Notes under the pieces: model-generated
What the model was told of the DNA's origin: nothing
Seen by the model: the letters and a program-made list of their open reading frames with translations, nothing else
Database searches by the model: none
Shown here: positions 1-64,000 of the stretch, piece after piece
Numbering within the stretch: position 1 is the stretch's first letter
Layout of the letters: each line of letters begins with the position of its first letter
Program-made: the position numbers and the translations under genes
Origin: a virus
DNA length: 64,000 nt
Reading direction: 5' to 3' (one strand)
IMG/VR virus record: IMGVR_UViG_3300037111_000040
Span: 32,001-96,000 of that record

Positions 1-1
1 C

Positions 2-586
2 GAGCAAGCTTGCGAGATCACGAGCCGCAGGATGAACCCCGCCCAAATGGTCCCGTTCGTAGCGTGCATGGCCGCTTGGTATGGACAGAAGGCGAAGGAC
101 TGGAGAGGCGTTAAGTTCGCCATCGAGCAGATCAGGGGACCGGGAGATACCTGCCAGAACCAGCTAAAAATCATGGGCTTCAACTACCACCACGTCCCGC
201 GCCGGTACGACTCGAAGAAAGTGAAGGACGACTCGAAGCACAAACAGGGATGGTACTCGACGACATGGAGTGTTCCGATCCTGATGACGCGCTTCGTCGA
301 GGCCGTGAACGGAGGGTGGTATATTCCAAAGTCTAGGTGGTTGATCGAAGAACTGAAAACGCTTGAGCGCCACATCACCGGAAGCAAATCGAAGATGGAG
401 CACAGGAGCGGGCAATTCGACGACCGCGTGAGAGCAGCGGCACAGAGCTACTTCACGACACACGATCTTGACGATCTTGCCGAGAGAGCGCAGAAGCGCT
501 ACGCTATCCCACAAAGGAAAAAGCGCGATCAGGAACCGGCAATGTGCGCGTCAAATGTTTTTTCAGTTGGAGACTGGAACGATTAA
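2..586 (+). CDS. Terminase large subunit, C-terminal nuclease domain (5'-truncated by window edge)
   Basis: Frame is open from base 2. Motifs 'AIEQ..GPG', 'LIEELKT', 'H.SGQFDDRV.AAA' resemble the terminase RNase H-like domain. Lies two genes upstream of the portal. Confidence 0.8.
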   Translation, partial: EQACEITSRRMNPAQMVPFVACMAAWYGQKAKDWRGVKFAIEQIRGPGDTCQNQLKIMGFNYHHVPRRYDSKKVKDDSKHKQGWYSTTWSVPILMTRFVEAVNGGWYIPKSRWLIEELKTLERHITGSKSKMEHRSGQFDDRVRAAAQSYFTTHDLDDLAERAQKRYAIPQRKKRDQEPAMCASNVFSVGDWND

Positions 587-597
587 GGGAGAATATC

Positions 598-987
598 ATG
601 AACGCACAATTAGGCAAGAAGCCAGTTTTCTACTATGACAGCACGCGGGGAGAAATACGTTCAGGTCTTCCAGAGCAGTTTCCGGCCCCGTATGGGTTCC
701 AGAAAATCGTTTGCAATACGGCTCATGAGGCTGAGATGTGGTCTGCTCGGCAGCGGAAATGGGAAGATTTCATCAACGGATTGACGGATCACGAGCGTGA
801 AATGGCTGAAGGACCAATACGCGACCAGATTCGCTCCGAGCGACGGCACTTGATGGCAAATGCCCGCAACAACTTCAACAGAGACTTCCTGCGTCGGGCT
901 CAAGAAGAGAGCGAAAAGAGGGAATATCCGTGGAAGTCCAAGCGCGAGAGTTACCTGCATTCGGAAGGCTTCGAGAGCGGACATTGA
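598..987 (+). CDS. Hypothetical protein
   Basis: ATG at 598 after GGGGAG RBS; 129 aa. Confidence 0.7.
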   Translation: MNAQLGKKPVFYYDSTRGEIRSGLPEQFPAPYGFQKIVCNTAHEAEMWSARQRKWEDFINGLTDHEREMAEGPIRDQIRSERRHLMANARNNFNRDFLRRAQEESEKREYPWKSKRESYLHSEGFESGH

Positions 988-1033
988 CAATTTTGTAGAC
1001 GCAAGAACGGCTTTGCCGTAAACTTCACACTGA

Positions 1034-3202
1034 TTGGGATTTGCAGCAGCAGTCGCTTGGGAGGCGACTGAACCGGGAGAGAACGAAGGCCGCGTGCCGC
1101 CAGAACTCGAAACAATCAGATGGCAAGTTCCCGGCTGGGAAGCCAGAGCGAGCGACAAGATCGCATGGATCGAAGAGCAAATAAAAGAGGGTGAGGGATA
1201 TCTTAGCAATCAGCCCTCGTACACGAACCTCACGCGCAATCTTCGCATTTTTGACGGCATATTCAAGGACAAAACAAAGTCTTCTCTCGTCACGAACCAA
1301 CTGAAATACAACATCAGAAAATTCTGTGAGACACTCGCTGAGGTCCGTGAAATCGCCGGATTTTCGAGCGATGTTCCGGCCTACAAACCGATGGCTGAGA
1401 TGCTCACGAAGGTCTCGAAGTGCGTCTACATCGAGTCCGACTTCCCGTACCAAATCCTCAGAGTCCTGCAATACGCGACCGTGATGGGTATCGGATATTT
1501 GTGGCCGAAAGTCGTCCCCACTGAGTACGGGTTCGGCCCGCGCGAGATGCGCTTCGATGCGCTCGGATTGCTGGACGTTGTCCCTGTCCAGATTCCTTCG
1601 CGAAGCAACGACGTGCAGGACGCCTATGCGGTCACAATCTACGACTACATGCCGATTGCTGAGGCGTATGCAAAGTTCCCGTTGTTCCAAGGCCAATTGC
1701 AGACAGTCGGGAGGAACAACTACAAGACGCTGATGCAAGCCCAGCGGCAGGATTTTGCGGCGACGTGGCGCTACGGAAGCATTGCAGAGACGCAAAGCCG
1801 CAGCTTCGGAAACCTCTACACCGAGATCAGGTACACGTTCATCCGCGACATACGGATCAACACGACAGACAAAGAAATGTTGATGGGCGATCCCGGAACG
1901 ACGTGGTTTTACAAGGTCCCTTACCTTGGTCAAGAAATTTTTGGAGGGATGAGAAATGGGCAACCTTACTATCGCCCTGCAATGGTGGAGGATTGCCGGA
2001 TTTACCCCAATCTCCGGCTCATTATATCTTCCGGTGGACTCGACAGGCCGATGTACGACGGCACTTCATTCGATTGGGATTCCAAGATTCCGATCATCCA
2101 GTACACGGTAGACGACTGGGCGTGGGAAGCGCTTGGACGCTCGCTTGTTGGGAACGTGGCGTCGATTGAGTCGACGATCCGCAAGCACGAGCGCCTCTTC
2201 GATCAGGTTCTCTCGGCTAGGCTCAATCCGCCGATGGGCTACGACTTGGACAGCACTGGTGGACCGAAGGTCGAACACTTCGACATCTTCGAGCCCGACG
2301 TGCGCCTCGGATTGGCGGGCGGCGAGCCGAGTAAAACATTCCAGTCGATCCTTCCAAAAGAGGTTGATGTAGGCGCAGAGAATCGCGAATTTTTGAAGTA
2401 CCTCGGCGATAAGGAACTCGCGCAACTTGGCCTCAATGACGTTGGAAACTTGGCCAACATCAAGCTGAACATCGCCAACGAAACAGCCGACAAGATGCTG
2501 GAGTCGATTGGTCCCATCGCGAAGGGAATCGCGATGAGAATCGAGAAGGCCAACAAGCGCGTTGGCGAAAGACTCAAGTTCCTTATCCCGCAGTGGTTCG
2601 ATGCGGCGAGGCTCATCGATTACGTCGGACAAGACAATATCGCCAAGGAAATGTTTGACTACGATCCGAGCCAGATGGTTCCAAGCCACTTACCGGATGA
2701 ATTCATCAGCGGTCTCTATCCGGAGACAAAGTCTCGCTATGACTTGACAACCAGAGCAAAGTTCTTCGTCAAGAAGCTGAGGCTCATATCTGTACCGAGC
2801 ATGTTGCTGAAGATCACGGCCATGCAGGAGCAACTGAAGTTCCTGCAATTAAAGCGGTCTCCAGATTGCCCGATCAGTTGGGACACGGTATTCAAGAAGC
2901 TCGACATTGCCAATCCAAAAGAAGAGATGCAAAAGTATTTCAAGGAGCAGTTAGAGCTTACGAAGATGAAGCTTCTAGCGGCGGCTCTCGCTCAGCAAGA
3001 AATGAAGAAGCTTGGTCTGCAACCTCCAGAAGAAGGCGGAGGCGCTGGCGGAGGCAAGGGTGGTGGCGGCAAGGGAGGAGGCGGTGGAGGTGGAGCACCA
3101 CACGCCGGAGGCCGTCCACCTTCAGGTCAGCGTGGGCCGAGGCTCGCGCAAAAAGGCGGAGCAGGCGGTGAGGCGAGAACGGTTGTGAAGGAATCGAGTT
3201 AG
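1034..3202 (+). CDS. Portal protein with Gly-rich C-terminal tail (start uncertain)
   Basis: About 720 aa, helical, between terminase and scaffold/MCP; size fits P22-like portals. Confidence 0.75.
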   Translation: MGFAAAVAWEATEPGENEGRVPPELETIRWQVPGWEARASDKIAWIEEQIKEGEGYLSNQPSYTNLTRNLRIFDGIFKDKTKSSLVTNQLKYNIRKFCETLAEVREIAGFSSDVPAYKPMAEMLTKVSKCVYIESDFPYQILRVLQYATVMGIGYLWPKVVPTEYGFGPREMRFDALGLLDVVPVQIPSRSNDVQDAYAVTIYDYMPIAEAYAKFPLFQGQLQTVGRNNYKTLMQAQRQDFAATWRYGSIAETQSRSFGNLYTEIRYTFIRDIRINTTDKEMLMGDPGTTWFYKVPYLGQEIFGGMRNGQPYYRPAMVEDCRIYPNLRLIISSGGLDRPMYDGTSFDWDSKIPIIQYTVDDWAWEALGRSLVGNVASIESTIRKHERLFDQVLSARLNPPMGYDLDSTGGPKVEHFDIFEPDVRLGLAGGEPSKTFQSILPKEVDVGAENREFLKYLGDKELAQLGLNDVGNLANIKLNIANETADKMLESIGPIAKGIAMRIEKANKRVGERLKFLIPQWFDAARLIDYVGQDNIAKEMFDYDPSQMVPSHLPDEFISGLYPETKSRYDLTTRAKFFVKKLRLISVPSMLLKITAMQEQLKFLQLKRSPDCPISWDTVFKKLDIANPKEEMQKYFKEQLELTKMKLLAAALAQQEMKKLGLQPPEEGGGAGGGKGGGGKGGGGGGGAPHAGGRPPSGQRGPRLAQKGGAGGEARTVVKESS

Positions 3203-3219
3203 GGATACAAGGAGATTGG

Positions 3220-3459
3220 ATGACGATCAAGGTCAAAGTTCAAAGGGATTACTTGAAAACTGAGGTTTCGTTGGACCTTCCGGCAAGTGTGTCGGAAGCA
3301 GACGAAATCATGCGGACGATGGAGAGCAACGGCAAGATGGTTGTTCTCTACAATGGCGGTCACGTTGCTGGAATAAACTTGGAGCAGAATACGAAGCTGA
3401 ACGAGACGCAGTCCGAAAAAGTTCGCCATTTAATTGCGATCAAGGATGAGATTCTGTAG
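3220..3459 (+). CDS. Hypothetical protein
   Basis: AAGGAG RBS; 79 aa. Confidence 0.7.
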   Translation: MTIKVKVQRDYLKTEVSLDLPASVSEADEIMRTMESNGKMVVLYNGGHVAGINLEQNTKLNETQSEKVRHLIAIKDEIL

Positions 3460-3521
3460 CGCATGGACGCGCTCGGAAAGCGCAGTTACAAGAAACTCTT
3501 AGACTTATCTAAAAATTTTGC

Positions 3522-3550
3522 TTGACAAGAATTTGGATAGGGTCTAAGTT
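3522..3550 (+). promoter_or_regulatory. Sigma70-like promoter for head genes
   Basis: TTGACA-17 bp-TAAGTT in an AT-rich intergenic region. Confidence 0.6.
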
Positions 3551-3667
3551 ACGGAATTGAATCATAGCGCGTGCCCCCCTCCTTTGGGAACAAGCGGCGG
3601 CTAGAGCGAAACGGCTCAGCCGCCGCTTTCGTTTGCAACCAACTTCAAACCACAAAGGAGAATCACC

Positions 3668-3769
3668 ATGAAGCATCGCGTATCGCTCAAGGGAGCACAC
3701 GTCAAGAAGGCCAAGGGCGGCAAGCGTCGCAGCAAGCGCCACAGCAAGAAGTCAGCCCTCAAGGCTTAA
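3668..3769 (+). CDS. Small basic protein MKHRVSLKGAHVKKAKGGKRRSKRHSKKSALKA
   Basis: AAGGAG RBS; 33 aa K/R-rich; below ORF-track cutoff; translated by hand. Confidence 0.75.
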   Translation: MKHRVSLKGAHVKKAKGGKRRSKRHSKKSALKA

Positions 3770-3805
3770 TCCGGTAGCCAACCTCTGAACGGGAGTTAGA
3801 AGCAC

Positions 3806-4117
3806 ATGGCTACGACAGGAATGCCTTCGCCAGATCAGCAGAGTCCGAGCGCCGCTCCACCCTCACCGGGTGGCGGCGCTTCGGCTCAGGTGCCATCGTC
3901 AGGCGGCTCCCAGTCAGGAGCACCGTCCCAAAATCCTGCCAATCAAATCCAACAACTGCTAGGCAACTGGAGTAACGTCGCGCAGCAAGTCGCGCAAGCG
4001 TACCCGCAAATCGCTTCGCAGATGAACAAGATCGTTCAGGCGATAGGCGAAGCACAGACTGCGATGGTCACGCCTTCACAGCCGACGCCTAGCGCACAGC
4101 AACCAATGATGGGCTAA
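3806..4117 (+). CDS. Pro/Gln/Ser-rich hypothetical protein
   Basis: GGGAG upstream; low-complexity 103 aa in the head module. Confidence 0.65.
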   Translation: MATTGMPSPDQQSPSAAPPSPGGGASAQVPSSGGSQSGAPSQNPANQIQQLLGNWSNVAQQVAQAYPQIASQMNKIVQAIGEAQTAMVTPSQPTPSAQQPMMG

Positions 4118-4134
4118 CAAAATCCGGGAAAACG

Positions 4135-4632
4135 GTGAATCTGAAAGTGAAATTTCCAAAGCCAACACGGGAGCCGAGCGAGATCGATTGGGCGAGACTA
4201 TCCGCCTTCATCGACGGAGAAGGTTCGATAACGATCGACAACAAGATGCACCCAAGCGGGAAAAGACTAACGTACCTGAAATTGGCCGTCTACAATTCCG
4301 ATCCCCGTCTCCCGGAGTGGCTCCGCGAGAGATTTGGAGGAGCGATTTATTTAGTAGATCGCGGCGGACAAAACTGGGCGAAATCTTATGCATGGCAGGT
4401 CTCAGCCGCACTCGCAGCTTCGATATTGACAAATTGCCTTAATTTTTTTGTTATCAAGCGCGAGCAGGCAGAGATTGGGTTGGCTCACCAAAGATTGGTT
4501 TTTAGGCCGGGAATCAAGGGCCACGATCCAAAGAATTACGAGCATCGGTTGGAACTGAGAGATCAACTCTCAATGCTCAAAACACCCACTTCTCGTCGGA
4601 AGGACCTGCGGGAACAGCCAACAATTCAATAA
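4135..4632 (+). CDS. Free-standing LAGLIDADG homing endonuclease
   Basis: 'WARLSAFIDGEGSI' motif, 'FGG' and 'LVIKREQA'-like C-terminus. Confidence 0.85.
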   Translation: MNLKVKFPKPTREPSEIDWARLSAFIDGEGSITIDNKMHPSGKRLTYLKLAVYNSDPRLPEWLRERFGGAIYLVDRGGQNWAKSYAWQVSAALAASILTNCLNFFVIKREQAEIGLAHQRLVFRPGIKGHDPKNYEHRLELRDQLSMLKTPTSRRKDLREQPTIQ

Positions 4633-4643
4633 ACCGGGAGATA

Positions 4644-5657
4644 TTGACTATGAAGACTTTAGGACAAGTTCTTTTACAAAGTGGCTGGACGCAGGAGCAG
4701 ATAGACGCTCTTGATTCGAAAGCTGTCAACGGACTCAATACCGTTCTGACCACGGCATCTCAAGCAGAGGCGACCGCGATTCAGAAAGAGCAAGAAGCGA
4801 CGGCGGCGGCGGCAAAGGCCGAAGCTGATCGCAAAGCCGCTGAAGATTCGGCGGCGGCGGCAAAGGCCGCACAGGACGCGGCAGAACTTTCCAAGCGCAG
4901 CGTCGACGAATTTTGGCACAACACCTACAATCCCGGCATCGCGCAGTGGGAGAAGGAACGCAACGAGTTGACGAAGAAGGCCACGGACGCAGCAGCCGAA
5001 GCGGCGTTCTATAAGACACAGAGAGAAGGCTACCTGAAGGAGTTCAAGATCGATCCGTCAAGCGCGCCGACCTTCGTTGCCCCGACCCCGGACCCAAAGA
5101 ACCCTGCCAGTCCGCCGACACCCGGCACTCCTCAGTTTGTCGACCCGAACGTGGTAGTCAGCCGCGTCGGTGACGGCATGAACGAACTTCTGAACATCCA
5201 GTGGAAGTACCAGTCGCTCTACGGCGGCGCACCGCTTCCAATGGCCCCGAGCGAACTCATCACGCAGGCGACGGCTTTAAAACTGAGCCCGATGGAGTAC
5301 GCGTCGAGGACGTTCAAGTTCGCCGAGAAGGAAGAGGCGGCACGCCAAGCAGCGGCCAAGGCCCACGACGATCAGGTCGCGGCGACGGCGACAGCGGCCA
5401 AGGACGAAGCGCACAAGCTGGAGCTTCAGAAACTTCAGGACGAGTTCAACGCGAAGGAACGGCTCCGCGCCGAACAAGCTGGAAGCAATGGCGATGTGAA
5501 GTTGCCTCCGGGATCATCGAAGTTCGCCGATTTACGGCGTGCGACGAGTGCTGGCGAGCGGCCCGATCCGACGAAGTTGACCCAACAACAGCGCAGAGAG
5601 TTGACGCTCAACAACATCCACAAGGCTGTCGAAGAGCGCGAGCAAGCAGTAGCGTAA
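4644..5657 (+). CDS. Capsid scaffolding protein (putative)
   Basis: Ala/Glu/Lys coiled coil immediately upstream of the MCP. Confidence 0.65.
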   Translation: MTMKTLGQVLLQSGWTQEQIDALDSKAVNGLNTVLTTASQAEATAIQKEQEATAAAAKAEADRKAAEDSAAAAKAAQDAAELSKRSVDEFWHNTYNPGIAQWEKERNELTKKATDAAAEAAFYKTQREGYLKEFKIDPSSAPTFVAPTPDPKNPASPPTPGTPQFVDPNVVVSRVGDGMNELLNIQWKYQSLYGGAPLPMAPSELITQATALKLSPMEYASRTFKFAEKEEAARQAAAKAHDDQVAATATAAKDEAHKLELQKLQDEFNAKERLRAEQAGSNGDVKLPPGSSKFADLRRATSAGERPDPTKLTQQQRRELTLNNIHKAVEEREQAVA

Positions 5658-5703
5658 GAAGTTCGATTGAAATAACGGCCTAACAAGCCAAAAGGAAACC
5701 AAA

Positions 5704-6984
5704 ATGCCAACGACACCGACCGATCCTCTCTTCAACGAAATTGATTCTTCGAACTTGGAGAGCGTCCGCAAGGAAGTAGTCTGGAATAACTTCTTCGTCG
5801 GAACTCCGTTCCTCGAAGAGCTACGCCGTGCGGGAGTAGCCGATCCGTACCTTGGCGGCGCTGGCATGACCGAGCCCTTCCTCTACGGTCGTCCGCAGGG
5901 AGCAGGCGTCAATCCGGGTCAGACGATCACGGTAACGCGCCAGCAGATCACCGACAAGCTGAAGTTCTACGAGAAGGGGTACGCGTCTTGGTTCCCGATG
6001 GACGACTGGGAAATGGACGACGGCTCCGGCACGGGCGGCGTCATCAACTCCGGTCCCTCGCGCATTTTCGATCTGTATGCGATCTTCATGGAAGCTCTCG
6101 TGATGCAGATCAACACCATGCTCGAAATGGACTCGTTCCGCCACGGGCAGCAATCTTCATCGACCGTTCAGGACAACCGCTACAAGGTGTCGAACGGCTT
6201 GGACGAGGCCCTCAACAACGGCATCGACACGTCGCTGTACGGCAACCGCTACACCTCTTACGGCCAGCAGGCTCGTAACGGCGCGGTTGGCGTTGCGATC
6301 AACACGACGCCGCTCTACCTCGGCCAGCAGGTTACGACCGGAACGGCGGCAGCGCCGTCAACGAGCAACCCCGGCCAGATCAACTTCGGTTCGTTGATCC
6401 AGCTTTGGTCGCAGTGCAAGGTCACGGGCGGACAGCCGAAGTTGGGCATCACGAACGTCTTCGGCTTCAAGGCCATCGCGATTGCGCTCGATGCATACCG
6501 GCGCGATATTTCGAACACGAAGCACGACATCACGTGGGACGCGCTCGAATTCAACGGGACGCAGATTTACTCCGATCCCCTCGCACCATCCGCTACAGCG
6601 CAGTACTACATCCCGCTCAGCGGCAACGCAGGGGCTTCCGGCAACACGTCCTTGGTCGACGGCGTGGGATCAAACACCACGACGATTGCTTACACGACTC
6701 CGCAGTTCTTCAGCACCACAGGCGCACCTTCGCTTCTGTCGCCGACGAACTCTGGTTTGCCATCGAACTCGATCATCCAGCCGTCCGAGGCCGTCTACTT
6801 CCTGACGCCGAGCACGTTCAAGCTCAGGACCACGGACAAGCCGGGATGGAACTTCGGCGTGCGCAGGACGAGCCAGTGGAACAACGTGAGCGTCGACACG
6901 ATCTTCATGCGGTTGGCAACGAACCTGTACTGTAACCAACCACGTCAGAACGCATATGCCTTCGGCTTCACCGCCATCGGCTAA
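5704..6984 (+). CDS. Major capsid protein
   Basis: 426 aa with strong C/G3 codon bias; position after scaffold; C-terminal 'TNLYCNQPRQNA' resembles P22/SU10-type MCP ends. Confidence 0.75.
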   Translation: MPTTPTDPLFNEIDSSNLESVRKEVVWNNFFVGTPFLEELRRAGVADPYLGGAGMTEPFLYGRPQGAGVNPGQTITVTRQQITDKLKFYEKGYASWFPMDDWEMDDGSGTGGVINSGPSRIFDLYAIFMEALVMQINTMLEMDSFRHGQQSSSTVQDNRYKVSNGLDEALNNGIDTSLYGNRYTSYGQQARNGAVGVAINTTPLYLGQQVTTGTAAAPSTSNPGQINFGSLIQLWSQCKVTGGQPKLGITNVFGFKAIAIALDAYRRDISNTKHDITWDALEFNGTQIYSDPLAPSATAQYYIPLSGNAGASGNTSLVDGVGSNTTTIAYTTPQFFSTTGAPSLLSPTNSGLPSNSIIQPSEAVYFLTPSTFKLRTTDKPGWNFGVRRTSQWNNVSVDTIFMRLATNLYCNQPRQNAYAFGFTAIG

Positions 6985-7038
6985 GACTGAGCGAAGCAGT
7001 TTTTGATTGACGGAACGAAGTAGTCAAGGAGAAACAAA

Positions 7039-7890
7039 ATGCCATTTCAGCCAGCACTTCCTACATGGCTTGCTCTGAACAACGTGAACAACTCGTCGCC
7101 CTCCGGCATGACCGATCCCATGACGGGATTCCCATACGAAGGCGGCGGGCTGAATCTCGGCGATTACTTCGACCTGACCAACGAGGAAGCTGCAACCGCC
7201 TACACGACGAACGGCATTCTCTACAATGGGCGCTACCGTTTCGTGCAAGTTGACTCGGGCGCGACCGCCGCAAACGTGAAGACGGGAACAGTCGGCTATG
7301 TGCGCTCTGGATCGACGGTCAAGTCGGTCATCGTCCTGACCCAAGGAACCGGCCAGACGGTCGGCACCTACCAAGTAGCGGCGACCGTTGGAAGCGGCGG
7401 TGGACAGGGAGCAATCATCCAAGTCATCGTCACTTCTCCCACAGCGATTTCTGTCTCTGTGCTCAACGCAGGATTCGGATACGTCTCCCCGCCGACTTTC
7501 ACCTTGGCGACGGGCGGAACTCCGGGTACCGTGGTCGCACAGTTGGGTCTCGGCCAGAACGTGGTCACGAGCGCGGACATCGCGTTGACCCCTTCAGGGA
7601 CAAACGCTGGCATCGGTCCGGTTCATCCTGTGATCTTCCTGAACTCCATCACTCCGGGCAATTACGGCTTCGTTCAGGAGAGCGGTGTGGCGACGGTTCT
7701 CGCAGCCTCTGGAGACACGCAGGCGCAAAGCCAGAACGCTCTTCCGTCCACGAGTTCGGCAGGCGAGATGGTCGCGTCATCGGCGAGCTACAGCATTCTC
7801 AATCTCGGTATCGTCATCGATCCGGTGACTGCACCGCTGGCTCACACTCCGTTCAAGATTCAGATGACAACGCCAATCTTCCAAGACTAA
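7039..7890 (+). CDS. Capsid decoration/cement-like virion protein
   Basis: Follows the MCP; 'GRYRFVQV...GNYGFVQESG' pattern; G/T/S-rich. Confidence 0.55.
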   Translation: MPFQPALPTWLALNNVNNSSPSGMTDPMTGFPYEGGGLNLGDYFDLTNEEAATAYTTNGILYNGRYRFVQVDSGATAANVKTGTVGYVRSGSTVKSVIVLTQGTGQTVGTYQVAATVGSGGGQGAIIQVIVTSPTAISVSVLNAGFGYVSPPTFTLATGGTPGTVVAQLGLGQNVVTSADIALTPSGTNAGIGPVHPVIFLNSITPGNYGFVQESGVATVLAASGDTQAQSQNALPSTSSAGEMVASSASYSILNLGIVIDPVTAPLAHTPFKIQMTTPIFQD

Positions 7891-7915
7891 ATGCAGGGGA
7901 GAAGAGGAAGAAACG

Positions 7916-8254
7916 ATGATTCTCAATACGCTTACTCCAGTCTATTACCCGAACTGGATCGGGAACCGGCAGGTTTATGTGGGAACGGGGACCGGACCGG
8001 CGTCCTACAACGCCACGAATGGTGATCCATTGTCGGTTAACTTCACGCCGTTCTTCGTCGATTCTGTCCTCGGCCCCTGCATTTCCGTGAGCGGGAACTA
8101 CATTGTGTTCCCTCAGATTTCGGTATCCGGCAAAGGTGGAAGCTGGATTCTCTACTGGTACGCTTTCAACAAAGCCACTGGAGCGTTGACCACCGCATCA
8201 GCAGCCAATCTTGCGGCGGAAGTCGTTCAGTTGGGTGTTGTCGGCGGTCCGTAA
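7916..8254 (+). CDS. Small virion protein (putative)
   Basis: RBS; beta-rich 112 aa in the head operon. Confidence 0.55.
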   Translation: MILNTLTPVYYPNWIGNRQVYVGTGTGPASYNATNGDPLSVNFTPFFVDSVLGPCISVSGNYIVFPQISVSGKGGSWILYWYAFNKATGALTTASAANLAAEVVQLGVVGGP

Positions 8255-8303
8255 ACGACTTTTCACAAGGTCTGCTAGACCCCTCCCGGTTGCAGACTAT
8301 CAA

Positions 8304-8345
8304 GCGCCTCCCTGCGGAACCCAATCGCCGTTGGGAGGCGTTTTT
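8304..8345 (+). terminator. Intrinsic terminator after capsid genes
   Basis: GCGCCTCCC...GGGAGGCGT stem followed by a T run. Confidence 0.6.
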
Positions 8346-8362
8346 ACTAAGGAGAAGAGGAC

Positions 8363-8527
8363 ATGAAGAAGATCAAGATTCGCAATCGCAAGGGCGTCGA
8401 GCATCGTTACGCGAAGCACGCGGTTTCCACGAACGCGCACAAGAAGGGGAACCTGAAGCTGACGGTCGCGAAGGCTAAGGGCGGCAAGAAGCACAGGAAG
8501 GGTTCGCACAAGACCCTGCTGACGTAA
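8363..8527 (+). CDS. Small basic protein (MKKIKIRNRKG...KGSHKTLLT)
   Basis: AAGGAG/GAGG RBS; 54 aa K/H-rich; hand-translated. Confidence 0.75.
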   Translation: MKKIKIRNRKGVEHRYAKHAVSTNAHKKGNLKLTVAKAKGGKKHRKGSHKTLLT

Positions 8528-8540
8528 GCCGGAGCCGAAA

Positions 8541-8696
8541 ATGGCGAAGCCCAAGGCAAGTTCGAAGCACCTGCTTATCGGCGCGGGCACCAAGTCGCTT
8601 GGCAGACCAGATGTCGTGTTCCCGAAAGGCCGCATGAGCCGGAAAAGCGGGAACGGCAAGACAACTTCGCGCAAGAAGCGTGTTTCGGGGAAATAG
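8541..8696 (+). CDS. Small basic protein (MAKPKASSK...RKKRVSGK)
   Basis: GGAG RBS; 51 aa; hand-translated. Confidence 0.7.
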   Translation: MAKPKASSKHLLIGAGTKSLGRPDVVFPKGRMSRKSGNGKTTSRKKRVSGK

Positions 8697-8700
8697 GCAC

Positions 8701-8937
8701 ATGGCGACCACTGGACGCATTCTTCCGAAGGCTCCAAAGGACAGAATCCCGCCTCCAGCAGGCAAGGATGATCGCTTCTTGGAGAAGATCGGGCCGCGAA
8801 ATACTCGCTACAACGAGACGGTACGAGCGAACAACAAACGCGTCAAGCGTGGGCAACTCAAATCTATCAAGAAATTCCCGCGCGGCAAGGCGGGCGACAA
8901 GATTTGGAAAGCCAAAAAGCGTGTGGCGGGGAAGTAG
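8701..8937 (+). CDS. Small basic protein (MATTGRILP...KKRVAGK)
   Basis: ATG 4 nt after the upstream stop; K/R-rich. Confidence 0.7.
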   Translation: MATTGRILPKAPKDRIPPPAGKDDRFLEKIGPRNTRYNETVRANNKRVKRGQLKSIKKFPRGKAGDKIWKAKKRVAGK

Positions 8938-8956
8938 GAGTGGAGTGTGGGGAGTG

Positions 8957-9496
8957 TCAGTCGTAATCGGAGCGCGGAAAATTGGTGCAAGCAAAGTCGC
9001 CGAACAATTCGATGGCCTTGCGGTCGTAGGCTCGCGCTGCGTCAATCGGATCATCAAAATACCCAGCATGGTATTTCTTCCCATTAACGAGAAGCTGAGC
9101 CCTCCATCGATTGTTCCAAACCACACCTTTATATCCAGACGTATTGTGTTTTCTCTTCTCACAGTTCCCGCCATTTTGGGAAACTGTGGATGGACGCAAA
9201 TTGCTCTTCACGTTATTCAGAGTATTGCGGTCTGCATGGTCATTTATCTTTCCATTGCTCATGACTTCGTTCTGCATGGCGATCATACGTCTTGGCGGTC
9301 CATCCTTGACTTTGCTGTAGCGGCGGGCATAGTAGGAACGTGTGTACTTATTCCAAGTCGCCATCCAATTATTAGCGCTAATTCTCTCGTACTCAGAGGC
9401 ATCAACTCTGGCCGTTTTACCTTTTGTGAGGGGAATGAGTTTGATAGACTGATCGAGCGGCTGCTCAACAGGGTGACGTTTCACTCTGGGCTCCAT
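8957..9496 (-). CDS. HNH-AP2 homing endonuclease (antisense to the structural operon)
   Basis: 'IPLTKGK', 'DHADRNTLNN..SNLR', 'NTSGYKGV', AP2 'AARAYD..AIELFGDFA.TNF'; own TGnTAAAAT -10 upstream. Confidence 0.9.
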   Translation of the reverse strand: MEPRVKRHPVEQPLDQSIKLIPLTKGKTARVDASEYERISANNWMATWNKYTRSYYARRYSKVKDGPPRRMIAMQNEVMSNGKINDHADRNTLNNVKSNLRPSTVSQNGGNCEKRKHNTSGYKGVVWNNRWRAQLLVNGKKYHAGYFDDPIDAARAYDRKAIELFGDFACTNFPRSDYD

Positions 9497-9571
9497 AGTC
9501 TCTCCGTGAAAGAGATTGTGCAGCAGAGAGCCGCACTGATTTCTGATTTTACCATGATCGGAGGCAGTTAA

Positions 9572-10816
9572 ATGGCCTTCGTGAACATGGTGCAAGAGAT
9601 GCTTGGAGTGCCGGGAATGAATCGCGGGCTTGCCGCGACAAGGATTAACGAGGCATTTCAGAAAATACAAAATGAGAACGTTTTTTCCTTCCAGTGCATC
9701 ACCGGAGGATGGTTAACCGCTAATCTTCTCGGGGGACCAACCTCCCAAAACTCGTTCCTGAGCCCCGGCACGATCACGGTCAATCCATTCAGCACAACCA
9801 TCACCGCCGACGTGGCCGCGACGATGGCGTGGGTCGCGCCAATCCCCTATCCTCCGTTCCTCACCCAGCAGCAGATCAGGTGCCCAAACTACTCGCTCTA
9901 CAACATCATCGCTTTGGGGAACAACGGGACGGTCGCATACGTCACGACGCTCACTCCGGGCTCGGGACAGACGCCGGGAACCTACACCGTGCCGATCACA
10001 GACCTTAGCGGCGGCGGCGCGGCAGCGACCGTCATCATCACCGTCGACGCGAGCGGGGCGGTTACGCTTCCGACGATTGTCAATGCTGTGGGAAGCAACT
10101 ACCAGACCCCATCGATCACGTTCGCCGAGGGAGGAACTCCGGCCACGTTCTCGGTCACGCTGATCGCGACGATCACGATTGACCGGCCTTGGATGGAGCC
10201 TCCGCAATTCAACGGCCCGTATGCGATCTACCAAGCCTACTATCCAGCGCCGCCGAACTTTAAGCGCTGGTTCAACATTAGGGACACAACCAACGACGAG
10301 GCGATGAACTGGTGGGATTACACGCAGATTGATCTTTCGGAAGAGGACCCACAGCGCGAGATATTCGACCAGCCTGAGTACGTTGTTCCGTTTCAGATCG
10401 ACAACAGGCCGGGGAGCCCGACGCTCGGCCAGATGCTTTTCGAGTTGTGGCCGCATCCGATTACCCAGTTGCCTTACACGTTCGCGTGCCAAGCCAATTG
10501 GCCTGCGCTAACGGCTCCTACCGATACTCTTCCGTACCCTCTCACCGAAGAGCTTGTGAAGGAGAGAGCTTACGAGATGGTGTCGCTGTGGAAGGAATCT
10601 CAGAAGGGCGACGACATGGAGCGCGGCTCCGGAGCAAACTGGCAATTCCTTGTTCAGGCTCATCACGAGGAGTACAAGGACTTGCTGAGACAGATCAGGA
10701 TTATGGACCGGCACTTGATGGAGTTGTACTTCACAAAGGCCGGAATGAGCGTACCGTTCAACGCAGGCGAGCCGTTCACGAACACAAACGGCAGCGCTAA
10801 CGTGGGCATGTGGTAA
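9572..10816 (+). CDS. Head-tail adaptor/connector-like virion protein
   Basis: Helical N-terminus 'INEAFQKI', 'ELWPHP' motif, position after head genes. Confidence 0.55.
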   Translation: MAFVNMVQEMLGVPGMNRGLAATRINEAFQKIQNENVFSFQCITGGWLTANLLGGPTSQNSFLSPGTITVNPFSTTITADVAATMAWVAPIPYPPFLTQQQIRCPNYSLYNIIALGNNGTVAYVTTLTPGSGQTPGTYTVPITDLSGGGAAATVIITVDASGAVTLPTIVNAVGSNYQTPSITFAEGGTPATFSVTLIATITIDRPWMEPPQFNGPYAIYQAYYPAPPNFKRWFNIRDTTNDEAMNWWDYTQIDLSEEDPQREIFDQPEYVVPFQIDNRPGSPTLGQMLFELWPHPITQLPYTFACQANWPALTAPTDTLPYPLTEELVKERAYEMVSLWKESQKGDDMERGSGANWQFLVQAHHEEYKDLLRQIRIMDRHLMELYFTKAGMSVPFNAGEPFTNTNGSANVGMW

Positions 10817-11357
10817 TTTTATGACGATTCGCAAAAGCAAATTCGCCATGCTGTTCGCGTTCGGCCTCGACGCGCCGATCTATGGCTTTTTGTTTGTCAT
10901 CTTCTTTATACTGTCCAAGATAAGTGCGTTTACCATTAGTGTTTATGTACACAATCCAGACCTGATCTCGTTCGCGCCAAGAAACTCCAGCGTGGCCGCT
11001 GTTTGTGTTCTTGTAGACGCCGCGATTTTGGCGGTTGCCGTTTTGATTGGTCACACGAAGATTGATTCTGCGGTTGTTAAGAGTATCGCCATCCCAGTGG
11101 TCTACCTGCACATTTGGATCGGTTATGCCAAGAATGTATCGGTGCATTCCCGTTCCACCATGCGTGCCTCTGGCATAAAAGCATTTCGTGTGATCGTCCC
11201 AGAGAGCAACCCAGTTTTTTATCATCAACCTTTCGTAGTCGGTTGCATCGACAACGGTTGTCTTGCCTCTAGTCAGCGCGATTATTTTGATAGACTGATC
11301 GTGCGGTTGGACAACAGGCTCTCGCTGGACGCAGTATTTGGCGGGACGCTTGGCCAT
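10797..11357 (-). CDS. HNH-AP2 homing endonuclease (antisense)
   Basis: 'IALTRGK', 'MHRYILG', 'VDHWDGDTLNNRRINLR', AP2-like C-terminus; TAGAAT -10 and GAGGTGG RBS upstream. Confidence 0.9.
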   Translation of the reverse strand: MAKRPAKYCVQREPVVQPHDQSIKIIALTRGKTTVVDATDYERLMIKNWVALWDDHTKCFYARGTHGGTGMHRYILGITDPNVQVDHWDGDTLNNRRINLRVTNQNGNRQNRGVYKNTNSGHAGVSWRERDQVWIVYINTNGKRTYLGQYKEDDKQKAIDRRVEAEREQHGEFAFANRHKITTCPR

Positions 11358-11428
11358 GATTCCACCTCGAATGGAATTGCGGTGTTCGACCGCTTTTCCA
11401 TTCTACCGCAGCTTGAAGGAGGTTTTTA

Positions 11429-11839
11429 GTGCCCACATATCCCGGACCCGGTTTAGCAACGCTTCTTCGTGTCAACCGCCAAGGATTCTTGTGGAACGTG
11501 GAAACGGTTCCTGCGGGGACCTTTCCGGGTTCGCTGAGTCAGGGGTTTTTGCTGGAACGTCTCGACAATGCTTTCTACCCGTGGGGAGCTTCGTTTGAAG
11601 TGATCTTCTCAGCAAATCCCGGAACCTTCGAAGTAGATATTTTAGGTGCCAACATTGACGCGGCACCGAACTACATCCAACTGGCAAGCATCAAGAGCAC
11701 GGGGTCTACTGGCCAAACCGGAACAAATGGATTTGTCTGGCGCTACGACATGGCGAGCAATCTATGGCCAAAGTATGTCGCGGGGTGGATGGCCAGCTTA
11801 ACCAATGCAGTTAACGTAACACTGATGGTAACTAGGTAA
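11429..11839 (+). CDS. Virion structural protein (putative)
   Basis: GGAGG RBS, GTG start, beta-sandwich-like. Confidence 0.6.
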   Translation: MPTYPGPGLATLLRVNRQGFLWNVETVPAGTFPGSLSQGFLLERLDNAFYPWGASFEVIFSANPGTFEVDILGANIDAAPNYIQLASIKSTGSTGQTGTNGFVWRYDMASNLWPKYVAGWMASLTNAVNVTLMVTR

Positions 11840-11854
11840 CACAGGAGGAATCAA

Positions 11855-12130
11855 ATGGCTATTGGCATTAACAATGTGACATCAACGGTTAACTCGATAA
11901 CCATGAACATAGCTGGAGATGGCACAAGCACATCGATGTCGTTCGATCTCAAGAAGGCTCCATTCAATCTTGTATTCAATGACAACCCTCCAGTAGCGGT
12001 GGTAAACGATCTCGGTATTGGCGGCAGTTCCGTCAGCATTTCCGGAACAATTGTCGTTGTGACGTTCTCTTCTGCTCCGGGTAATGTCAACAATTGCACC
12101 ATCTTCTTGACCTACATCGGCCTGAGTTAG
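11855..12130 (+). CDS. Small beta-rich protein
   Basis: AGGAGG RBS; 91 aa. Confidence 0.6.
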   Translation: MAIGINNVTSTVNSITMNIAGDGTSTSMSFDLKKAPFNLVFNDNPPVAVVNDLGIGGSSVSISGTIVVVTFSSAPGNVNNCTIFLTYIGLS

Positions 12131-12198
12131 AACATTGGCCGCGTGGATGAAGTCTATCGGGAACGCTGTTTTGGTAACACTCACCGTAAGGAGGTAAC

Positions 12199-15100
12199 AT
12201 GAAGCGCCTGATTTTCCTACTGACGTTGCTCGCTCCAGTCTCGGTGCTCGCTCAGGCCACGGGATCGATTCAGGGATACTGCGACCTTGGTGGAAGGCAA
12301 GCCACAATCGCCGGACTCAACTCATCCAATTATCTTCAAGGGGTGATTCCACACTGTCTGGTCAGCGTTTACCTCACGGACTCCCAGACTCTCGCGACGA
12401 TCTACAAGGACGGAAGCAACACACCGCTTACGAACCCGTTCAAAGCAACGACCATCTCTTCGACACAGACCGGGCACTGGCTCTTCTATGCGGCGCAGGG
12501 ACAAGGGTACGACGTTCAATTGAGCGGCGGTGATCCACCTCTCGTATTCCCATCCCCGGTTGTGGCGGCTGTTGATGTATTTGCGAGTGGCGGTACCGGA
12601 AGCGGAGGCTCATGCTCACCGAACATCATCTCCGCTGGATGCACAGGTGGAACCTCAGCGCCAGCCGCACAAGCCAACATTCTCGGAAATCCAGCGGCGG
12701 GTCTCTACGCCATCAATTGCACCAGCAGTTCTGACTGTCAGCCGTCTATTCTCTCCTCCGCTTTCTTCTACCAGACCGTCCAAGCGAACACCGTTTCCCT
12801 CACGCAAGAGGCTAGGCTGAATCTCAAGTCCGGTTCCAACTCCACGGTAAGCTGCGTGGATAATCCCGGAAATAATTCGACTGACTGCACGATTAGCTCA
12901 ACTGGTGGAAGCAGCGTCACTTGGCCTACATCGGGAGACTTAGTGATTTCTAACGGAACGAATACACCTACTGGCCTTCCCCCTCAACTGAACCTTTGTC
13001 TCGGCGGCGTCGCGGGGCCGGTATTCGGGGATATGCCGTGCGTGTCATCGCTGACGACTACGGGGTCGAGTGGCGCGGCTGCCTTTAACACGGTGACCGG
13101 CGCGCTCAACATCCCGGTCTATTCGAGTGGCGGTGGCGGAGGATTTACACCGGCTAATGGAATCTTTGCCGGAGACAGCGTCAACGATGACGACGGCAAC
13201 GTGATCGAGCCGACGTTCGCCTTGACGGGATTCACCTGCACGGGCGTCACATGCACGGTGACAAACAGCGGGACGAACAACCTGGCCGCTGGCGATTGGG
13301 TCAACATGCGTTTCTCGAGCGCGTGGACTTCGACCTTCTCAGCACCGACCGACATCAGCTATTCGACCGGATACACGCTTTTCAAGGTACTCTCATCCGG
13401 CTTAAGTTCTACGCAGTTTGAGTTTAGTTTTGCCAGCAGCGGCACCTGCGCCTCAACCTGCGGCGTCGCAGCCAAGGCCACATATAACCTGCCTTTCAAC
13501 ACGGCGAATCTGGCCGGGCTCAGTGGCAAACTGACGCCCTATGTGGTGATCCCGAATCCTGTCACCGAGCAGGCGCTCAACACCTATTACTCGACAATCC
13601 TGCACCCACTGAGCGAGGCAGTGACCGGCCAGCCGACCTACTTCATCTTCGGGCAGTTAGAAAACGATGCCTTTGCGAACGGTTGCACTTCGGCTGCAAC
13701 GATCGAGGCGGCGCTTAACTCCCTATGGGCGCAGGTACATGCCGACAGCAGCTCTGTGGTGGTCTGGAGCACGAACGCCGTCAACCTCGGGCAGACCGGC
13801 CTCGGAATCTGCTCCTCCGGCTACCAGACCCTGATCGCGCTGGAACAATGGCTGCCTCTTCAAGGGAAGAGCGCGGCGAATCAGGCCAGCGGCCAGTATT
13901 GGGATGGTTTCGTTGATGTGGCTCGTGTGGTCAACGATCCGGGAAACTCATCGCTCGTTGCCGGGAACGGCGGATTCGGCCCAGGCGGCGTGAACCTGGC
14001 AGCGGCAAAGATTGCGAATGTGCTGCTCTCCGGCGTGAGTGACCCACTGGACAAGCGGAGCGACTATTTTGGTTCGGCACCCGGAGTCGCGGGGGTAGGT
14101 AACGGCTTCATGCAGATTCCCACTTACGATTCTGTTTACACCTATCAGTGGTTTTCCGCTTCATCGGGAAGCACTCTCGGCTCGCAGATCATGTCTTTGG
14201 GAACGCTATTCGGTTACCAACACCTGACTGTCAATTCAGATTCTCCAAGTACCTTCAACAGCACTAGTCAAAACAGCGGAAATCATTATCCTTCTACGGC
14301 GGCGGTGCAGGAGCCTAGCAGTTCGAGCACGGCTTTTAACTACCCCATTTTTGGCGTGTTAGGCCCGAATATGCCAACGGGCTATTCGATAAAGGAAGAC
14401 CTCGGAAGAGATAATGCAACGAACGATGTGTTGAGAATGCAATTTTATTATGCCGGTGCGGGCTCAGCTTCTAACTATGCGATTTTCGGATTGTATGGGG
14501 CAAACGGTTTATCGATTGATGGCAACGGAAATGTTGTCATTCAAGGGCTTTCTCCTTCGACAAGCCCCATATGCCCACACGGAACGGGCGGCGCGTTGAC
14601 AACCAGCGGCTGTGCTAGCGGTAGCTCGGGCCTCTCGGGCATGACAGCGACTCAGGTTGGTGTCGCTGGGTCATCCAGCACGATCACCAGCAGCAAGGCT
14701 ATTGCGGGTACTGGAGCGGGGCTGGCATCGGGACCAACTTCTGCAACTGTGGCAGGAGATGTAGTGACCTACGTGGACACGGCTGGCACACAGCAGGATA
14801 GCAGCACGCTCCTCTCATCGCTGGCTCCGAAGGCCAGTCCGACCTTCACAGGAACGCCAGCGGCCCCTACTGCGACGGGGGGCACGAACACGACGCAGCT
14901 TGCTACCACGGCTTTCGTGCAGGCGGCTATTGCGGCGGCTGGGACGGGCGCAGGCATCGTCACCTATTCGGGACCGGCGCTGACTTTTACCGGGACGTTG
15001 TACTTCCCTATCGGCGGCGGCGGCTTGTCGAGTGCGACCGAGACGAATGTGGATATCGATTCACCGGCAGCGGTCACCATTCAGAACATGACGGTGCAAT

Positions 15101-16197
15101 TGAGCACCGCCCCGGGCGTTGGAAATTCGATTGCTTTCACTTGGCGCAAGAATGCTTCGAGCCAAACGCTCACCTGTACGATCAGCGGAGCATCGGCTAC
15201 TTCATGCTCAGACACGACGCACAGCTTTACGACGGCATCGCTCGATTTGCTGGATATTCAAGTTGTCACGACCGGGACCGTCGTTGGCACGCCAACTGTG
15301 GTTATGGCTGCGCAGGTTGGCGTTGCGGCCACCACGACGACTGCTTTTTCTGCCATCTCCAGCGGGACCAATACGAGTGCTGCGATGGCCGTTGGTTCGG
15401 GAGCCAGCTTAGCTCCGAGCGGCACGGGGACAGTCAGCGCAAACCAACTGAATGGCGTCCCTTTCTGCACCGGCTTTACACCGACGACGGGGCAGAATTT
15501 GCAGTACACGACCGCAAGCACCCCGAATCCTTGCTATACGGCGGCTGCTGGAGGAGGATCAACTGTAGTAGCCGCGCCGCCATACATCGAAATTGGCTCG
15601 ACATTCTACGACCCCGATATGTTTGCTGTGACAAAACCAGTGATATGCGCTTCTCAGGTTTTCATTGGCACAGGGCCGACTTGCACAAACGGAACGAACG
15701 GGAATGTCGTTCTTAGCTCTACTGCGGCGACTACAAATTATTGGTCGAAAATTTCATTGAGCAGTTCTATCGATATTGATTTCAGGCAACTGTGCGCCGC
15801 TGTTGGCACGAATAATTGCAATGGAGGAATCTGGATTCACGACAACACAAATGGGTTAGTGTGGTCACTGAGTTGGCAGCAGGGAAATGCCTCTCTCTCT
15901 ACAGCAACGCTCCAAATCGGAGAATATAACTGTACAAGCACTTGCCCCGGATCGGTTGCCCCATCTTTTGTGAGTAGTGTTGTTTATCAGGGCGCGGAGT
16001 GGTTTGGATCAAGTATTCATTTGAAGCTGTCTGTTTCAGGGACGATTCTCTCATATCTGGTTTCGACTGACGGAGGCGCTACCTATCAGACGATAGGAAC
16101 TCAGACAGTCGGCACAATTGATTTTGGGGGGATTGCTTTCTATAGCGGATTAGGGACCATTGCAGAGATAAATCTGCTTAGCACGAGCGTCATCTGA
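12199..16197 (+). CDS. Large fibre/spike-like protein with Sec signal peptide and SGNH-like domain
   Basis: N-terminus MKRLIFLLTLLAPVSVLA|Q; head-binding-like 'LATIYKD.SNTPLTNPF'; 'FAGDS' and 'ENDA' blocks; fibre motif 'APKASPTFTGTPAAPTA..GTNTTQLATTAFV'. Confidence 0.7.
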   Translation: MKRLIFLLTLLAPVSVLAQATGSIQGYCDLGGRQATIAGLNSSNYLQGVIPHCLVSVYLTDSQTLATIYKDGSNTPLTNPFKATTISSTQTGHWLFYAAQGQGYDVQLSGGDPPLVFPSPVVAAVDVFASGGTGSGGSCSPNIISAGCTGGTSAPAAQANILGNPAAGLYAINCTSSSDCQPSILSSAFFYQTVQANTVSLTQEARLNLKSGSNSTVSCVDNPGNNSTDCTISSTGGSSVTWPTSGDLVISNGTNTPTGLPPQLNLCLGGVAGPVFGDMPCVSSLTTTGSSGAAAFNTVTGALNIPVYSSGGGGGFTPANGIFAGDSVNDDDGNVIEPTFALTGFTCTGVTCTVTNSGTNNLAAGDWVNMRFSSAWTSTFSAPTDISYSTGYTLFKVLSSGLSSTQFEFSFASSGTCASTCGVAAKATYNLPFNTANLAGLSGKLTPYVVIPNPVTEQALNTYYSTILHPLSEAVTGQPTYFIFGQLENDAFANGCTSAATIEAALNSLWAQVHADSSSVVVWSTNAVNLGQTGLGICSSGYQTLIALEQWLPLQGKSAANQASGQYWDGFVDVARVVNDPGNSSLVAGNGGFGPGGVNLAAAKIANVLLSGVSDPLDKRSDYFGSAPGVAGVGNGFMQIPTYDSVYTYQWFSASSGSTLGSQIMSLGTLFGYQHLTVNSDSPSTFNSTSQNSGNHYPSTAAVQEPSSSSTAFNYPIFGVLGPNMPTGYSIKEDLGRDNATNDVLRMQFYYAGAGSASNYAIFGLYGANGLSIDGNGNVVIQGLSPSTSPICPHGTGGALTTSGCASGSSGLSGMTATQVGVAGSSSTITSSKAIAGTGAGLASGPTSATVAGDVVTYVDTAGTQQDSSTLLSSLAPKASPTFTGTPAAPTATGGTNTTQLATTAFVQAAIAAAGTGAGIVTYSGPALTFTGTLYFPIGGGGLSSATETNVDIDSPAAVTIQNMTVQLSTAPGVGNSIAFTWRKNASSQTLTCTISGASATSCSDTTHSFTTASLDLLDIQVVTTGTVVGTPTVVMAAQVGVAATTTTAFSAISSGTNTSAAMAVGSGASLAPSGTGTVSANQLNGVPFCTGFTPTTGQNLQYTTASTPNPCYTAAAGGGSTVVAAPPYIEIGSTFYDPDMFAVTKPVICASQVFIGTGPTCTNGTNGNVVLSSTAATTNYWSKISLSSSIDIDFRQLCAAVGTNNCNGGIWIHDNTNGLVWSLSWQQGNASLSTATLQIGEYNCTSTCPGSVAPSFVSSVVYQGAEWFGSSIHLKLSVSGTILSYLVSTDGGATYQTIGTQTVGTIDFGGIAFYSGLGTIAEINLLSTSVI

Positions 16198-16212
16198 CAA
16201 ATAAGGAGACAC

Positions 16213-16578
16213 ATGAAACGCATTTTCGCGGCACTCTCGGTTCTGGCTCTTGCGGCCCCGCTTGCCGTGTGCCAGGCGAAGGTGACGACGTGCGAAGTGA
16301 ATCTGACGTGGGATGCGCCGCTAAGTTCTCCTGATCCCGTTTCCAGTTATGACGCCTTCCGCGCTCCAAGCGGAGGAACTTCATATCAGCAACTCAATAC
16401 AACAGCGATCACGTCAACTACCTATAGCGATCTGACAGTTCAAGCATCTACCTACGACTACATTGTCGAGAGTGTCGATGCGAGTGGAGTGACAAGCGCG
16501 CCTTCGAACGTGGCTAGTGTCGTAGTTCCAGCCTTACCGCCATCACCGTCTAAACCAACCGTAAAGTTCAACCCGTAG
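16213..16578 (+). CDS. Exported fibronectin type III-like protein
   Basis: Signal peptide; 'VNLTWDAP', 'YDYIVESVDASG..SAPSN'. Confidence 0.75.
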   Translation: MKRIFAALSVLALAAPLAVCQAKVTTCEVNLTWDAPLSSPDPVSSYDAFRAPSGGTSYQQLNTTAITSTTYSDLTVQASTYDYIVESVDASGVTSAPSNVASVVVPALPPSPSKPTVKFNP

Positions 16579-16589
16579 GGAGGAGTTCT

Positions 16590-17126
16590 ATGAAGTCGAT
16601 AAATCTGAAGTTCGCATCATTGCTGATTTTGCTTTTCGCAGCCGCTGGCTGTAAGCCACAGGCCCCGGTCTCGCCACCGCCATCGGCAACTGTAAATTGG
16701 ACTGCTCTCCCATGCCCGACTGGATATAGCTGCGGCTACATCGTCAGTTCGGCCACATGCACGAGCGCCACAGTATGCCCAACACCATCCAGCAGTGGAC
16801 CGTACACGCCAAAACAGACGGCGAGTTCCCCGCTCACCACAAACACGTACACCGACACAGCGCCACCGACCGGAGTATACGAAGCCTACACGGTACAGTT
16901 TGTGGAGACGCCAACTGGAGGACAACCAGCAACCGGAGCACCTTCTCCTGCGTCAGCACCCGTGTTGATTGCGCTCTATCCGGGCACGCCGGGACAGCCT
17001 TCGGTAACATCTGTGGCCGAGCTTGCACCTCCGCTTTTTCCAGACGCTTCGGAACAGCAAGTCGCAAGCAACTCGATTCCTGTTGCGGTACGTCCAACAG
17101 TTAAGATTTCATACCCACGTCTGTAA
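16590..17126 (+). CDS. Lipoprotein with FN3-like domain
   Basis: Lipobox-like 'FAAAGC'; W..Y..'YTDT' FN3 pattern; Pro-rich. Confidence 0.65.
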   Translation: MKSINLKFASLLILLFAAAGCKPQAPVSPPPSATVNWTALPCPTGYSCGYIVSSATCTSATVCPTPSSSGPYTPKQTASSPLTTNTYTDTAPPTGVYEAYTVQFVETPTGGQPATGAPSPASAPVLIALYPGTPGQPSVTSVAELAPPLFPDASEQQVASNSIPVAVRPTVKISYPRL

Positions 17127-17167
17127 GTTGAACGCGATCTATAATTACGTTCGAGAAAGGTAAGAAA

Positions 17168-17506
17168 GTGGGCACGACAAGCGAGGCAATCGTGGCAGAA
17201 CCTAAAACAAATAGCGAAGGAATGGCTGAGTGGATGAAGTGGGGCATATCCGCGCTCGTTTCAGCCCTCACCACGACTGCTCTGGGAGCGTGGTATATGT
17301 CAGCCACGCTCACCACTATAAACGACCATCTGGATCGCCTCGACAGCGGAGAGAAGGCAATCATGGAGCAACATGCGGCGCTCTCGGACCAGATTTATAC
17401 GATCAACGAGGAGCAGAATATCGTGATCACACTGCTGCATGATGAGCATACAAGCAGGATTCCGCTTCCGAGTCCTTCGAAGCACGATGGGTTTTCCGAC
17501 CGTTAG
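17168..17506 (+). CDS. Single-TM coiled-coil membrane protein (holin/spanin-like candidate)
   Basis: One hydrophobic helix followed by a heptad segment. Confidence 0.5.
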   Translation: MGTTSEAIVAEPKTNSEGMAEWMKWGISALVSALTTTALGAWYMSATLTTINDHLDRLDSGEKAIMEQHAALSDQIYTINEEQNIVITLLHDEHTSRIPLPSPSKHDGFSDR

Positions 17507-17520
17507 GAAAGGTGAAAGAG

Positions 17521-18849
17521 ATGGGAAACTGGATTCAGCTACTTGCTCAATTGGTCGCCAGCATCCTTGAACGCGCATTTGGAACCAAACCAAATACCTT
17601 GCTGACAATCACAGGGATCATAGGTGGCGTCGCTGCCATTTTAGCGGCGCTTCCAAGTTCGGTGATTCCGGCCAAGTACCAACCATACCTCATAAGCGCC
17701 GCTGGGTTTTTCTCCGTCTTGGCTGGCGTGCTCGGCTACGGGAAGGGCACCACGCCGCCTCCACTCGCGCCGCCGTTGAACCAGACGAACGTGAAGCCGC
17801 TGTCGCCGCGATTCAACTGTCATCCATACGTGAAGCGCCTTGCCGCTGGAGTCCCGACCGCGTCTGGTGCGTGGGAAGTTGATGACCTTTGCGCTGCCTA
17901 CGAGTGGCCGACCGGTCTGAAAGGGGGAGGAACCATCGGGATCGTGGAGCTTGGCGGCGGGTGGGTGCAATCGGACATTGACGCCTACTTCCAGTCCATC
18001 GACCAGCCATCGCCATCTCTGACAGATGTGTCGGTCGATGGAACGAAGAATTCTCCGGGTAACGACAATGATATGGAGGTTGCTCTCGATATTGAGGTCG
18101 CGGGTGCCGCCTACTTCGTGGCCACCGGCAAGCCAGCCACCATTCGCGTGTACTGGTCACAGGACATTGCTTCGGCGGTCGCCAAGGCTTCCAAGGATGG
18201 CTGCGCCGTTTGCTCTATCTCGTGGGGCGCTGACGAAGCCGCATGGGGATCGGAAGCTTGCAAGCAAATGGATGCTGCAGCAAAGGCCGCGACCGATGCC
18301 GGGATGGTAGTGTTTGCCGCTTCCGGAGACAATGATTCAAGCGACGGCGGTCGCAATGCCGCCAACGTGGATTGCCCAGCGTCATGCCCGCACGTGGTGG
18401 GATGCGGCGGCACGTCGAAGACAGCAAGCAGCGAGACGGTTTGGAATAACAACCCCGGCAAAACGGACGGCTCTGGAACTGGCGGCGGATATTCCACCAT
18501 TTTCCCGGCTCAGGCTTGGCAAGTAGACATCCCTCCAGCGCCCAAAGGTCTGGGCCGCATGGTCCCCGATCTTGCCGCCAACGCCGATCCCGATACTGGG
18601 TACCTAATTTTTCAAGGGGGGCAGCAACAGATTGTTGGAGGAACGAGCGCCGTGGCACCGTTGTACGCTGGCCTGTTCGCGGCGTGGGGTAGGAAGGTTG
18701 GATTCATCTCGACAAGGCTTTGGGATCATCCACCCTCTTTCACGCTCATTACCACGGGCGGTAACGGCCAGTACGAAGCTGGGCCGAAGCCGAGCCCATG
18801 CACTGGTCTGGGTGTGCCAATCGGGAAGAAACTTTCACAGATTTTTTGA
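17521..18849 (+). CDS. S53 (sedolisin/kumamolisin) serine protease fused to an N-terminal two-TM domain
   Basis: 'EVALDIE' (E-xxx-D), 'AASGD', 'GGTSAVAP' catalytic Ser, 'CTGLGVP' C-terminus; two hydrophobic helices at the N-terminus. Confidence 0.88.
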   Translation: MGNWIQLLAQLVASILERAFGTKPNTLLTITGIIGGVAAILAALPSSVIPAKYQPYLISAAGFFSVLAGVLGYGKGTTPPPLAPPLNQTNVKPLSPRFNCHPYVKRLAAGVPTASGAWEVDDLCAAYEWPTGLKGGGTIGIVELGGGWVQSDIDAYFQSIDQPSPSLTDVSVDGTKNSPGNDNDMEVALDIEVAGAAYFVATGKPATIRVYWSQDIASAVAKASKDGCAVCSISWGADEAAWGSEACKQMDAAAKAATDAGMVVFAASGDNDSSDGGRNAANVDCPASCPHVVGCGGTSKTASSETVWNNNPGKTDGSGTGGGYSTIFPAQAWQVDIPPAPKGLGRMVPDLAANADPDTGYLIFQGGQQQIVGGTSAVAPLYAGLFAAWGRKVGFISTRLWDHPPSFTLITTGGNGQYEAGPKPSPCTGLGVPIGKKLSQIF

Positions 18850-18857
18850 GGAGCATT

Positions 18858-19466
18858 ATGAATCGTAGAATGTTTTTGCAACTCTCAGGAACCGGTGCAG
18901 CGGTCGCGGTGGCGGCACCGACCGTATTGCTGACGACTGGATGCTCGACAGCGTGGATCACGACGGTCATCGACGATATACCGGTCGTAATCAACATCGT
19001 GAACAGCGTGGTGTCGGTGATCGCTGAGGCAACCAGCAATGGGGGCCTGCCTGCAAGCGTCGCAGCGGCTCTCACGACGGCCATGAACGTTGCGATTGCC
19101 TCGCTCAACGCGTTCCAAGACGCGGCCAACGCCTACAACGCGAACAAGTCGCAGGGCAACCTAAACGCGCTGATTGCGGCACTGACGAAGGTACAGAGCG
19201 ACGTACAGGGCGTCATCGCAACTCTCCCGGCTGGATCAGTATCGCCATCCATCGTCGCCGTGATCGTAGCGGCTTTGGGAACGGCCATCTTGACTCTGTC
19301 CAGCATTCAGGCGCTCATTCCCGGCGCAGCGCCAGCAGTGGTGACGGCGAGGGCTGTGGCAGCGGTCGCGACAGGCAAGGTCGAACCGCCTAATGCGGCC
19401 ACTTTGAAGTCCAGCTTCAACGCGGTTCTCGGGCTTCACGGATACCAGAAATTCCAATTGCAATAA
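18858..19466 (+). CDS. Tat-exported helical lipoprotein
   Basis: 'MNRRMFL' twin-arginine motif and 'LLTTGC' lipobox; GAGGAG RBS. Confidence 0.7.
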   Translation: MNRRMFLQLSGTGAAVAVAAPTVLLTTGCSTAWITTVIDDIPVVINIVNSVVSVIAEATSNGGLPASVAAALTTAMNVAIASLNAFQDAANAYNANKSQGNLNALIAALTKVQSDVQGVIATLPAGSVSPSIVAVIVAALGTAILTLSSIQALIPGAAPAVVTARAVAAVATGKVEPPNAATLKSSFNAVLGLHGYQKFQLQ

Positions 19467-19480
19467 GATCGAGGCGAACG

Positions 19481-20080
19481 ATGAAACAAGGATTGATGAC
19501 CAAGATGCTTTGGGCCGGGATCGCGTTGCTGGCAATTTCGACAGTCGCCAGCGCGCAATCCGGCCTCGTTTTTTCGAGTGCCGCCGAGGCTACGGCTCTC
19601 GACTACCAGAAGTCATGGACAGCCGCCACGCATACAACAGAATCACTTGACCTGATCGATTGGGGAGTACAGAAAGGGAACAGCCTTTCAGTAGAAGGCC
19701 ACGAAATTACGGCGTCGCCATTCAACGCATACTTCGGAGGTGTTCGGTACTCGCCCGATCTCTCGGCGTTATTCGCGAAGACAAACCTGCCCGCAGATTC
19801 GTTCCAAATCTTCATCCAAGGAGCGGGCGGACTGGCGACATTCACAGCGAATAACCAAATCGCTTTACTCTTCGGCGGTGGAGCGTCCTATCGGATCACT
19901 CCGAATCTTCAGTGGTCCACGCTCGACATACACTTCATGCGTGTCGGATCGAATAACGCAATCGAGATGACGAGCGGGCTCGCGTACTATTTCAACCCGC
20001 AGGCAACGAAGAGCATGGCGCTTCGAAGGATGATTTTGCACAGGGCGATGATCAAGGCCGCGACAGCAGGGATAAAGTAG
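19481..20080 (+). CDS. Outer-membrane beta-barrel-like protein
   Basis: Signal peptide ('ASA|Q'); amphipathic strands 'FGGGASYRI', 'SGLAYYF'. Confidence 0.6.
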   Translation: MKQGLMTKMLWAGIALLAISTVASAQSGLVFSSAAEATALDYQKSWTAATHTTESLDLIDWGVQKGNSLSVEGHEITASPFNAYFGGVRYSPDLSALFAKTNLPADSFQIFIQGAGGLATFTANNQIALLFGGGASYRITPNLQWSTLDIHFMRVGSNNAIEMTSGLAYYFNPQATKSMALRRMILHRAMIKAATAGIK

Positions 20081-20087
20081 GTGTCGG

Positions 20088-20540
20088 ATGACTCTTCAGG
20101 ATCAGGTCGTAGGTGCTATCTGTGCATGGAAGGAAGCGCGCGGCGGTGGCGCGCAAGGGATGCATTCGATCCTGAACGTGCTCGTGAACCGCGCGGCCAA
20201 AGCGAAGAGCAGCGTCTACGAGGAGGCGTTGCGGCCTGAGCAGTTTTCGAGCATGACCACACCCGGCGATAAGGAACTTGGAATCGGCCCAAACGCGCTC
20301 AACGCTCCAGACTGGAGTGCCTTCATCACCTCCCTGTCGCTGGCCGCTGACATCTCCGCAGGGGTGCTTCCAGATATCACAGGTGGCAGCACCCTCTACT
20401 ACAACCCAAAAGGCATCCGGACGACGGCAACCTTCACACTTCCAAGTGGCACCGTGGTGCCGTTCCCGGAGGGCTGGAATCCTGCGGTCGTGACTTACCG
20501 GTGCGAGATCGCTGGGCAGTTATTTTTCACGGAGAAGTAG
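20088..20540 (+). CDS. Cell wall hydrolase, SleB/Hydrolase_2 family (endolysin)
   Basis: 'WKEARG', 'V..NR', 'QFSSM', 'DITGGSTLYYNP', 'IAGQLFF'. Confidence 0.85.
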   Translation: MTLQDQVVGAICAWKEARGGGAQGMHSILNVLVNRAAKAKSSVYEEALRPEQFSSMTTPGDKELGIGPNALNAPDWSAFITSLSLAADISAGVLPDITGGSTLYYNPKGIRTTATFTLPSGTVVPFPEGWNPAVVTYRCEIAGQLFFTEK

Positions 20541-20541
20541 G

Positions 20542-20721
20542 ATGCCAACCGAGACGTTCAAGAGCGAGGAAGCCTACCGCGAGAGCCGCGCGTACACGCA
20601 CATCCACGGCATTCCCACGCACGCCGAAAAGGTTTGCATCAAAGGCAAAGGATGCCACAAGGTTCAGCACGGCAAGAAGCGCAAGAAAGCGCAGAAGAAG
20701 AGAGTATCGCGAAAGCGCTGA
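20542..20721 (+). CDS. Small basic protein (MPTETFKS...KKRVSRKR)
   Basis: GGAG RBS; 59 aa; hand-translated. Confidence 0.7.
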   Translation: MPTETFKSEEAYRESRAYTHIHGIPTHAEKVCIKGKGCHKVQHGKKRKKAQKKRVSRKR

Positions 20722-20727
20722 TTTTCA

Positions 20728-20756
20728 GTGACAGCGGCTCTCGATTGCGGTATAAA
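20728..20756 (+). promoter_or_regulatory. Sigma70-like promoter
   Basis: GTGACA-17 bp-TATAAA. Confidence 0.5.
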
Positions 20757-20857
20757 CAGCAGTGAGCAACGTGCCTTCCCGATCCCATCCTGACCGGCTC
20801 GGGAAACAAGCGGCGGCTCCGACGTAAAAGTCGGGGCCGTTTTTGTTTGGAGGAACA

Positions 20858-21511
20858 TTGGCGTTTCCGTATTCAAAGCGTCGCTTCAAGGGAACCTGCC
20901 TCGCCTGTGGGAAGCCGCGCCGTGGCGAAAAATACTGCTCCAGGAGTTGCGCTGCACCCTTTAAGACTCACCATCCGAGGCCGAAGGTTTGGCTTGTGTG
21001 CTACGTGTGCGGGGTCGATTTTGAATGCTACAAATCAGTATCGAAAGATCGTCGCTACTGCACGAGAAAGTGTTCACGGGTCGCGGTCGGAATGATGCTA
21101 TCGAAAGATAACAATCCGAACTGGAAGGGCGGAATTTCTGATCGCGAGTGGAAGAGCAGGACCGCAATCGCTCGCGTGAAGCGCAAGAGAAAAGCCTGCG
21201 AAAGATGTGGATCGACCGCGAATCTTCAGGGACATCATAGGCTTCCATACGCCGATTTCCCAGAAAAGCGAGACGCTGAGGAAAACATAGAAATCATCTG
21301 CGCCGATTGCCACGCGAAAGAGCACCCACATCTTGCAGGAATGATCATGATTCCTCGCCAGAGATCGGGAGTTTACCTCGAATGCAGATTTTGTAAAGCT
21401 AAGTTTTATCGTCCAAAATGTCACGCTTCAGGATCGAAATTCTGTTCCAGAAAATGCCAGTACGATTCATGGCGCGGAAAGAAGTGGGAGGAGATTCGAT
21501 ATGCCGCATAA
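20858..21511 (+). CDS. HNH endonuclease with repeated Zn-finger (CxxC...CSxxC) modules
   Basis: 'NPNWKGG', 'CERCG...HH...N...C.DCH..EH'; TTG start after GGAGG. Confidence 0.85.
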   Translation: MAFPYSKRRFKGTCLACGKPRRGEKYCSRSCAAPFKTHHPRPKVWLVCYVCGVDFECYKSVSKDRRYCTRKCSRVAVGMMLSKDNNPNWKGGISDREWKSRTAIARVKRKRKACERCGSTANLQGHHRLPYADFPEKRDAEENIEIICADCHAKEHPHLAGMIMIPRQRSGVYLECRFCKAKFYRPKCHASGSKFCSRKCQYDSWRGKKWEEIRYAA

Positions 21512-21767
21512 GAAGAAGCACGCGAAGAAGTCAAAGAAGTGGATTCAGGGCGCGGTTAAGCACAAAGGGAGCTTGACCAAAGCCGCAGAGGCTCACGGAA
21601 AATCTACCACTGCGGAAGCTGAATCCGAAGCATCCTCGCCCGACAAGAGCAAGTCCGCGCGTGGTCGTCTGGCGCTGCGGTTCATGGGGAAGGCGAAGCA
21701 CGGCAACATCAAGAAGGCCAAGGGCCGCAAAAAGCACCACGGCAAGCGCATCGCTTCGAAGGCGTAA
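21501..21767 (+). CDS. Small basic protein (MPHKKKHAKK...GKRIASKA)
   Basis: GGAGG RBS; K-rich; 'KWIQGAVKHKGSL...RGRLA'. Confidence 0.8.
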   Translation: MPHKKKHAKKSKKWIQGAVKHKGSLTKAAEAHGKSTTAEAESEASSPDKSKSARGRLALRFMGKAKHGNIKKAKGRKKHHGKRIASKA

Positions 21768-21770
21768 ACG

Positions 21771-21896
21771 ATGGGGAGCGAAGTCGGGGCGACAAACTTG
21801 GAATCGGTGAAAAAAGCGTCGGCCTGCTGCGCTCCGAAGCTCTCAGGCAAAAAGAAAGGCAAGGGGACACGCAGGAAAATCGTGACGAAGAGGTGA
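21771..21896 (+). CDS. Small basic protein (MGSEVGA...RRKIVTKR)
   Basis: Fills the gap between two basic ORFs; 41 aa; hand-translated. Confidence 0.6.
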   Translation: MGSEVGATNLESVKKASACCAPKLSGKKKGKGTRRKIVTKR

Positions 21897-21900
21897 TGTG

Positions 21901-22206
21901 ATGGCGAAGAAGCGGAAGAAGAGCAAAAAGTCAGCAGAGAACACGGCGTGTGCAGCGCCCATGTCGTCTCCGGACCGGAGCGCCAATGCTGGGATCGAAG
22001 AGGCCGAGAATGGCTTCATCGTCCGCGTGAGCAGCGAGGGCCTTGGAAAGGGCAAGAAGCACCAATACACGAGCAAGAAATTTGTCGCCACAGATCACCC
22101 GACTGCGCTGCGAATCGCCTCTCAGGGCTTCGCTGGCCTCGCGAAAAAAGTCAGCGGAAAGGGCAAGAAGGGCGGCAAGAAAAAAGTCTCAGTGAAGAAA
22201 ATGTAA
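21901..22206 (+). CDS. Small basic protein (MAKKRKKS...KKKVSVKKM)
   Basis: GAGGTG RBS; 'IEEAENGFIV' core with K-rich ends. Confidence 0.75.
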   Translation: MAKKRKKSKKSAENTACAAPMSSPDRSANAGIEEAENGFIVRVSSEGLGKGKKHQYTSKKFVATDHPTALRIASQGFAGLAKKVSGKGKKGGKKKVSVKKM

Positions 22207-22224
22207 TGAAGCCCGCGAGGGGAA

Positions 22225-23553
22225 ATGGCAGGAACGTACCAATGGCTGAGCCTAACGACCGCTATCTCACAACTGGGGCAGAGGCTGAATATCTCTCCGT
22301 CTTCAACGTCGACGTGGACAACTGCCGAGTTGATCGTTTACCTCCAGCAAAGCCTTCGGCAGTTCAATGTGTTGAGCTACATGTGGAGACAGGATTTCAC
22401 CTACAGCGACCCGACCAATGTCTGGAACTCGTTGGGGCAACTGGCAAACTCTCCTCGCCTCCGCACGATCACCGATGTCTACTGCTACACCGAGCTTGAG
22501 TACATGCTATTCGAGCCGCCAACGGGTGGGACGTGGACGGGCACAAATCAGTTCTCAATCGCGACAGTATCGCAAGCTCTTCAGACTCGCCGGGACGAGA
22601 TGCTTCAGGTCAGCAATGCTAACCAGTCGCTGCTCTCTGGCATTGCGCTGACGCCGGGTACGACCAGAACACAACTTCCGGATACCGTCATCGACGTGGA
22701 GAGGGTGCGCTACCTTCCAACTGGAGGCACGCCCAACACACTGTACCGTGACGACACGGTAGCGCAGGAATTCTACGAGGCTCCTCTTTACCAACTGGCA
22801 CCGGGAACGCCACAGACGTTCAGTCTGTCCTCCGAACCGCCGCTCACTTGGGATGTGGATGTAGCTCCGGATAATGCCGGAACCTACGAAGCCGTGGTCC
22901 TGCAATCTGGAGCAGCGTTCAATCCGCCCGCAGCGACCCCCATTGGCATCCCCAACGACTTCGCGTGGGTATTGGAGTGGGGAGCCCTAGCGGACCTTTT
23001 GGGGCACGAATCTGAGGCCACAGACAGGGAACGAGCCGACTATGCCTTGAAGCGCTACCAAGACGGGCTCCAATTGCTTTTGAAGACGCCATGGATCGAA
23101 CTCGGAAAGGTGAACGGAGAAGCGGTGACAATCGACTCAATCGTATCGATGGACCGTTATTCTGCGGAGTGGGATTCGAATCCGACTGGATTCGGACCCG
23201 TGATCGTCTCGGGTGGCGTGGATTTCATCGCCGCTCCGCAGGGATCGGGAATCGGCGTCACCGTCCTCGCAAACGCGCCGTACCTCGACTCGACAAATAC
23301 CTACGTGCAGGTATCGAGGTCGGACTGGGATACGGTGCTCGATCTTGCTCAGAGCCGGTGCCTATTTAAGCTCGGGGGCGGCGAGTGGAAGGCGGGTCTG
23401 GAGCTTGAACTGAGGGCGATTCAGGCGTGCGCCGCCGAGAACTCAAGGCTCCAGAGTATGGGAGCCTTCAGCGACATTCTCGTGGAGCGCGCTCAGACAC
23501 AGGAACGTGACATGAACAGATACAACTCCGCTAACAAGAAGAATACCCGGTAA
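22225..23553 (+). CDS. Tail/adaptor virion protein
   Basis: Adaptor-like repeats ('WTTAELIVYL', 'LPDTVIDVERV'); position. Confidence 0.55.
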   Translation: MAGTYQWLSLTTAISQLGQRLNISPSSTSTWTTAELIVYLQQSLRQFNVLSYMWRQDFTYSDPTNVWNSLGQLANSPRLRTITDVYCYTELEYMLFEPPTGGTWTGTNQFSIATVSQALQTRRDEMLQVSNANQSLLSGIALTPGTTRTQLPDTVIDVERVRYLPTGGTPNTLYRDDTVAQEFYEAPLYQLAPGTPQTFSLSSEPPLTWDVDVAPDNAGTYEAVVLQSGAAFNPPAATPIGIPNDFAWVLEWGALADLLGHESEATDRERADYALKRYQDGLQLLLKTPWIELGKVNGEAVTIDSIVSMDRYSAEWDSNPTGFGPVIVSGGVDFIAAPQGSGIGVTVLANAPYLDSTNTYVQVSRSDWDTVLDLAQSRCLFKLGGGEWKAGLELELRAIQACAAENSRLQSMGAFSDILVERAQTQERDMNRYNSANKKNTR

Positions 23554-23555
23554 CT

Positions 23556-26500
23556 ATGGCGATCCGCTTCAGAGGTTTCGATCTCGTTCACCCCATCAAC
23601 CGCCTCGCGGCTGGCTTCGCGACGCTGGCTACGAACGTTCGTGCCTACATCAACGGCGGATTCACGTTGCGCAATCCGCTCACGACTCCAATTGGTCCAG
23701 CGAGCCTTGGTTCGGAATCGGTGAGCACCGGAACGGTGTCGCAAACTGGCGGTGGAACGGCATGGACGAATCCATCTGACATCTTCTCGACGAGCGCCAC
23801 ATCCGCGCAGGTAAGCATCGCTCCGGGCGCAAGTTCGCAGACCTTAAACATTTCGGCGTTGGGGTTTGCGATACCGGCTACTGCGACGGTTACCGGCGTT
23901 GAGTTCTTGTTCTACAGCGGCTCCGGTTCTCTCCAGACAGCAAATGCAACGCTTCAGCCGACAGCAAATGGCATCGCCGCTGGACCTTCGGTCCCGACTA
24001 CTCTTGGTGGAACGATAGGCTACCCGGTTCTATGTGGAGGGATGGGTAACCTTCTCGGCTTCGCGTGGACACCTACGAACGTCAATGGAGCAACTGGAAT
24101 TGGTTTTCAAATCACTTGCGCCGTGGCTGGAGGCGGTCACTTTTTCGCTAACATAAGTCTTAATGCACTCGTCGTCACGGTCTACTACACGACCCAGATT
24201 CCCATCGCCCTTCCAGATGCTCCCTATACCATTCGTCGTCTGAACGACTCAACGCCTAATGGACCGTCTTCCGGTTATGCTCTGGTGATCGGCGCGGGTG
24301 GGAAGATGTACGTCAACAACACAGAGGTCGCCTCCGGACTCTCCGGAAACCCTGTGTCGCTGGTCCCGTTCCGCCCGAACGCTTCCGTTCAGCCGTGGAT
24401 GTACGTTGGAGATTCGGCACCGCAGGGAGACGTAACGATCACGGCATCCGGGTTCGTCTGCTCGGGGATGTTGAAGATTCGATCTGACGGTCTGACTTAC
24501 AAGATGGGCATCAAGGAGCCACAACTTGCGCCCGTAGTCTCGACTTCTTCGGGGACAGTGACCACGACAGGTACTCTGCTCGCCACGGATATCCCGTGGA
24601 CAAACTACCTCGGCCAAAATCCATCCTTCAACTACGGCGAATCGCACGGTCCGCCCGACCCGACGCCAGACGGGACGCCACCGTTCATCATCGAAGTTCT
24701 AAACGCATCGACGGTCACGGTCACATCGTTGACCGGCACAGCAACAATCAATGGCGGTTTGAAGGTCCCTACTGATGCTGGTCCGGCTCCGGGACCAACA
24801 AACCCCGGTGGCTACGTGCAGGTTGGCGGAGTCGTTCCGGGCTCAGTGTCGGTGGTCGTCGGCGCGTTCACGGACGGCGCTGGCAACGTTCTTCCACTTG
24901 GCCTCGCTCCGCTCTACATCACTTCGGTGGTCGACGTGGGCGGCAACATCGGCGTTGCGATCCCAGTTCCCTTCGGGGCGGAGCAGTTTCAAATCGGCAT
25001 CAACTCGACAGGCAACACGTTCTCCTCTAACTCTGGATCATTCGCACTCGTGGCTACAGTCACAACGAATGCACTGCCCACGACCACGGCTCTTCTTGGG
25101 AACCTGTCGCTCAGTTATTTTGACGACTCCCCGACGAGCGGAGGCGTCGCGGTGTATCTCTGGAGGAATCCGGATGATCCTTCGGGCTCCGGCCCATCGC
25201 ACTCGATCAGCAATGCTGTCGGAACCACGACAGGCAATTCGCTCATCTTCGACGCCAACTTCGGTTCGCAGGCGGTCCCCGCTCAACCGACAGGCATTCC
25301 CGGACCTCCAAGCCTCGATGAATACTCGACCGCTCCATCTGTCATTACCGTGCCGATGCAGTGGTTCGATATTTCTCCGGAAAGTGTTGTACTCGGAAGC
25401 GCTCCTGTATTCCCGGCACCGCTGACAAAGACTTATCCAACCAACACGAGCTTCGACAACTTCAATTTCTGTCTGACAGGAAATATCTACTTTCCATCGG
25501 CAGGAAACTACACCTTTGTCCTCACGTACAAAGACGACATCATCTGGGGAATCGGAGGGGGCGTAACTTTGTTCTCTGCGTCTGGAGAAAGCTTTCAGTA
25601 CGCATCCGGGAACCCGCCGACACTCTCATCGACCACCTCTCGGTCCACTACGCTATCTGAAGCCGGACAGTCGATCACAGTGGTGAGCGGTTTGCCGCTT
25701 CTTCCGCGCGTCACAGCGCTGTTCTCGGGCCATGGGCTTGGAGGAGTGGAGTCGCAGGCTACGGTCGTAGTAAGCGTCCCAAATGCTGGCGTATATCCAA
25801 TCGAGGTCGATTACGACTTCTGGTACCACTCAGGACGCATTCTTCTCATCAATGTCTCAGCTACCGCTGGTGGAGCGCCGACACTTGTTCCGCCGCTCCC
25901 AGCCAGTGTTCGTCAGGAAACACAGTACCGCTATGTCTATCGCTCCTCGACGACTGGGGCATTGTCTAATCCCTCTCCAGAATCCGCGCCAGAGACGGTA
26001 CCGGTCACGGCGAACACTGTCACTTCGTACTGGTCCAACGATCCGCAAGTCGATGTGGTGGATTACTATCGCGTCGACTCTACTACGGCAAATTTTACCT
26101 ATGTGGCGACCGGGCCAAACGACGACTTAGGTGGTGGTGGAACGAACACCCCGATCACCGACTCGCTTACCGATACAGAATTGGGCACCCAGCTTTTGGA
26201 GTACGACAACTTTGAACCATTCCCATCGATTGATCTTCCGCAGAAGGGAACTTGCAGCGTCTCAGGTGGAGTGATCACTTGGGTTTCAGGTGGCGCGATA
26301 GGAGGTTCGGCAACTGGATTCAACATCCGTTGGCTCGGAGGAACGGTGATCCTGATTGGTTCACCGACATCTCTCCCGTACATCTTCATCGCGCGTCCAA
26401 CGTCCACGACGACGATAGAAATACCCAATGTCCCGGATGGAACGAATCTCGTGTATGAGATTCCGGAACCTATTCTGGCAGCGCAGCCGATGCCTTACAT

Positions 26501-28871
26501 TGCCGGTCCTACCGACAACATTCCGTTCGCTTGCGGGGTTGGTGATCCGTTACGCCCAGCAACCTACTACTGGTCGAAAGGCAACAATCTTGATTCGGCT
26601 CCTGACACTAACCAGCAGGACATCACCGATCCATCGGAGACTCTCATCAACCTCGTGATGACGACTGGAAAAGTGCTCTTGGGTTCGATCAAGAGGTTCT
26701 GGAACATCGTTCCCAACTTCTTCAATGCACTCGCCACGGCCACTGGCACTTCAGGATCGACTTGGAGCACACGCCTCACGCCGATTGATCGTGGTCTGTT
26801 CATGCCGCGTTGTGTGGCCGTTTCAGGTGGAGGAAACGTGTTCTTCCGCGTCGATGACGGAGTCCACGTGTCGGTTGCTGGCTTGTCATCGAAGTCGATC
26901 ACAGATGAGACTCTCTATCCTCTCTTCTCGCATGAAGGTTCTATCCCAACTCCAGTCACAAGAAATGGCGTGATCATCTATCCTCCGGACGACACCCATC
27001 CACAATTCCAGCAATTCACCTACCAGAATGGGTATCTCTACTACGACTACGGCTACAACTTCAGCGGAACGATAGTTACGAATGTCAGCTTTGTTCCAGA
27101 GAATGCCGCGAGCGCTGGGAGCGGCATAGCGTGGTTGAACCCACCGGGCGCTCTGCTGTCTGGAACGCCAGTATCCGCTACGATCACGAGTTGGTCGGTA
27201 AGCGGCGGCGTAATGACATTCATATCCGATAACGATTTTGTGGCTGGAGAAGCGGTTAATTTTGCGGACATGGTGGCTGGTTCATTTCTTAACGGAATTC
27301 CGCTGGTTGTAATATCTTCTGGTTTGAGTTCAACGCAGTTTTCGGCGGTCTTCCCCTATCCAGACACGGGAGCGACGGCTGATTCCGGAAACGCCACTCC
27401 AGCCATCCCTAACTATGCGTCTCTTTCGATTCCGAATCCTCCGTTTACTCCTGACGCTGGAGAATATGTAGCTTATTCTCTTCCAACCGCTGCACTACCT
27501 CCAAACAGCGGATTCACTACGTTCGCCGGAGCAAAGGCTGGAATCGCGTCGGCAAGCTGGATTGCAGGCGGAGCCTGTGGCACGGCTAATACCGGAACTC
27601 CAGACACTCCATTCCTCACCGACGTGGACTGTGGATGGAGCGGTTTCACGGTTCCCACTCTCCCCGTGGGTGCTGTCATCACCAGAATCTATCCTGTGGC
27701 AGTCATGGCGAATTTTGAAACAGCCAGCGGTTTTTATTTTGTTCTATCGGGTGGTGTTGGTGTCACAGAGGTGTGGAGCGAGTATGTTACAGCGGACGGC
27801 CAATATAGTGCTCCCTCACCAGCAGATTCATTGGGAAGTTTGGCTGCCGATATCACTGGAGCTTACCTCAATCTAAACCTCACGGCTCGAACTGGACCAT
27901 GGCCGGGTCGAGTTGATGTCTCTTCCGTCGCACTTGCCGTCTACTACACGGTTTCAAGCGGTGCTCTGCCATCGAATCAATCACAGACCTTAGAACTCAC
28001 AGGAACCGGGTTGTCGATTCCTCCGGGGGCTGTGGTAACTGGTATCGAGATCGATTTCGAAAGCGGATTGGTTTTCGGTGGCGCAAGCGACGAGACCATT
28101 CAACTGACAGTAAGTGGAACTCCAGTCGGAAATGTTAAGGCAATCAATCCGGGATCGTGGCCTTTGCCGTACACCCTCGGCGGAAACGGCGATCTATGGG
28201 GACAGGGAGGAATGTCGGGCACACAGGCCAACAACTTGGGAGCGAACTTCGCTTCAGGTCTGAATCTAGGATCACAGTTGAATCTTAATGAAGTGTCTCT
28301 GACTGTTTTCTACGAGGCTTCCGTTGAGGAAACAGGGAACGCTACCTTGGTATTTGACACCGCCGCTGAGGGATGGATTCTGGATAAATACATCGGCCCA
28401 ATTCCAACTATACACGCGGCAGACGAAGGTGAAAGCCAGCAGGGAATCCTTGTCGGTTGCTCGGACGGCACAGTACGCCTCATGTCTTCCTCCGGAACCG
28501 AAACCGTAACTGGAACGGTTCTCACCCCCGCTTTCGGCGGCGTCGGATGGCAGAATATGTACGAAGCGACGGTCGAGTACACTTCAAATCAGGCGGTGAC
28601 ACTGACGTTCATCGTTGCCGATGAAGGCAACGGAAGTTATGGACCTCCGCCAATCACACTCCCGGCGACGACGGAGGAACCTACGAAGTACACCTTCAAG
28701 GTTGGTGCGAACAAGTACAAGCTCCTGCAGATGCAGTTCCAGTCCACGGACCCCGCTTTGGCGGTGTACCTTGACGGCTGTATCTTGAACGTCCATGACT
28801 GGGGCTCCTCGGCACCATACCGCCCGGTTAATCCGTTCACACCTTCCGGAGGCACAGGGGGTCAAGCATGA
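23556..28871 (+). CDS. Large tail (nozzle/stabilisation-like) protein with inserted beta domains
   Basis: 1771 aa G/S/T-rich; 'YRYVYRSS..GA.SNPSP' and propeller-like 'YYWSKGNN.DS' segments; PA14-like insert. Confidence 0.6.
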   Translation: MAIRFRGFDLVHPINRLAAGFATLATNVRAYINGGFTLRNPLTTPIGPASLGSESVSTGTVSQTGGGTAWTNPSDIFSTSATSAQVSIAPGASSQTLNISALGFAIPATATVTGVEFLFYSGSGSLQTANATLQPTANGIAAGPSVPTTLGGTIGYPVLCGGMGNLLGFAWTPTNVNGATGIGFQITCAVAGGGHFFANISLNALVVTVYYTTQIPIALPDAPYTIRRLNDSTPNGPSSGYALVIGAGGKMYVNNTEVASGLSGNPVSLVPFRPNASVQPWMYVGDSAPQGDVTITASGFVCSGMLKIRSDGLTYKMGIKEPQLAPVVSTSSGTVTTTGTLLATDIPWTNYLGQNPSFNYGESHGPPDPTPDGTPPFIIEVLNASTVTVTSLTGTATINGGLKVPTDAGPAPGPTNPGGYVQVGGVVPGSVSVVVGAFTDGAGNVLPLGLAPLYITSVVDVGGNIGVAIPVPFGAEQFQIGINSTGNTFSSNSGSFALVATVTTNALPTTTALLGNLSLSYFDDSPTSGGVAVYLWRNPDDPSGSGPSHSISNAVGTTTGNSLIFDANFGSQAVPAQPTGIPGPPSLDEYSTAPSVITVPMQWFDISPESVVLGSAPVFPAPLTKTYPTNTSFDNFNFCLTGNIYFPSAGNYTFVLTYKDDIIWGIGGGVTLFSASGESFQYASGNPPTLSSTTSRSTTLSEAGQSITVVSGLPLLPRVTALFSGHGLGGVESQATVVVSVPNAGVYPIEVDYDFWYHSGRILLINVSATAGGAPTLVPPLPASVRQETQYRYVYRSSTTGALSNPSPESAPETVPVTANTVTSYWSNDPQVDVVDYYRVDSTTANFTYVATGPNDDLGGGGTNTPITDSLTDTELGTQLLEYDNFEPFPSIDLPQKGTCSVSGGVITWVSGGAIGGSATGFNIRWLGGTVILIGSPTSLPYIFIARPTSTTTIEIPNVPDGTNLVYEIPEPILAAQPMPYIAGPTDNIPFACGVGDPLRPATYYWSKGNNLDSAPDTNQQDITDPSETLINLVMTTGKVLLGSIKRFWNIVPNFFNALATATGTSGSTWSTRLTPIDRGLFMPRCVAVSGGGNVFFRVDDGVHVSVAGLSSKSITDETLYPLFSHEGSIPTPVTRNGVIIYPPDDTHPQFQQFTYQNGYLYYDYGYNFSGTIVTNVSFVPENAASAGSGIAWLNPPGALLSGTPVSATITSWSVSGGVMTFISDNDFVAGEAVNFADMVAGSFLNGIPLVVISSGLSSTQFSAVFPYPDTGATADSGNATPAIPNYASLSIPNPPFTPDAGEYVAYSLPTAALPPNSGFTTFAGAKAGIASASWIAGGACGTANTGTPDTPFLTDVDCGWSGFTVPTLPVGAVITRIYPVAVMANFETASGFYFVLSGGVGVTEVWSEYVTADGQYSAPSPADSLGSLAADITGAYLNLNLTARTGPWPGRVDVSSVALAVYYTVSSGALPSNQSQTLELTGTGLSIPPGAVVTGIEIDFESGLVFGGASDETIQLTVSGTPVGNVKAINPGSWPLPYTLGGNGDLWGQGGMSGTQANNLGANFASGLNLGSQLNLNEVSLTVFYEASVEETGNATLVFDTAAEGWILDKYIGPIPTIHAADEGESQQGILVGCSDGTVRLMSSSGTETVTGTVLTPAFGGVGWQNMYEATVEYTSNQAVTLTFIVADEGNGSYGPPPITLPATTEEPTKYTFKVGANKYKLLQMQFQSTDPALAVYLDGCILNVHDWGSSAPYRPVNPFTPSGGTGGQA

Positions 28872-29029
28872 AATTCGGAAGCATAACATCTCGACGCTGT
28901 CGTAGGTGCGGAGCCGTTAGCAATGCACAGTTGCCTGATACTGATACCCATCGCAACCTAAACACGCATCGGCTGTGTGACAAATGCACGAAGTGGCAAA
29001 AAGTAAATCAGAAGAGGGCTGTTAAATGA
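28868..29029 (+). CDS. Small Zn-ribbon protein
   Basis: ATGA overlaps at both ends; CRRC...CDKC; 53 aa; hand-translated. Confidence 0.5.
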   Translation: MKFGSITSRRCRRCGAVSNAQLPDTDTHRNLNTHRLCDKCTKWQKVNQKRAVK

Positions 29030-30342
29030 GCACAAACCCAGTCTCAATGCGATTGCCAATCGGAATCGAGGGAAAAGCCGAGCCCGAAGTTGTGGAGACT
29101 ATTCAATACCACGACGACGCGATTACCGACCTGCAACAGGCGATTCCGAAACTAAAATCTCAGATCGATTCTTTGGTGACTACTGTCGGGGCGGTGACTG
29201 CGTCATCTTCTTCGTCGAGTGGCTCCTCACAGAGCATCACGAACATCATAAACAACATTGGGTTCGTCAACCCGCAACAGGGAGTGACCATCTATGCGAC
29301 GCAGCCTAGCGATGAGGGTGCGCTGATCATTCTGAGTGACGCATCGCCTATCGCGGTGACCCTCACATCTGCCGGATCGATTCCCGGAATCACTCTTCCG
29401 TGGTACACATTCTTCCTCAATTTAGGATCGGGAACCGCCACTTTGACTCCAGCTACAGGGACGATCAGCTATCCCGGAAACCTTGGCGCGGCCTCCATGC
29501 CGGTGATCGCCGAAGCTATGGCGCTGGTCTACTTCGACGGGACAAATTTCTGGGCAGCTACCGTAATCGCAGGTGTGAGCGGATCAGGAACGACCGGCTA
29601 CATCCCTGTCTTTACAGGACCGACTGCCTTAGGAGACAGTCATCTTGACGATGGCGTAACGACTACTGGCATCATAACATCAAGTGAACCTTTAACTTGT
29701 AGCGATACTTCAACTACACCATCTTACTTTGCCGGTGTCTTATCTGGTGGTAGTGGTGCTGTCTTCGGCGCGACAGGTCAATCAGCTACTGACTTGTATA
29801 ACGACCTTGTTGGTAACTTTGGCAACATTGTGCCGATTCTTGCTGTTGCGGAAGGTACCTCGTACTTCGGGTCGTTGTCAACAGCACCTGGTGTTTCACC
29901 TACTATACTTTGGTCAGGAGCTTTCCTCGGTGTCAGTTGTGATGGCACTACTGCTGGTTCTAATGGATTCCTTTCATTCTTTGATAACAACTTCGCTGAG
30001 ACGCCCTTTTACATTGGCGGCACGAATCAGATCTACGTTCAACCGGCTAATAATACTGACTACCCATCTGCTCATGGCTATGTTGGTATTAACAACCCCT
30101 CTCCGGCTGTCCAGTTAGATGTAATTGGAGACATAGGCATAAGTGGTAACATAGCTATTCCTGCTAAGGTCACAGGTTATCACGGAACGGGTGCCGGTGA
30201 TGTTGATGTGCAGATGAGCGATGGGACAGGTTCTGCCGGAAACATGGCTATTTTTGACGCAGGCGGTGGTCTCACAGATGGCGGACCACCGGCAGGCGGC
30301 GGTGTTGGTTTCGCTCAGATATTTTTGTTGATGGGTGCATAA
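29026..30342 (+). CDS. Tail fibre protein
   Basis: N-terminal coiled coil; fibre motifs 'GSGTTGYIPVFTG', 'VGINNPSPAVQLDVIG'. Confidence 0.65.
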   Translation: MSTNPVSMRLPIGIEGKAEPEVVETIQYHDDAITDLQQAIPKLKSQIDSLVTTVGAVTASSSSSSGSSQSITNIINNIGFVNPQQGVTIYATQPSDEGALIILSDASPIAVTLTSAGSIPGITLPWYTFFLNLGSGTATLTPATGTISYPGNLGAASMPVIAEAMALVYFDGTNFWAATVIAGVSGSGTTGYIPVFTGPTALGDSHLDDGVTTTGIITSSEPLTCSDTSTTPSYFAGVLSGGSGAVFGATGQSATDLYNDLVGNFGNIVPILAVAEGTSYFGSLSTAPGVSPTILWSGAFLGVSCDGTTAGSNGFLSFFDNNFAETPFYIGGTNQIYVQPANNTDYPSAHGYVGINNPSPAVQLDVIGDIGISGNIAIPAKVTGYHGTGAGDVDVQMSDGTGSAGNMAIFDAGGGLTDGGPPAGGGVGFAQIFLLMGA

Positions 30343-30669
30343 ATGCCGACTACGATCAGAGTTCTCGCACAAGCATATCCCACGGCCACGGTCGAGACGA
30401 CTCTCTATACCTGTGCGACGACATCAGCGGTCATCTCCACGCTTACCATCTGCAACAACAGTGCCACCGCAGACGCGATCACTATGAGAATATGCGTCGG
30501 GGGGGCTGGCGATTCGAACGAGCAATTGATTCTTAGTGGAACGACTGTTGGAGGAAATGGAGTGCTTGCTCTGACAGTCGGCATCACCATGGAGAACACG
30601 GACGTAATAAAAGTCACTTCCGCAAATGGAACAAGTGCATTCAATTTGTTCGGTCAGGAAAACTCATGA
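30343..30669 (+). CDS. Small virion/fibre-associated protein
   Basis: 'TTLYTC...STLTICN...FNLFGQE'; translationally coupled. Confidence 0.6.
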
Positions 30670-31445
30670 GCATCGAATCTTATCCTCCCGGATTTCAGGG
30701 TCCCCAAGGCGCAACCGGCAGTCAGGGAAATGCTGGCGTACAGGGAAACACAGGCACTCAAGGTGCTACGGGAACACAGGGTCCGACAGGTTCGCAAGGC
30801 ACCACCGGCACTACTGGTACTCAAGGAACTCAGGGAGTACAGGGAACCCAAGGTGTTCAAGGAACGGTTGGAACTGGCACTCAAGGCACGACTGGCACGC
30901 AAGGAGATACTGGAGGAACTGGTTTACAAGGCACACAAGGAGCACAGGGGAGACAGGGAGCACAAGTACAGGGTGCAACCGGAGGGACTGGGCCTCAAGG
31001 AACTCAAGGACTTCAGGGGCCAGCACAAGGGTTGCAAGGTGCAACTGGTGGTACTGGACCTCAAGGAGCCACTGGTGCTCAGGGAGCACAAGGCAGACAG
31101 GGTGCCACTTCGGATATACGGTTGAAAAAAGATATTCGACCCTATCCCGGTGGCGTGCAGACAGTATTAGGAATTAAGCCTTGTATCTTCAAATACAATG
31201 GCCTGTACGATACCGCAGACGATGGCATTGACAAGGTTGGTATCATTGCTAACGAGTTGCAGGGCGTCATACCACAAGCAGTCTATGGGGTCAAGGGTAA
31301 GCTTCACCCTGAAGATGAGGAAACTTCCGACATTCTGCATTACGATTTGACGCCTTTAGTGATGGCAAACACGAACGCCATAAAAGAAGTCGTTGCGACA
31401 GTGGATGATCTGCTTCTCAGAGTCAAAAAGTTAGAAGGCGAATGA
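30666..31445 (+). CDS. Collagen-like fibre with C-terminal S74 intramolecular chaperone
   Basis: G-X-Q/T triplet repeats, then 'SDIRLKKDI' cleavage motif and 'GIIANEL'. Confidence 0.85.
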
Positions 31446-31484
31446 CCATGCTGTGCTGCTCAGCGGTCAGAAAGTTAGAAGGCG

Positions 31485-33311
31485 ATGTCTAATAGGAACT
31501 TCGTCCGCTCGGTGTTGGCAGAGGGCGGCGAAATCAAGCAACTAATGATTGCTTCCACAGACTCCGGTGGTCTCGGACTGTGTAATCCATCTGTGTTTGT
31601 TGACCGCGACGAACTCTGGATGATTCTGCGAAACGTCAACTATACACTCTACCATGCGGAGAACGGGCAAACGTTCAACAATCGCTTCGGTCCTCTCGCC
31701 TATCTCAATCCCGAAAACGACCTGCATTTACGGACAACGAATTTCCTTTGCAAACTCGCTCCAAGCCTCGAAATCGAACGCTATTGGAAGATTGACACAA
31801 GCATGCTCGATAAAGAGCCGCTATGGGAGTTTGTCGGGCTTGAGGACGCACGCCTCGTTCGGTGGGATGGACATCTCTATGCCATTGGGTGTCGGCGAGA
31901 CACCACAACCAACGGGCAAAGCAGAATGGAATTTTCAGAACTGGAAGTGACAGATAAATCTGTAAAAGAAATTGGTCGCTACCGCATTGAGCACCCCACA
32001 AATCCTGAATGGTATTGCGAAAAGAACTGGATGCCTGTGCTCGATATGCCGTACCACTTCATCCAGTGGACAAATCCTGCCGTGCTGGTCAAGGCTGACC
32101 TAACGACGCTGAAATCGTGTCGCGTGCGGGAAGTGGATGAAGCCGATAAAATTGAAGGGATGCCATTTCTTCGTGGTAATTCCCAAGTCATTCATTGGAA
32201 GGATTACTACGTCTGCGTAGTTCACGACTGCGACCTTTTCAAGAACAACATCGGGCAGAAAGACGCCACGTATATGCACCGATTTGTGGTCTATGACCAG
32301 AACTGGAAAATCGTAAGAATCGGTGAACCATTTTCGTTCTTGGATGGGGAGATAGAATTTTGCTGCGGACTGACGGAGTGGCAAAACGACCTGCTGATAA
32401 CTTTCGGGTTCCAAGATAACTGCGCTTTCATTCTTCGGGTGCCGGAACGGGCGATTCCCAAGGTGCTGGGTCTGAATGAAACCTCACAGCAGCCAAGAGT
32501 TAAAAATAAGTGGCACACAACTTCCTACCCGACACTTGAAATAACAACCGCCATTCCAAAGAATGGATGCCCACCGCATTGCGCGTTCTGCCCACAAGAT
32601 AAACTAGTCGCGGTATACAACGGGGAACGCATTCTGTCTTTGCCGGATTATGTAAAGCTTATCGACAAGGTGCCGCCAGAAATACAGATTACCTTCGCTG
32701 GTTGCGCAGAGCCTTTTCTAAACCCCAATTGCGCGGCGATGATATGCCATGCCCACGCTACGGGGCACAAGGTTTCCCTGTTCACAACTGGGATGGGGAT
32801 GAGCCTCGCCGACTTCGAGCAGATTAAGGGGATACCGTTCACAGGAGTGCAGGGCGGGTTCGTCCTTCACCTTCCCGACGTAGAGGGTTACTTTTCCCAT
32901 CATTCAGACAAATACACGCAACTGTTAACGGCGATTAAGCGTGAATCACGTCATATCGAGAATTTCCGCTCCATGACGATGGGGACACTATCACCGGCTT
33001 TGCGAGGGCTGTTCCCTGAAACAATCAGACCTGCTATGTACAATCGGGCGGGTAATGTGAAGAAAACTGAGTTCATTCAGATTAGTCTCAACACAACGGA
33101 AATGAGAAATAGCGATACAACTTGTGGTTGTCCAGAGCGGCTGTATCATAGTGTTCTGTTGCCAAACGGCGATGTCTCACTCTGCTGCATGGATTACGGT
33201 TTGGAGCACATACTAGGCAATTTGTACAAGCATTCCTTTGAAGAAATCGTTCCCAAGGATGGCACGCCATTCGTATTGTGCAAGACCTGTGAAAACGGAG
33301 TTCCAGCATGA
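31485..33311 (+). CDS. Glycosidase-like beta-propeller fused to radical SAM/SPASM domain
   Basis: 'NPS','GLEDARL','EKNWMP','IEFCCGL' (GH130-like); 'CPPHCAFCPQ' and SPASM 'PNGDVSLCCMDY..EHILGNL...CKTC'. Confidence 0.7.
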   Translation: MSNRNFVRSVLAEGGEIKQLMIASTDSGGLGLCNPSVFVDRDELWMILRNVNYTLYHAENGQTFNNRFGPLAYLNPENDLHLRTTNFLCKLAPSLEIERYWKIDTSMLDKEPLWEFVGLEDARLVRWDGHLYAIGCRRDTTTNGQSRMEFSELEVTDKSVKEIGRYRIEHPTNPEWYCEKNWMPVLDMPYHFIQWTNPAVLVKADLTTLKSCRVREVDEADKIEGMPFLRGNSQVIHWKDYYVCVVHDCDLFKNNIGQKDATYMHRFVVYDQNWKIVRIGEPFSFLDGEIEFCCGLTEWQNDLLITFGFQDNCAFILRVPERAIPKVLGLNETSQQPRVKNKWHTTSYPTLEITTAIPKNGCPPHCAFCPQDKLVAVYNGERILSLPDYVKLIDKVPPEIQITFAGCAEPFLNPNCAAMICHAHATGHKVSLFTTGMGMSLADFEQIKGIPFTGVQGGFVLHLPDVEGYFSHHSDKYTQLLTAIKRESRHIENFRSMTMGTLSPALRGLFPETIRPAMYNRAGNVKKTEFIQISLNTTEMRNSDTTCGCPERLYHSVLLPNGDVSLCCMDYGLEHILGNLYKHSFEEIVPKDGTPFVLCKTCENGVPA

Positions 33312-34516
33312 GCGAACTGCTGAATTACGTCAGTGACCCCGAGAACGCGGAGTATAACTTTTCGCTGGGGAACTGGTATGAAAACCAAGGTCACACCGCC
33401 GCAGCAGCCGGGTTCTACATCAGGACAACTGAATACTCAACGAACGCCTTGCTCATCTACGAGGCGCTTTTGCGACTTGCCAACTGTTTTACACGGCAGG
33501 GCTGTCGGGTCTACACGACCAAAGGCATTTTGCTCAGGGCCATCTCTCTGATGCCCGACCGGCCAGAAGCCTATTTTCTTCTGAGCCGCTTGTACGAGGT
33601 CAACAAGGATTGGCAGGAATCCTACACCTTCTCGATTATGGGTCAGAAGCTGCATGAAGACCACCCAAAGTTACGCACGAACGTGGACTATCCGGGGCGA
33701 TACGCCTTGGTGTTTGAACAAGCTGTATCTGCATGGTGGATTGGTCTGTTCGATGAATCCCTTCATCTCCTTAGACAATTGAAGAAGAATCCCACGATGT
33801 TGCCAGTACACATTATGGCCGTACAGAATAATCTACAGAGGCTCGACGGCACGTTGTGGACTGACCCACTAATCTACTATGGCTCGATGTACGAGCAACT
33901 GCGGGTCAAATTCCCCGGTTCACGATTCATCGAACGCAACTATTCGCAGATGTACCAAGATATGTTCGTGTTGACGATGCTCAACGGGAAGCGCGATGGT
34001 ACGTTTTTTGAACTCGGATGCGGAGACCCCACCTTCACGAACAATACGAAACTGCTTGAGGAGTGGGGATGGAGCGGTGTGTCCATCGACATAAAACCGT
34101 CAATAACAGCGAAGTACGCCAAGGAACGAAAAAGCACCGTCATCACTGGTGATGCCGTAAAATTGGACTACGATGCGCTAATCACAAAAGACTACGACTA
34201 TCTGCAAATCGACACCGACCCGAACTCCTTCAACGTATTGTTGCAGCTACCGTTTGAAACTCGAAAATTCGCTGTGATTACATTTGAACACGACGACTAC
34301 CTCTCTCCTGACCCCACTGTCAAGGAGCGTAGTAGACGGTATCTTGAATCACATGGCTACCTTCTAGTCGTTGGTGATATTGCACCGAGGAAATACGATA
34401 GCATGGAAGACTGGTGGATTCACCCCGATCTGGTCGATCCAAAGATCGTGGATCGAATGCGCGACAACGGTACCGGCGTTAAAAGAGCGGACGAGTACAT
34501 GCTCATGCACGCGTAA
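33308..34516 (+). CDS. TPR + FkbM-like methyltransferase
   Basis: 'PDRPEAYF' TPR; 'YSQ..QD.FV..ML..KRDGTFFELG', 'VITFEHD', 'EDWW'. Confidence 0.75.
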   Translation: MSELLNYVSDPENAEYNFSLGNWYENQGHTAAAAGFYIRTTEYSTNALLIYEALLRLANCFTRQGCRVYTTKGILLRAISLMPDRPEAYFLLSRLYEVNKDWQESYTFSIMGQKLHEDHPKLRTNVDYPGRYALVFEQAVSAWWIGLFDESLHLLRQLKKNPTMLPVHIMAVQNNLQRLDGTLWTDPLIYYGSMYEQLRVKFPGSRFIERNYSQMYQDMFVLTMLNGKRDGTFFELGCGDPTFTNNTKLLEEWGWSGVSIDIKPSITAKYAKERKSTVITGDAVKLDYDALITKDYDYLQIDTDPNSFNVLLQLPFETRKFAVITFEHDDYLSPDPTVKERSRRYLESHGYLLVVGDIAPRKYDSMEDWWIHPDLVDPKIVDRMRDNGTGVKRADEYMLMHA

Positions 34517-34613
34517 GGATTTTTAGGGCGTTTATCTTGTAATCGGTGTAGAATGGCGATGTGTTGAGCGGCGGTCCGGGAGCCGGTGCTCGCCTCGCGT
34601 TTGGAGGTGTGCC

Positions 34614-35123
34614 ATGGGCTTCTGGGAATCGGTTTTCGGCGGTCAAAATCTAGGTCTCAACGCGGCCATCGGCCAAACCAGCCAAGCCGCTGGCGAAGCT
34701 ACCCAGCGAGGCGAGAAGAACACAGCCGCTGCATCCGATTGGTGGAACTCCATCGTGAGCGGCGATGCCACGAAGACGGCGCAGGCAATCGCTCCCGAAA
34801 GAAGCGCCGCCGAAAAATCCACACAACAAGACATCAAGAGTGCTACCGAACTGGGCACACGCTCGGGAGGTACAGCCGCGTCCAACGCCGCGACGAAGGA
34901 CAAGCTCCACGAGTATATGACGAACCTCATCGGCAGTCTCACAGGAAGCTCTGTGAGTGGTCTTGCGACAACTGGCGGTGATCTCTTGAAGACTGGCATG
35001 ACCGGCATCGGGCAGGAGGCCGAACTGTCCCAGCAACGGTATGAGAACTGGAACAACAGTATCCTTGGCCGCGCTACCACGACTGGTGCAGCGGCTGGGG
35101 AAGCATTTGCACTTGGCGGGTAG
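34614..35123 (+). CDS. DNA ejection/pilot-like protein
   Basis: G/A/T-rich, 'MGFWESVFGG' start, GGAGG RBS; TAGAAT -10 upstream. Confidence 0.55.
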   Translation: MGFWESVFGGQNLGLNAAIGQTSQAAGEATQRGEKNTAAASDWWNSIVSGDATKTAQAIAPERSAAEKSTQQDIKSATELGTRSGGTAASNAATKDKLHEYMTNLIGSLTGSSVSGLATTGGDLLKTGMTGIGQEAELSQQRYENWNNSILGRATTTGAAAGEAFALGG

Positions 35124-35151
35124 CGTCACAAATCACAAGGAGACGACAAAA

Positions 35152-35418
35152 ATGGCGAACGACGAAGCGTGGCAAGCTGGAATGGATATTGCCTCAAAGC
35201 ACAAGGACAAAAAGAACAATAAAGGCAAATTTCTCGTCCAAGCGAGCGCCGACAAAATGGCGAGCCCGAAGTCCTTCAAGAAGGGCGGAAAAGTGAAGAA
35301 ATCGGGGTACGCTCGCGTCCACAAGGACGAGGTGGTTCTCACCGCTGGGCAGGCCAAAGGTCGCCGTAAGGGCGGCAAGAAGAAGGCCGCGCGGAAGAGA
35401 GTCGCGAGGAAGGCATAG
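35152..35418 (+). CDS. Small basic protein (MANDEAWQAG...RKRVARKA)
   Basis: AAGGAG RBS; 'FKKGGKV...VHKDEVVL' motif. Confidence 0.75.
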   Translation: MANDEAWQAGMDIASKHKDKKNNKGKFLVQASADKMASPKSFKKGGKVKKSGYARVHKDEVVLTAGQAKGRRKGGKKKAARKRVARKA

Positions 35419-35422
35419 CCAG

Positions 35423-37018
35423 ATGGCGAACGAGAGTGCATGGCAAGAAGGTTGGCAGCTTGGCGCACAGCGCGGACAAGAACGGCGCGCTCACAAGCAA
35501 GCTTTGTCCGACGCTGAGTTTCAGGAAAAGCACAACGAAATTCAGGGGATGGTGGACAACCTCCAGACCAGACTCTCGACGCTCGATCCCAGCAGCACGG
35601 AGTATCTCCAAACACGCGACCAACTAGCGCAAGCTCTGCAGACACGCGACGAGCATTGGGGAAGCCAGACCCATCCGAACGCGCTGATGAGATTCGGAAA
35701 GATGTTGGGCAAGGACCTCCGTTTCCCTAAGAAGCCAGCATCGGCTCCCGCTCCGCCTCCGATCTACGGACAGTCGACGATTGACGCGAACGGAGAGAAA
35801 ATTCCAGCAGGCCCAGCCTACGAAATCCGCGAGCAGGGTTCACAAACGCCGGAGCAAGTTAAGGCACAGGCCGAGGCTACTCAGCTTGCCTCCGCAGGAC
35901 CGCCGTCTCCAACCGAGCAAGGAGAGGCAACAGCGCAAACGGAGATCACAAGAACAAACGCTGTTAACCAAGCGACGATTGAGTGGCTCAAGAAGAATAA
36001 TGCCCCACAAGAGGTAATCGATCAGGCGGTGGCGAGCCTCGCCAAGGTTCCTCTCACGAAGGGCGTGAAGGCGATAGGACAGCCTTACAAAGACTCGAAT
36101 GATGGAAAATTCTACCAGCGTTTCTTGAATCCGGACGGCACCGATTTCCGCGAAGAGGTTCCCGGATACACGCAGCCAGCAGGAAAGGCGAGTCATTCGA
36201 AGTTCGCTGAAACGGAGGCCGCATACAGACACGACTACAACATCCCTGAAGGGGAGCCTCTGACTGTGGCCGATATTCTGTTCATCAACCAGCAAACGGC
36301 GCTATCGAGTGCGGCCCCCTCCGAGAGCATCACCACCACTCTGAAGCAGGACTTAAACGGCTGGTATGTGCCGGTTACGGAAACGAATCGCCGTGTCCCC
36401 GGATTTGGGGTAATCCTGAAGCCACCCCGTGGGCCGTTACCGGGCGAAGATGAAAATGCTCAACCCGGAGAGGGACAACCGACGCATTTGGGCGGGGTAA
36501 AGAAAAAGGCACAGGCTGCTGGCTCACCGACCGCGTCATCTGGTGCAACTCATGTCGGCAAGGCGGTTCTCCGTGGCCGCACACCGGAGTACACGGCAGC
36601 GTACAAGGACTACGAGACTGCCAAGGGATTGTCTAAAATTGCTGATCTGGTGGCACAGCATCCGGACGATGCGATCAACCAGAAGCGCCTTGCTGTTGCT
36701 CTTGAGAAAGTCAGCGCCGGAAGGTTCACGACACAGGCTCTCGACTACATCATCACATCCGGATGGGGGAACACGATTCAGCAGTGGGTCAATAATCCGA
36801 CACACGGTGCTTTGCCAGCCGATATTCTCCGCCAATTGATTGACGGCGCGCATGAAAACGAAACGGCGAAGAAGCAAGTTCTCGACGACATAAACACATC
36901 GGAAAGCGAGCCCGAAGGTTCCACACCGCCGTCGTCCACGAATCCCGACCTAGATGCGATCATGAGAACCCTACAGAACGGACCATCGCAAACCGCACCT
37001 GCGCATCCGCCACAGTAA
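35423..37018 (+). CDS. Internal virion/ejection protein (putative)
   Basis: Helical, Q/A/P-rich; position. Confidence 0.55.
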   Translation: MANESAWQEGWQLGAQRGQERRAHKQALSDAEFQEKHNEIQGMVDNLQTRLSTLDPSSTEYLQTRDQLAQALQTRDEHWGSQTHPNALMRFGKMLGKDLRFPKKPASAPAPPPIYGQSTIDANGEKIPAGPAYEIREQGSQTPEQVKAQAEATQLASAGPPSPTEQGEATAQTEITRTNAVNQATIEWLKKNNAPQEVIDQAVASLAKVPLTKGVKAIGQPYKDSNDGKFYQRFLNPDGTDFREEVPGYTQPAGKASHSKFAETEAAYRHDYNIPEGEPLTVADILFINQQTALSSAAPSESITTTLKQDLNGWYVPVTETNRRVPGFGVILKPPRGPLPGEDENAQPGEGQPTHLGGVKKKAQAAGSPTASSGATHVGKAVLRGRTPEYTAAYKDYETAKGLSKIADLVAQHPDDAINQKRLAVALEKVSAGRFTTQALDYIITSGWGNTIQQWVNNPTHGALPADILRQLIDGAHENETAKKQVLDDINTSESEPEGSTPPSSTNPDLDAIMRTLQNGPSQTAPAHPPQ

Positions 37019-37020
37019 AA

Positions 37021-39567
37021 ATGGCAAACGATCTCACTTACGATCAGGCAATCGAGAAGCTCAGGAAACTCTCAGAGCCCGAGCAGAGGCTTGTCCTTGG
37101 AAAGATGTCTCCAGATGCGCTGAAGCAAATTCGGCAAAGGCTCGAAGCTCCACAAGCGGACTTCACCGCGAATCCGAAGGGCGAGGGGCTGTACCGGATG
37201 CTCCCCTCATCGGATCAGGGATTCACAAATATATCGGATGAGGTTCAGATTCCTTTCAGCAACGTGCAAAAGGCCATCGATGCCGGTTTCCATCTTCATC
37301 CAGACGAAGCACCGCGCTACCAAAGGGACTTCGAGCATCAAGGCGAGGGACCGACCATTCTCGAAAGGGCGAACGACAAGATTCAAAATCTCTTGCAGCC
37401 ATCCACTGGGCGCATTGGTCAGATGCCGATTGCTCCGTCTGGATTCGATGTTAACGCTATGAAAGCGGCTGGCAGAAGTCTTTACAGCGCACCGGAGTTT
37501 TTGAAGGATTTGTCAGTGGCTCTTTATGGGGCGGTGCGTCCGAGTGCTGGCGCGCAGGATGTGAACAATCTCCTCAACATGATCGATCCGACGCAAGTTC
37601 CGGACCAATTGCGTACACAGTTCCGTGAGGACGCGAAGAAGGACCCAAAGTTGGCTGTCGACAATTTGCTGGGGAGCATCGCGGGTATGGGCATACTCGC
37701 CGCCGTCACTCACGGAGCGGCAAAAACCGTGGGGGAGGTTTACGCGAAGACGAGTATAGTTCCAGCCGAGCATTTGCGTACTGGGATCAGGGATACATTG
37801 GGCGTATCCGAAAACACCGAGCGGACGGTTGAGAAGTTCGGCAAGGAATCCGAGGATGTGCGGAAGAAAAACGTCAATGAGACTGAGCAGAACCGAAAGG
37901 ACAAGATCAAGGCCATCAAGGACCGGCAGGAAGAGGAGGCCAAGCACCAGCAGGCAACCGACGAAGTACGGAAGCGCAACGATGCGGTCATGCGCGACCG
38001 CCAGAAGCGCGTCGACACGCAACAAAAGTTGGACACCGCATCGAAGGAACTCGACGACAAGATCGCTAAGGCCGAGAAGGACGCGAACGCCGCTAACAAT
38101 GCCGCGTGGAAGGTATGGCGCGCCAAGGTCGCCAATGTCCAAGTGGATATGCAGACCGTGGTCGACGCGATCAAGGCACAAACGGACAAGATGAGTCCGG
38201 AGCAAGTTTCAACGTTCAAGGAAATCCTTCGCGAGACAGCGCCAGCGGAAGAGGATTTGTCCGAGCTTGACCAGACGAGAAACTCTATCGCGAAGAACGC
38301 AGGCTACGACAAACCATACGCAGAACTTCCGCCCGACAGAAAAGCGGTCATTGACGATCAAATAAAGCGTATCGGTTTGGGCGATCTAGCCGATGAAGCC
38401 ACTGGTGGTGAAGGTGGTGGCGCGACGGGCGGCGGACGCGGTCTTAAACAGATTTCCGCCAGCCGTCTCCATGGGTGGAAGACTCAGTTGGAAGATGCAG
38501 TGCGCGCCGACCGCACTGGCAATGTGAAGTACGCCATCGGACAGGTGCTTCAGGTCGTCCGAAAGCTTGAAGAGGATGTTTCAAAAGAGGCCGGAGCCGA
38601 CGATGAGTTGAAGAAAGCGCGCGCCCTCCATGGCCCCTACGTCGACACATTCCGGAACACGCAGACGACACCGGGAACCGCCGCGAACTACGTCAGGTCG
38701 AAGGTCACACCGGGCTTCACGAGGGACGCGAAGCTGGAAGACTACCTTGGAAGGGTCGGGCAATATGATCATTCGATTCCGAAGCTCGCGCAACACGTCG
38801 AAAACTTGCAAGCAGGACTGAAGGCACTTCCCAAGGATCAGCCTCTTCGCGAGCAGATCACACTTCCGCCGCCGCCGCTTGAACCAGCATCGAAGTTTGA
38901 GCCAAAACCACTCACTCCGCATCCAGAGGTTCCCAACATTCAGGCGGAGAACGTACAGTACATCGACCGTGGATTGCGCAAGTACGGCAAGGTCGGAAGC
39001 TGGGTATTGAGAATTGTCGTTGGCGGACTAACCACGAGGCTGGCACACGGTAATTTGAGCGAGTTCGGTGGAGAATTGCTCGTTGGACAAGTCGGTGTGA
39101 CGCTACTGACAAAAGCCTTGCGCTCGCCGAGCGTCCTCGAATGGCTGGCAAGGCCGAGCGCCGAAGACATGCAGATGATCGAGAGCCTTCCGCCACAGGA
39201 TGCGGACAAGCTTCGTCTATCGCTCAATCTTCTCGCCAACGAGGACAAGCTCAGAGACCCGCGCCTAAATAGCTTGCAGATCGCTCCAGCAATGGCGGCG
39301 TGGCTTGCCGGGGGAAAGGCGACACAGCAAACACCTCCAGCGCTACTCGATGTCAAGAAGCAGGGCGAACAGTTGCAAGCTCCACCCGCCCCGCCTCCGG
39401 CCCCACCGGCTGCGCCACCGCCTCCACCCGGACCGCAGGCGTCGGTAGCGGCAGCTAATTTGCAAAAGATCATCGAATCGGCTCAGGCGCTCCAAGGCGG
39501 AGGCGGACCGAAGCCCGTTTGGAGCCACGTCTACAGCGAAGAGCTTGGGAGAATAATACCCGTTTGA
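37021..39567 (+). CDS. Large internal virion/ejection protein (putative)
   Basis: 848 aa coiled coil with hydrophobic patches; position. Confidence 0.55.
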   Translation: MANDLTYDQAIEKLRKLSEPEQRLVLGKMSPDALKQIRQRLEAPQADFTANPKGEGLYRMLPSSDQGFTNISDEVQIPFSNVQKAIDAGFHLHPDEAPRYQRDFEHQGEGPTILERANDKIQNLLQPSTGRIGQMPIAPSGFDVNAMKAAGRSLYSAPEFLKDLSVALYGAVRPSAGAQDVNNLLNMIDPTQVPDQLRTQFREDAKKDPKLAVDNLLGSIAGMGILAAVTHGAAKTVGEVYAKTSIVPAEHLRTGIRDTLGVSENTERTVEKFGKESEDVRKKNVNETEQNRKDKIKAIKDRQEEEAKHQQATDEVRKRNDAVMRDRQKRVDTQQKLDTASKELDDKIAKAEKDANAANNAAWKVWRAKVANVQVDMQTVVDAIKAQTDKMSPEQVSTFKEILRETAPAEEDLSELDQTRNSIAKNAGYDKPYAELPPDRKAVIDDQIKRIGLGDLADEATGGEGGGATGGGRGLKQISASRLHGWKTQLEDAVRADRTGNVKYAIGQVLQVVRKLEEDVSKEAGADDELKKARALHGPYVDTFRNTQTTPGTAANYVRSKVTPGFTRDAKLEDYLGRVGQYDHSIPKLAQHVENLQAGLKALPKDQPLREQITLPPPPLEPASKFEPKPLTPHPEVPNIQAENVQYIDRGLRKYGKVGSWVLRIVVGGLTTRLAHGNLSEFGGELLVGQVGVTLLTKALRSPSVLEWLARPSAEDMQMIESLPPQDADKLRLSLNLLANEDKLRDPRLNSLQIAPAMAAWLAGGKATQQTPPALLDVKKQGEQLQAPPAPPPAPPAAPPPPPGPQASVAAANLQKIIESAQALQGGGGPKPVWSHVYSEELGRIIPV

Positions 39568-40442
39568 TCTTCAAACAGCGGCAAGTCTGCTAGATCATCT
39601 TCTCTGCAACGCTTGTGCCTGTTTAGATATGCAAGCGCGCGTCTCGCGAGCTTCGGGTATTTCTCAAATCTCTCAATCCACGTATTGCAAAGTACACAAA
39701 GCAAACCACGGCGGCATTTGTCGCATGACCGACCGGGTTTACAGCAATTATGATCGTGGTCGATAGAAAATCTTCCGGTTGGATACCTACTGTCAGGCGA
39801 CCCGCAAATAGCGCACACTCCACCTTGAGCGGCGAGGGTCTTTTCGTACCACTCTAAATCTACTCCACGACTTTTCAGTCTGTTTTTTCTGTCCCATGTT
39901 GCAACATCTTGATTATTCATTCTTTTACTCCTTGCTTTAGAGGCTATCGCCCCCTTATTTCTGAGATAAGAGTTTGAACATATACGCTTTCTGTATTCGG
40001 GGTCTTCCTCCAATTTTTTCAGCAGCCATAATCGCTTATGTCCCCTATTTTTATTTTCTGATTTCCTTTTTATCTCCTTGACGTGATCGGCGTCTTTCTC
40101 ATACTGCCTCTGCTGATAGGATCGCCCGCATTGCTTACATCGCGAGGCACGACCGTAGAGGCCGCTTTTTGATCTTGAATAGTTGCCCAACGGCTGAGGC
40201 ACCCCATTAAATGAGCAGGTGCAAGAAGAGCATATTTTTGATTCTGGTCTGACGATCTCGCGTTTCGGATGCTTCTCTCTGTAGCTTGCTTTCTTGTCAG
40301 AGTACGTGCATATTTTGCATTTATACTTTCGCCCATGCGGCTCTCCTCGATCAACATGGAATTCCTCCAGTATTTTCGGGATACGGCATTTGCAGCAAAC
40401 CCGCTTTATGCTTTCTGGTATATTTTCTTCGTGGGGTGTCAT
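39531..40442 (-). CDS. Endonuclease VII-type (recombination endonuclease VII) homing endonuclease
   Basis: 'QGGVCAICG...IDHDH...RGLLC..CN'; N-terminal Zn fingers. Confidence 0.85.
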   Translation of the reverse strand: MTPHEENIPESIKRVCCKCRIPKILEEFHVDRGEPHGRKYKCKICTYSDKKASYREKHPKREIVRPESKICSSCTCSFNGVPQPLGNYSRSKSGLYGRASRCKQCGRSYQQRQYEKDADHVKEIKRKSENKNRGHKRLWLLKKLEEDPEYRKRICSNSYLRNKGAIASKARSKRMNNQDVATWDRKNRLKSRGVDLEWYEKTLAAQGGVCAICGSPDSRYPTGRFSIDHDHNCCKPGRSCDKCRRGLLCVLCNTWIERFEKYPKLARRALAYLNRHKRCREDDLADLPLFEDQTGIILPSSSL

Positions 40443-40539
40443 CGGAAACCTCTTTTCCGGTTGGCGTGAGCCGGGTGCGCAAACACCTGACGCCCCGATT
40501 ATACTCCGTAAATCGTTGAATTTCGTCTATAATCGTGCC

Positions 40540-43500
40540 GTGCCTGCACAACACAAACTCGTCAAGGTGGACGATTCGATCATCGCCTTTCCGGCCACTC
40601 TGCCCGACGAAGACGTTGCTGCGGTCATCAAAAAATTCAAGCAATCGAAGCCGACAAAAGACAAATCTCTGAGCCAGTCTCCGTTGCCATCTTCCGCTGG
40701 CGTGATGACGGAAGAGTCGGAGCACGCGCGCCAGTTGGCCCCGGCGCAACCTGTAGGCTCCGCCATCCCGGATTGGCTTACGCAGCCGATCCCACAAACG
40801 GCTGACAGGATCAACAAAGCATTCAACCTGATGCTCGGATTTCCGGGTGGCGTCACTCCAGCCGAAGCCGAAATCAACGAGCGCAACAGAAAAGCCAACG
40901 AGGCGTTCGACAAAGCATTCCCGCTGACTGGCGGCGCGATGATGGGCGCGCATAATTTTGCAGAGGGACTGCTGACGCCAGCGAACCTCATGCTGATGCT
41001 CACGGCTCCGGAATCGAAGCTCCTGAGCGCCTTCTTCGCGACGCAGGCCATGAGGGGATCGTATCGCGACGCGAAGGAAGCGGAAAAGGATTTTAAGGAA
41101 GGGAAGAACAAAGAAGCGGCTCAGTACATTACGCAATCGCTGCTCGGTTTGGGAGTGGCTGGTCTCGCGGGCTCGCACGCCGTGCGTGGAACGGCGGTCG
41201 ACACAAGCGCGCTTTTCCCAGAGGGACCGAAGACCATCGAAGGTGAGTTTGAGCGCGCCGGAGAGCATGAAATCGTTCCGCAATCGACCGGAGTCAGATC
41301 GGTTGTTGACGCGATGGCGAAGATGAAGAGAGCCGAGCCTCCGTCGCTGCCGGAAGTGAAGGCTGAGGCAAACAAGCTTGCGGTTGCACCGAAAACAATC
41401 GGCCCGAAGGAAGCGGAGGTAAAGCGGCCTTCGTTCAAGGAACCAGATTTGTCAACAGCGGAAGTAGTGTTCTCCGCCAACAAATCACCGGACCGTCTCT
41501 ATCGCGGCACGAATGGCGAAGAAGAACTTGGAAATATACTCGCGTCGAAGAGCATAGCCTCCACTTCTGAAACGGCATCGCGCTTAGGAAAGAGCGGACA
41601 TCAAGGGTTGACATTTTTCTCTGATCGTCCGAATGTCGCGACGAGCTACGTTCACGACGGGGGCTATGTGATTGAATTAGATGCATCGAAAGTCCCAGAA
41701 ACTTCAGGACATGGCGCTGGGGAAATAGCAACTAACAAGCCAACTTCGCTCGATGCGGTCACTCGCATTTTCAAGATCGGCAAGGACGAGAATGGATACC
41801 ACGCTATCGACGTTACAAAACAAGTTCTTCCGCAATTAGGCGGCGGGAAAATTCGGAGCGCCACACCAGAGGGCATCAGGGAAGAAACGCAACATGTCAT
41901 TGGCGGTAAGCAGGATTCCATTCATCCACTGGAAGTTGTGAACACTGCGATGCTGGCGCTCGGTAAGAACAATAAGGTTTCTAGGATCGTTATTCAGTCG
42001 ATCCCCGTCGATGTGGTGGATGTGCTTGCCAAGAACGGCTTCACTACCAAACAACTTTTTAGCCAGTATGATGTGGTCAGCAACGCTCTTCCCGTCGATG
42101 ACCGAGCGACGGTAGCCAGAGGGCTTTCGAGTGCTCTTCAATTGGCTGGCACACGCTTTAGAGCAGCACTTGATGGGGTACTTCCTCCGAATCCTACAGG
42201 TAGAGACAAGGAATTCTTGGCCGCAGTTCGCGCAGTTAAGGCGAACCCTAGCGTCCTTGGGGCTTTTGCGCCCTTTGTTAGCAGCACTGATCTTAGCGGC
42301 GATCTTGGCCTTGGCGGCGGGGTCTTGGGAAATGGCGAGTTGGGCGCAGGAAACGGAGCACCATCGGCCCCAATTCTTGGCGGCGTTGATCTGGCTCGGG
42401 TATCTCCAGAACTCAGCCCCGCACAACTCGCAGAATCTTTGAACAGGCATGGACAGATCATAGCGAAAAATGGTCCAACTGAATCCGTCGAAGATAAAAA
42501 TAACAGGCCGTTCGCGTTGTTCAAGCTGCTCTACAAACCGCAGCCCGCAAGCGAAGTCGAGATCGCCAGAGAGGAAATGGCGCTCTACGAAGTGCAACGT
42601 ATGCTTGATCAGATTCCACCGCCAGCGGACCCTGTCTCCACAAGCACGCCGGAGCAGATTGAGAAGTGGGGTGCTGAATATAAGGCGTGGGCACAGAAGG
42701 CGGCTCCCTCTCTTGAGCGGTACAAGGAGATCGCCCAACGCATTGGGGAACTGAAGAACAAAGAAATCGGCGAGATTCGCAAGCTTCCCGATGGAAACAG
42801 AGTTCTCTACCTGAACCGTGGCGGACTTAAGGCTCTCTACCACGGTTTGATGGGTGGACCGCCGCCGAAGAATTACGGCCTCAGCGGACTCTCGCTCGAT
42901 GTTTCAGACATCAAGGCGATCACAAACAATCTCGCGTTGCTGAAGCCACTGCTCCACGGCGAACTGACGCAGATGATGCTCAGGGGCATGGACAAGAATG
43001 GCCTGACAATCTCTATGATGCCGAGGAAGGGAGAGAGTCTGAGTGAGGCGCTCGCCACATTGCGCGAGGAATTGAACCATGGCTGGCAAAGGCGATTCGC
43101 GGACGCAGCAGGAAACCATCTTTCTCCGGAACACTTTGCGAATTTGAACGTCGCGATGCCGAAGACGATGAGCGATTATCTCGGCACCAACTATCCAGAG
43201 ATCAAGAACGACGGAAGTGAAGTGATGAACCGCAGGCGTGTCCTTGAAGCGTCTTCCAAGATGCTTTCTGAGTCCCCAAGAAGTTTGGGCTTGACGGACG
43301 ACGAGTGGGCCGCATATCTCTTTCAGTATTTCCACGCTGTCGAAGCAGAGCACGGAGACAAGGCGCTCAACGAGCTTCTCCACATCACCGCATTAGCAAA
43401 GGAAGTGAAAAATGTCTACTTCTCGACCACAGACCGATTCCCCGGAGTCCAAGAAAATGCGAGAGGCATGGGAGGCGTACAAAAAGGACGGCCTCAAGGG

Positions 43501-44430
43501 GCTGAGGGAACTGGCCCGCCAGCGCAACGCGGAGGAGCGGAAGGAGTCGGCCTAGAAAAGGTCAAGCGCGAAGCTGAGGCTCTGCAACCTGCCGCTGCGA
43601 GGACGGATACTCCCGAATTCAAGACGTGGTTCAAAGAATCGAAGGTGACCGACGAAAGTGGGAAGCCTAAGCCCGTGTTCCACTCCGGATGGTTCGACGA
43701 AAAAGAGGACCCCGTTCCGGACATCGGAGAAAACGGATTTCATTTTGGAACACGAGATGCGGCTCAGTCGAGGAACGGCGGGAAGCTTGTCGATGACTTT
43801 ATCCGTGAGGGCAAGGTCGAACAATACGAAAACGAAGACGGAAAGATGGTATGGGGATGGTCGTCGGGGAGTGAGGAATCTTACGACTTTGACGAAGAGG
43901 GGTTTGAAACGGAGGCTGCAGCGAGACGCGATCTTGAGCAACGCGCAACCGAGCAAGAAGTTGACGAAGATATGCCTCTCACGGAAGCATATCTTTCAAT
44001 TCAAAATCCAAAACGCGTAAAGGATCAGGAAGACGATTGGGCTCCTGCTGTTGCGAAAGCAAAGCGCGAAGGCTATGACGGCATTGTTTATCGGAACGAG
44101 TTTGAAGACAAAGGCACCGACTCGTATATCGCCTTTTACCCCGAGCAGATAAAATCTGTAAAAAATGAGGGCGCACACGATCCTTCGAACCCCAACATCC
44201 TCAAGAGCGTGAAGAGGGCGGCGGAGAAGCTGAAGCCGCCAACAGACCTGTCACAGAAGGCGACGGAGTGGGCAACGAAGCATATGCACGATTCGACGCC
44301 TGCGGCTAACAAGGAATTCGGCAAGTTCTACGCTGAGAAGTTTCCCGATGGCGAAACTCCGATGGGAAGGGCGTGGATGAAGTTCCACGGCTTTGGCTCG
44401 GTGAAACCCGGACAACAGTTTGGACAATAG
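40540..44430 (+). CDS. Polyvalent internal virion protein with two ADP-ribosyltransferase-like domains
   Basis: Leaderless GTG 6 nt after TATAAT; 'LYRG...FFSD' ART-like; 'SKVTDESGKPKPVFH...YLSIQNP...GYDGIVY...IAFYPEQIKS' ART-PolyVal-like. Confidence 0.7.
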   Translation: MPAQHKLVKVDDSIIAFPATLPDEDVAAVIKKFKQSKPTKDKSLSQSPLPSSAGVMTEESEHARQLAPAQPVGSAIPDWLTQPIPQTADRINKAFNLMLGFPGGVTPAEAEINERNRKANEAFDKAFPLTGGAMMGAHNFAEGLLTPANLMLMLTAPESKLLSAFFATQAMRGSYRDAKEAEKDFKEGKNKEAAQYITQSLLGLGVAGLAGSHAVRGTAVDTSALFPEGPKTIEGEFERAGEHEIVPQSTGVRSVVDAMAKMKRAEPPSLPEVKAEANKLAVAPKTIGPKEAEVKRPSFKEPDLSTAEVVFSANKSPDRLYRGTNGEEELGNILASKSIASTSETASRLGKSGHQGLTFFSDRPNVATSYVHDGGYVIELDASKVPETSGHGAGEIATNKPTSLDAVTRIFKIGKDENGYHAIDVTKQVLPQLGGGKIRSATPEGIREETQHVIGGKQDSIHPLEVVNTAMLALGKNNKVSRIVIQSIPVDVVDVLAKNGFTTKQLFSQYDVVSNALPVDDRATVARGLSSALQLAGTRFRAALDGVLPPNPTGRDKEFLAAVRAVKANPSVLGAFAPFVSSTDLSGDLGLGGGVLGNGELGAGNGAPSAPILGGVDLARVSPELSPAQLAESLNRHGQIIAKNGPTESVEDKNNRPFALFKLLYKPQPASEVEIAREEMALYEVQRMLDQIPPPADPVSTSTPEQIEKWGAEYKAWAQKAAPSLERYKEIAQRIGELKNKEIGEIRKLPDGNRVLYLNRGGLKALYHGLMGGPPPKNYGLSGLSLDVSDIKAITNNLALLKPLLHGELTQMMLRGMDKNGLTISMMPRKGESLSEALATLREELNHGWQRRFADAAGNHLSPEHFANLNVAMPKTMSDYLGTNYPEIKNDGSEVMNRRRVLEASSKMLSESPRSLGLTDDEWAAYLFQYFHAVEAEHGDKALNELLHITALAKEVKNVYFSTTDRFPGVQENARGMGGVQKGRPQGAEGTGPPAQRGGAEGVGLEKVKREAEALQPAAARTDTPEFKTWFKESKVTDESGKPKPVFHSGWFDEKEDPVPDIGENGFHFGTRDAAQSRNGGKLVDDFIREGKVEQYENEDGKMVWGWSSGSEESYDFDEEGFETEAAARRDLEQRATEQEVDEDMPLTEAYLSIQNPKRVKDQEDDWAPAVAKAKREGYDGIVYRNEFEDKGTDSYIAFYPEQIKSVKNEGAHDPSNPNILKSVKRAAEKLKPPTDLSQKATEWATKHMHDSTPAANKEFGKFYAEKFPDGETPMGRAWMKFHGFGSVKPGQQFGQ
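41836..42450 (-). CDS. HNH endonuclease nested antisense inside the polyvalent protein gene
   Basis: Two CxxC..CS..C fingers, 'GYRR', 'HHIDGDRLNNDPRNL.VL...QH..VH'; TATGAT -10 six nt before ATG. Confidence 0.85.
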   Translation of the reverse strand: MPVQRFCELCGAEFWRYPSQINAAKNWGRWCSVSCAQLAISQDPAAKAKIAAKISAANKGRKSPKDARVRLNCANCGQEFLVSTCRIRRKYPIKCCSKACASQLKSTRKPSGYRRSVIDGKSVADHIILAKKLFGSEAVLGKHIHHIDGDRLNNDPRNLIVLTERQHRSVHNFQWMNGILLTANDMLRFFPDALWCGAPNFPAA

Positions 44431-44446
44431 GTGGTAAATTGAAGCC

Positions 44447-44686
44447 ATGCTGATTCAGATTCTCGACGAACTTTGGCTGGACATCTGGGCGGTAACCGCC
44501 ATCAAGAAAATCGACGAAAAAAGCTGTGCGTTGTGGCTTACCGGTCAATCCGGGGAGGAGGGGCTCGTGTTGGACTATCCAGCAGAGGAAGTTGCTCAAG
44601 CGATCAACGACGAACGCGAGAAAGATGGCGAAGAGCCGGAAGAAGAGAAGAACGCGGAGCCGGAAGAGGACGACGAGGAAGAGTGA
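44447..44686 (+). CDS. Acidic hypothetical protein
   Basis: Leaderless after TGnTAAATT; 79 aa. Confidence 0.6.
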   Translation: MLIQILDELWLDIWAVTAIKKIDEKSCALWLTGQSGEEGLVLDYPAEEVAQAINDEREKDGEEPEEEKNAEPEEDDEEE

Positions 44687-44750
44687 GCTATAGTAGGGCC
44701 AGCGGTGTTTGAGCACCGGCCTTGCGGCCCAATCGTCGAAGGAGGACGAT

Positions 44751-45491
44751 ATGCCAGCCCATAGTTTCACATTAGCACCAAATCTTTGTATTTGCCGCGA
44801 TCCAAACTGCGACGTTCCGCTAGGCTATTGCCACTGCGGATGCGGAATAAGGACGGCTGTCGCGCGACAATCCAGCACAAAACGTGGGCATGTAAATGGA
44901 ATGCCCAAAATGTGGATCAGTGGTCACTCGCAAGCACACAAGCGAATCGATTTCAATGACGCAAAACCCTTCAAAATTGATGGCGTATATTGCAAGTTGA
45001 TTGGCCTAACCTTCGGCATGTATGCAGTCGTATGCGAACGTGACCATAAATGGCTAACAAGGTGGAGGTGGCAGGCCGCTTGGAGCAGCGCGGATGAGTG
45101 TTTCTACGCGATCAGAACCCACCGTGAAAAATGGAAAAAGCAGGAAACAATTAGGATGCACAGGTTCATCCTTGGACTCACTCGGAAAGATTTGCGAGTT
45201 GTCGATCATGAAAATGGGAATACGCTCGATAATCGGCGCAGGATTAGAGGGCGCGGAAATCTTAGAATCGTTACGCATCGTCAGAGCAAGCTCAATTGCG
45301 GGGTACGCAAGGATTGCGTGAGCGGTTTCAAAGGTGTCGGCGTAGACAAACATACTGGACGATTCAGAGCCCGCATTACAATTCACGGCAAACTTACCTC
45401 TTTAGGGCATTTTGAGACTCCAGAAGCGGCTCATCGGGCCTACTGTAAAGCGTCGAGGGTTTACCACGGCGAGTACGGGAGAACAGAATGA
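44751..45491 (+). CDS. HNH-AP2 homing endonuclease
   Basis: 'CHCGCG', 'MHRFILG', 'VDHENGNTLDNRR', AP2 'SGFKGV...EAAHRAY'. Confidence 0.88.
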   Translation: MPAHSFTLAPNLCICRDPNCDVPLGYCHCGCGIRTAVARQSSTKRGHVNGMPKMWISGHSQAHKRIDFNDAKPFKIDGVYCKLIGLTFGMYAVVCERDHKWLTRWRWQAAWSSADECFYAIRTHREKWKKQETIRMHRFILGLTRKDLRVVDHENGNTLDNRRRIRGRGNLRIVTHRQSKLNCGVRKDCVSGFKGVGVDKHTGRFRARITIHGKLTSLGHFETPEAAHRAYCKASRVYHGEYGRTE

Positions 45492-46429
45492 GCGCCGGGA
45501 CGGACGAACTCCTTACCGCTTTCGAGGAGTGCCGCCGCAAAGCCTTCTGGATGCGAGAGTGGGAATCTACGAAGCTCACCGCGACCCAGATGCTCCAGAT
45601 CGGCGTCCGTACCGGTCTGACGGAGCCAACGAAGAAAGATTGGGGTCTGGCGGCTGGTGAGGCGCTCTACTCATTGGGTGCCAACCATGGACTGGTGAGC
45701 AAACAATTAAACATTCACGACGAAATCGTCCATCTCTCAGCCATAGCCGAAGCCGTGGCCACCGTCCTGCGCAAAGATGCCCCGTGGAAGCCGCCTGAGA
45801 CGGTCGAGATAGGAAACGGCCACGCGTGGTCATCGGACGTGCTCCTAGACCCCTCTGGAGCCCGTCTACGCCGTATCGTTTTCGCTTCCTCATGGAACGA
45901 TGACCGGCATTATAGCCTTTGCCGGTCTTGGGGCAGTCTCGGAAGCGTCTGCGTCCATAATCTCCCGCTTCAGATAGGCGTGGTTCTTTTAGGGGCGCAC
46001 AAAGATGGAAAATTCCATAGCTGCTGGTCCAAAGCCTACAGTCATCCCGTGAACAGGCAGATAAGATTTAGAAGGAGAAACAACGTAAGCGAAGGCTTCA
46101 AAAGCACTTGGGGACAAATTTGGCGTGAGGATCATGGCGAGTTTAGCACCCAAGATTGGTTGCAAGCCATGCTTGACGACTCAGTTTTACAGGACGCGCT
46201 CCTTGTAGTTGATCTTCCTGTCCCAGAAAAGGTGGCGCGACAAAGAATCCTCGATCTCGCCGCGCGAAGGCTGGATGAAATATGGGCTACGAAGGAACTT
46301 CCGGATCAACAGCTATCGACCTGTGATTGGCCCCAACCGTGCGGTTTTCGCTCAAATTGCCACTCGGGGAACCAGCCCAGCGGGCGCTACGGCTTTGTGC
46401 CCGTGTCCAGTTTATCCACCTCTGGATAG
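45488..46429 (+). CDS. Cas4-like/PD-(D/E)XK-fold nuclease (possibly degenerate)
   Basis: N-terminal 'FEECRRK' and C-terminal 'C.....C.F...C' Fe-S ligand pattern. Confidence 0.55.
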   Translation: MSAGTDELLTAFEECRRKAFWMREWESTKLTATQMLQIGVRTGLTEPTKKDWGLAAGEALYSLGANHGLVSKQLNIHDEIVHLSAIAEAVATVLRKDAPWKPPETVEIGNGHAWSSDVLLDPSGARLRRIVFASSWNDDRHYSLCRSWGSLGSVCVHNLPLQIGVVLLGAHKDGKFHSCWSKAYSHPVNRQIRFRRRNNVSEGFKSTWGQIWREDHGEFSTQDWLQAMLDDSVLQDALLVVDLPVPEKVARQRILDLAARRLDEIWATKELPDQQLSTCDWPQPCGFRSNCHSGNQPSGRYGFVPVSSLSTSG

Positions 46430-46594
46430 CTCCCTTTGGCCTTCTCAAGCGCGGCGAACATCAAGCGCCAATAGGTGACTCCAGCTTCAAGCATTTTACG
46501 CGCCTCTTCCTCACTAAGTTCGCGCGGCGGCGCTCGCGCAGGTCTCCATTCTGATCCCGGTAGAACGAAATATCGACACGAACCTCGTCTTCGC

Positions 46595-46798
46595 TCATAA
46601 AACCCTGTCTTTTATGTCGCGCAGCCAGAAAAGTTGCTTGACGGAGCAGTTGCCGAAAGCCTCAACCTTCGCCATCATGTCTTTCTCGTTGGGGCGAATC
46701 TCGGATTCAAAGCCTTCGAGCATCTCGATGATTCGATTGGCCTCATCCAGACGTTCATCTGGCGTCAAGGTGCATTCGCTCAGGTCGTGATAGCTCAT
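46595..46798 (-). CDS. Hypothetical protein
   Basis: 'SVKQLFWLRDI' motif; 67 aa. Confidence 0.6.
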   Translation of the reverse strand: MSYHDLSECTLTPDERLDEANRIIEMLEGFESEIRPNEKDMMAKVEAFGNCSVKQLFWLRDIKDRVL

Positions 46799-47424
46799 CG
46801 CCAACCATCCTTTGTCTGCCTCTGCGGCTCATCGCTCGGAACGTAGTCGAGGTCCATGGCTCCGCCGACCGCCGTGTTCGGGACCAGCGGCACGGGCGGG
46901 CCTGAAATTCCCGGAATGGGCACGGCGTTGGTCCGGTAGAGCGCCTGATCGATTCCGTCTGGCGGCAGCGGCACCGGCTCGGAGATGGGCTGTGGCTGGG
47001 CGAATTGCGCGCCATCCGGAGGTGGGAAGCCCTGCGTGGGGCCGACGAGAGCTTGGGGATGCACCGTGCCGCCTAGCGCCCGGATTACTTGGACGAGCGA
47101 AGGAATCTCGACGTTGAGCATCGCCACACGCTGCATGGCTTCAGCCCGCTCTTTGAGGGCCATCGCGAGGCGCTTCTCCGCGTAGTTGTGCGCCTTGCCG
47201 AACTCTTTTGGCTGTGTTTTGCGCGGCTTTTTGGGGGTTACTATCGGTGCTGGTTCCTGCTCTGGTGCTGGGGCCGGTGGATCAGCTTGCGCTTGCTCAG
47301 CTTTGACCTTAGCCCATCGCGCTTTTCCGGCTTCTCTGGCTATTTCCTTGCGCCGCTCGGGAGTGAGATTCGCATTGCGTGCCTTGCCGCCTTCGCTGCC
47401 CATGTTTTCCCTCGTGCTTGCCAT
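46795..47424 (-). CDS. Protein with KGG-like basic N-terminus
   Basis: 'GSEGGKARNANLTPERRKEIAREAGKARW'. Confidence 0.65.
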   Translation of the reverse strand: MASTRENMGSEGGKARNANLTPERRKEIAREAGKARWAKVKAEQAQADPPAPAPEQEPAPIVTPKKPRKTQPKEFGKAHNYAEKRLAMALKERAEAMQRVAMLNVEIPSLVQVIRALGGTVHPQALVGPTQGFPPPDGAQFAQPQPISEPVPLPPDGIDQALYRTNAVPIPGISGPPVPLVPNTAVGGAMDLDYVPSDEPQRQTKDGWR

Positions 47425-47459
47425 TCTTGCACTATGCTTGCAAAAGTGCAAGCGCCCCG

Positions 47460-48116
47460 TTATCGATCAAGCGCTCCATTAAAAGGTTTGTCGAACCTTT
47501 CCTTTCCGGGAGGCCCTCCGTGCTTCTGCTCGTAATAGAACCCGTAGAGTGGAAAGGTCACGCCGTTGATGAAATTTAACTTTGGATCGCTCTTGATCGT
47601 CTGTGATGGTTCGTGCTTGACTGGGAGGCCCGTGTCGATGCACTCCCAGCCCGCGAGTCTCAGGCGGCGATATGTATCGTTATCGCTGAAGTATTGCGGA
47701 AGGTTCGTGTCCCATCCGCCGATGTCTTCGAAGGCGTTCACGTTGAACGCGGCGAGAGCATCGTAATTTGTGAAGAGCACTCCCCACTTCGTGCCTTCGG
47801 CGGTCAGCTTTCGTGCCTGAGATATCAGCGCCATCACTGAACCCGGACCGGCCTCTGCGTCCGAGTGCATGAATACGCAGATTTTTGCGTCCGTATCTCG
47901 CGTGATCTTGAGGATCAGATTCATCGTCTGCGAAAACGTGTATGGAACGACAGGTCTGAAGGTCTGAGACTCGAAGTTATCCCATGGATATTTTTGATCT
48001 CCCACCGAGTTGTCGATGATGGCGAGGTACTGCTTCACGTCTGCCAGCGATTCGACGGCGTTGTGGAGCAAGTCGGGACGGTTTACAAACGGCACAAAAA
48101 CGCGGTAGTCGCTCAT
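47460..48116 (-). CDS. GT-A fold glycosyltransferase (GT2-like)
   Basis: 'VPFVNRPDLL','IIDNS','HSD','IGGWD...YFSDND'. Confidence 0.8.
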   Translation of the reverse strand: MSDYRVFVPFVNRPDLLHNAVESLADVKQYLAIIDNSVGDQKYPWDNFESQTFRPVVPYTFSQTMNLILKITRDTDAKICVFMHSDAEAGPGSVMALISQARKLTAEGTKWGVLFTNYDALAAFNVNAFEDIGGWDTNLPQYFSDNDTYRRLRLAGWECIDTGLPVKHEPSQTIKSDPKLNFINGVTFPLYGFYYEQKHGGPPGKERFDKPFNGALDR

Positions 48117-48637
48117 GCTTCCTCCGTGGTCCAAATGGTTTCAACCAGCCTAAAGTTTGGAATCAGTTCGTCGACGGCTTGCTTCACCCCAGCCCACTCG
48201 TTTCCATAATCGTGGCCGCACAGGATTCCACCATGGCTCAACAGTTGTCGCCACGCAAGAATGTCCGCCTTCACGTCCTGATATTCATGCGAAGCATCGA
48301 TAAAGATCATATCGAAGTCAACGACGCACTCCGTAAGGACCGCACACGCTCTCAGTGATGCCATTGGAACTGGAAGGATGTTGTTTAAGCCTTGAGTATT
48401 GCGAAGAAAATCAGGCAATACCTGCACGCTCAGTTCGCTCCTGTGATCCATGCTTCCAGTCCAGCTATCGACAGCGTAGACGACACCTTTCGTGTTCTCA
48501 GCCAGAGCTATCGTGCTGCGTCCTTCCCAGCTTCCAATTTCGAGGATGGTACGGCGTCGACTCGCAGCCTCGGCCAAGTAAGACAGTTCCCCTTCGCTCA
48601 TCCAACCGGGCGTCGCCAAAGCTCGCGCGATATTCAT
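48113..48637 (-). CDS. Class I SAM methyltransferase (Methyltransf_24)
   Basis: 'LEIGSWEGRST','IFIDASHEY','GGILCGHDY'. Confidence 0.88.
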   Translation of the reverse strand: MNIARALATPGWMSEGELSYLAEAASRRRTILEIGSWEGRSTIALAENTKGVVYAVDSWTGSMDHRSELSVQVLPDFLRNTQGLNNILPVPMASLRACAVLTECVVDFDMIFIDASHEYQDVKADILAWRQLLSHGGILCGHDYGNEWAGVKQAVDELIPNFRLVETIWTTEEA

Positions 48638-49437
48638 TTCAGTCTCTCTTTCAGTGCTGCTAGAAATCGTTGAATCGTTCGGTCGTCTACATCCATCGCC
48701 TGCACCCAGAGCCAGCGATTTTCGTCGCGCCCCCAAGTCTCACCGCTCGTGTCTATGGGATGCCGTTGCTCCCACTCTTTACGCGACTTTGTAAAGTAAT
48801 GATTGAGCCGGAGGATGGAAGAGCGCGGTGGTGCCTCTCTGTCGAGCAGAGGCGTTCCATCTTCGTTGATGGTTCCACCGCTGGTCTGAAAATGGTGTTC
48901 ACTGCCAAGCGTTGAGAGGGCAGCATCGTCCAGTCTGACGATGCTTTTGTACATGCGGTTGTACGGAAGACTTTCGTTCGGCCTCCAAGTAAATCGCTCG
49001 ATCACTGGAGCGTCTTCCCATTCCTGCTTCCCGCTCGATCCGAACATCATCCAGTGGACCCCAACAGCGCCGCACGTTTGCGGCAAAGTAGCGAGCGCTT
49101 CGGTAACAGTCTCGTAGCGGGGCGAGAAAAGAAATTCATCGCTGTCGATTAAGGCAAGCCATCCCTTTTGCCCTTTGATTCTGTCGATGCAGTCTTGATT
49201 CGCATCGATCTGGGCGTTCCTGCCCCCGCTATGATGACACCTATACGGCCACTCTTTCACATCAACGATGCGTCGCTCGACATACGGATGAAGAACTTCC
49301 CTCCAGCCATCTTCCGGCGTGCTGGTTCCCTGATGGTAGAGATAAAATCTCCCTACACCCATTAGCAGATGAAATTCGATCCACTCGCGAAGATAGAGCG
49401 CATCGTTGCGAAACATGCTAGATACGGTAAGATTCAT
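48634..49437 (-). CDS. Glycosyltransferase family 92-like
   Basis: 'EWIEFH...GV..FYLY','IDSDEF','KSIV','LNHYFTKS'. Confidence 0.85.
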   Translation of the reverse strand: MNLTVSSMFRNDALYLREWIEFHLLMGVGRFYLYHQGTSTPEDGWREVLHPYVERRIVDVKEWPYRCHHSGGRNAQIDANQDCIDRIKGQKGWLALIDSDEFLFSPRYETVTEALATLPQTCGAVGVHWMMFGSSGKQEWEDAPVIERFTWRPNESLPYNRMYKSIVRLDDAALSTLGSEHHFQTSGGTINEDGTPLLDREAPPRSSILRLNHYFTKSRKEWEQRHPIDTSGETWGRDENRWLWVQAMDVDDRTIQRFLAALKERLK

Positions 49438-49946
49438 TATCTTCCCCAAACTAACGCCGTGTGCGGCAACTGTCTGTCGTCGAGGATGCCAAACCTGAAT
49501 CCTGTAACCGCAGCGTGATAGCGCTCCCAGTCGTGTACGAGAACGCTTGCTCTTCTTGGTTGCCGGGACGAGATGTACTTCAGCGTTTCAATACGCCGTT
49601 CGGCTTTGTCGGAATTGTCGACGAAAATCAAATCAAAATTCTCTAAATCAAAGTCGTCGAGAAATGGTTCGATGGGCTCTGGATGGATATGAATTTTGTG
49701 CCGCGCGTCCTCTGACTGCTGAATCCATCCACGGTCGCTTTCGACTGAGACTAAGGTATCAAGAAAGGGAAACAGGGCTGAGTTGAGGAATGTTGGCGTA
49801 GAGTATCTCCCCATACCAAGTTCCAAAACCCTCGTCGCCCAGCCGCAGGTTCTCAGCAGCGGGAGGTGAGAAGCCCAATTGTTACAGGCCGTCTGCTTCC
49901 ACGCTTCCGAAGCTTCCGTCATGCTCACGATTACCAATTTGTCCAC
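49437..49946 (-). CDS. Methyltransferase-fold protein
   Basis: 'SHLPLL','VLELGMGRYST','DLIFVD','VHD'. Confidence 0.7.
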   Translation of the reverse strand: MDKLVIVSMTEASEAWKQTACNNWASHLPLLRTCGWATRVLELGMGRYSTPTFLNSALFPFLDTLVSVESDRGWIQQSEDARHKIHIHPEPIEPFLDDFDLENFDLIFVDNSDKAERRIETLKYISSRQPRRASVLVHDWERYHAAVTGFRFGILDDRQLPHTALVWGR

Positions 49947-50554
49947 TCCTTTCGCCTCGTGGCGTTATAGAAATCCCGCTCTGGATTAGGTCCCGGACCT
50001 TCGTACCAAGGAAGGTGCTCGAACTGATATGGCGGAGCCAATCTGCAACCTTGGAGCCCATTATCCCAAGCGCGCGGCATCGTTCCCTCCTCATACATCG
50101 AGAAAGTTGTATCGAGATTGGCCTCAAACCCTCCATCTACAGGACGCTGCCACCATTGCTGCTCCCAAGCGATAACCCTATTTTTAGCATCGTAACAGTC
50201 GGGAAGGTTGTCGATACGAAGTGACGGCCCGACCGTACTGTATCCCCTGTCCATCATTAGGCTCATACGCTCAAGGAGGTCTCTGGGACAGTTCGCGCAG
50301 GGAACAACATCTGGGTCCGTGACGATGAACCTTCTTGCTGCTTGATGAAAGCCAAGTTCCCAAAACGCATAAGGCCCAAGATTCTTCTCGCAACGGACTA
50401 TGGGAAAATGCGCGGCCTCGTAATACCTAAGCAGCGGCTCCCATGTCGATGCATTGTCGATGACAGTGAAGGGAACATCAGCCTCGATGAGCCAATCAAC
50501 AAGACGGCTAAACCCTCGATTTAGGTTATTGAAATTGGTGATCCACACACTCAT
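49931..50554 (-). CDS. GT2-like glycosyltransferase
   Basis: 'IDNASTW','NLG','VTDPD','DTTF','HLPWY'. Confidence 0.75.
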   Translation of the reverse strand: MSVWITNFNNLNRGFSRLVDWLIEADVPFTVIDNASTWEPLLRYYEAAHFPIVRCEKNLGPYAFWELGFHQAARRFIVTDPDVVPCANCPRDLLERMSLMMDRGYSTVGPSLRIDNLPDCYDAKNRVIAWEQQWWQRPVDGGFEANLDTTFSMYEEGTMPRAWDNGLQGCRLAPPYQFEHLPWYEGPGPNPERDFYNATRRKEWTNW

Positions 50555-51789
50555 TTCACCGCGTCCCGAAACCACTTCTCCCACGCAACCCAATTGTTCT
50601 TCCACTCGTAGCGCGGATCGAGATGCGTTCGCTTTCCGATCCATTCGTTCGCCTTCGCCGCCCAATTTTCTGCGTTGTAAACAGGGCGCTTGGTGCCAAA
50701 TGATCCCGCATGGTAAAACGCTGCACTTCCCGAACCGTCAACCATCGGATCGACTTGCATTTCCTTTGGGACAAAATCCGCTGCGCCAGCGTAAGAGCCA
50801 GTGATCACGGGAGTGCCGCAGGCGAGACTTTCGGCTAACGGGAGTCCAAAACCCTCGGGTCCGATTCCGAGCATGAGGTCGCAGGCGGATAGTGCTTCTG
50901 CCATTTTTTGATCGGTAATTTGGCCCAAGCTGATTATCGTTTTGTCGATCATCCCGTAGTCGCACAATAGCGCTGGTATACTCCAAAATCGCTCGAATGC
51001 ATCTGTGTGCGCCCAAAGGCGGACCTTGCGATTTCTGGCAAGTATCGCCGCCGTTTCGATACCCAACGCCCAATTTTTGCGATCCTGATTTGTGGCGACT
51101 ATGGAAATCAGGCATTCATCTTCCGTGATGGGGCCGTGATCCTCCATAATCTGCTGCCCGCCCGTGATCTGGAAGAACATGTGACGGCAAAGAGCGCGGT
51201 TTCTCTCGTAAAAGACATCGCCATCAAAGCCGTGTGGCAAATTTGTCAGATGACGCTCAGCCGCTTGCTTATCGCCGATGGTTCTGCATAGGACGCCTTC
51301 ACCAAACGGACCGTAGGCCAGCAGACGGTCGAAGCCCAGCGCCGTCCGCATAAGGGGAAACGAGAGCCTGTCGTTCGGGCCTGAGCCGTCTATTGGCACG
51401 TACCCAAAGAGCTTGAACGGACGTTTGACGAGCCACTGGCGCAATTCCGGATTCTTGAGCACGGCGGCTTCAGAGTATTTTGGCTGCGCAATCCAATCTA
51501 AGCGCGATAGGTCCCAAATAGTGCAGATGATACCCGGTTCGTTCCCAGCAAAATCCTCCCAGACTTCAGGAAGTGTTGGGATGGCCCACTCCTGCATTCC
51601 CTCGATCACATAATTTACGAAACCGAATCTGCGGGAGCCCGGTCCGCCGTGGCCTAAGACTCCGACTCTGTAGACATCCGTCAAATGCTCGTGCGCCCTT
51701 GTCGTGAGGTCTCGGCATATCCTGCCGAGGCCACTCGACGATGACGGACTATCGGAAATAAAGAGGAGCGGCGTGGGTTGCTCAGCCAT
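50551..51789 (-). CDS. GT-B (GT4-like) glycosyltransferase
   Basis: 'SDSP...SGLGR','NQDRKN','EGFGLPLAESLACGTPVI'. Confidence 0.85.
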   Translation of the reverse strand: MAEQPTPLLFISDSPSSSSGLGRICRDLTTRAHEHLTDVYRVGVLGHGGPGSRRFGFVNYVIEGMQEWAIPTLPEVWEDFAGNEPGIICTIWDLSRLDWIAQPKYSEAAVLKNPELRQWLVKRPFKLFGYVPIDGSGPNDRLSFPLMRTALGFDRLLAYGPFGEGVLCRTIGDKQAAERHLTNLPHGFDGDVFYERNRALCRHMFFQITGGQQIMEDHGPITEDECLISIVATNQDRKNWALGIETAAILARNRKVRLWAHTDAFERFWSIPALLCDYGMIDKTIISLGQITDQKMAEALSACDLMLGIGPEGFGLPLAESLACGTPVITGSYAGAADFVPKEMQVDPMVDGSGSAAFYHAGSFGTKRPVYNAENWAAKANEWIGKRTHLDPRYEWKNNWVAWEKWFRDAVK

Positions 51790-51796
51790 GCGCTTG

Positions 51797-51825
51797 AAGA
51801 TAGTTTGGATGCTGTTCACTGTCAA
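51797..51825 (-). promoter_or_regulatory. Sigma70 promoter giving a leaderless GT operon transcript
   Basis: TTGACA-17-TATCTT-7 nt-ATG on the minus strand. Confidence 0.7.
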
Positions 51826-51879
51826 GTGAATAAAAGATCGCAATTGACACAAAAACTGCTTTGTGAAACAGTATCGTCC

Positions 51880-52059
51880 ATGAGACTAGGAACTGTTCTT
51901 CGCAAGTGGCGAGCGATGGAAGAGAAAAGTGTACGCGAGGTAGCCAAGGAAATCGGCACCTCCTCAGCCACTCTCAACCGCATCGAGCACGACAAACCGT
52001 GCGAGTCTGGCACGCTGGCGAAGGTACTTCTATGGCTGATAGGCAAAGAGAAAAAGTGA
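51880..52059 (+). CDS. XRE-family HTH protein
   Basis: 'LRKWR...SVREVAKEIGTSSATLNRIE'. Confidence 0.8.
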   Translation: MRLGTVLRKWRAMEEKSVREVAKEIGTSSATLNRIEHDKPCESGTLAKVLLWLIGKEKK

Positions 52060-52071
52060 CGGGAGGGACAA

Positions 52072-52419
52072 ATGGACTGGAAAGCGTGGGCAAAGAAGCA
52101 GGAAGAGGACGGAACGGCTGAGGTTCACACGCCGACAGAACTTCAGTTCGCCGAGACAGGCGATGGTCCTTGGGCGCTGTACATCTACGGGCGCGCCGGA
52201 TTCCATACCGGGAAAGTCTGGTTCCGCAAAGGACCAATGAAGTACCCTGACGAGGAAATCACCGCCACCGAAGCCAAGGAGCGCGTGGAGAAGGCCATTG
52301 GTGACGGGCGCGAAGTTCGCATCTGCAACGGCGGCGACATGCTCGTCTTCCACTCCGAGCGCGGTGTGGTGCTCTATCCAGACAGCGCCGAGGAGTTCTG
52401 GAAGGCGGTAGGCGTGTGA
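52072..52419 (+). CDS. Hypothetical protein
   Basis: GGAGG RBS; 115 aa. Confidence 0.65.
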   Translation: MDWKAWAKKQEEDGTAEVHTPTELQFAETGDGPWALYIYGRAGFHTGKVWFRKGPMKYPDEEITATEAKERVEKAIGDGREVRICNGGDMLVFHSERGVVLYPDSAEEFWKAVGV

Positions 52420-53189
52420 TGAGGCTGTTCGATCCGTTTCAGTACGTCCCTACTGACCGTCGAGGCACTCCTCCAGAGCAAGCCTTCGACAATATGGTCG
52501 AATCGTATGCGTACAGCGTGCAGGGAAAGAGGGGTGATGGGCGTCCTCCGCTCCGAATGGGGGTTTCGGCTATTCCAGTCGAAGACGCTAGGCGTCTGTT
52601 CGTCCATTACGTTTCGTACTGGGAGGGATTCTATCGCAACGTGAGCCAAGCTCTGAACGATCACATGTCGATCTGCACGAGCCCGCCTCCGATCTTCGCG
52701 GAAATGAGAAAGGGCGATATGCGTAGCCTGTTCTCTCAAGGATACGTGGTGAACGCGGATCGCCGGAGCGGGAAGACACAAGCACTCTTCGACGAGGCCG
52801 ACGAGGTTTCACGGGCAACATCCAGCAGGATTGCCATCGTAGCACCGCGCAAAGATTACATCATGGCCGAAGCAGTGAAGAGACGCTTGGAGCACGCGAC
52901 GCCGGGACAATTCAACAGGCTGGAGTTCATTGGTGAGGATGAACTACATAAGCTGGATGGGCTGAGTCGAGATGTGATGGTGGACGAATGGTGGCATCTT
53001 TCCGAACGGACGCGTGAAACACTCGCGGACAGATTCAACATCATGGCGGCGGTTGGGACATTGCCGCATGGCGCGCGGATACCAATCACATCTCGCGCAC
53101 TGCGGGACGAAGACGGCTACTACGGCAGGAAGCCGGACACCTACAACCCGTTAGCGATGGCACGGGTCGAAAGAGAGGATAGGTACTAA
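52416..53189 (+). CDS. Protein with short P-loop NTPase-like domain
   Basis: 'RRSGKT' Walker A-like, 'VMVDE' Walker B-like. Confidence 0.55.
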   Translation: MMRLFDPFQYVPTDRRGTPPEQAFDNMVESYAYSVQGKRGDGRPPLRMGVSAIPVEDARRLFVHYVSYWEGFYRNVSQALNDHMSICTSPPPIFAEMRKGDMRSLFSQGYVVNADRRSGKTQALFDEADEVSRATSSRIAIVAPRKDYIMAEAVKRRLEHATPGQFNRLEFIGEDELHKLDGLSRDVMVDEWWHLSERTRETLADRFNIMAAVGTLPHGARIPITSRALRDEDGYYGRKPDTYNPLAMARVEREDRY

Positions 53190-53338
53190 ATGACATGCAG
53201 CAAGTAGAGGATCAAGAGCAGGACCAAGATGGTGCCGATTCCAATGCCAGCGCCGCCGCCCGGACCCCACTGTGTATTACCCCAGTAGCCGCCGCCGAAA
53301 CCGAAAATCAACACCAACACGATAACGAGGATAAGCAT
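53186..53338 (-). CDS. Small membrane protein, DUF3309-like
   Basis: MLILVIVLVLIFGFGGGYWG...GIGTILVLLLILYLL; AGGAGG RBS; hand-translated. Confidence 0.7.
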   Translation of the reverse strand: MLILVIVLVLIFGFGGGYWGNTQWGPGGGAGIGIGTILVLLLILYLLHVI

Positions 53339-53348
53339 TTCGAACCTC

Positions 53349-53522
53349 CTAGCTGAAGTTTTCTTTTATCCACGCTGTGACGCGTTCGAGAATAGTCGGA
53401 TCGTGAACAATGACTTCGACGACCGGCGCGGGGTTTTGAACAATGATTTTTGTGACCGCTGTGTTTTTCTTTGTGGCTACAGGTTTCTTGACAACGATCT
53501 TGGGCTTCTTCGTCTTTGGCAC
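53349..53522 (-). CDS. Small hypothetical protein
   Basis: GGAGG RBS, GTG start, 57 aa; hand-translated. Confidence 0.55.
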   Translation of the reverse strand: MPKTKKPKIVVKKPVATKKNTAVTKIIVQNPAPVVEVIVHDPTILERVTAWIKENFS

Positions 53523-53539
53523 ATCATCCTCCTATGAGG

Positions 53540-53701
53540 TTAGTGACCGATGTGAAGCGGCAGGATTCCGTTGAACAGGATGGAGGCCACGAAGAACGCA
53601 AATGCAGCCCAACCGAGGCTCCAGCGCTGCGGAGGGTTCGGAACACCGAGCGCCGCAAGGATCGCTAAAACTAAAGCGAAAACGAGCAGGATCGTTGACA
53701 T
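53540..53701 (-). CDS. Small two-TM membrane protein
   Basis: GAGGTG RBS; MSTILLVFALVLAILAALG...LGWAAFAFFVASILF. Confidence 0.65.
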   Translation of the reverse strand: MSTILLVFALVLAILAALGVPNPPQRWSLGWAAFAFFVASILFNGILPLHIGH

Positions 53702-53926
53702 AGTTCACCTCAAGCCGATTATATGCTAAGATTGCGATGGATGGCTGTTCACTACTGAACATTTTGAGCACATGGCGGCGCAGTGTTTCCAGAAGCCCGA
53801 TTCGAATCCCCCCATCTGCGGGGTTCACAACGTTCGGCTTGTTCCAAGTGATGTGCCTTTCGATGGGAAGAAGATCGCCTGTCTGCGTTGTCCAGTGAGC
53901 CGATTCGTGGTGGACGAAGAAAAACG

Positions 53927-53955
53927 TTGACAACCCACCAATTCCATGGAATGAT
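53927..53955 (+). promoter_or_regulatory. Promoter of tRNA operon 1
   Basis: TTGACA-17-AATGAT with TG extension. Confidence 0.65.
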
Positions 53956-53964
53956 GGTTTCGCT

Positions 53965-54033
53965 ATGAAGACAGTGTGCCTCAGTTCGCTCTCCTCGTAT
54001 AGCTCATTACTGAGCGGTGGCGGGGGTTCGTGA
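53965..54033 (+). CDS. Leader peptide 1 MKTVCLSSLSSYSSLLSGGGGS (putative attenuator)
   Basis: Codons 5-17 are all Cys/Leu/Ser/Tyr, matching the downstream tRNAs. Confidence 0.8.
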   Translation: MKTVCLSSLSSYSSLLSGGGGS

Positions 54034-54062
54034 ACTGAGTCCAAAGTGGAATTCAGTCAGCG

Positions 54063-54087
54063 GCCTCCGAGAAATCGGGGGCTTTTT
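54063..54087 (+). terminator. Attenuator terminator before tRNA operon 1
   Basis: GCCTCCGA-GAAA-TCGGGGGC-TTTTT. Confidence 0.85.
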
Positions 54088-54094
54088 AGTTTGT

Positions 54095-54171
54095 GCCCGT
54101 GTACGCCAAATGGCAGAGCGCGACTTCTTAAAAAGGTCGGGATGGGGTTTCGAGTACCCCTGCGGGCACCA
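54095..54171 (+). tRNA. tRNA-Leu(TAA), short variable loop
   Basis: Cloverleaf, loop CTTAAAA, CCA end. Confidence 0.8.
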
Positions 54172-54172
54172 T

Positions 54173-54248
54173 GGATCGGTGGCGAAGTGTTAAACGCGGC
54201 AAGCTGCAACCTTGCTAATCGCTGGTTAAAATCCGGCCCGGTCCTCCA
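54173..54248 (+). tRNA. tRNA-Cys(GCA)
   Basis: Loop CTGCAAC, U73, CCA. Confidence 0.85.
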
Positions 54249-54256
54249 AGTTTCAC

Positions 54257-54333
54257 GCGCGAGTAGGCAAACAGGCAAAGCCGCCAGATCGAGGGTCTGG
54301 TGTTTGGGGATTCGATTTCCCCCTCGCGCACCA
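54257..54333 (+). tRNA. tRNA-Leu(GAG), short variable loop
   Basis: Loop TCGAGGG, A73, CCA. Confidence 0.8.
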
Positions 54334-54334
54334 C

Positions 54335-54414
54335 GGGCAGGTACGCAAATTTGGCAAAGCGGCAGTCTTCAGACGGCTGTGATTTTGTGGATTCGAATTC
54401 CACTCTGCCCACCA
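54335..54414 (+). tRNA. tRNA-Leu(CAG)
   Basis: Loop TTCAGAC, CCA. Confidence 0.8.
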
Positions 54415-54448
54415 AAGATTTGAACCATGATGGTATAATTGAACCATC

Positions 54449-55189
54449 ATGAAGTACACAAAGGAAATTCTCGAACAGGCCGTGAAAGAAAGTTTTTCAA
54501 TGGCAGACGTATTGAGAAAATGCGGAGCACCAAATCTGGCTGGTGGAACATCTCACCATGTTTCGAAGAGGATTAAGGAATATGGGATCAGCACAAGCCA
54601 CTTCATCGGAAAGCGTTGGCATTTAGGAAAGCCCAGTTTGAATCGAAGGGAAGCCGATTCATATTTGGTTTACCATGCAGACCTGAAAAGGCAGAGAGCA
54701 AAGGTGCTTGTGCGTTCGCTGCTCGACATTGGACGGCCATATAAGTGTTATGTTTGTGGGCTTCGCGAGTGGCGTGGAAAGAAACTGATTCTTGAGATAG
54801 AACACAAGGATGGAAACTTCCAAAACGATGTAGAGGAAAACCTAGAGTTTATTTGCCCCAATTGTCATTCCCAAACTCTTACATTTTCTCGCAGAAAGGA
54901 TTCGAAGCAATTCCTCCCACCTAAGCTCAGGCCAAAGAGGCAAGGGAGAGAGGTCAGGCACCCGTCTTCGGACGGTTACTGGAGAACAAGGGACAAGCCG
55001 CGTTTGAGAAAAGTGGACCGACCGAGCCCTGTAGAATTGCAATCCTTATTGCAAACGTTGCCGATGATAAAGATTGGTGAAAAATTCGGAGTCTCTGACA
55101 ACGCTGTTAGGAAGTGGATTCGGCGATATGGCATGGAGATGCCCAAGGTTTTCGGCAGGAGTCGTGGCAATAAGGATGTGCGCGTGTAG
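54449..55189 (+). CDS. HNH endonuclease with HTH modules
   Basis: 'CYVCG...LEIEHKDGN...NLEFICPNCHSQT'; C-terminal HTH 'IGEKFGVSDNAVRKW'. Confidence 0.88.
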   Translation: MKYTKEILEQAVKESFSMADVLRKCGAPNLAGGTSHHVSKRIKEYGISTSHFIGKRWHLGKPSLNRREADSYLVYHADLKRQRAKVLVRSLLDIGRPYKCYVCGLREWRGKKLILEIEHKDGNFQNDVEENLEFICPNCHSQTLTFSRRKDSKQFLPPKLRPKRQGREVRHPSSDGYWRTRDKPRLRKVDRPSPVELQSLLQTLPMIKIGEKFGVSDNAVRKWIRRYGMEMPKVFGRSRGNKDVRV

Positions 55190-55265
55190 CAAAACGGAAA
55201 AGCGCCGGTTTTAGGCACCGGAGGGGTAACACCCATTGCGAGTTCGAGTCTCGCCACGCGCACCA
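55180..55265 (+). tRNA. tRNA-Leu(TAG)
   Basis: Loop TTTAGGC, long variable arm, CCA. Confidence 0.85.
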
Positions 55266-55270
55266 AGTTT

Positions 55271-55348
55271 GCGGATGTGAAGGGAAACGGAATACCTCTG
55301 AAGCTCAAACCTTCAGGCTTATCGGTTCGAGGCCGATCATCCGCACCA
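55271..55348 (+). tRNA. tRNA-Leu(CAA), short variable loop
   Basis: Loop CTCAAAC, CCA. Confidence 0.8.
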
Positions 55349-55356
55349 AGTTTTAC

Positions 55357-55442
55357 GGAGCGCGGGCAGGATGGTAATGCAACGGCTTGCTAAGCCGCAC
55401 AACCGCGAGGTTGACAGTGTTCGATTCACTGGCGCTCCGCCA
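55357..55442 (+). tRNA. tRNA-Ser(GCT)
   Basis: Anticodon GCT, long variable arm, G73, CCA. Confidence 0.88.
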
Positions 55443-55451
55443 TATTTTTAC

Positions 55452-55538
55452 GGAAGGGTGAGCGGAACGGTATCGCCCCCGGCTGGAAACCGGGTCACGT
55501 GAAAGCGTGTGCAGGTTCGACTCCTGTCCCTTCCGCCA
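55452..55538 (+). tRNA. tRNA-Ser(GGA)
   Basis: Loop CTGGAAA, long arm, CCA. Confidence 0.88.
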
Positions 55539-55543
55539 GTTTT

Positions 55544-55631
55544 GGAAGCGTTGGGCATTTGGCAGGCCCACCCCGTTCGAAGCGGGACACACCTTCGGGT
55601 GTTGAGCGTTCGACTCGCTCCGCTTCCGCCA
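55544..55631 (+). tRNA. tRNA-Ser(CGA)
   Basis: Anticodon CGA, long arm, CCA. Confidence 0.85.
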
Positions 55632-55637
55632 AGTTTT

Positions 55638-55727
55638 GGATGGTTGGCAGAGTCTGGTTGATCGCGCTGGCCTTGAGTACCAGTAGACCGAAGGGTCTCG
55701 GGGGTTCGAATCCCTCACCATCCGCCA
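55638..55727 (+). tRNA. tRNA-Ser(TGA)
   Basis: Loop CTTGAGT, long arm, CCA. Confidence 0.85.
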
Positions 55728-55831
55728 GTTTGTAAGGGGGAGATTGACAGGTCGTGCAACAACGGTGAAGCAGTACCAGACTCCCCCTTTGGCGGCATCA
55801 TGAGGCCGTCCTGAACGGAAGTTTACCACGT

Positions 55832-55922
55832 GCGTTGGCTGGAGAGACGGTGGACTCTACCAGACTGTAAATCTGGATCATCTTCGATGACGCTGCAGGT
55901 TCAAATCCTGCCCAACGCACCA
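55832..55922 (+). tRNA. tRNA-Tyr(GTA)
   Basis: Loop CTGTAAA, long arm, CCA. Confidence 0.88.
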
Positions 55923-55947
55923 GAATTTCTGCGCTATACTCTGGCAC

Positions 55948-56331
55948 ATGCGAACGTATCGGTTTCAGACGACGTGGTCCCCGATGGACGATGACGATCT
56001 CCAGAATAACTTCGTGAGAATGAGGAAGAAATACTGGATAAAGCGTGGCCTTTGGATTCCAGAGAACGTGAAAACAGTTTTCCGGCACATACGTGACACA
56101 ACTGTGTGGCAGAACCATCCGTGTGGCCAACTTGATACTCTTCGAAGAGGCTACAAGATAGTTGTCTCTCCACCATTGGCGTTCATCTACTGTGTTGCGC
56201 ATATTACCCTCCTGCATGAAATGGCGCACCTTTATCGAATTGCGAACTTCAACGATCACAGTCACGGAGATGGGTTCAAGAAGGAGATCGACCGCCTCTA
56301 TGCCGCAGATGCATTTAGAAAGCTAATTTGA
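55948..56331 (+). CDS. SprT-like zinc metallopeptidase
   Basis: 'TLLHEMAH...HG..FKKE..RL'. Confidence 0.7.
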   Translation: MRTYRFQTTWSPMDDDDLQNNFVRMRKKYWIKRGLWIPENVKTVFRHIRDTTVWQNHPCGQLDTLRRGYKIVVSPPLAFIYCVAHITLLHEMAHLYRIANFNDHSHGDGFKKEIDRLYAADAFRKLI

Positions 56332-56334
56332 TTT

Positions 56335-56877
56335 ATGCTACACTCCTGTCATTCCGTGGCAACACGGAAATACTTACGCAGGAGAAAATCAATGAACCCC
56401 ATCAGCTTCCGTAACTCGAAGATCGTTTACTATGGCCCCCACACATGCGAAAATTGCGGCGTTTTCATCGTCAAGATGGGAACAGAGTGGGGCGGAAACG
56501 CGTTCACCAACCCAGAAGGTCCGATCTACCCAAACACAGAGTGGTTCCCACACGTTTGCGATCAGCAGTTAGTTCGCCAGCGCAAGGGCATGTCTGCGGC
56601 CAGCCGGGTCAGAGATGATTTCCCACTTGCACATGCGATCATGCTCAACAACGTCGGTCATGTGATTCTCGGGGAACCATGCAACCCACAACATAAGCAC
56701 GCCCTTGTTGTGAGTGAAAATAAGCACTACTATGACACGGAAGATGCGGCATGGGTTGGTGCTTTGAATCGGATTCTCAATGACTGGCCGACGTCGCACA
56801 TCGATCTGAGTATGTACGGGGTCCACACTCGATTGACAGATGATCTGGCTACCCTGCCACAGTGCCCGTCAGAGTAA
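56335..56877 (+). CDS. Hypothetical protein (probable start 56392)
   Basis: AGGAG RBS before 'MNPISF'; CxxC motif. Confidence 0.55.
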   Translation: MLHSCHSVATRKYLRRRKSMNPISFRNSKIVYYGPHTCENCGVFIVKMGTEWGGNAFTNPEGPIYPNTEWFPHVCDQQLVRQRKGMSAASRVRDDFPLAHAIMLNNVGHVILGEPCNPQHKHALVVSENKHYYDTEDAAWVGALNRILNDWPTSHIDLSMYGVHTRLTDDLATLPQCPSE

Positions 56878-56915
56878 TTCTTGCACGCGCGCAGGTTCCG
56901 TGGTACTGTAAATAG

Positions 56916-56992
56916 CGCGTGGTGGAGAAGCGGTCTATCTCGCCAGCCTCATAAGCTGGAGATCGAGGGTTCGAATCCCTCCCTCGCAACCA
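56916..56992 (+). tRNA. tRNA-Met(CAT), initiator-like
   Basis: C1:A72 mismatch, loop CTCATAA, CCA. Confidence 0.8.
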
Positions 56993-56998
56993 TTTTTT

Positions 56999-57073
56999 GC
57001 GGGCGTATCCTAACGGTCAGGTACTGCACTGTCTATGCAGTTCAAGCGGGTTCAACTCCCGTCGCTCGCGCCA
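56999..57073 (+). tRNA. tRNA-Asp(GTC)
   Basis: Loop CTGTCTA, G73, CCA. Confidence 0.82.
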
Positions 57074-57077
57074 TCTT

Positions 57078-57155
57078 GTCCTGTTCGTCTAGTCTGGCCA
57101 AGGACGTGACCCTCTCAAGGTCAAAACGGCGGTTCAAATCCGCTACGGGACGCCA
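57078..57155 (+). tRNA. tRNA-Glu(CTC)
   Basis: Loop CTCTCAA, CCA. Confidence 0.88.
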
Positions 57156-57161
57156 AGCTGT

Positions 57162-57241
57162 GGGGTAGTAGAAGGTGTCTGGAATCTTTCACCTGACTTT
57201 CACTCAGGAGTTCGCGGGTTCGAATCCCGTCTGCCCCACCA
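57162..57241 (+). tRNA. tRNA-Glu(TTC)
   Basis: Loop CTTTCAC, enlarged D loop, CCA. Confidence 0.8.
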
Positions 57242-57244
57242 TAT

Positions 57245-57802
57245 ATGAACGGTGACTCCTCAATTTGCAACAAATGTGGTAAGTCTGAGCCAGAGGTCAC
57301 ATTTGCGCTGCGCCTCGTAGGCGGGAGACAGTATCCGAAATATATTTGTCGAAGCTGTGATACTAAACGTAAACAAATTTGGCGGCGGTCGCGTGGAAGA
57401 ACAGAAACGATAAGGTTGTCAGCGATGATTCGCCAAAGGCGCGAAAGAACAGATCGAGAGCAGATACCGCGTGTGATAGTCGTTGACTGTCGGCGATCAG
57501 ATAAGAAAAAAGGATTTGTTTGTGACCTCACGATTGAGTTCGTGAAAGAATCCATAAAAGATGGTTGCTCTTATTGTGGGGAGATAAGAATACGCGTCGG
57601 CTTAGATCGCATCGACAATGCGTTGGGCCACTCTCAGAATAACGTCGTAGCGTGCTGTGGGCGCTGTAATTATCTCCGGAGAGATATGCCCTATGCGGCA
57701 TGGATGATGCTGGTTCCACAGGTGAGAAAAATCCGAGAATCTGGGGCTTTTGGAGACTGGGATGGGTTCGGCAGATATCGAAAGGGAAAAAATAATCTGT
57801 AA
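57245..57802 (+). CDS. HNH-type endonuclease
   Basis: 'CSYCG...GLDRIDN..GH...NVVACCGRCN'. Confidence 0.85.
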   Translation: MNGDSSICNKCGKSEPEVTFALRLVGGRQYPKYICRSCDTKRKQIWRRSRGRTETIRLSAMIRQRRERTDREQIPRVIVVDCRRSDKKKGFVCDLTIEFVKESIKDGCSYCGEIRIRVGLDRIDNALGHSQNNVVACCGRCNYLRRDMPYAAWMMLVPQVRKIRESGAFGDWDGFGRYRKGKNNL

Positions 57803-57844
57803 AACCTCTTGACAAATTCTGCGCTTTCCTTCACTATGCTGAAT

Positions 57845-58297
57845 ATGACGTAGATCGATTCCAAGACGTACTTTTACCTCTTCGTTCGGCAAGACCTCCC
57901 CATCGCTGCACAGATCGTGCAGACGAACCACGCGACATTTGATATGGCTTACACGCTCACCCAGAGCGCCGATCCTTCTACGCCTTCCATCGTGCTCATA
58001 GGCGTTCCCGACAAAAAAGCGCTTCACAAGGTAATCCAGAAGCTCAAGCTGAATCGCATCGAGTTCTCGGAGTTCCACGAGAGCGATGACGATCTGGGAC
58101 TCACTGCGGTCGCGACGATTCCTCTCGACGAGGATCAGCGCGCGGTGCTCCAGAACTACAAGCTTTGGAACGAAAACAATTTGACATACGCGCCTAGCTC
58201 AGTGGTCAGAGCGCCGTTGCAGTCTGACGGAGGTCCGAGGTTCGAATCCTTGGGCGCGTACCAACGGGCGGATAGCTCGACTATGCAGGAGGTGTGA
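57845..58297 (+). CDS. Peptidyl-tRNA hydrolase Pth2-like, interrupted by in-frame TAG at codon 3
   Basis: ATG ACG TAG ATC GAT... in frame with 'YLFVRQDL..AAQIVQTNHA...IVLIGV...E.D..LTAVAT.P...YKLW'. Confidence 0.75.
58188..58263 (+). tRNA. tRNA-like element with aberrant anticodon loop (GCAGTCT; nominal AGT)
   Basis: Perfect acceptor, D (TAGCTCAGTGG..AGAGC) and T (GGTTCGAATCC) arms and CCA; no U33 or purine 37. Confidence 0.7.
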
Positions 58298-58592
58298 ATC
58301 CTCCGCCGCCCGGAACGTAGTTCTTTGTGTTGAGGTCGGGAACGTCTTTAAGGTCAACCGAGACGAACCGTTCTTCGAACCGCGTGTCGAACAACGTCAG
58401 GCTGAACTTGTAGGTGGACTTTTTGTCTTCCCGGAGCTTCTTGATGTAGGTGTTGAAGCCGCCGATGGTGTCGTCGACACAACTTCCCATTGAGCCAGAT
58501 TTGTCGAGAACAAAGTTAATCAGAACGCTTCCGCGATTTTCTTTGCCCTTTGGCTTTGATTCTTTTTTGGTTTTCTTTGTGGACTTGGCCAT
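58281..58592 (-). pseudogene. N-terminal fragment of a vWA-domain protein
   Basis: MIDAS 'FVLDKSGSM', 'TIGGFN'; ends at 'YVPGGG' where 'T.L.DA' would follow. Confidence 0.65.
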
Positions 58593-58836
58593 GGATTTCT
58601 CCTCGCGAGATCGTCGCGGCTGTGGTTGAAATGTTTTCTGGGACCGTGTACGTCATAGTCGCGCTGACCCCGAGAGATTCAGTGATACTCCTGCCCGGTT
58701 CACGGCGGCGATTGTAAACGTCATTGAGGTAGGACGGCGACACGCCCAATGTCTGGGCAAAGTCCTTCTGGCTTTTCTCGCCCTGAAGCGTCTTCATGAT
58801 TTCGAGGAGGCCATCGATGTTCGTCACCGTGTGCAT
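58516..58836 (-). CDS. XRE-family HTH protein
   Basis: 'SQKDFAQTLGVSPSYLNDVYNRRREPG'. Confidence 0.75.
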   Translation of the reverse strand: MHTVTNIDGLLEIMKTLQGEKSQKDFAQTLGVSPSYLNDVYNRRREPGRSITESLGVSATMTYTVPENISTTAATISRGEIHGQVHKENQKRIKAKGQRKSRKRSD

Positions 58837-58932
58837 AAATTCGAGAATACGCGGATTTGCGTATTTGTCAAGAAGGACACCGCAGATGAAGAATTTATTG
58901 ACTACCGGCCCGCGAGGCGCTACCGTTCTGGT

Positions 58933-59166
58933 ATGGCAAGTACCGCCTTTCAGCCGATCATCGACCTTGTCAAGGGCTGGTCTGACAAGTTGCAGGGCGC
59001 TGAGGATTTCATCAATAAGCTTCCGGTTCCCGGAAAATCCTCCACCATGAAAACCAGCAGGGGCAAGCCCCCCCTCGCGACCTCGTGGTACTACTACGGC
59101 AAGCAACAGCCGCCGCGCCCCGGCGAGCAGAAGGCCGTGGCCCGCAAGCGCATCCCAAAAAAGTGA
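58933..59166 (+). CDS. Small basic protein ending ARKRIPKK
   Basis: Leaderless ATG downstream of a TTGACT promoter-like site. Confidence 0.55.
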   Translation: MASTAFQPIIDLVKGWSDKLQGAEDFINKLPVPGKSSTMKTSRGKPPLATSWYYYGKQQPPRPGEQKAVARKRIPKK

Positions 59167-59182
59167 TAAACCGATGAAGTGA

Positions 59183-59887
59183 TTAAAGGTACTTTAGATT
59201 ACATTCATCGCAATGCCATGTGGTTGATGGGCTTTTGCAGGCGACACACAGCCCTTTCATCCGAATGGCGCGAGTTCGCTCGCTTGTTCGTTTGGCGTTA
59301 GCTTCGCGACAGAGATCGCATCTACATCTGTGATAGGTATAGGTCGTGGTGACACCATGTATTGGCTTTGGTTTTACTCGTGGAGGCAAGGATGCCCGCG
59401 AGAGAGCATCACAAGAGAAGCCAAGCAATCCGGCTATTTGCCTCACCGTTTTCCCGTCATTTCGCAGCGATTCTATTTCAAGGATGTTGGCTCGAATCTT
59501 CTCTGAATTAGATTGACGAGCGGAAGATGAACCGACAATCTGGCGCACATATTCTCTTGTAAAACCGTATTTATTCCCAATTTTTTGCAGTGTCCAACCA
59601 TCCCTACGGAGGACTTTCATTTCCTCTCTGCGCGGATCGGCAGGTTTGGGTGGTATGGAGGCCCCAAGATCGTAGAATCCTGCCAACTCTCTGTTTAATC
59701 CCGGCCCATTATCAACGTGCCACTTGCTGTGACAAAATAAGCAAAGCCAACGCACATCTAGTGGTCTTGCATAATCGTCGTGGTGGGCGACAAGCCGTCG
59801 CTGTGCCCCACATTCTTCGCATAAGAGCGCGATTGTAATGCTTCCACGCTCAACCGCTGCTTTGACGAGTAGGTGAACGCGGGCCAT
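59183..59887 (-). CDS. HNH-like endonuclease with HTH and Zn-finger modules
   Basis: 'CEECG...AHHDDY..PLDVRWLC..CH..WH'; 'TLQKIGNKYGFTREYVRQI'; 'CRCDLC'. Confidence 0.8.
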   Translation of the reverse strand: MARVHLLVKAAVERGSITIALLCEECGAQRRLVAHHDDYARPLDVRWLCLFCHSKWHVDNGPGLNRELAGFYDLGASIPPKPADPRREEMKVLRRDGWTLQKIGNKYGFTREYVRQIVGSSSARQSNSEKIRANILEIESLRNDGKTVRQIAGLLGFSCDALSRASLPPRVKPKPIHGVTTTYTYHRCRCDLCREANAKRTSERTRAIRMKGLCVACKSPSTTWHCDECNLKYL

Positions 59888-59903
59888 TTTTTTCAAAAAC
59901 CTC

Positions 59904-59932
59904 TTGACAGTTTTCCTGATTGATTATATCGT
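59904..59932 (+). promoter_or_regulatory. Promoter of tRNA operon 3
   Basis: TTGACA-17-TATCGT, 7 nt before the GTG of the leader. Confidence 0.75.
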
Positions 59933-59939
59933 GGAAAAC

Positions 59940-60011
59940 GTGAGAACCCGATTCCATAACGCAGCGACACAGCCGACGCAACCAGCCGGTAATAGCGGCG
60001 GTGCGGACTAG
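59940..60011 (+). CDS. Leader peptide 2 MRTRFHNAATQPTQPAGNSGGAD (putative attenuator)
   Basis: Codons 2-18 are all R/T/F/H/N/A/Q/P/G, matching the downstream tRNAs. Confidence 0.8.
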   Translation: MRTRFHNAATQPTQPAGNSGGAD

Positions 60012-60053
60012 GGGTCTCAGACAGATTTTTTCCTAACACAGATGGAAAAACTT

Positions 60054-60093
60054 GAGACCCCCAGAACCGAAAGGAACTGGGGGTTCTCGTTTG
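60054..60093 (+). terminator. Attenuator terminator before tRNA operon 3
   Basis: ACCCCCAG..CC-GAAA-GG..CTGGGGGT-TCTCGTTT; left arm can alternatively pair with TAGGGGTCTCAG. Confidence 0.7.
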
Positions 60094-60102
60094 TGGGGAT
60101 GT

Positions 60103-60177
60103 TCAAGGGTAGCTCAATGGTAGAGCCCACGGCTGTTAACCGTGTCGTTGTGGGTCCGACTCCCACCCCTTGAGCCA
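60103..60177 (+). tRNA. tRNA-Asn(GTT)
   Basis: Loop CTGTTAA, G73, CCA. Confidence 0.88.
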
Positions 60178-60187
60178 GTTTAGAAGT

Positions 60188-60263
60188 TGGCTCTTCGTTC
60201 AATGGTTGAGGACCTTCGCCTCTGGAGCGAATGATCTGGGTTCGAGTCCCGGAGAGCCAGCCA
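60188..60263 (+). tRNA. tRNA-Gln(CTG)
   Basis: Loop CTCTGGA, U1-A72, CCA. Confidence 0.88.
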
Positions 60264-60275
60264 AGTTTGAGTTGT

Positions 60276-60349
60276 TCCCGGTTCGTTCAGTGGCAGGACG
60301 TGGGCCTTTGGAACCCAACACGGGAGTTCGATTCTCCCACCGGGTGCCA
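60276..60349 (+). tRNA. tRNA-Gln(TTG)
   Basis: Loop CTTTGGA, CCA. Confidence 0.85.
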
Positions 60350-60350
60350 C

Positions 60351-60424
60351 GCGGGGTTGATGTAGCGGTAGCATCGAAGTGTGCCACACTTTGCGCATCG
60401 GTTCGAACCCGATACCCCGCTCCA
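60351..60424 (+). tRNA. tRNA-Gly(GCC)
   Basis: Loop GTGCCAC, U73, CCA. Confidence 0.85.
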
Positions 60425-60503
60425 CTTTGGAGGAAGAAGAATGAAGATCGATTTGAACGCCGACATGCAGCATGTTTTCGCACGGTTGGCGAAAGGATTT
60501 CGA

Positions 60504-60578
60504 GCACCGTTAGTTGAGTCGGCACAACACGACCCTCGTAACGTCGAAGCCCCGGTTCGATTCCGGGACGGTGCTCCA
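60504..60578 (+). tRNA. tRNA-Thr(CGT)
   Basis: Loop CTCGTAA, CCA. Confidence 0.82.
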
Positions 60579-60611
60579 CAGATTGACGAGAGGTAGAAGA
60601 AAGGGGATTCC

Positions 60612-61157
60612 ATGGCACTCATACGGAGAGCGGTACTACAACTTAACGCGTCGTATGAGCCGCTGAGAATCGTCAGCGCGCGAAAGGCGCTCACGCTCAT
60701 AACCAAGGGCGTTGCCGTGGTGGAGGTGCCAACCAGCATCCAAGTCCACAAGGGAATCTACCTTCCTTCCGTCATCCGTTTGCGGCACTACAGGAACGTC
60801 CCGCACCGGATGCAGCAGGTTTCGAGGAAGAACATTTTCATTCGCGACGGTTTCAGGTGCATGTACTGCGGCGCGAAGAAGAACAACGGGGCAGAGCTTG
60901 AACTGGAGCACGTGATCCCGAGAAGCAGAGGTGGTAAGCAGTCATGGGACAACCTTGTTGCTGCCTGTTCCCCGTGCAATAGACGTAAGAACAACCGGAC
61001 GCCGGAAGAGGCTGGAATGAAGTTGATCCATAGGCCGCTGCCCGCGAATATCTTTACAAGCCGCTTCATTTTGAAACAGCTTGGCAGAGAAGTTGAGGAA
61101 TGGGGAAAGTTCCTTTTTTCTGATTCCGAAGGCGAAACGAGGTTACAATTTAGGTAA
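60612..61157 (+). CDS. HNH endonuclease (McrA-like)
   Basis: 'LNASYEPL','PSVIRL','RD.F.C.YCG','EHVIPRSRGG..SWDNLVAAC..CN.RK'. Confidence 0.9.
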   Translation: MALIRRAVLQLNASYEPLRIVSARKALTLITKGVAVVEVPTSIQVHKGIYLPSVIRLRHYRNVPHRMQQVSRKNIFIRDGFRCMYCGAKKNNGAELELEHVIPRSRGGKQSWDNLVAACSPCNRRKNNRTPEEAGMKLIHRPLPANIFTSRFILKQLGREVEEWGKFLFSDSEGETRLQFR

Positions 61158-61160
61158 AAG

Positions 61161-61883
61161 ATGCGCAAACTCGTCGGCAAAATTTACTTAATTCGTAATC
61201 TCGCGAACGGCAAGGGGTACGTCGGCCAGACCACGAAACAAACTGTGTGGATAAGGTTCAACCAGCACAAATACGAGGTCAAGCGCGGAAGCAATCTGCC
61301 CATACATAGGGCGATGAGAAAGTGGGGAGTTGAAAACTTCACAGTTATCGAAGTCGCCTCGTGTGATCCACTTTTGCTCGACGATCTCGAAAAGCACTTC
61401 ATCAAATTCTACAAAACCTACATCACAAGCGGTCGCGGCTATAACAGGACGGCAGGAGGGTACAGCGGATTCAACAGAGACGGAATCAGGATTCTTACAG
61501 AAAAGGGAAGCTCGACACTTTCAGATGTCCATAAGGGAAACTCTTATGCCAAGGGGCACAAAGTATCGGAAGAAGGAAGAGCGAGAATGGCCGAGGCTGC
61601 TAGAAATAGAGGACCGGTAACGCGCTCGCCAGAGTTGAGGGCCAGAATCTCGGCCACCTTGAAAGGACACCCTGTTGCAGAGGAATCGAGAGCGAAGATG
61701 TCAGCGTCGCACAAGGGGGTAAAAGTCGGCTACCGGAAACGCAGGCCGATGTCGGATGAGCACAAGGCGAAGATTTCCGCGAGTATGCGTGGAAAGAGGA
61801 AAACTCCGGAGTCCATAGCCAAGAGACTTGCGACTTGTGCTTTGCTTAACACGGGTGACACAAGATACCAGTTTGTTAACTAA
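61161..61883 (+). CDS. GIY-YIG homing endonuclease with NUMOD3 repeats
   Basis: 'KIYLIRNLANGKGYVGQT','GYN.T.GG', repeated 'SEE.RAKMS.S.KG'. Confidence 0.9.
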   Translation: MRKLVGKIYLIRNLANGKGYVGQTTKQTVWIRFNQHKYEVKRGSNLPIHRAMRKWGVENFTVIEVASCDPLLLDDLEKHFIKFYKTYITSGRGYNRTAGGYSGFNRDGIRILTEKGSSTLSDVHKGNSYAKGHKVSEEGRARMAEAARNRGPVTRSPELRARISATLKGHPVAEESRAKMSASHKGVKVGYRKRRPMSDEHKAKISASMRGKRKTPESIAKRLATCALLNTGDTRYQFVN

Positions 61884-61927
61884 CATAAATGTTCGTTATC
61901 GTCTCCAAATTTTGCTATACTCGGGAG

Positions 61928-62653
61928 ATGAAAAACGAAGAAAGGCGAAAAGCTGCTCGGAGGCGGTGGTACTACAGGAACAGGAAATCCAAGAAGGTGT
62001 TGAAGTCGCGAATTCCTGACGTACCGCTGCTTTCTGTTGAGGAACGTAAGACTATTAGCAGGGCGAATGCTGTGGTTGCGCTGGCGAAAGCTCATGCTAA
62101 AGCAAAAATCAAATCGGATCAGATACAACGTAAGAGAGAAGAGCGTCGATGCGTAATTTGCGGCGGTCCTGTTCTCGTTAAGAATCTGAAAGCAAAATCG
62201 TGCTCGGTGAGATGCGCGAAGATCGCCAGACGAAAAAGAAGAGAGAATTGGGAAAAGGCTTGCGCGTACTGCGGTTCCACATGTTCTGGTCAGAACAAGT
62301 ATTGCGACGACTGCAACAAAAGCCAAATCTACAAGATGGCTCAGTCTACTGAAGATGTAAGCGATTCAAAGGCTGTCAAGCGTCTGGTGCTTCGGAGAAG
62401 AGGACACAGATGCGAAGGATGCGGTTTAGATCAGTGGATGGGAAAAGCCATCCCGCTTGAACTTCACCATGTGGACGGGGATTCAGAGAATAACAAAGAT
62501 GAGAACCTGCAACTTCTCTGTCCTAATTGCCACGCTTTGACTCCAACGTTTCGTAATCGAAACAAAAGGAAGGCGAGCGAAAGAAGAAGAAAGATAAGAA
62601 AGACGAGAGAGTTTGCCGAAGTAGCTCAAGAGGAAGTAGCGGCGGTTTTGTGA
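61928..62653 (+). CDS. HNH endonuclease
   Basis: 'CEGCG...LELHHVDGD..NN..ENLQLLCPNCH..T'. Confidence 0.88.
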   Translation: MKNEERRKAARRRWYYRNRKSKKVLKSRIPDVPLLSVEERKTISRANAVVALAKAHAKAKIKSDQIQRKREERRCVICGGPVLVKNLKAKSCSVRCAKIARRKRRENWEKACAYCGSTCSGQNKYCDDCNKSQIYKMAQSTEDVSDSKAVKRLVLRRRGHRCEGCGLDQWMGKAIPLELHHVDGDSENNKDENLQLLCPNCHALTPTFRNRNKRKASERRRKIRKTREFAEVAQEEVAAVL

Positions 62654-62690
62654 ACCGCTGATGGGATTTCGAGTATCCCCTTCGGCCCCA
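62615..62690 (+). tRNA. tRNA-His(GTG) copy 1 (no encoded G-1)
   Basis: Loop TTGTGAA, C73, CCA. Confidence 0.75.
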
Positions 62691-62773
62691 AGCTCACTGG
62701 GACACGCGGAATCTCCCGCTTACGGGCGGGAGGGTGCTACCAAGCTATAACGTGTCCCGGTAGCGCGATTCAT

Positions 62774-62852
62774 GGCGGTGTTGGCAGAGCGGTCTATTGC
62801 GCGTGTCTGTGGCACACGTATTACATCGGTTCGAATCCGATACGCCGCCCCA
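62774..62852 (+). tRNA. tRNA-His(GTG) copy 2 (G-1:C73)
   Basis: Loop CTGTGGC, CCA. Confidence 0.85.
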
Positions 62853-62861
62853 AAGTTTTAC

Positions 62862-62937
62862 GGGCCTATAGCTCATTTAGGAGAGCGCCGCACTTGCAAT
62901 GCGGAGGCGGTCGGGGCGGAGCCGACTAGGTCCACCA
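62862..62937 (+). tRNA. tRNA-Ala(TGC)
   Basis: G3:U70, loop CTTGCAA, atypical T loop. Confidence 0.85.
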
Positions 62938-63032
62938 AGTTTGACTGGTGCCTCACCTGTAACGACGTAAGGGTGAAGGCGTCACGGGTCGCACGTCGCA
63001 AGGTAGAGGCCCGCTAAGTTTTTAGGAGAAAT

Positions 63033-63281
63033 ATGCGTCAATTCATAAAGCGATCCGAGCGCGGTTTTTCTCAGCGAAGACATGAGGGAGATTTGCGTAG
63101 GAGAAAGCAGTTCGCAAGCAAGATCGCGGATTGTTTCTTTGCTGAGAGTCCTTTCCAGCGGATGCTCATGAGGTGTGGACGCGCTCGGAAGCTGATGCAG
63201 GCATATCGCGCGAAGAAGATGATTCGCAGGCCGAGCAACTTTCGGCAGGATGTTTGGCAAGAGTTTTGTCGATTGAGCTAG
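63033..63281 (+). CDS. Arg-rich hypothetical protein
   Basis: AGGAG RBS; stop lies inside tRNA-Phe. Confidence 0.45.
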   Translation: MRQFIKRSERGFSQRRHEGDLRRRKQFASKIADCFFAESPFQRMLMRCGRARKLMQAYRAKKMIRRPSNFRQDVWQEFCRLS

Positions 63282-63343
63282 TGCAGTCATAGCGTCCGCC
63301 TGAAGAGCGGAAGAACTCGGGGCAGCACCGGGAGTCGACACCA
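63268..63343 (+). tRNA. tRNA-Phe(GAA)
   Basis: Loop CTGAAGA, atypical T loop, CCA. Confidence 0.78.
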
Positions 63344-63344
63344 T

Positions 63345-63421
63345 CGGGGAGGGGCGCGGTCAGGTAGCGCTTCGGTCTCGGGTACCGAAGGTCATGGGTT
63401 CGAATCCCATCTCCCCGACCA
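63345..63421 (+). tRNA. tRNA-Pro(CGG)
   Basis: Loop CTCGGGT, CCA. Confidence 0.85.
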
Positions 63422-63434
63422 TTTTGGAAGTCAC

Positions 63435-63511
63435 ACGGGTGTAGCGAAGTCTGGAAACGCACCTGCTTTGGGAGCAGGGGATCGGGGGTTCAAATCCCTC
63501 CACCCGTACCA
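63435..63511 (+). tRNA. tRNA-Pro(TGG)
   Basis: Loop TTTGGGA, CCA. Confidence 0.88.
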
Positions 63512-63521
63512 TTTTGAATGA

Positions 63522-63598
63522 GGGCCTATAGCGTAGTTGGATGACGCGGCAGACTACGAATCTGTTATACGGGGGTTCGAATCCCTCTAGGCCCTCCA
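63522..63598 (+). tRNA. tRNA-Arg(ACG)
   Basis: Loop CTACGAA, CCA. Confidence 0.88.
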
Positions 63599-63617
63599 TA
63601 AAAAGCGCAGAATTTGC

Positions 63618-63646
63618 TTGACGCGTTTTTGGAACCGTTGTAAGGT
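63618..63646 (+). promoter_or_regulatory. Sigma70-like promoter for the ncRNA repeat cluster
   Basis: TTGACG-17-TAAGGT. Confidence 0.55.
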
Positions 63647-63677
63647 TAGAGACGTTGCGTTTTTGAGATTGAGTTTT

Positions 63678-64000
63678 CGCTGACTGTTTGGCTTACATGC
63701 GCCTCAAAGCGAGGCATTTCAATTGAGATGAAACGAACCGGGTGCGATTCCCGGATGTCCCGAAAGGGTTGCCTGACGACTACAGCGGAGAAAAAAATTG
63801 GCTTGACTGATTTGCATACATGCTTTGAGAGCAGGAACACCATGCAGATCGACTACAAGCCATAAAGTTTGTGCTGACTGACTTGCTTACATGTCCTTTG
63901 GAGACCGAGGTCGGAGGTTCGAATCCTTCATCCTCCACCATCAAAGAATTGACGGGGGATTAGCTCAGCGGTAGAGCGCGTAAAATAGCAGATCGACTAC
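63678..64000 (+). ncRNA. Three tandem Y-RNA-like ncRNAs; the third has a permuted tRNA module (YrlA-like), truncated by window end
   Basis: Units share 5' (C/T)TGACTG..GC.TACATG and 3' GC....CGACTAC ends; unit 3 has T arm and acceptor before the D arm. Confidence 0.6.

What the first reader, a model, noticed from the sequence alone, without database searches (positions are those of the whole stretch)
41836..42460. Intact HNH endonuclease gene hidden antisense and in frame inside a virion protein gene
Seen: a complete 204 aa Zn-finger HNH with its own -10 box lies on the minus strand, wholly within the ORF at 40540-44430. It is in codon-to-codon register and creates no stop on the plus strand, so the host protein gains about 210 aa of antisense-derived sequence just after its ART-like domain. 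I see no intein or group I intron signature. Inference: a splicing-free way for a homing endonuclease to sit in an essential gene, and a source of de novo protein sequence.
Basis: partly seen in the sequence, partly recalled or inferred. Interest (0 to 1): 0.8.

Follow-up and report, generated by a model that had tools for sequence, protein, structure and literature searches.

The report
Backwards HNH gene inside phage gene
A complete, probably selfish HNH nuclease gene lies backwards, codon for codon, inside a large cysteine-free phage protein gene that stays readable across it, so the phage protein is most likely translated straight through the invader with no intron or intein.

Summary
A 204-aa HNH_3 gene (41836-42450, minus) lies codon-aligned inside the 1296-aa polyvalent (ART-PolyVal) gene 40540-44430, which stays open. 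Two details fail: the Pfam ART domain is C-terminal, not just before the insert, and "virion protein" is only inferred.

It is one member of a mobile cassette family. The plus-frame peptide recurs in 67 protein clusters, 60 of them 1000 aa or longer. All 18 related loci whose DNA I read (13 distinct cassettes) carry an intact backwards HNH in register inside an open frame. Family members fill at least three sites of one conserved host domain, and other hosts have those sites empty.

Selection acts on the HNH frame (dN/dS 0.10-0.42), while the host frame drifts (0.65-1.13). Yet HNH codon choice puts no stop and no cysteine into a host protein that has no cysteine. A -10 box ends 6 nt before the start codon in 8 of 9 close cassettes, which suggests a leaderless mRNA. 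No intron or intein signature was found.

No RNA, protein or cleavage data exist. The closest published case is the same-strand ShiLan element. This scan has noted the same layout on other DNA at least seven times.

The parts
40540..44430 (+). Host gene: a 1296-aa polyvalent protein with no cysteine, counted from the GTG at 40540. Gene callers on record start it at 40408, giving 1340 aa.
   Evidence: The ORF is open. ART-PolyVal PF18760 matches at E 6.1e-10. P0003 is 100% identical. Homologues P0004-P0008 align from residue 4-5. It holds 0 Cys in 1296 residues.
41836..42495 (.). Mobile cassette of about 660 bp (about 220 codons), inserted in frame. The left edge is at the HNH stop. The right edge lies between 42493 and 42522.
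   Evidence: Similarity to other hosts is limited to host residues 438-651 or 425-656. Homology with P0167 stops at residue 432/433 and resumes at 663. AT skew turns negative over 41900-42349. No terminal inverted repeats or target duplication lie at the ends.
41836..42450 (-). HNH endonuclease gene: 204 codons plus a TAA stop, with two CxxC...C zinc ribbons followed by the HNH core.
   Evidence: HNH_3 matches at E 3e-9, above the cut-off, as do 12 HNH PHROGs. Alignment A2 has 57 invariant columns, including 8 Cys and the HH...N...H...H residues. The AF2 core has pLDDT 75-90. dN/dS is 0.10-0.42.
41950..42075 (-). HNH catalytic core (HNH residues 126-167).
   Evidence: This is the stretch matched by Pfam HNH_3.
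42457..42462 (-). -10-like hexamer TATGAT, ending 6 nt before the HNH ATG. It is the inferred promoter of a leaderless HNH mRNA.
   Evidence: The sequence is. TAnnAT sits at this exact spacing in 8 of 9 close cassettes, with TGn before it in 7 of 9. The background is 14 of 7153 ATG/GTG sites in this phage.
41836..42495 (+). Passenger peptide: the host-frame reading of the cassette (host residues 433 to about 652). It has no stop, Cys or Trp and is Gly-rich.
   Evidence: Translation is. The synonymous-codon simulation is. dN/dS is 0.65-1.13. AF2 gives mean pLDDT 55.3, with 107 of 208 residues below 50 and a confident helical stretch at residues 51-110.
41416..41835 (+). Host domain just before the insert (residues 293-432).
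   Evidence: It is 67% identical to P0167 residues 495-633. It matches no Pfam family at E <= 1. The Atlas gives only weak PARP and Tox-ART leads.
43651..44169 (+). ART-PolyVal domain of the host (residues 1038-1210).
   Evidence: Pfam PF18760 matches at E 6.1e-10 and 40.4 bits against a cut-off of 31.2.

Best explanation
The stretch from 41836 to about 42495 is a self-contained homing-endonuclease cassette. It carries its own -10 promoter and a leaderless HNH gene. It has inserted backwards and codon-aligned, with a length that is a multiple of three, into the coding sequence of a phage polyvalent protein.

How it most likely works:
- The HNH is made from the minus strand (inferred). It presumably cuts cassette-free alleles, so that repair copies the cassette in (inferred from the family's distribution).
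- The host gene is neither split nor spliced. Ribosomes read the plus strand straight through and add about 220 residues of passenger peptide (inferred from codon evidence).
- The cassette lineage is adapted to this life. HNH synonymous codons avoid TTA, CTA and TCA, which would be stops on the host strand. They also avoid GCA and ACA, which would be cysteines, in a host protein that has no cysteine.
- Purifying selection acts on the HNH frame. The host-frame peptide drifts almost neutrally inside those limits.
For: Shown by calls:

- The HNH is real and intact.
- The host frame is open and in register.
- Both flanks belong to one protein in homologues. P0004 and P0005 match residues 4-228 and 694-1024. 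P0167 matches 5-90, 293-432 and 663-1226.
- The plus-frame peptide occurs in 67 cluster representatives at E <= 1e-3, and 60 of the 67 are 1000 aa or longer, at varied positions.
- Of 28 distinct related loci fetched, all 18 whose match fell in the plus-frame family or spanned the whole HNH have an intact antisense HNH in codon register inside an open frame. These are L004-L008, L009-L019, L020 and L027, which make 13 distinct cassettes once L014-L017 count as one. The other 10 were distant partial HNH hits, and none of them is nested.
- In the 5.8-billion-protein set only 3 close HNH proteins are called at all, each on a short contig. After them the score drops from 201 to 82 bits.
- Filled and empty sites A, B and C occur in one conserved host domain. 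Site labels cluster on the cassette tree: 9 changes against a shuffled mean of 17.6, matched in 0 of 200 shuffles.
- In 21 of 21 pairs, HNH identity (52-68%) exceeds host-frame identity (40-61%), and differences rank HNH codon position 3 > 1 > 2.
- Codon simulation for the window: stops 3.8 expected against 0 observed (P 0.019), and Cys 5.3 against 0 (P 0.003). In seven other cassettes, stops are 25.8 expected against 0 and Cys 23.1 against 0.
- There are 0 Cys in 7487 cassette residues from 37 hosts, whose remaining residues are 0.01% Cys. The window's host has 0 Cys in 1296 residues, against 1.80% in the phage's other genes.
- The -10 box is conserved.
- Rfam finds nothing at E <= 1, and Pfam finds no Hint or intein family.
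Against: - There is no direct evidence for any molecular step. RNA contigs from two metatranscriptomes cover only 42719-43300, not the insert.
- No empty allele of this phage's own gene was seen. DNA contigs of two further samples are identical and bridge both junctions. P0167 carries about 400 aa of other modules where the cassette sits, so it is not a clean empty site.
- A single open antisense frame of this length is not rare in this genome: 8 of 55 long genes have one.
- The searches by plus-frame peptide can find only read-through cases. The unbiased HNH-centred scans added just 2 full-length relatives.
- Synonymous sites are near saturation (pS 0.5-0.7), and overlapping frames bias dN/dS.
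- In three GC-rich cassettes (L011, L013, L027) the lack of stops is not significant on its own (P 0.23-0.31), and in L027 (P 0.41) and L011 (P 0.09) neither is the lack of Cys.
- The generic promoter scan found no site.
- The window's flanks do not show the canonical site motifs.
- Half of the passenger peptide is predicted as confident helices, so it is not a simple disordered linker.
Confidence: 0.78

Rival explanations
1. The cassette is an intron, or another RNA-level element, that carries an antisense homing endonuclease gene and is spliced out of the host mRNA. The open host frame would then be incidental.
For: Phage HNH genes often sit in group I introns (established knowledge). No RNA data cover the insert. 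Rfam holds only described families, so a novel ribozyme would be missed.
Against: Rfam gives 0 matches at E <= 1 over 39000-46000 on both strands. An intron has no need to keep the host frame open, in register and free of cysteine. Yet across eight cassettes stops are 0 against about 29.6 expected and Cys are 0 against about 28.4 expected. All 18 loci read as DNA are open.
Confidence: 0.07
2. The cassette is a decayed or domesticated relic. It arrived once by homing, but the HNH no longer moves, and it survives because removing it cleanly is unlikely or because the phage now uses it.
For: No empty allele or joint appeared in two further DNA samples. The window's site differs from the family's canonical sites. 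Two more nuclease genes flank the host gene, so the phage tolerates many of them.
Against: The HNH is intact, with all 57 invariant family residues. The family shows dN/dS of 0.10-0.42, a conserved promoter and several insertion sites with empty counterparts. These points argue for activity in the family, not specifically in this copy.
Confidence: 0.1
3. The host-frame segment is a true domain of polyvalent proteins, and the minus-strand HNH-like ORF is a by-product. Alternatively, the whole overlap is chance.
For: AF2 predicts confident helices (pLDDT 83-91) for host-frame residues 51-110 of the insert. Long open antisense frames occur in 8 of 55 long genes here.
Against: HNH_3 scores above Pfam's cut-off. 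The columns conserved in the host-frame alignment are those opposite the HNH catalytic and zinc residues. dN/dS is 0.65-1.13 in the host frame and 0.10-0.42 in the HNH frame. The segment is absent from homologous positions in other hosts.
Confidence: 0.03

Closest known systems
ShiLan domain and the Pacc40 gp60 insertion: 'hidden HNH' insertion elements in mycobacteriophage DNA methylase genes (Arsenault, Gosselin, Gogarten 2025, PMC11855218). I read the outline, abstract, section 3.6 and found passages.
   Same: Both are in-frame insertions of about 200 codons that put no stop into the host frame. Both hide an HNH with zinc fingers in another frame. Neither shows an intron or intein signature. 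In both, the HNH stop lies at the very edge of the insertion. The distribution among related hosts is disjunct. The authors also proposed leaderless translation.
   Different: There the HNH is on the same strand, in the third frame of the host. Here it is on the opposite strand and codon-aligned, so it needs its own promoter, and a conserved -10 box is present. The words antisense, reverse, opposite strand and complement occur 0 times in that paper. The host here is a polyvalent protein rather than a methylase.
Free-standing phage HNH homing endonucleases that split genes (T4 mobE, and Aeh1 mobE in nrdA). Recalled; I saw only the search listings of PMC2790892 and PMC2988022.
   Same: These are HNH-type selfish nucleases with their own expression signals that invade conserved phage genes without a ribozyme.
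   Different: They lie between genes, or they split the host gene into two separately translated pieces. Here the host frame runs on unbroken.
Intron-encoded and intein-borne homing endonucleases (I-HmuI type HNH in group I introns; intein HNH or LAGLIDADG). Established knowledge.
   Same: The logic is the same: sit in a conserved site of a needed gene without destroying it.
   Different: Those are removed by RNA or protein splicing. No ribozyme and no Hint domain were found here, and the codon evidence says the insert stays in the protein.
In-frame cox2 insertion with the HNH-like qnu nuclease and antiparallel overlapping ORFs in Campsomeris wasp mitochondria (PMC5374615). I read found passages only.
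   Same: A nuclease-bearing insertion lies in frame with the host gene and has ORFs on both strands.
   Different: It is about 3 kb long with several ORFs. The transcript is processed into separate cox2a and cox2b mRNAs, so the gene is split rather than read through.

Membership tests
HNH endonuclease, Pfam HNH_3 (PF13392) | A profile match above the curated cut-off. | tested here: met
   E 3e-9 and 36.8 bits against a cut-off of 24.8, over residues 126-167. 12 HNH PHROGs also match.
HNH endonuclease, Pfam HNH_3 (PF13392) | His...Asn...His catalytic residues and zinc-binding cysteines are conserved. | tested here: met
   H145, H146, N154, N158, H167, H171 and 8 Cys are invariant in 7 of 7 sequences of A2.
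HNH endonuclease, Pfam HNH_3 (PF13392) | A beta-beta-alpha-metal fold resembling solved HNH nucleases. | tested here: inconclusive
   The AF2 core has pLDDT 75-90. Foldseek against the PDB gives nothing at E <= 1e-3, and I-HmuI 1u3e is only rank 37 at E 5.3. A PDB sequence search finds 0.
Homing endonuclease gene (functional class) | Presence and absence at the same site among homologous host genes. | tested here: met
   For the family, sites A, B and C are filled in some hosts and uninterrupted in others. For the window itself only the left break point is defined, against P0167, and no clean empty allele was found.
Homing endonuclease gene (functional class) | Site-specific cleavage of the empty allele and biased inheritance. 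| not testable with these tools
   This needs a cleavage assay and mixed infections.
ShiLan-type hidden-HNH insertion element | An in-frame insertion with no stop in the host frame and no splicing signature. | tested here: met
ShiLan-type hidden-HNH insertion element | The HNH is encoded on the same strand in a shifted frame. | tested here: not met
   The HNH is on the opposite strand and codon-aligned.
Group I or II intron with a homing endonuclease gene | A ribozyme core detectable by covariance models. | tested here: not met
   Rfam gives 0 matches at E <= 1 over 39000-46000.
Intein | A Hint domain, with Cys/Ser/Thr at the first residue and His-Asn plus Cys/Ser/Thr at the C-terminal junction. 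| tested here: not met
   No Hint or intein family matched the host at E <= 0.1. The insert has no Cys. First residues vary (L, G, S, A, P), and the ends carry no His-Asn junction.
Polyvalent protein (host gene) | A large multidomain phage protein carrying polyvalent-associated domains. | tested here: met
   ART-PolyVal PF18760 matches at E 6.1e-10, above the cut-off. Relatives carry PF18760, LPD38 and SLT.
Virion (ejected) protein (host gene) | Presence in the particle. | not testable with these tools
   The evidence is positional only. The gene ends a co-oriented block that starts with portal, major head and tail fibre hits. With the two ORFs before it, it makes three consecutive products that have no cysteine.

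The most novel reading that the evidence does not exclude
A whole lineage of HNH homing endonucleases is specialised for living backwards inside coding DNA. It carries a leaderless promoter and has tuned its synonymous codons so that its mirror-image reading is a stop-free, cysteine-free peptide that the host protein can carry. That would be a third route, beside introns and inteins, for selfish nucleases to colonise conserved protein-coding sites. It would also be a steady source of new protein sequence in giant phage proteins, and part of that sequence may already fold into helices.
Probability: 0.6. Interest if true: 0.85.

Novelty: new variant of a known kind. Interest (0 to 1): 0.75.

Why it matters
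Homing endonucleases are thought to survive inside genes only by hiding in self-splicing introns or inteins, or by splitting the gene. This case, together with its family, indicates a splicing-free route: the invader keeps the host's reading frame open and composes a harmless extra peptide on the other strand.

This matters in four ways.
- Annotation: gene callers miss these nucleases almost completely. Only 3 close proteins are called in 5.8 billion.
- Overlapping genes: it is a clean natural case in which one strand is under purifying selection and the other only under 'do no harm' limits.
- Evolution of giant phage proteins: the cassettes add about 220 residues of new sequence each time they insert.
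- A testable question: can a conserved domain tolerate a 220-residue insert?

The shared lack of cysteine in host and passenger also points to a constraint on polyvalent proteins that is worth explaining.

Tried and rejected
- Close DNA relatives in cultured phages: none. Megablast of the HNH found no match. tblastn of the host hit only the ART-PolyVal part in 7 records.
- HNH as a single query in IMG/VR: one distant hit inside a 745-aa same-strand ORF (L003), which was not informative.
- Sequencing runs. The runs holding 0.55-0.63 of the words looked as though they might be empty alleles. The two that I laid (X10, X11) were low-coverage fragments identical to the window, with no joints. RNA contigs (X16, X17) covered only 42719-43300, so nothing can be said about splicing, strand or expression of the insert. 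Only contigs were available, not raw reads.
- Generic promoter and terminator scan over 41500-42900: 0 and 0. It requires a -35 box as well. The -10 box was found by comparing cassettes instead.
- Foldseek of the HNH model against the PDB gave nothing at E <= 1e-3. The PDB sequence search gave 0.
- Pfam on four host proteins did not name the conserved target domain. Pfam on the window's flanks gave nothing.
- PHROGs on 8 ORFs next to the gene gave 0 families.
- Transposon-like ends: no terminal inverted repeats or target duplication at the cassette edges.
- Gly enrichment of the passenger peptide is clear in the window (25 observed against 11.4 expected). It is not general: only L014 shares it. 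I do not claim it for the family.
- A 'fully disordered linker' reading was rejected, because residues 51-110 are predicted as confident helices.
- Print searches for the antisense layout found only the same-strand ShiLan work and a genome announcement that cites it. The GitHub survey of the ShiLan paper, which I could not see, might list antisense cases.
- L014, L015, L016 and L017 hold the same cassette. L014 and L017 lie 43.6 kb apart on one 87-kb contig, probably a dimer assembly. I counted them as one.
Full report
**1. What is in the window**

The minus strand carries an ORF at 41836..42843. From the ATG at 42450 it encodes 204 aa and ends with TAA at 41836-41838. It matches Pfam HNH_3 above the curated cut-off (E 3e-9, 36.8 bits against 24.8) and 12 PHROG families annotated as HNH endonuclease.

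The plus strand is open from 40294 (or the GTG at 40540) to 44430. The two frames are codon-aligned: 41836-41838 is TTA (Leu) on the plus strand and the TAA stop on the minus strand. AT skew, which is positive along the host gene, turns negative over 41900-42349, as it does over the neighbouring minus-strand nuclease gene.

The record is a 121,714-bp IMG/VR virus genome that CheckV rates as complete. Gene callers on record call the host as one 1340-aa protein (P0003).

**2. The host gene**

The host carries ART-PolyVal (PF18760) at residues 1038-1210. Its homologues are 969-2264-aa proteins, 13 of 15 of which carry the same domain on record. So it is a polyvalent protein.

The 140 residues there match no Pfam family at E <= 1 and give only weak PARP and Tox-ART leads in the ESM Atlas.

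The gene closes a co-oriented block that begins with weak portal, major-head and tail-fibre hits. Eight nearer ORFs hit nothing. 'Virion protein' is therefore an inference from position. It gains some support from composition. The host (1296 aa) and the two ORFs before it (531 and 848 aa) contain no cysteine at all, while the phage's other crude genes hold 1.80% Cys.

**3. Chance**

In 127 crude genes of this phage, TTA, CTA and TCA, the only codons that read as stops on the aligned opposite strand, make up 1.9% of codons. A 204-codon gene would lack them with P = 0.020. The two neighbouring nuclease genes carry 11 and 5 of them.

On the other hand, 8 of the 55 genes with 204 or more codons contain an equally long open antisense-register run somewhere. 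The single case is suggestive, not decisive.

**4. Recurrence**

The host-frame translation of the insert (208 aa) was scored against 1.84 billion cluster representatives. It found 67 proteins at E <= 1e-3 and 39 at E <= 1e-10. Sixty of the 67 are 1000-5574 aa long, and the match lies at varied relative positions.

The alignment of 12 such peptides (A1) is most conserved opposite the HNH catalytic and zinc residues and opposite the HNH start codon.

DNA scans with A1 gave 5 IMG/VR loci (L004-L008) and 11 metagenome loci (L009-L019). All 16 have an intact HNH ORF on the other strand, in codon register, inside an open frame. L014-L017 hold one and the same cassette.

Scans with an HNH profile (A2) are not biased toward read-through. 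They gave 12 loci. The only two full-length relatives, L020 (44% identity) and L027 (60%), are both nested in register in open frames of at least 2192 codons. The other 10 are distant partial hits to free-standing or intein-type HNH genes, and none of them is nested.

In the 5.8-billion-protein set only three close HNH proteins are called at all, each on a short contig. After them the score falls from 201 to 82 bits. So this HNH clade is almost always hidden inside a longer ORF.

**5. It is an insertion**

Many hosts carry the cassette inside one conserved domain, unnamed in Pfam, at three different places:
- after an AAENG motif (site A);
- after RYWGNE..P (site B);
- after GEGM..FYD..P...K (site C).

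Hosts filled at one site are uninterrupted at the others. On a tree of 37 cassettes the site labels cluster but are not monophyletic: 9 changes against a shuffled mean of 17.6, matched in 0 of 200 shuffles. My site labels came from crude motif rules, and 12 rows were labelled 'other'. The window's cassette is sister to that of P0006 (support 100/100), which has different flanks.

For the window's own gene, P0167 is 67% identical over residues 293-432 and diverges exactly at residue 432/433, which is the HNH stop. Homology resumes at residue 663. P0167 has no cassette but holds about 400 aa of other modules in between.

Similarity to other hosts is confined to residues 425-656. The unit is thus about 660 bp, from 41836 to between 42493 and 42522. 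It has no terminal inverted repeats and no target duplication.

**6. Which frame is selected**

I compared seven distinct cassettes with DNA, which gives 21 pairs.
- HNH identity (52-68%) exceeds host-frame identity (40-61%) in 21 of 21 pairs.
- Differences rank HNH codon position 3 > 1 > 2 in all pairs.
- Nei-Gojobori dN/dS is 0.10-0.42 in the HNH frame and 0.65-1.13 in the host frame.

Synonymous sites are near saturation and the frames overlap, so the ratios are rough. The direction is consistent.

**7. Yet the host frame matters**

I held the HNH protein fixed and drew synonymous codons from the phage's own usage. The results for the host frame of the window's cassette were as follows.

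| Feature in host frame | Expected | Observed | P |
|---|---|---|---|
| Stops | 3.8 | 0 | 0.019 |
| Cys | 5.3 | 0 | 0.003 |
| Trp | 2.7 | 0 | 0.047 |
| Aromatic residues | 13.7 | 7 | 0.018 |

In seven other cassettes, with each host's flanks as the codon reference, stops are 0 against 25.8 expected in total and Cys are 0 against 23.1. Three GC-rich cassettes (L011, L013, L027) are not significant for stops on their own, and two of them (L011, L027) are not significant for Cys.

Across 37 hosts the cassette segments hold 0 Cys in 7487 residues, and the rest of those proteins holds only 0.01% Cys.

The HNH itself needs at least eight cysteines on the other strand. A backwards gene that matches its host's lack of cysteine by avoiding GCA and ACA codons is hard to explain unless the host frame is translated as part of that protein.

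**8. Expression of the HNH**

In 8 of 9 close cassettes a TAnnAT hexamer ends exactly 6 nt before the ATG or GTG start, and all 9 fit nAnnnT. TGn precedes it in 7 of 9. The background is 14 of 7153 ATG/GTG sites in this phage, or 0.2%. In the window it is TATGAT at 42457-42462 on the minus strand.

This stretch lies outside the HNH ORF, in a host-frame peptide that otherwise drifts, so its conservation points to function. With that spacing, transcription would start at the start codon, giving a leaderless mRNA. That is an inference from established promoter geometry and has not been shown here.

A more distant nested clade differs. L006 and L007 have Shine-Dalgarno-like AGGAG sequences instead.

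**9. Splicing**

Rfam gives no match at E <= 1 on either strand of 39000-46000. Pfam finds no Hint or intein family in the host. The insert's ends lack intein junction residues.

RNA contigs from two peat metatranscriptomes cover only 42719-43300, so they say nothing on splicing. DNA contigs from two further samples are identical to the window and bridge both junctions, with no joined form.

**10. Folds**

AF2 with A2 gives the HNH a mean pLDDT of 70.3, with the core at 75-90. Foldseek finds no PDB match at E <= 1e-3, and I-HmuI ranks 37th.

AF2 with A1 gives the passenger peptide a mean pLDDT of 55.3. Of its 208 residues, 107 fall below 50, but residues 51-110 are predicted as helices at 83-91. 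With only 12 sequences, whose conservation is driven by the other strand, I treat this as unexplained.

**11. Comparison with what is known**

The closest published case is the ShiLan domain, together with the Pacc40 insertion. These are in-frame insertions in mycobacteriophage methylases with an out-of-frame HNH, no stops in the host frame, the HNH stop at the insertion's edge, no intron or intein signature, and a proposed leaderless start (PMC11855218; outline, abstract, section 3.6 and passages read). There the HNH is on the same strand, and the paper never uses the words antisense, reverse, opposite strand or complement.

Five full-text searches found no description of the antisense layout. 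A loose parallel is the in-frame cox2 insertion with the HNH-like qnu gene in a wasp mitochondrion, which is processed into split mRNAs (PMC5374615, passages only).

Earlier notes of this scan describe the same layout in at least seven other genomes. None shares sequence words with this cassette. I reached the ShiLan paper through those notes and then read it myself.

**12. Verdict**

I file it as a new variant (antisense, with its own promoter) of the hidden-HNH insertion element. It is a member of a sizeable, almost unannotated cassette family in phage polyvalent proteins.

Still unproven are transcription from the -10 box, translation through the insert, nuclease activity and homing.

Noticed in passing
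window 39531-40442 (-) and 44709-45491 (+): The host gene is bracketed by two more free-standing nuclease genes. One is an endonuclease VII family protein (PF02945, E 3.9e-14). The other is an HNH plus AP2 protein (phrog_99, E 7.3e-30). With the nested HNH, that makes three nuclease genes in and around one gene.
   Followed up: partly
window 35423-37018, 37021-39567, 40540-44430 (+): Three consecutive large proteins (531, 848 and 1296 aa) contain no cysteine, against 1.80% Cys in the phage's other crude genes. The polyvalent proteins that host related cassettes are also almost free of cysteine, at 0.01% of 88,961 residues. This may be a constraint on ejected proteins. It remains unexplained.
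   Followed up: partly
proteins P0018-P0061 and locus L027 (= the locus of P0021): Polyvalent proteins share a conserved domain with the motifs APF..W.ELA.KR.LR.AAENG, YD.IAWTTG.QQ..RY, GEGM..FYD..LP and ITPAM...G.PLF. Four scanned hosts gave no Pfam hit for it. It is the preferred target of the cassettes.
   Followed up: partly
window 41986-42165 (+), host-frame residues 51-110 of the insert: AF2 predicts confident helices (pLDDT 83-91) for the peptide read opposite the HNH core. This could be a real fold or an artefact of conservation driven by the other strand.
   Followed up: no
L004-L008, L019: A more distant clade of nested, register-aligned HNH genes carries C-terminal helix-turn-helix-like repeats. 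In L006 and L007 a Shine-Dalgarno-like AGGAG stands in place of the -10 box next to the start.
   Followed up: partly
L014 and L017 (one 87,238-bp metagenome contig): The same cassette and flanks occur twice, 43,606 bp apart, which is about half the contig length. The contig is probably a head-to-tail dimer assembly of a genome of about 43.6 kb. Here the host ORF is only 600 aa long.
   Followed up: no
window 40294-40540: The host start on record (40408, 1340 aa) overlaps the minus-strand endonuclease VII gene. Homologues align only from the GTG at 40540.
   Followed up: partly
window 39300-39567 (+): The 848-aa ORF upstream ends in a Pro/Ala run (APPAPPPAPPAAPPPPPGP).
   Followed up: no
window 42719-43300: Contigs from two peat metatranscriptome libraries cover the downstream part of the host gene with 0 differences. 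DNA carry-over cannot be excluded.
   Followed up: no
G000:C1:10158-10241 (outside the window): A further weak HNH-motif match (E 6e-4) lies in a 181-aa open frame elsewhere in the phage.
   Followed up: no

What the first reader, a model, noticed from the sequence alone, without database searches (positions are those of the whole stretch)
53927..63598. Phage tRNA operons gated by codon-matched leader-peptide attenuators (candidate new system)
Seen: the tRNA array is split into operons by amino acid. Two operons begin with the same architecture: sigma70 promoter, leaderless 22-23 aa ORF, alternative hairpins, intrinsic terminator, first tRNA. The sensing stretch of leader 1 uses only C/L/S/Y, and its operon encodes only Leu, Cys, Ser and Tyr tRNAs. 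The sensing stretch of leader 2 uses only R/T/F/H/N/A/Q/P/G, and its operon encodes exactly those nine amino acids. The two stretches share no amino acid. Known: ribosome-mediated attenuation controls amino-acid biosynthesis operons (trp, his, leu, ilv), and phage tRNAs can offset host tRNA depletion by anticodon nucleases. Inference: the phage polls many host isoacceptors at once and transcribes replacement tRNAs only when one fails, with negative feedback. I am not aware of attenuation being described for tRNA genes themselves.
Basis: partly seen in the sequence, partly recalled or inferred. Interest (0 to 1): 0.96.

Follow-up and report, generated by a model that had tools for sequence, protein, structure and literature searches.

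The report
Leader-peptide attenuators gating phage tRNA operons
An uncultured peat phage puts a tiny test gene, written in the codons that the following tRNA genes read, plus a switchable transcription stop in front of its tRNA blocks, so it probably makes each tRNA set only when ribosomes decode those codons slowly.

Summary
Two units in the window, and a third 6.9 kb beyond its end, share one build: sigma-70-type promoter, start codon 7-9 nt after the -10 box, a 22-29 codon ORF, competing hairpins, a terminator hairpin, then tRNA genes. Leader 1 has 13 consecutive C/L/S/Y codons before Leu/Cys/Ser/Tyr tRNAs. Leader 2 has 17 consecutive codons for nine amino acids before tRNAs for those nine; Phe holds only through a cloverleaf Phe(GAA)-like gene that ARAGORN and Rfam missed. 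Leader 3 samples 12 of 12 tRNAs of its block.

Four related uncultured phage lineages keep the units. Over 12 leaders, 123 of 129 downstream tRNAs have a cognate codon in their own leader. Over the 11 tabulated, the match is frame-specific (76% against 38-39% out of frame). It survives peptide divergence to 37-50% identity in leader families 1 and 2.

Best reading (0.6): trp/thr-type ribosome-mediated attenuators that sense decoding speed. The switch itself is not shown. Equilibrium folding favours the terminators, the antiterminators lack covariation support, and there are no usable expression data. The anticodon-nuclease trigger is conjecture. Eight literature searches found no such control of tRNA genes. 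This scan's earlier AI notes report the same kind on other phage DNA.

The parts
53927..53955 (+). Promoter 1 (TTGACA-17 nt-AATGAT, TG before the -10 box)
   Evidence: 10 of 12 matches. The ATG follows 9 nt after the -10 hexamer. The same layout stands in three relatives.
53965..54033 (+). Leader ORF 1, 22 codons (MKTVCLSSLSSYSSLLSGGGGS). Codons 5-17 are C/L/S/Y only.
   Evidence: 13 of 13 codons are readable by cluster-1 tRNAs, and 10 of 11 cluster-1 tRNAs are sampled. The other two frames contain stops.
54021..54069 (+). Predicted antiterminator 1: strand 54021-54031 (last Gly/Ser codons and stop) pairs with 54060-54069 (left arm of the terminator)
   Evidence: constrained fold of the transcript cut before the right arm; the left arm is 85-93% paired while the A site is in the matched stretch and 14-27% at codons 17-18. 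This helix was not put through a covariation count.
54062..54093 (+). Terminator 1: 9-pair GC-rich hairpin plus a T tract
   Evidence: (fold z -4.61; 0 of 200 shuffles fold as well).
54095..55922 (+). tRNA cluster 1: Leu(TAA), Cys(GCA), Leu(GAG), Leu(CAG), HNH gene 54449-55189, Leu(TAG), Leu(CAA), Ser(GCT, GGA, CGA, TGA), Tyr(GTA)
   Evidence: The HNH match is weak in Pfam.
56881..57241 (+). Comparison block without a leader: promoter-like TTGCAC-17-TACTGT, then directly Met(CAT), Asp, Glu x2
   Evidence: The promoter was read by eye; one search did not list it. There is no ORF or terminator between promoter and tRNA.
59904..59932 (+). Promoter 2 (TTGACA-17 nt-TATCGT)
   Evidence: 10 of 12 matches. 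The GTG at 59940 follows 7 nt after the -10 hexamer.
59940..60011 (+). Leader ORF 2, 23 codons (M RTRFHNAATQPTQPAGN SGGAD, GTG start, TAG stop)
   Evidence: all 11 ARAGORN tRNAs of cluster 2 have a cognate codon. 20 of 22 residues are in the set once the Phe-like gene is counted.
60004..60069 (+). Predicted antiterminator 2: strand 60004-60019 (spans the stop codon) pairs with 60053-60069 (left arm of the terminator)
   Evidence: the left arm is 74-91% paired while the A site is in codons 2-19 and 24% at the stop; 78.1% of cells paired against 69.7% in shuffles (31 of 500 reach it), so not significant at three sequences.
60054..60096 (+). Terminator-like hairpin 2 (13 pairs) with a weak tail GTTTGT
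   Evidence: Not listed by the scan. Covariation is not significant with 3 sequences.
60103..63598 (+). tRNA cluster 2: Asn, Gln x2, Gly, Thr(CGT), HNH / GIY-YIG / HNH genes, Thr(TGT), His, Ala, an 82-aa ORF, Phe-like, Pro x2, Arg(ACG)
63268..63343 (+). tRNA-Phe(GAA)-like cloverleaf with a non-canonical T-loop
   Evidence: 13 of 13 match to the anticodon arm of the Phe tRNAs of G002 and G004; alignment; cloverleaf is the minimum-energy fold, though z is only -0.97. ARAGORN and Rfam did not call it.

Best explanation
These are ribosome-mediated (leader-peptide) transcription attenuators placed in front of tRNA genes.

Proposed mechanism:
1. Host sigma-70 RNA polymerase starts at or within a few bases of the ATG/GTG, so the transcript is leaderless and a ribosome loads as soon as the 5' end emerges.
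2. The ribosome reads a panel of codons. Nearly every tRNA of the downstream block has at least one cognate codon in it.
3. If all are decoded quickly, the ribosome reaches the last codons and the stop. There it covers the strand that would otherwise pair with the left arm of the terminator. The terminator hairpin forms and transcription ends before the first tRNA.
4. If any panel codon is decoded slowly because its charged tRNA is scarce, the ribosome stalls upstream. The antiterminator forms first, and the polymerase reads into the tRNA genes.
5. The new tRNAs then speed decoding of the leader and shut the unit off again.

Shown: the parts, their order, the codon-to-tRNA match, its frame specificity and its conservation.
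Inferred: leaderless initiation, the switch, the direction of control and the feedback.
For: 1. Same build three times in one genome. Promoter, ORF, hairpins, terminator and tRNAs stand at window 53927-54094, at 59904-60102, and at genome 102868-103061, outside the window. Fold z-scores are -4.61, -2.85 and -3.45.

2. Codon match in this genome. 10 of 11, 11 of 11 and 12 of 12 tRNAs of the block have a cognate codon in their own leader. Own-cluster residue match is 14/21, 19/22 and 21/28. Against the other clusters it is 1-11 of 21-28.

3. Chance. See (run lengths; codon-level simulation: 7e-6, 3.3e-5, 5.3e-4).

4. Frame specificity over 11 leaders. 197/259 residues match in frame, 97/248 and 93/248 in the other frames, and 78/259 antisense. 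Frame +1 has stops in 11 of 11 leaders and frame +2 in 8 of 11.

5. Relatives. Four further lineages have anchor proteins 60-73% identical. One more was found through a terminator pattern. They carry 9 more leaders. Over all 12 leaders, 123 of 129 tRNAs are sampled. Leader-1 peptides of the three divergent lineages are 10-11 of 22-23 identical, yet each keeps a pure C/L/S/Y run of 12-15 codons.

6. Presence and absence go together. G001 has neither the Asn...Ala block nor leader 2.

7. Start-codon position. Spacings were read by eye. All 12 promoters have a 17-nt spacer, and in 8 of 12 a GTG begins exactly 7 nt after the -10 box.

8. Geometry. In 9 of 9 leaders tested, the left arm of the terminator is 59-93% paired in the transcript cut before the right arm while the A site is in the matched stretch. 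The minimum (9-46%) falls in the last 8 codons.

9. Terminator 3 has covariation support. 93.2% of 44 cells pair, 5 of 13 pairs show compensatory change, and 0 of 500 shuffles reach the score.

10. Contigs from RNA libraries bridge terminator 2 into tRNA-Asn and tRNA-Gln without a difference: X2 at 59982-60210 and X1 at 60016-60197.
Against: 1. There is no experiment and no strand- or end-resolved expression data. The RNA-library contigs may be carried-over DNA.

2. Equilibrium folding of the full leaders favours the terminator whatever the ribosome position in several cases. G000 leader 1 stays at 70-97% and G002 leader 1 at 66-98%. Only 6 of 11 leaders were computed before the script stopped. 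Any read-through must therefore rest on kinetic trapping.

3. The antiterminators have no covariation support. For unit 3, 76.9% of cells pair against 76.3% in shuffles (384 of 500 reach it). For unit 2, 31 of 500 shuffles reach it. Alignments hold only 3-4 sequences and their register is uncertain.

4. In one search the left arm is also mostly paired with no ribosome at all (35-88%). At the stop codon itself it is still 24-66% paired. The contrast is moderate.

5. The match is imperfect.
- 6 of 129 tRNAs are unsampled.
- Leader 3 has three TCC (Ser) codons with no Ser tRNA in its block.
- Leader 2 has AGA and ACC, which tRNAs of other blocks read.
- G002 leader 2 lacks a His codon although His(GTG) is present.
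- G003 leader 1 keeps CTC although Leu(GAG) is absent.
- G004 leader 2 keeps four Ala codons although ARAGORN calls no Ala tRNA in that block.

6. The tail of terminator 2 is weak (GTTTGT), and in G004 it is not T-rich at all.

7. Nine of 12 starts are GTG on a leaderless RNA, and the host is unknown. Whether the host translates such RNAs efficiently cannot be said.

8. The five lineages are related, so the 12 leaders amount to about three independent inventions plus their maintenance.
Confidence: 0.6

Rival explanations
1. The leaders are translated and codon-matched, but the output is not terminator/antiterminator choice. Translation of the panel might instead set Rho access, RNase processing or stability of the tRNA precursor. 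It might also act as a timer that depends on the phage's own tRNAs, possibly with the opposite sign (fast decoding gives more tRNA).
For: The match and its frame specificity require translation but not a particular output. The antiterminators lack covariation support. Equilibrium folds favour the terminator. The T tract of unit 2 is weak, and absent in G004.
Against: All 12 units keep a GC-rich hairpin just before the first tRNA or an inserted homing-endonuclease gene. Eleven of them have a T-containing tail; G004's tail is not T-rich. Terminator 3 shows compensatory changes. The stop codon always lies 25-45 nt upstream of the hairpin, on or beside the strand that can pair with its left arm. 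It does not lie on the hairpin itself. That placement fits the classical negative logic.
Confidence: 0.2
2. These are untranslated structured 5' leaders of tRNA precursors, such as insulating or processing hairpins. The open frame and its composition are by-products of sequence constraints.
For: The regions are strongly structured. There is no Shine-Dalgarno sequence. Nine of 12 starts are GTG. The host is unknown, so leaderless translation is an assumption.
Against: The match exists only in one frame: 76% against 38-39% and 30%. That frame is the only one open in all 11 leaders. Composition is kept while peptide and nucleotide sequences diverge (ORF nucleotide identity 43-47 of 69-72 for leader 1). 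Each leader matches its own block and not the others. The start codon sits at the predicted transcription start in 8 of 12.
Confidence: 0.1
3. Chance coincidence, or the small ORFs encode functional micro-peptides unrelated to the tRNAs.
For: Short ORFs are plentiful: 202 ORFs of 20 aa or more in 11 kb. Six-frame runs as long as those of leaders 2 and 3 occur 10 and 5 more times elsewhere in the genome.
Against: There are three units in the one slot where they are predicted, each matching its own block. They are kept in four other lineages. The peptide sequence is poorly conserved (37-50% identity for leader families 1 and 2), which argues against a peptide function.
Confidence: 0.04

Closest known systems
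Multivalent leader-peptide attenuators of enterobacterial amino-acid operons (thrL for Thr+Ile; ilvL of ilvGMEDA for Ile/Val/Leu; also trpL, hisL, leuL, pheL). Recalled from textbook knowledge, not from a call.
   Same: A promoter-proximal short ORF holds regulatory codons. Overlapping hairpins let a ribosome stalled on those codons favour an antiterminator. An intrinsic terminator stands before the first structural gene. More than one amino acid is sensed.
   Different: The controlled genes here are tRNA genes, not biosynthetic or synthetase genes. The panel holds up to nine amino acids and samples up to 12 isoacceptors, mostly once or twice each, instead of runs of one codon. The start is leaderless, mostly GTG. 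The units are phage-borne. No Rfam leader family matched.
Leaderless polycysteine short ORFs acting as cysteine-responsive attenuators in mycobacteria (bioRxiv 10.1101/834739). Only the title and the start of the abstract were seen, in the listing.
   Same: A leaderless short ORF at the 5' end of a polycistronic transcript serves as the sensor through ribosome stalling on particular codons.
   Different: It senses one amino acid and controls protein-coding operon genes. No codon panel is matched to downstream tRNA genes.
T-box riboswitches (Rfam RF00230)
   Same: A terminator/antiterminator decision in a 5' leader reports on the state of a specific tRNA.
   Different: T-boxes bind the uncharged tRNA directly, need no translation, sense one tRNA and control synthetase or amino-acid genes. 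No T-box match at E up to 1 in the Rfam scans.
Inducible long tRNA array (trn operon) of Anabaena sp. PCC 7120 (PMC8421152, PMC10272220). Passages were read through term searches.
   Same: A supernumerary, horizontally moving tRNA array is silent by default and switched on when translation is impaired.
   Different: [quoted passage not shown] 'attenuat' and 'terminator' occur 0 times in both main texts; 'leader' and 'leader peptide' each occur 0 times in the text searched for it. Their supplements, which hold the 5'-RACE maps, were not seen.
Phage tRNAs as replacements for host tRNAs cut by defence nucleases (eLife 2023, PMC10264068; Nat Commun 2026, PMC13096335). Only titles and abstract starts were seen, in the listing.
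   Same: They offer a reason why a phage would want tRNAs on demand.
   Different: As far as the listing shows, those papers concern the tRNAs themselves and their amplification, not a sensor that gates their transcription.

Membership tests
Ribosome-mediated leader-peptide transcription attenuators | Short ORF directly after the promoter and before the first structural gene | tested here: met
   ORFs of 20-29 codons, counting the start, begin 5-11 nt after the -10 box in 12 of 12 units. Only this frame is open in all 11 leaders tabulated.
Ribosome-mediated leader-peptide transcription attenuators | Regulatory codons in the leader correspond to the product of the controlled genes | tested here: met
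   123 of 129 downstream tRNAs have a cognate codon in their leader. 197 of 259 residues are in the set in frame, against 38-39% out of frame.
Ribosome-mediated leader-peptide transcription attenuators | Intrinsic terminator between the leader and the first gene | tested here: met
   Unit 1. Unit 3: (compensatory changes in 5 of 13 pairs). Unit 2 has a 13-pair hairpin with a weak tail that one search did not list. So the feature is met for units 1 and 3 and marginal for unit 2.
Ribosome-mediated leader-peptide transcription attenuators | Antiterminator mutually exclusive with the terminator, whose upstream strand is masked by a ribosome at the end of the leader | tested here: inconclusive
   Per-sequence folds fit: 9 of 9 leaders show the minimum of left-arm pairing in the last 8 codons. 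But there is no covariation support, and equilibrium folds favour the terminator.
Ribosome-mediated leader-peptide transcription attenuators | Read-through rises when the cognate charged tRNA is limiting | not testable with these tools
   This needs reporter assays, in vitro assays or Term-seq. The RNA-library contigs cannot show ends, strand or level.
Ribosome-mediated leader-peptide transcription attenuators | Sequence or structure homology to a curated leader family (Rfam Trp, His, Leu, Thr leaders) | tested here: not met
   No such match at E up to 1 in window 50000-64000 or in the leader-3 locus. It works like the class but is not a homologue of its known members.
T-box riboswitch | Specifier loop and T-box motif recognised by the Rfam model | tested here: not met
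   No T-box hit.
Repressor-controlled tRNA array (Anabaena trn/TrcR type) | [quoted passage not shown] | not tested
   I ran no repeat search on the promoters and no search for a TrcR homologue. The defining features are taken from passages of PMC8421152 and PMC10272220.

The most novel reading that the evidence does not exclude
Tailed phages from unrelated lineages carry a general, so far undescribed sensor. A leaderless 'codon panel' polls the host's charged-tRNA pool isoacceptor by isoacceptor. It releases the matching block of phage tRNAs only when one of them fails, for example after attack by an anticodon nuclease or tRNA-cleaving defence. The product closes a negative feedback loop. tRNA genes would then be sorted into operons by what can be sensed together.
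Probability: 0.3. Interest if true: 0.92.

Novelty: new variant of a known kind. Interest (0 to 1): 0.82.

Why it matters
Why phages carry tRNA genes has been argued for about fifty years, with codon compensation set against replacement of tRNAs destroyed by host defence.

A sensor that reads decoding speed for exactly the codons that a tRNA block serves would show that the phage treats these tRNAs as an on-demand supply. It would extend the classic attenuation mechanism from amino-acid metabolism to the tRNA pool itself.

It would also give a compact natural part: about 130-160 nt that reports the availability of up to a dozen isoacceptors. The units are small and self-contained, so the idea can be tested directly in cell-free systems with defined tRNA sets, even though the phage is uncultured.

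Tried and rejected
Searches and tests that led nowhere or were set aside:

- blastn of 53900-60200 against 50,697 phage records gave 115 records. All matches were tRNA-sized, and 0 covered 80% of the query. There is no cultured relative.
- PHROGs on 9 large ORFs gave 1 weak major-head match and 8 with nothing. The lineage and its host remain unknown.
- The 127-aa SprT-like ORF as anchor gave 1 distant locus without an array.
- Of 6 loci found with the 180-aa ORF, only 1 (L008) carries arrays.
- The single metagenome scan returned two 1.2-kb contigs and a duplicate of G002.
- The pattern scan of genome contigs gave 13 hits in MAGs of many phyla, and 0 of 13 have a tRNA nearby. I take them as chance matches, so they give no host lead.
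- Relaxed ARAGORN proposed an intron-bearing 'Phe' at genome 95649-95762 among many doubtful calls. I rejected it in favour of the cloverleaf at window 63268-63343.
- The equilibrium terminator probability stopped with an error after 6 of 11 leaders. It did not show a clean switch, and I report it as evidence against.
- The automatic terminator finder failed for 2 of 11 leaders (G002 and G003, unit 3). Their hairpins are visible.
- Covariation counts for the antiterminators and for terminator 2 were not significant.
- Read laying: stretches without cover (for example 57324-58179) are not used as evidence. Contigs cannot show ends, strand or level. Loose ends at 59998 in X3 and X4 look like leader-2 variants of further relatives, but they could not be fetched.
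- I recalled that E. coli pheV or pheU might have a Phe-rich leader. A search found nothing, and the 1985 paper could not be opened. The K-12 pheV upstream region shows a promoter running straight into the tRNA with no ORF. The recollection is dropped.
- My working label 'peptidyl-tRNA-hydrolase-like' for ORF 57944-58186 has no Pfam support and is dropped.
- The mini-ORF ATG-ACG-TAG after the promoter at about 57810 is ATG-CAT-TAG in G001. I do not read it as a Thr sensor.

Full report
WHAT IS THERE

The window is bases 32001-96000 of a single-contig virus record of 121,714 bp, 54.5% G+C. ARAGORN finds 27 tRNA genes in the window and 36 in the genome, all on the + strand. They fall into these blocks:
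- Cluster 1 (54095-55922): Leu x6, Cys, Ser x4, Tyr.
- Met-Asp-Glu-Glu (56916-57241).
- Thr(AGT) at 58188.
- Cluster 2 (60103-63598): Asn, Gln x2, Gly, Thr x2, His, Ala, Pro x2, Arg.
- Cluster 3, beyond the window (genome 103062-105271).

HNH and GIY-YIG homing-endonuclease genes lie between the tRNAs. The phage has no close cultured relative. Eight of 9 large ORFs match no PHROG.

THE TWO UNITS OF THE FINDING

Unit 1:
- Promoter-like site 53927-53955 (10 of 12, with TG).
- ATG 9 nt after the -10 box.
- ORF 53965-54033, MKTVCLSSLSSYSSLLSGGGGS.
- Terminator-like hairpin 54062-54083 followed by TTTTTAGTTTG.
- tRNA-Leu at 54095.

Unit 2:
- Promoter-like site 59904-59932 (10 of 12).
- GTG at 59940, 7 nt after the -10 box.
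- A 23-codon ORF ending at TAG 60009-60011.
- A 13-pair hairpin at 60054-60088 with the weak tail GTTTGT. The scan did not list it.
- tRNA-Asn at 60103.

Both regions fold better than shuffles, with z of -4.61 and -2.85.

Codons 5-17 of leader 1 are all C/L/S/Y, and each is readable by a cluster-1 anticodon. 10 of 11 cluster-1 tRNAs are sampled; Leu(CAA) is not.

Codons 2-18 of leader 2 are R T R F H N A A T Q P T Q P A G N. All 11 ARAGORN tRNAs of cluster 2 have a cognate codon. AGA and ACC are read only by tRNAs of other blocks, and GCC by none under conservative wobble rules.

THE PHE QUESTION

Neither ARAGORN nor Rfam calls a Phe tRNA. Three relatives have Phe(GAA) in the same block: just before Pro(CGG) in G003 and G004, and before Pro(TGG) in G002.

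A short-word BLAST of those genes against this genome hit 13 of 13 bases of the anticodon arm at window 63297-63309. The 76 nt at 63268-63343 fold as a cloverleaf with loop CUGAAGA, a 7-pair acceptor stem and CCA. The T-loop is non-canonical, and the fold z-score is unremarkable at -0.97.

I accept it as a Phe(GAA)-like gene of uncertain function.

A THIRD UNIT OUTSIDE THE WINDOW

At genome 102868-103061 the same build recurs. I found it, before I read the scan's own note on it.
- Promoter TTGCAA-17-TAGGCT, then 7 nt, then GTG.
- A 29-codon ORF, MQIRSKSVRTSMTGTKRVIWGVVREGWDD.
- Hairpins and a terminator with TTTTTGTTGTTT.
- tRNA-Trp follows.
- Fold z is -3.45.

With ARAGORN at a lower threshold, the block is Trp, Met(CAT), Ile(TAT), Lys(CTT, TTT), Arg(TCT, CCT, CCG), Val(TAC), Thr(GGT), Ile(GAT) and, distally, Gly(TCC). 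All 12 have a cognate codon in the leader: ATA, AGG, AAA, GTG, AGA, ACC, ATG, GGG/GGA, AAG, CGG, ATT and TGG. Three TCC (Ser) codons are unmatched.

The Met-Asp-Glu-Glu block has a promoter-like site, read by eye, that runs straight into the tRNA. It has no leader.

IS IT MORE THAN CHANCE?

- Simulation with this genome's amino-acid usage: in-set runs as long as observed (13, 17, 13) arise in 0 of 2,000,000, 1.8e-5 and 9.2e-5 of random ORFs of the same length.
- Codon-level simulation of in-set counts: 7e-6, 3.3e-5 and 5.3e-4.
- Genome-wide, in all six frames: such runs occur 1, 11 and 6 times among 243,424 codon positions, the leaders included. Enrichment alone is therefore not unique for sets 2 and 3.
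- What is improbable is that each run sits in the roughly 100-nt slot before its own block.
- Each leader matches its own block (14/21, 19/22, 21/28) and not the others (1-11 of 21-28).
- The match exists only in the proposed frame: 197/259 in frame, 97/248 and 93/248 in the other frames, 78/259 antisense, over 11 leaders.
- Frame +1 holds stops in 11 of 11 leaders and frame +2 in 8 of 11.

RELATIVES

Protein anchors and two DNA patterns brought in four further lineages from uncultured viral contigs:
- G001, 105 kb.
- G002, 53 kb. A near-identical contig and a metagenome duplicate were counted once.
- G003, 138 kb.
- G004, a 7.6-kb contig.

They carry 9 more leaders. Each has a 17-nt promoter spacer and a start codon 5-11 nt after the -10 box. 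Across all 12 leaders, 8 have a GTG at exactly 7 nt (spacings read by eye).

Leader 1 in four genomes:
- MKTVCLSSLSSYSSLLSGGGGS
- MKTLSLSSCLYLSSSEGWVD
- MKLLSLLSSSLYSCSLSGMEARM
- MKTLCLSSLSSYSSLLSGSGGS

The three divergent versions are 10-11 of 22-23 identical, yet each keeps a pure C/L/S/Y run of 12-15 codons.

Leader 2 in four genomes keeps the R/T/F/H/N/A/Q/P/G make-up in a different order. Leader 3 is the most conserved, at 14-19 of 28-29 identical.

Over all 12 leaders, 123 of 129 downstream tRNAs are sampled (my sum of the rows).

G001 has neither the Asn...Ala block nor leader 2.

Codon-level covariation is not strict:
- G002 leader 2 has no His codon although His(GTG) is present.
- G002 leader 3 has AGA although a CTA-anticodon tRNA stands where the other lineages have Arg(TCT).
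- G003 leader 1 keeps CTC without Leu(GAG).
- G004 keeps four Ala codons although its Ala-type tRNA has an altered anticodon loop.

DOES THE RNA SWITCH?

All 12 units have a GC-rich hairpin before the first tRNA or before an inserted homing-endonuclease gene.

Terminator 3 has clear covariation. 93.2% of 44 cells pair, 5 of 13 pairs show compensatory change, and 0 of 500 shuffles reach the score.

The stop codon lies 25-45 nt upstream of the hairpin. It sits on or beside a strand that can pair with the left arm of the terminator: 54021-54031 with 54060-54069, and 60004-60019 with 60053-60069.

I folded transcripts cut before the right arm, with 28 nt masked by a ribosome.
- The left arm is 59-93% paired while the A site is in the matched stretch.
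- The minimum (9-46%) falls in the last 8 codons in 9 of 9 leaders tested.
- In the other 2 of 11 the script did not recognise the terminator.

Against this:
- Equilibrium folds of the full leaders keep the terminator at 70-97% (G000 unit 1) or 66-98% (G002 unit 1) at every ribosome position. Only 6 of 11 leaders were computed.
- With no ribosome the left arm is also mostly paired, at 35-88%.
- The antiterminators gain no support from covariation: 384 of 500 and 31 of 500 shuffles reach the observed pairing.
- Terminator 2 is not significant at three sequences.

So the geometry fits a classical attenuator that works by kinetic trapping, but the switch is not demonstrated.

EXPRESSION

Five RNA-library runs from peat hold parts of the stretch. 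I laid four of them (X1-X4).

Two contigs without a difference bridge terminator 2 into tRNA-Asn and tRNA-Gln: X2 at 59982-60210 and X1 at 60016-60197. Contigs show no ends, strand or level, and DNA carry-over cannot be excluded. This is at most a weak hint of read-through.

WHAT IS KNOWN

Rfam gives no T-box and no Trp, His, Leu or Thr leader here.

Eight full-text searches listed no paper that describes leader-peptide attenuation of tRNA genes. I judged them by titles and abstract starts.

The nearest items:
- The Anabaena trn array is induced by translational stress through promoter repeats and the repressor TrcR. I read passages. 'attenuat' and 'terminator' occur 0 times in both main texts; 'leader' and 'leader peptide' each occur 0 times in the text searched for it.
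- A preprint on leaderless polycysteine ORFs as attenuators in mycobacteria (listing only).

A recollection that E. coli pheV has a leader was checked and dropped.

The scan's own earlier notes report the same kind of unit on other phage genomes, and one on an archaeal operon. These are AI notes. I did not test them, and they do not enter my score.

VERDICT

The best explanation is a ribosome-mediated attenuator that reads a codon panel matched to the downstream tRNAs and so couples tRNA transcription to decoding speed (confidence 0.6). It works like thrL or ilvL but is not a homologue of any curated leader family. It controls a new class of genes, so I class it as a new variant of a known kind.

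The link to anticodon nucleases is conjecture.

Noticed in passing
window 63618-64000, continuing to genome 96560 (L001): Behind its own promoter-like site (TTGACG-17-TAAGGT, read by eye) lies a string of tRNA-like modules with T-arm and CCA ends. They are joined by repeated motifs (CGACTACA... and CTGACTG-N-TACATG). Rfam gives only a weak YrlA (Y RNA-like) match of 27.9 bits against a cut-off of 69. A 528-aa ORF with a weak vWA match follows (L041:1209-2795). G001 and G004 keep the array or the ORF.
   Followed up: partly
window 63268-63343: A Phe(GAA)-like cloverleaf with a non-canonical T-loop (GGCAGCA) overlaps the 3' end of ORF 63033-63281. ARAGORN and Rfam miss it.
   Followed up: yes
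genome 103226-103319 (L002); also in G002 and G003: A long tRNA-like gene between Met(CAT) and Lys(CTT) has TAT in what looks like a 9-nt anticodon loop. ARAGORN calls it Ile(TAT) in G000 only at a lowered threshold, and 'Val(AAC)' in G003. G001 has a standard Ile(TAT) instead.
   Followed up: partly
L013:10451-10524 and L014:1168-1243 (G002): Two tRNAs with anticodon CTA (amber-reading). One stands where the other lineages have Arg(TCT). Several leaders end in TAG.
   Followed up: no
L042:3237-3323 (G004): The slot where Ala(TGC) stands in G000, just after His, holds a tRNA-like gene with a G3:U70 pair in the acceptor stem but an altered anticodon loop (read by eye as CCTACAA). It might carry Ala to another codon.
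   Followed up: no
L025:1066-1305 (G003): Three Arg tRNAs (TCT, CCT, CCG) have the anticodon stem starting at base 15 and a long extra arm. Rfam finds them but ARAGORN does not.
   Followed up: partly
L008:11361-11773 (G001) and L021:9465-9890 (G003): Permuted tmRNA genes (tags AEDNALPMAA and AEPFALPMAA) lie inside the leaderless Met-Asp-Glu block of two relatives. ARAGORN calls none in this genome.
   Followed up: no
L008:18755-19222 (G001); L024:180-830 (G003): Homing-endonuclease genes are inserted between the attenuator and the first tRNA. In G001 a 5' fragment of the old tRNA-Trp is left in front of the HNH gene, and a complete new Trp follows it.
   Followed up: partly
window 57811-57850; L008:12837-12880: The promoter of the 81-aa ORF that runs into tRNA-Thr(AGT) is followed by a three-codon ORF. 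It is ATG-ACG-TAG here and ATG-CAT-TAG in G001.
   Followed up: no
window 59998-60038, runs X3 and X4: RNA-library contigs match only this part of leader 2 and then continue with different letters. They probably come from further relatives with other leader-2 versions.
   Followed up: no

What the first reader, a model, noticed from the sequence alone, without database searches (positions are those of the whole stretch)
53965..54087. Attenuator 1: Cys/Leu/Ser/Tyr sensor ahead of 11 Leu/Cys/Ser/Tyr tRNAs
Codons: ATG AAG ACA GTG TGC CTC AGT TCG CTC TCC TCG TAT AGC TCA TTA CTG AGC GGT GGC GGG GGT TCG TGA. The 13-codon run samples different isoacceptors: TGC (GCA), CTC (GAG), TTA (TAA), CTG (CAG), AGT/AGC (GCT), TCC (GGA), TCG (CGA), TCA (TGA), TAT (GTA). 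All of these anticodons are encoded downstream. The GGGGG in the terminal Gly codons can pair with CCTCC in the terminator left arm, closing a TGAACTGA/TCAGTCA helix. A ribosome at the stop codon would mask it (termination); one stalled upstream would leave it free (antitermination).
Basis: partly seen in the sequence, partly recalled or inferred. Interest (0 to 1): 0.92.

Follow-up and report, generated by a model that had tools for sequence, protein, structure and literature searches.

The report
Codon-matched attenuator gating phage tRNAs
A large uncultured phage puts a tiny test gene, spelled in the codons of the Leu, Cys, Ser and Tyr tRNAs that follow it, in front of a switchable transcription stop, so it probably makes those tRNAs only when ribosomes read those codons slowly.

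Summary
Window 53927-54094 holds a sigma-70-like promoter, a 22-codon ORF (53965-54033), alternative hairpins and an intrinsic terminator. Eleven Leu/Cys/Ser/Tyr tRNA genes follow.

- **Codon run:** the 13-codon Cys/Leu/Ser/Tyr run is the longest such run in all six frames of the 121.7-kb phage contig. About 0.001 runs this long are expected by chance.
- **Same layout elsewhere in the contig:** two further tRNA operons have it, each leader matching its own tRNAs.
- **Relatives:** I found 34 such leaders in 12 related phage records. In 32 of 34, codons read by the leader's own operon outnumber those of the other operons. Pooled, that is 461 of 790 codons against 221 of 1497.
- **Folding:** a ribosome stalled in mid-ORF frees an antiterminator. 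A ribosome at the stop codon, or none, leaves the terminator favoured. Only 9 of 850 shuffles did as well.

The best reading is a trp-type leader-peptide attenuator that reports tRNA supply and feeds back on phage tRNA synthesis.

Nothing here is experimental. Covariation support for the antiterminator is weak, and leader codons do not track tRNA gain and loss.

Six literature searches found no published account. The scan had already noted the same kind of element in other phage genomes.

The parts
53927..53955 (+). Sigma-70-like promoter: TTGACA, 17-nt spacer, AATGAT, with TG before the second hexamer. The -10 hexamer ends 9 nt before the ATG, so the leader mRNA would be leaderless or nearly so.
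   Evidence: The same arrangement (-10 ending 6-10 nt before the start codon, at least 8 of 12 consensus matches) occurs in 21 of 34 leaders, and in 19 of the 22 op1/op2 leaders.
53965..54033 (+). Leader ORF of 22 codons plus TGA: MKTVCLSSLSSYSSLLSGGGGS.
   Evidence: ORFs of like composition stand at the same place in 11 relatives.
53977..54015 (+). Sensing run of 13 codons, all Cys, Leu, Ser or Tyr: TGC CTC AGT TCG CTC TCC TCG TAT AGC TCA TTA CTG AGC.
   Evidence: Longest such run in the genome, 0.001 expected. The best 16-codon window has 13 codons cognate to the first 11 tRNAs; 8 of 157,692 stop-free windows genome-wide do as well.
53980..53998 (+). Region 1, inside the sensing run. 53980-53989 and 53992-53998 pair with region 2 when no ribosome is present.
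   Evidence: Minimum-energy fold of 53960-54094: -57 kcal/mol, z = -4.88, 0 of 200 shuffles as stable.
54020..54043 (+). Region 2, covering the Gly codons, the stop codon and the bases after it. It pairs either with region 1 (54020-54026, 54030-54039) or, as the antiterminator 5' strand, with region 3 (54021-54027, 54029-54031, 54034-54043).
54047..54069 (+). Region 3, the antiterminator 3' strand. 54063-54069 is also 7 of the 9 bases of the terminator's 5' arm.
   Evidence: Fold of 54015-54094: -31.3 kcal/mol with the terminator disrupted. Fold of 54015-54072: -26.9 kcal/mol, z = -3.49.
54062..54093 (+). Intrinsic terminator: GGCCUCCGA GAAA UCGGGGGCU, then UUUUUAGUUUG. It ends 1 nt before tRNA-Leu(taa).
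   Evidence: 9 pairs, 6 G-C, loop of 4. Hairpin energy -15.6 to -16.5 kcal/mol.
54095..54414 (+). First tRNA block: Leu-taa, Cys-gca, Leu-gag, Leu-cag.
55180..55922 (+). Second tRNA block: Leu-tag, Leu-caa, Ser-gct, Ser-gga, Ser-cga, Ser-tga, Tyr-gta. It lies after the HNH-like ORF at 54449-55189.
59904..60093 (+). Sister element (attenuator 2). Promoter 59904-59932; GTG ORF 59940-60011 (VRTRFHNAATQPTQPAGNSGGAD); a GGGGUCUCA/UGAGACCCC antiterminator at the stop codon; terminator 60057-60084. It stands ahead of Asn, Gln, Gln, Gly, Thr, Thr, His, Ala, Pro, Pro and Arg tRNAs.
   Evidence: A third element lies outside the window at contig positions 102906-102995, ahead of Trp, Met, Ile, Lys, Arg, Val, Thr and Gly tRNAs.

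Best explanation
This is a ribosome-mediated (trp-type) transcription attenuator whose regulated products are tRNAs.

Transcription starts at or just before the ATG at 53965, so a ribosome loads on a leaderless message. Its speed over 13 Cys/Leu/Ser/Tyr codons depends on the supply of the aminoacyl-tRNAs that the operon itself encodes.

- **Fast decoding:** the ribosome reaches the stop codon and covers region 2. The terminator at 54062-54083 forms and RNA polymerase stops 1 nt short of the first tRNA gene.
- **Slow decoding of any of these codons:** the ribosome sits on region 1, and region 2 pairs with the terminator's 5' arm. Polymerase then reads into the 11 tRNA genes.
- **No translation:** regions 1 and 2 pair, and the terminator forms.

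The result would be negative feedback that holds the pool of each tRNA set at a level sufficient for translation. The contig carries three such circuits, one for each tRNA operon.

Shown: the sequence features, their statistics, their conservation and the predicted alternative folds. Inferred: translation of the ORF, the transcription start, stalling, and regulated termination.
For: 1. **Anatomy.** Promoter, ORF, terminator and first tRNA lie in the order and spacing of a classical attenuator.

2. **Codon match in this contig.** In leader 1, 14 of 21 residues belong to its own amino-acid set; leaders 2 and 3 have 1 of 22 and 3 of 28 residues from that set. Leaders 2 and 3 have 19 of 22 and 18 of 28 in their own sets. 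At codon level, 15 of 21, 16 of 22 and 17 of 28 codons are cognate to the leader's own operon, against 2-10 for the other operons. Simulated p values are 0.0015, 0.00005 and 0.0001. Each leader's best 16-codon window ranks among 3-4 places genome-wide out of 157,692 windows.

3. **Conservation.** All 11 relatives examined have the same three-operon order of tRNAs or part of it. There are 34 leaders in 12 records. In 32 of 34, own-operon codons exceed those of every other operon. Pooled, this is 461 of 790 (58%) against 221 of 1497 (15%). Of 388 tRNAs, 350 have at least one cognate codon in their own leader. The op1 peptides keep Leu/Ser/Cys/Tyr but in a different order, for example VKTLSLSSCLYLSSSEGWVD and MNNLCSLSLSSYSLSLSAREAMG.

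4. **Switch.** In all 34 leaders a modelled ribosome footprint in mid-ORF lowers the terminator's advantage by 5.0-15.7 kcal/mol relative to a ribosome at the stop codon. Shuffled upstream sequence gives a mean relief of 1.5-4.1, and 9 of 850 shuffles reach the real values. The distance from stop codon to terminator is 26-32 nt in all 12 op1 leaders.

5. **Start signals.** A promoter whose -10 ends 6-10 nt before the start codon occurs in 21 of 34 leaders. Eight of the other 13 have a Shine-Dalgarno-like motif.

6. **Synonymous codon choice.** Over all 34 leaders, codon choice covers more isoacceptors than the peptides require: 350 observed against 304.8 +/- 6.4, with 0 of 2000 simulations as high.
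Against: - **No experimental evidence:** nothing shows a transcription start, translation, stalling or termination.
- **Weak covariation for the antiterminator.** Each leader's stop-proximal window pairs with its own terminator arm at a mean of -15.0 (op1), -15.4 (op2) and -15.1 (op3) kcal/mol. Windows from other genomes give -12.4, -13.1 and -14.2. In 31 of 124, 23 of 84 and 42 of 130 cross pairs the foreign window does as well. The support is therefore general G-rich/C-rich complementarity.
- **Leader codons do not track tRNA gain and loss.** The cognate codon is in the leader in 195 of 224 cases where the tRNA is present, but still in 131 of 235 where it was not detected. Leader 2 keeps a Phe codon although no tRNA-Phe was found in this contig. 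Leader 1 has no TTG or CTA.
- **Distal tRNAs are poorly represented.** The Met, Asp, Glu, Glu and Thr tRNAs further down the first operon have few cognate codons in leader 1.
- **Isoacceptor spread is not significant for leader 1 alone** (p = 0.31).
- **Op2 terminators stay favoured.** They keep a 2.6-15.2 kcal/mol advantage even in the best stall state. Three relatives (G001, G002, G005) lack a good U tract after the op2 hairpin.
- **Start codons.** Some leaders start with GTG on an apparently leaderless message.
- **Low sensitivity.** One codon per isoacceptor should be less sensitive than the tandem codons of trpL or hisL.
- **Non-independence.** The relatives are kin, so pooled counts are not independent events. 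One leader (G003 op1) shows no match (7 codons each for all three operons).
Confidence: 0.75

Rival explanations
1. It is an attenuator that reports general translation capacity or amino-acid starvation, not the supply of these particular tRNAs. Any slowing of ribosomes opens all three operons alike, and the codon match is a by-product of shared ancestry or composition.
For: The same architecture fits. Leader codons persist where the tRNA is not found (131 of 235 cases). Single codons per isoacceptor should give weak specificity. The isoacceptor spread of leader 1 alone is not significant.
Against: Three leaders in one genome carry three almost non-overlapping codon sets, each matching its own operon. 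This holds in 32 of 34 leaders across 12 records. A general gauge would not need that partition.
Confidence: 0.12
2. The hairpins are a constitutive partial terminator or a processing and stability element at the 5' end of the tRNA precursor. The short ORF is not translated.
For: Terminator-like and promoter-like matches are common in this region. No Shine-Dalgarno motif precedes the ATG at 53965. No RNA or ribosome data exist for the leader.
Against: An untranslated element would not keep an open frame of 17-31 codons with a start codon at a fixed distance from the promoter and a stop 26-32 nt before the terminator in 12 of 12 op1 leaders. Nor would it keep an amino-acid composition matched to the tRNAs while the order changes. 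The chance expectation for the run is 0.001.
Confidence: 0.06
3. The leaders encode small peptides that act as proteins. The conserved KRVIWG core of the third leader would be an example. Their place ahead of the tRNAs would be incidental.
For: The op3 leaders share a conserved peptide and DNA core, AAGCGGGTNATNTGGGG. Eleven of 33 database matches to it lie in a leader-like ORF, and ten of these have the expected tRNAs downstream.
Against: The op1 leaders, including the one in question, keep composition but not sequence order. The conserved op3 core is also part of a predicted hairpin. A peptide function does not explain the terminator switch.
Confidence: 0.04

Closest known systems
Leader-peptide transcription attenuators of enterobacterial amino-acid operons (trpL, hisL, leuL, pheL; the multivalent thrL and ilvL)
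   Same: A promoter-proximal short ORF is rich in regulatory codons. Hairpins 1:2, 2:3 and 3:4 are mutually exclusive, and an intrinsic terminator precedes the regulated genes. Stalling gives read-through. The multivalent leaders sense several amino acids at once. Basis: established knowledge; passages of PMC2836559 read; abstract of PMC1183508 seen in the listing.
   Different: The regulated genes are tRNAs, not biosynthetic enzymes. The codons form a panel of many different codons, roughly one or two per isoacceptor of the operon, not a tandem run for one amino acid. The message looks leaderless. The element is phage-borne and present in three copies with complementary codon sets. No Rfam leader family matches at E up to 1.
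pheST (phenylalanyl-tRNA synthetase) operon attenuator of E. coli (recalled, not checked in a paper here)
   Same: A component of the translation apparatus is controlled by a leader peptide that reports the supply of the matching aminoacyl-tRNA.
   Different: It has one amino acid, a protein product and a cellular gene. Here the product is the sensed tRNA itself, which closes a direct feedback loop.
T-box riboswitches
   Same: They couple tRNA status to an antiterminator/terminator choice ahead of translation-related genes (passage of PMC2836559).
   Different: A T-box binds uncharged tRNA directly and needs no ORF. No T-box or other Rfam match lies on the leader. Here the ribosome is the sensor.
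Long tRNA array (trn operon) of Anabaena sp. PCC 7120, induced under translational stress
   Same: An accessory tRNA array is kept low and raised when translation is impaired (PMC8421152 passages; PMC10272220 abstract).
   Different: Control there works through direct repeats over the promoter and the repressor TrcR. The words 'leader peptide', 'attenuat' and 'terminator' do not occur in PMC8421152. It is a cellular megaplasmid operon, not a phage one.
Leaderless Cys-rich upstream ORFs of mycobacteria
   Same: These are small ORFs on leaderless transcripts, proposed as attenuating peptides ahead of cysA2 (PMC4633059 passages).
   Different: They are proposed for cysteine metabolism genes, carry a single amino-acid cluster, and their mechanism was left open in that paper.

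Membership tests
Ribosome-mediated (leader-peptide) transcription attenuator | A short ORF with a usable start stands at the 5' end of the transcript, upstream of the regulated genes. | tested here: met
   ATG at 53965 lies 9 nt after a -10 hexamer. The same spacing occurs in 21 of 34 leaders. Whether it is translated was not testable.
Ribosome-mediated (leader-peptide) transcription attenuator | The leader is enriched in codons whose decoding depends on the product of the regulated genes. | tested here: met
   A 13-codon Cys/Leu/Ser/Tyr run, 0.001 expected. Fifteen of 21 codons are cognate to its own operon, p = 0.0015. Thirty-two of 34 leaders match their own operon best.
Ribosome-mediated (leader-peptide) transcription attenuator | An intrinsic terminator lies between the leader ORF and the first regulated gene. 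| tested here: met
   54062-54083 plus a U tract. A hairpin of -12.5 kcal/mol or stronger was found or set by hand after all 34 leaders, 3 of them without a good U tract.
Ribosome-mediated (leader-peptide) transcription attenuator | An antiterminator excludes the terminator, and its 5' strand lies at the stop codon so that a terminating ribosome masks it. | tested here: met
   54021-54027 pairs with 54063-54069. The stall-against-stop difference is 13.4 kcal/mol here and 5.0-15.7 in all 34 leaders; 9 of 850 shuffles reach this. Cross-genome covariation is weak.
Ribosome-mediated (leader-peptide) transcription attenuator | Pairing of regions 1 and 2 gives termination when the leader is not translated. 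| tested here: met
   The minimum-energy fold of 53960-54094 has the 53980-53998 / 54020-54039 helix together with the terminator.
Ribosome-mediated (leader-peptide) transcription attenuator | Read-through rises when the cognate aminoacyl-tRNA is limiting. | not testable with these tools
   This needs transcription-translation assays or reporters. The metatranscriptome data held are contigs only.
Rfam leader families (Leu, His, Thr, Trp and Phe leaders) and T-box | A match to the family covariance model. | tested here: not met
   No match on 53927-54094 or 59904-60100 at E up to 1.

The most novel reading that the evidence does not exclude
The three codon-matched leaders form a phage-borne surveillance system for the tRNA pool. 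Each reports, isoacceptor by isoacceptor, whether host tRNAs are still there. They could be lost to host anticodon nucleases, to phage-induced decay, or to a mismatch with phage codon use. The operon that replaces the missing species is switched on, and it shuts off again once supply is restored. This would be a self-contained feedback organ for translation capacity in viruses. It appears widespread in large phages, since the scan has noted the same design in unrelated phage genomes.
Probability: 0.3. Interest if true: 0.95.

Novelty: new variant of a known kind. Interest (0 to 1): 0.85.

Why it matters
Phage tRNA genes are usually treated as passively expressed cargo that offsets codon-usage differences or host tRNA loss. 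A leader-peptide gate would mean that the phage measures decoding speed for each tRNA set and makes tRNAs on demand.

That extends a textbook mechanism, attenuation of amino-acid operons, to the tRNAs themselves. It would be a direct feedback loop in which the product is also the sensed molecule.

It also gives a simple, portable sensor of the supply of a defined tRNA set, testable with short constructs. And it offers a way to predict, from sequence alone, which tRNAs a phage expects to run short of in its unknown host.

Tried and rejected
- **Close relatives among deposited phages:** none. A distant blastn of 53700-56000 hit only single tRNA-Ser genes, each covering 4% of the query.
- **Neighbour protein as anchor:** the 257-aa protein at 52416-53189 found no relatives in the viral collection and has no Pfam or PHROG family.
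- **DNA search of five relatives with the leader plus first tRNAs:** two short tRNA matches in 1 of 5 records. I switched to the tRNA family model.
- **Merged-leader idea:** I thought the mixed op1 leader of record G003 might be a merged op1+op2 leader. I rejected this because G003 has its own op2 leader. That op1 leader remains the one clear exception.
- **Fine-scale co-evolution of leader codons with tRNA gain and loss:** not supported. One anecdote exists: record G009 has Glu tRNAs in operon 3 and GAG and GAA in its leader 3.
- **Covariation of antiterminator and terminator arms by cross-genome duplexes:** weak. The MAFFT alignment of the 12 op1 leaders was too gapped for pair counting, so I built no covariance model.
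- **RNA evidence:** four peat metatranscriptome runs, held as contigs, were laid on 52000-64000. No contig covers 53604-54004, so they say nothing about leader 1, its start or its termination. Contigs cannot show ends or levels, and DNA may be present in such libraries.
- **Peptidyl-tRNA hydrolase idea:** my impression from memory that the ORF at 57944-58297 resembles a peptidyl-tRNA hydrolase was not borne out. It has no Pfam hit and only a PHROG of unknown function.
- **Antisense frame:** the 170-aa open frame at 53532-54044 was considered as a real gene and rejected. It has no Pfam or PHROG match and is open at comparable length only in G000 and G006, 2 of the 12 records.
- **Low-threshold ARAGORN calls (85-88%):** these add many likely false tRNAs, 25 extra in this contig. 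I used only those on the + strand inside the arrays, and a few spurious ones probably remain in the operon sets.
- **Supplementary files of papers:** not consulted.
Full report
**What is there**

The window is part of a single 121,714-bp virus record (window = contig positions 32001-96000). The record carries 36 tRNA genes by ARAGORN. It also holds a portal-like gene and homing-endonuclease genes among the tRNAs.

At 53927-53955 the consensus scan finds TTGACA-17-AATGAT with TG before the second hexamer. Nine bases later an ATG opens a 22-codon ORF, 53965-54033, MKTVCLSSLSSYSSLLSGGGGS.

A 9-pair G+C-rich hairpin at 54062-54083 with a T tract follows. tRNA-Leu(taa) starts at 54095.

The next ten tRNA genes are Cys-gca, Leu-gag, Leu-cag, Leu-tag, Leu-caa, Ser-gct, Ser-gga, Ser-cga, Ser-tga and Tyr-gta. 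An HNH-like ORF at 54449-55189 interrupts them.

**Is it more than chance?**

Promoter-like and terminator-like matches alone are not rare here: 12 found against 8.7 expected, and 21 against 15.5. The codon content is a different matter.

- The 13-codon run of Cys, Leu, Ser and Tyr (53977-54015) is the longest such run in six frames of the whole contig. The next longest is 10, and 0.001 runs of this length are expected.
- Counting codons that the first 11 tRNAs can read (Watson-Crick plus standard wobble), the best 16-codon window of the leader has 13. Eight of 157,692 stop-free windows in the genome, in about three places, do as well.
- By the same rules 10 of the first 11 tRNAs have a codon in the leader. 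Leu-caa has none, and Leu-tag is reached only through CTG (my reading; one search gives 11 of 16 for the whole operon).

**The same design twice more in this contig**

I found two further elements while listing short ORFs upstream of each tRNA block.

*Leader 2.*
- A promoter at 59904-59932 is followed after 7 nt by a GTG ORF, 59940-60011, VRTRFHNAATQPTQPAGNSGGAD. Then come a hairpin and a terminator, and the Asn, Gln, Gln, Gly, Thr, Thr, His, Ala, Pro, Pro and Arg tRNAs.
- By my reading of the codons against the anticodons, all 11 of these tRNAs have a cognate codon in the leader. One search gives 12 of 13 when two low-threshold extras are included.

*Leader 3.*
- It lies at contig positions 102906-102995, outside the window: VQIRSKSVRTSMTGTKRVIWGVVREGWDD.
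- It precedes Trp, Met, Ile-tat, Lys-ctt, Lys-ttt, Arg-tct, Arg-cct, Arg-ccg, Val-tac, Thr-ggt, Ile-gat and Gly-tcc. Three of these are called only at a lowered ARAGORN threshold and fill gaps of 82-104 nt.
- All 12 have a codon in the leader.

The residue match is strongly diagonal. Own sets score 14 of 21, 19 of 22 and 18 of 28. Against the three core amino-acid sets the off-diagonal counts run from 1 of 22 to 11 of 28. At codon level, own operons score 15 of 21, 16 of 22 and 17 of 28, against 2-10 for the others. Simulated p values are 0.0015, 0.00005 and 0.0001.

The first-stage notes on this genome describe the same three elements. I had seen them independently.

**Relatives**

The portal protein finds 180 relatives in the viral collection, of which 80 were kept. 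I examined 11 records.

- Five are the portal hits on contigs of 82 kb or more (G001-G005).
- One came from the 180-aa protein inside the array (L086, called R86 here).
- Five more (G006-G010) came from a pattern search with the conserved core of leader 3. In that search 11 of 33 matches lay in a leader-like ORF, ten of them with the expected tRNAs downstream. Three of the 11 lie in records already in hand. The other 22 looked like chance matches.

All 11 records have tRNA arrays in the same order. All have leaders in the same places, 34 in total.

The op1 leaders keep the composition but not the order. Examples:
- VKTLSLSSCLYLSSSEGWVD
- MRFLLSSSRYCLSSLLRAGSPYLDKGI
- MNNLCSLSLSSYSLSLSAREAMG
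- MKQVLSSSSLSLCSLLYSYGGRV
- MKNLSLSSYLSSCGDGCA

In 32 of 34 leaders, codons cognate to the leader's own operon outnumber those of every other operon of the same record. The exceptions are G003 op1, and R86 op3 whose array is cut by the locus end. Pooled, 461 of 790 codons (58%) match the own operon against 221 of 1497 (15%) for others. Of 388 tRNAs, 350 have a cognate codon in their own leader.

Given the peptides, random synonymous codons would cover 304.8 +/- 6.4 tRNAs, and 0 of 2000 simulations reach 350. For single leaders this is not significant: leader 1 gives p = 0.31. The records are also kin.

**The switch**

*Without a ribosome.* The minimum-energy fold of 53960-54094 pairs 53980-53998 (inside the sensing run) with 54020-54039 (the Gly codons and the stop codon). 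The terminator is left intact. The energy is -57 kcal/mol, z = -4.88, and 0 of 200 shuffles are as stable.

*With the first part removed.* The fold of 54015-54094 pairs 54021-54027 with 54063-54069, which is 7 of the 9 bases of the terminator's 5' arm. This pairing sits around a central hairpin, at -31.3 kcal/mol. A start ten bases further upstream gives the terminator form at -32.3, so the two forms are near-isoenergetic.

*Ribosome footprint model.* I masked 28 nt around each A-site codon. I then compared the best fold with the terminator forced against the best fold before the terminator's 3' arm exists.

| State | Terminator advantage (kcal/mol) |
|---|---|
| Footprint on codons 7-15 | -1.2 to -6.2 |
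| Ribosome at the stop codon | -14.6 |
| No ribosome | -11.9 |

The same holds in all 34 leaders. Relief is 5.0-15.7 kcal/mol, against means of 1.5-4.1 when the sequence upstream of the terminator is shuffled with dinucleotides preserved. Nine of 850 shuffles reach both the real best value and the real relief.

From the first base of the stop codon to the first base of the terminator is 26-32 nt in all 12 op1 leaders. In leaders 2 and 3 the stop codon lies directly beside the antiterminator strand (UAG followed by GGGUCU...). This is the geometry in which a terminating ribosome blocks the antiterminator.

**Start of translation**

In 21 of 34 leaders a promoter with at least 8 of 12 consensus matches has its -10 hexamer ending 6-10 nt before the start codon. 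By operon this is 10 of 12 op1, 9 of 10 op2 and 2 of 12 op3. Eight of the other 13 have a Shine-Dalgarno-like motif. The leaders therefore look like leaderless messages. That has a precedent in the small leaderless ORFs proposed as attenuating peptides in mycobacteria (PMC4633059, passages read).

**Weak points**

- **Antiterminator covariation.** The antiterminator strands are G-rich and the terminator arms C-rich in all records, so foreign windows pair almost as well as a leader's own. Means are -15.0 against -12.4 kcal/mol in op1, and 31 of 124 cross pairs do as well. I therefore cannot claim compensatory covariation.
- **tRNA gain and loss.** Leader codons stay in place where the tRNA was not detected, in 131 of 235 cases. 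Leader 2 keeps TTC although neither ARAGORN nor the Rfam tRNA model finds a tRNA-Phe here, while 9 of 10 records with an op2 leader have one in operon 2.
- **Distal tRNAs.** The Met, Asp, Glu, Glu and Thr tRNAs of the first transcription unit are poorly represented in leader 1. They may have their own promoters.
- **Op2 terminators.** They remain favoured by 2.6-15.2 kcal/mol in the best stall state. Three relatives lack a good U tract after the op2 hairpin.
- **RNA evidence.** Metatranscriptome contigs of peat libraries hold near-identical sequence. One 244-nt contig without differences spans 59982-60210, across the terminator of leader 2 into the tRNAs. This is a weak hint of read-through at most, since contigs show no ends and DNA may be present.

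**Comparison with what is known**

The element works like the leader-peptide attenuators of amino-acid operons, above all the multivalent thr and ilv leaders. Every sequence-testable defining feature is met.

It matches no Rfam leader family or T-box.

It differs in four ways:
- its output is tRNA genes;
- its codons form a panel of many different codons spread over the isoacceptors of the operon;
- its message looks leaderless;
- it is a three-part set in a phage.

The nearest functional analogue I could read about is the accessory tRNA array of Anabaena. That array is induced under translational stress but is controlled by promoter repeats and the repressor TrcR.

Six full-text searches found no account of leader-peptide attenuation of tRNA genes. 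The library lacks most subscription journals, and I could not see supplements.

Within this scan the same kind of element has been reported by other agents in several other phage genomes. I did not check those.

**Verdict**

The element is best filed as a new variant of a known kind of control. It is of high interest because it turns phage tRNA genes from cargo into a regulated, self-sensing supply system, and because it can be tested with short constructs.

Noticed in passing
window 55728-55831: A 104-nt gap between tRNA-Ser(tga) and tRNA-Tyr holds a TTGACA and a G/C-rich inverted repeat (AAGGGGGAG ... CTCCCCCTT). No tRNA is called there, and the only Rfam hit is weak and below threshold (sX4, E = 0.06). 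It could be an internal promoter or a small RNA.
   Followed up: no
window 54449-55189, 60612-61157, 61161-61883, 61889-62653: Homing-endonuclease genes sit between the tRNA blocks. The ORF at 60612-61157 is a clear HNH. The ORF at 61161-61883 has GIY-YIG plus NUMOD3. The ORFs at 61889-62653 and 54449-55189 have weak HNH matches. Relatives have such genes at other positions, in places between a leader and its first tRNA.
   Followed up: partly
window 59940-60011 and 62938-63344: Leader 2 has a Phe codon (TTC), but no tRNA-Phe is found in this contig. Nine of 10 records with an op2 leader have tRNA-Phe(gaa) in operon 2. Where relatives have it, this contig has an 82-aa ORF (63033-63281).
   Followed up: partly
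contig positions 103226-103319, 103404-103478, 103796-103870 (outside the window): ARAGORN at its default threshold misses three tRNAs that fill the 82-104-nt gaps of operon 3: Ile-tat, Lys-ttt and Thr-ggt. They appear at an 85% threshold and are present in relatives.
   Followed up: partly
window 63904-63985: There is a weak match to the YrlA (Y RNA-like) model, 27.9 bits against a gathering score of 69, E = 0.0049. First-stage notes describe a Y-RNA-like array here.
   Followed up: no
L090 (12950), L089 (8580), L090 (7909, 11433), L086 (11361-11773): Relatives carry tRNA-like genes with anticodons tta, tca and cta, which could read stop codons. One carries a tmRNA-like gene inside the array.
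   Followed up: no
window 57944-58297: This ORF matches a PHROG of unknown function (phrog_34073, E = 2.3e-11) and runs over tRNA-Thr(agt) at 58188-58263. It has no Pfam match.
   Followed up: no
window 53532-54044, minus strand: A 170-aa open frame lies antisense to leader 1. It has no Pfam or PHROG match and is open at comparable length only in G000 and G006, 2 of the 12 records. It is probably not a gene.
   Followed up: yes
window 31485-33311: A 608-aa protein has radical SAM and SPASM domains in the phage's structural-gene region.
   Followed up: no
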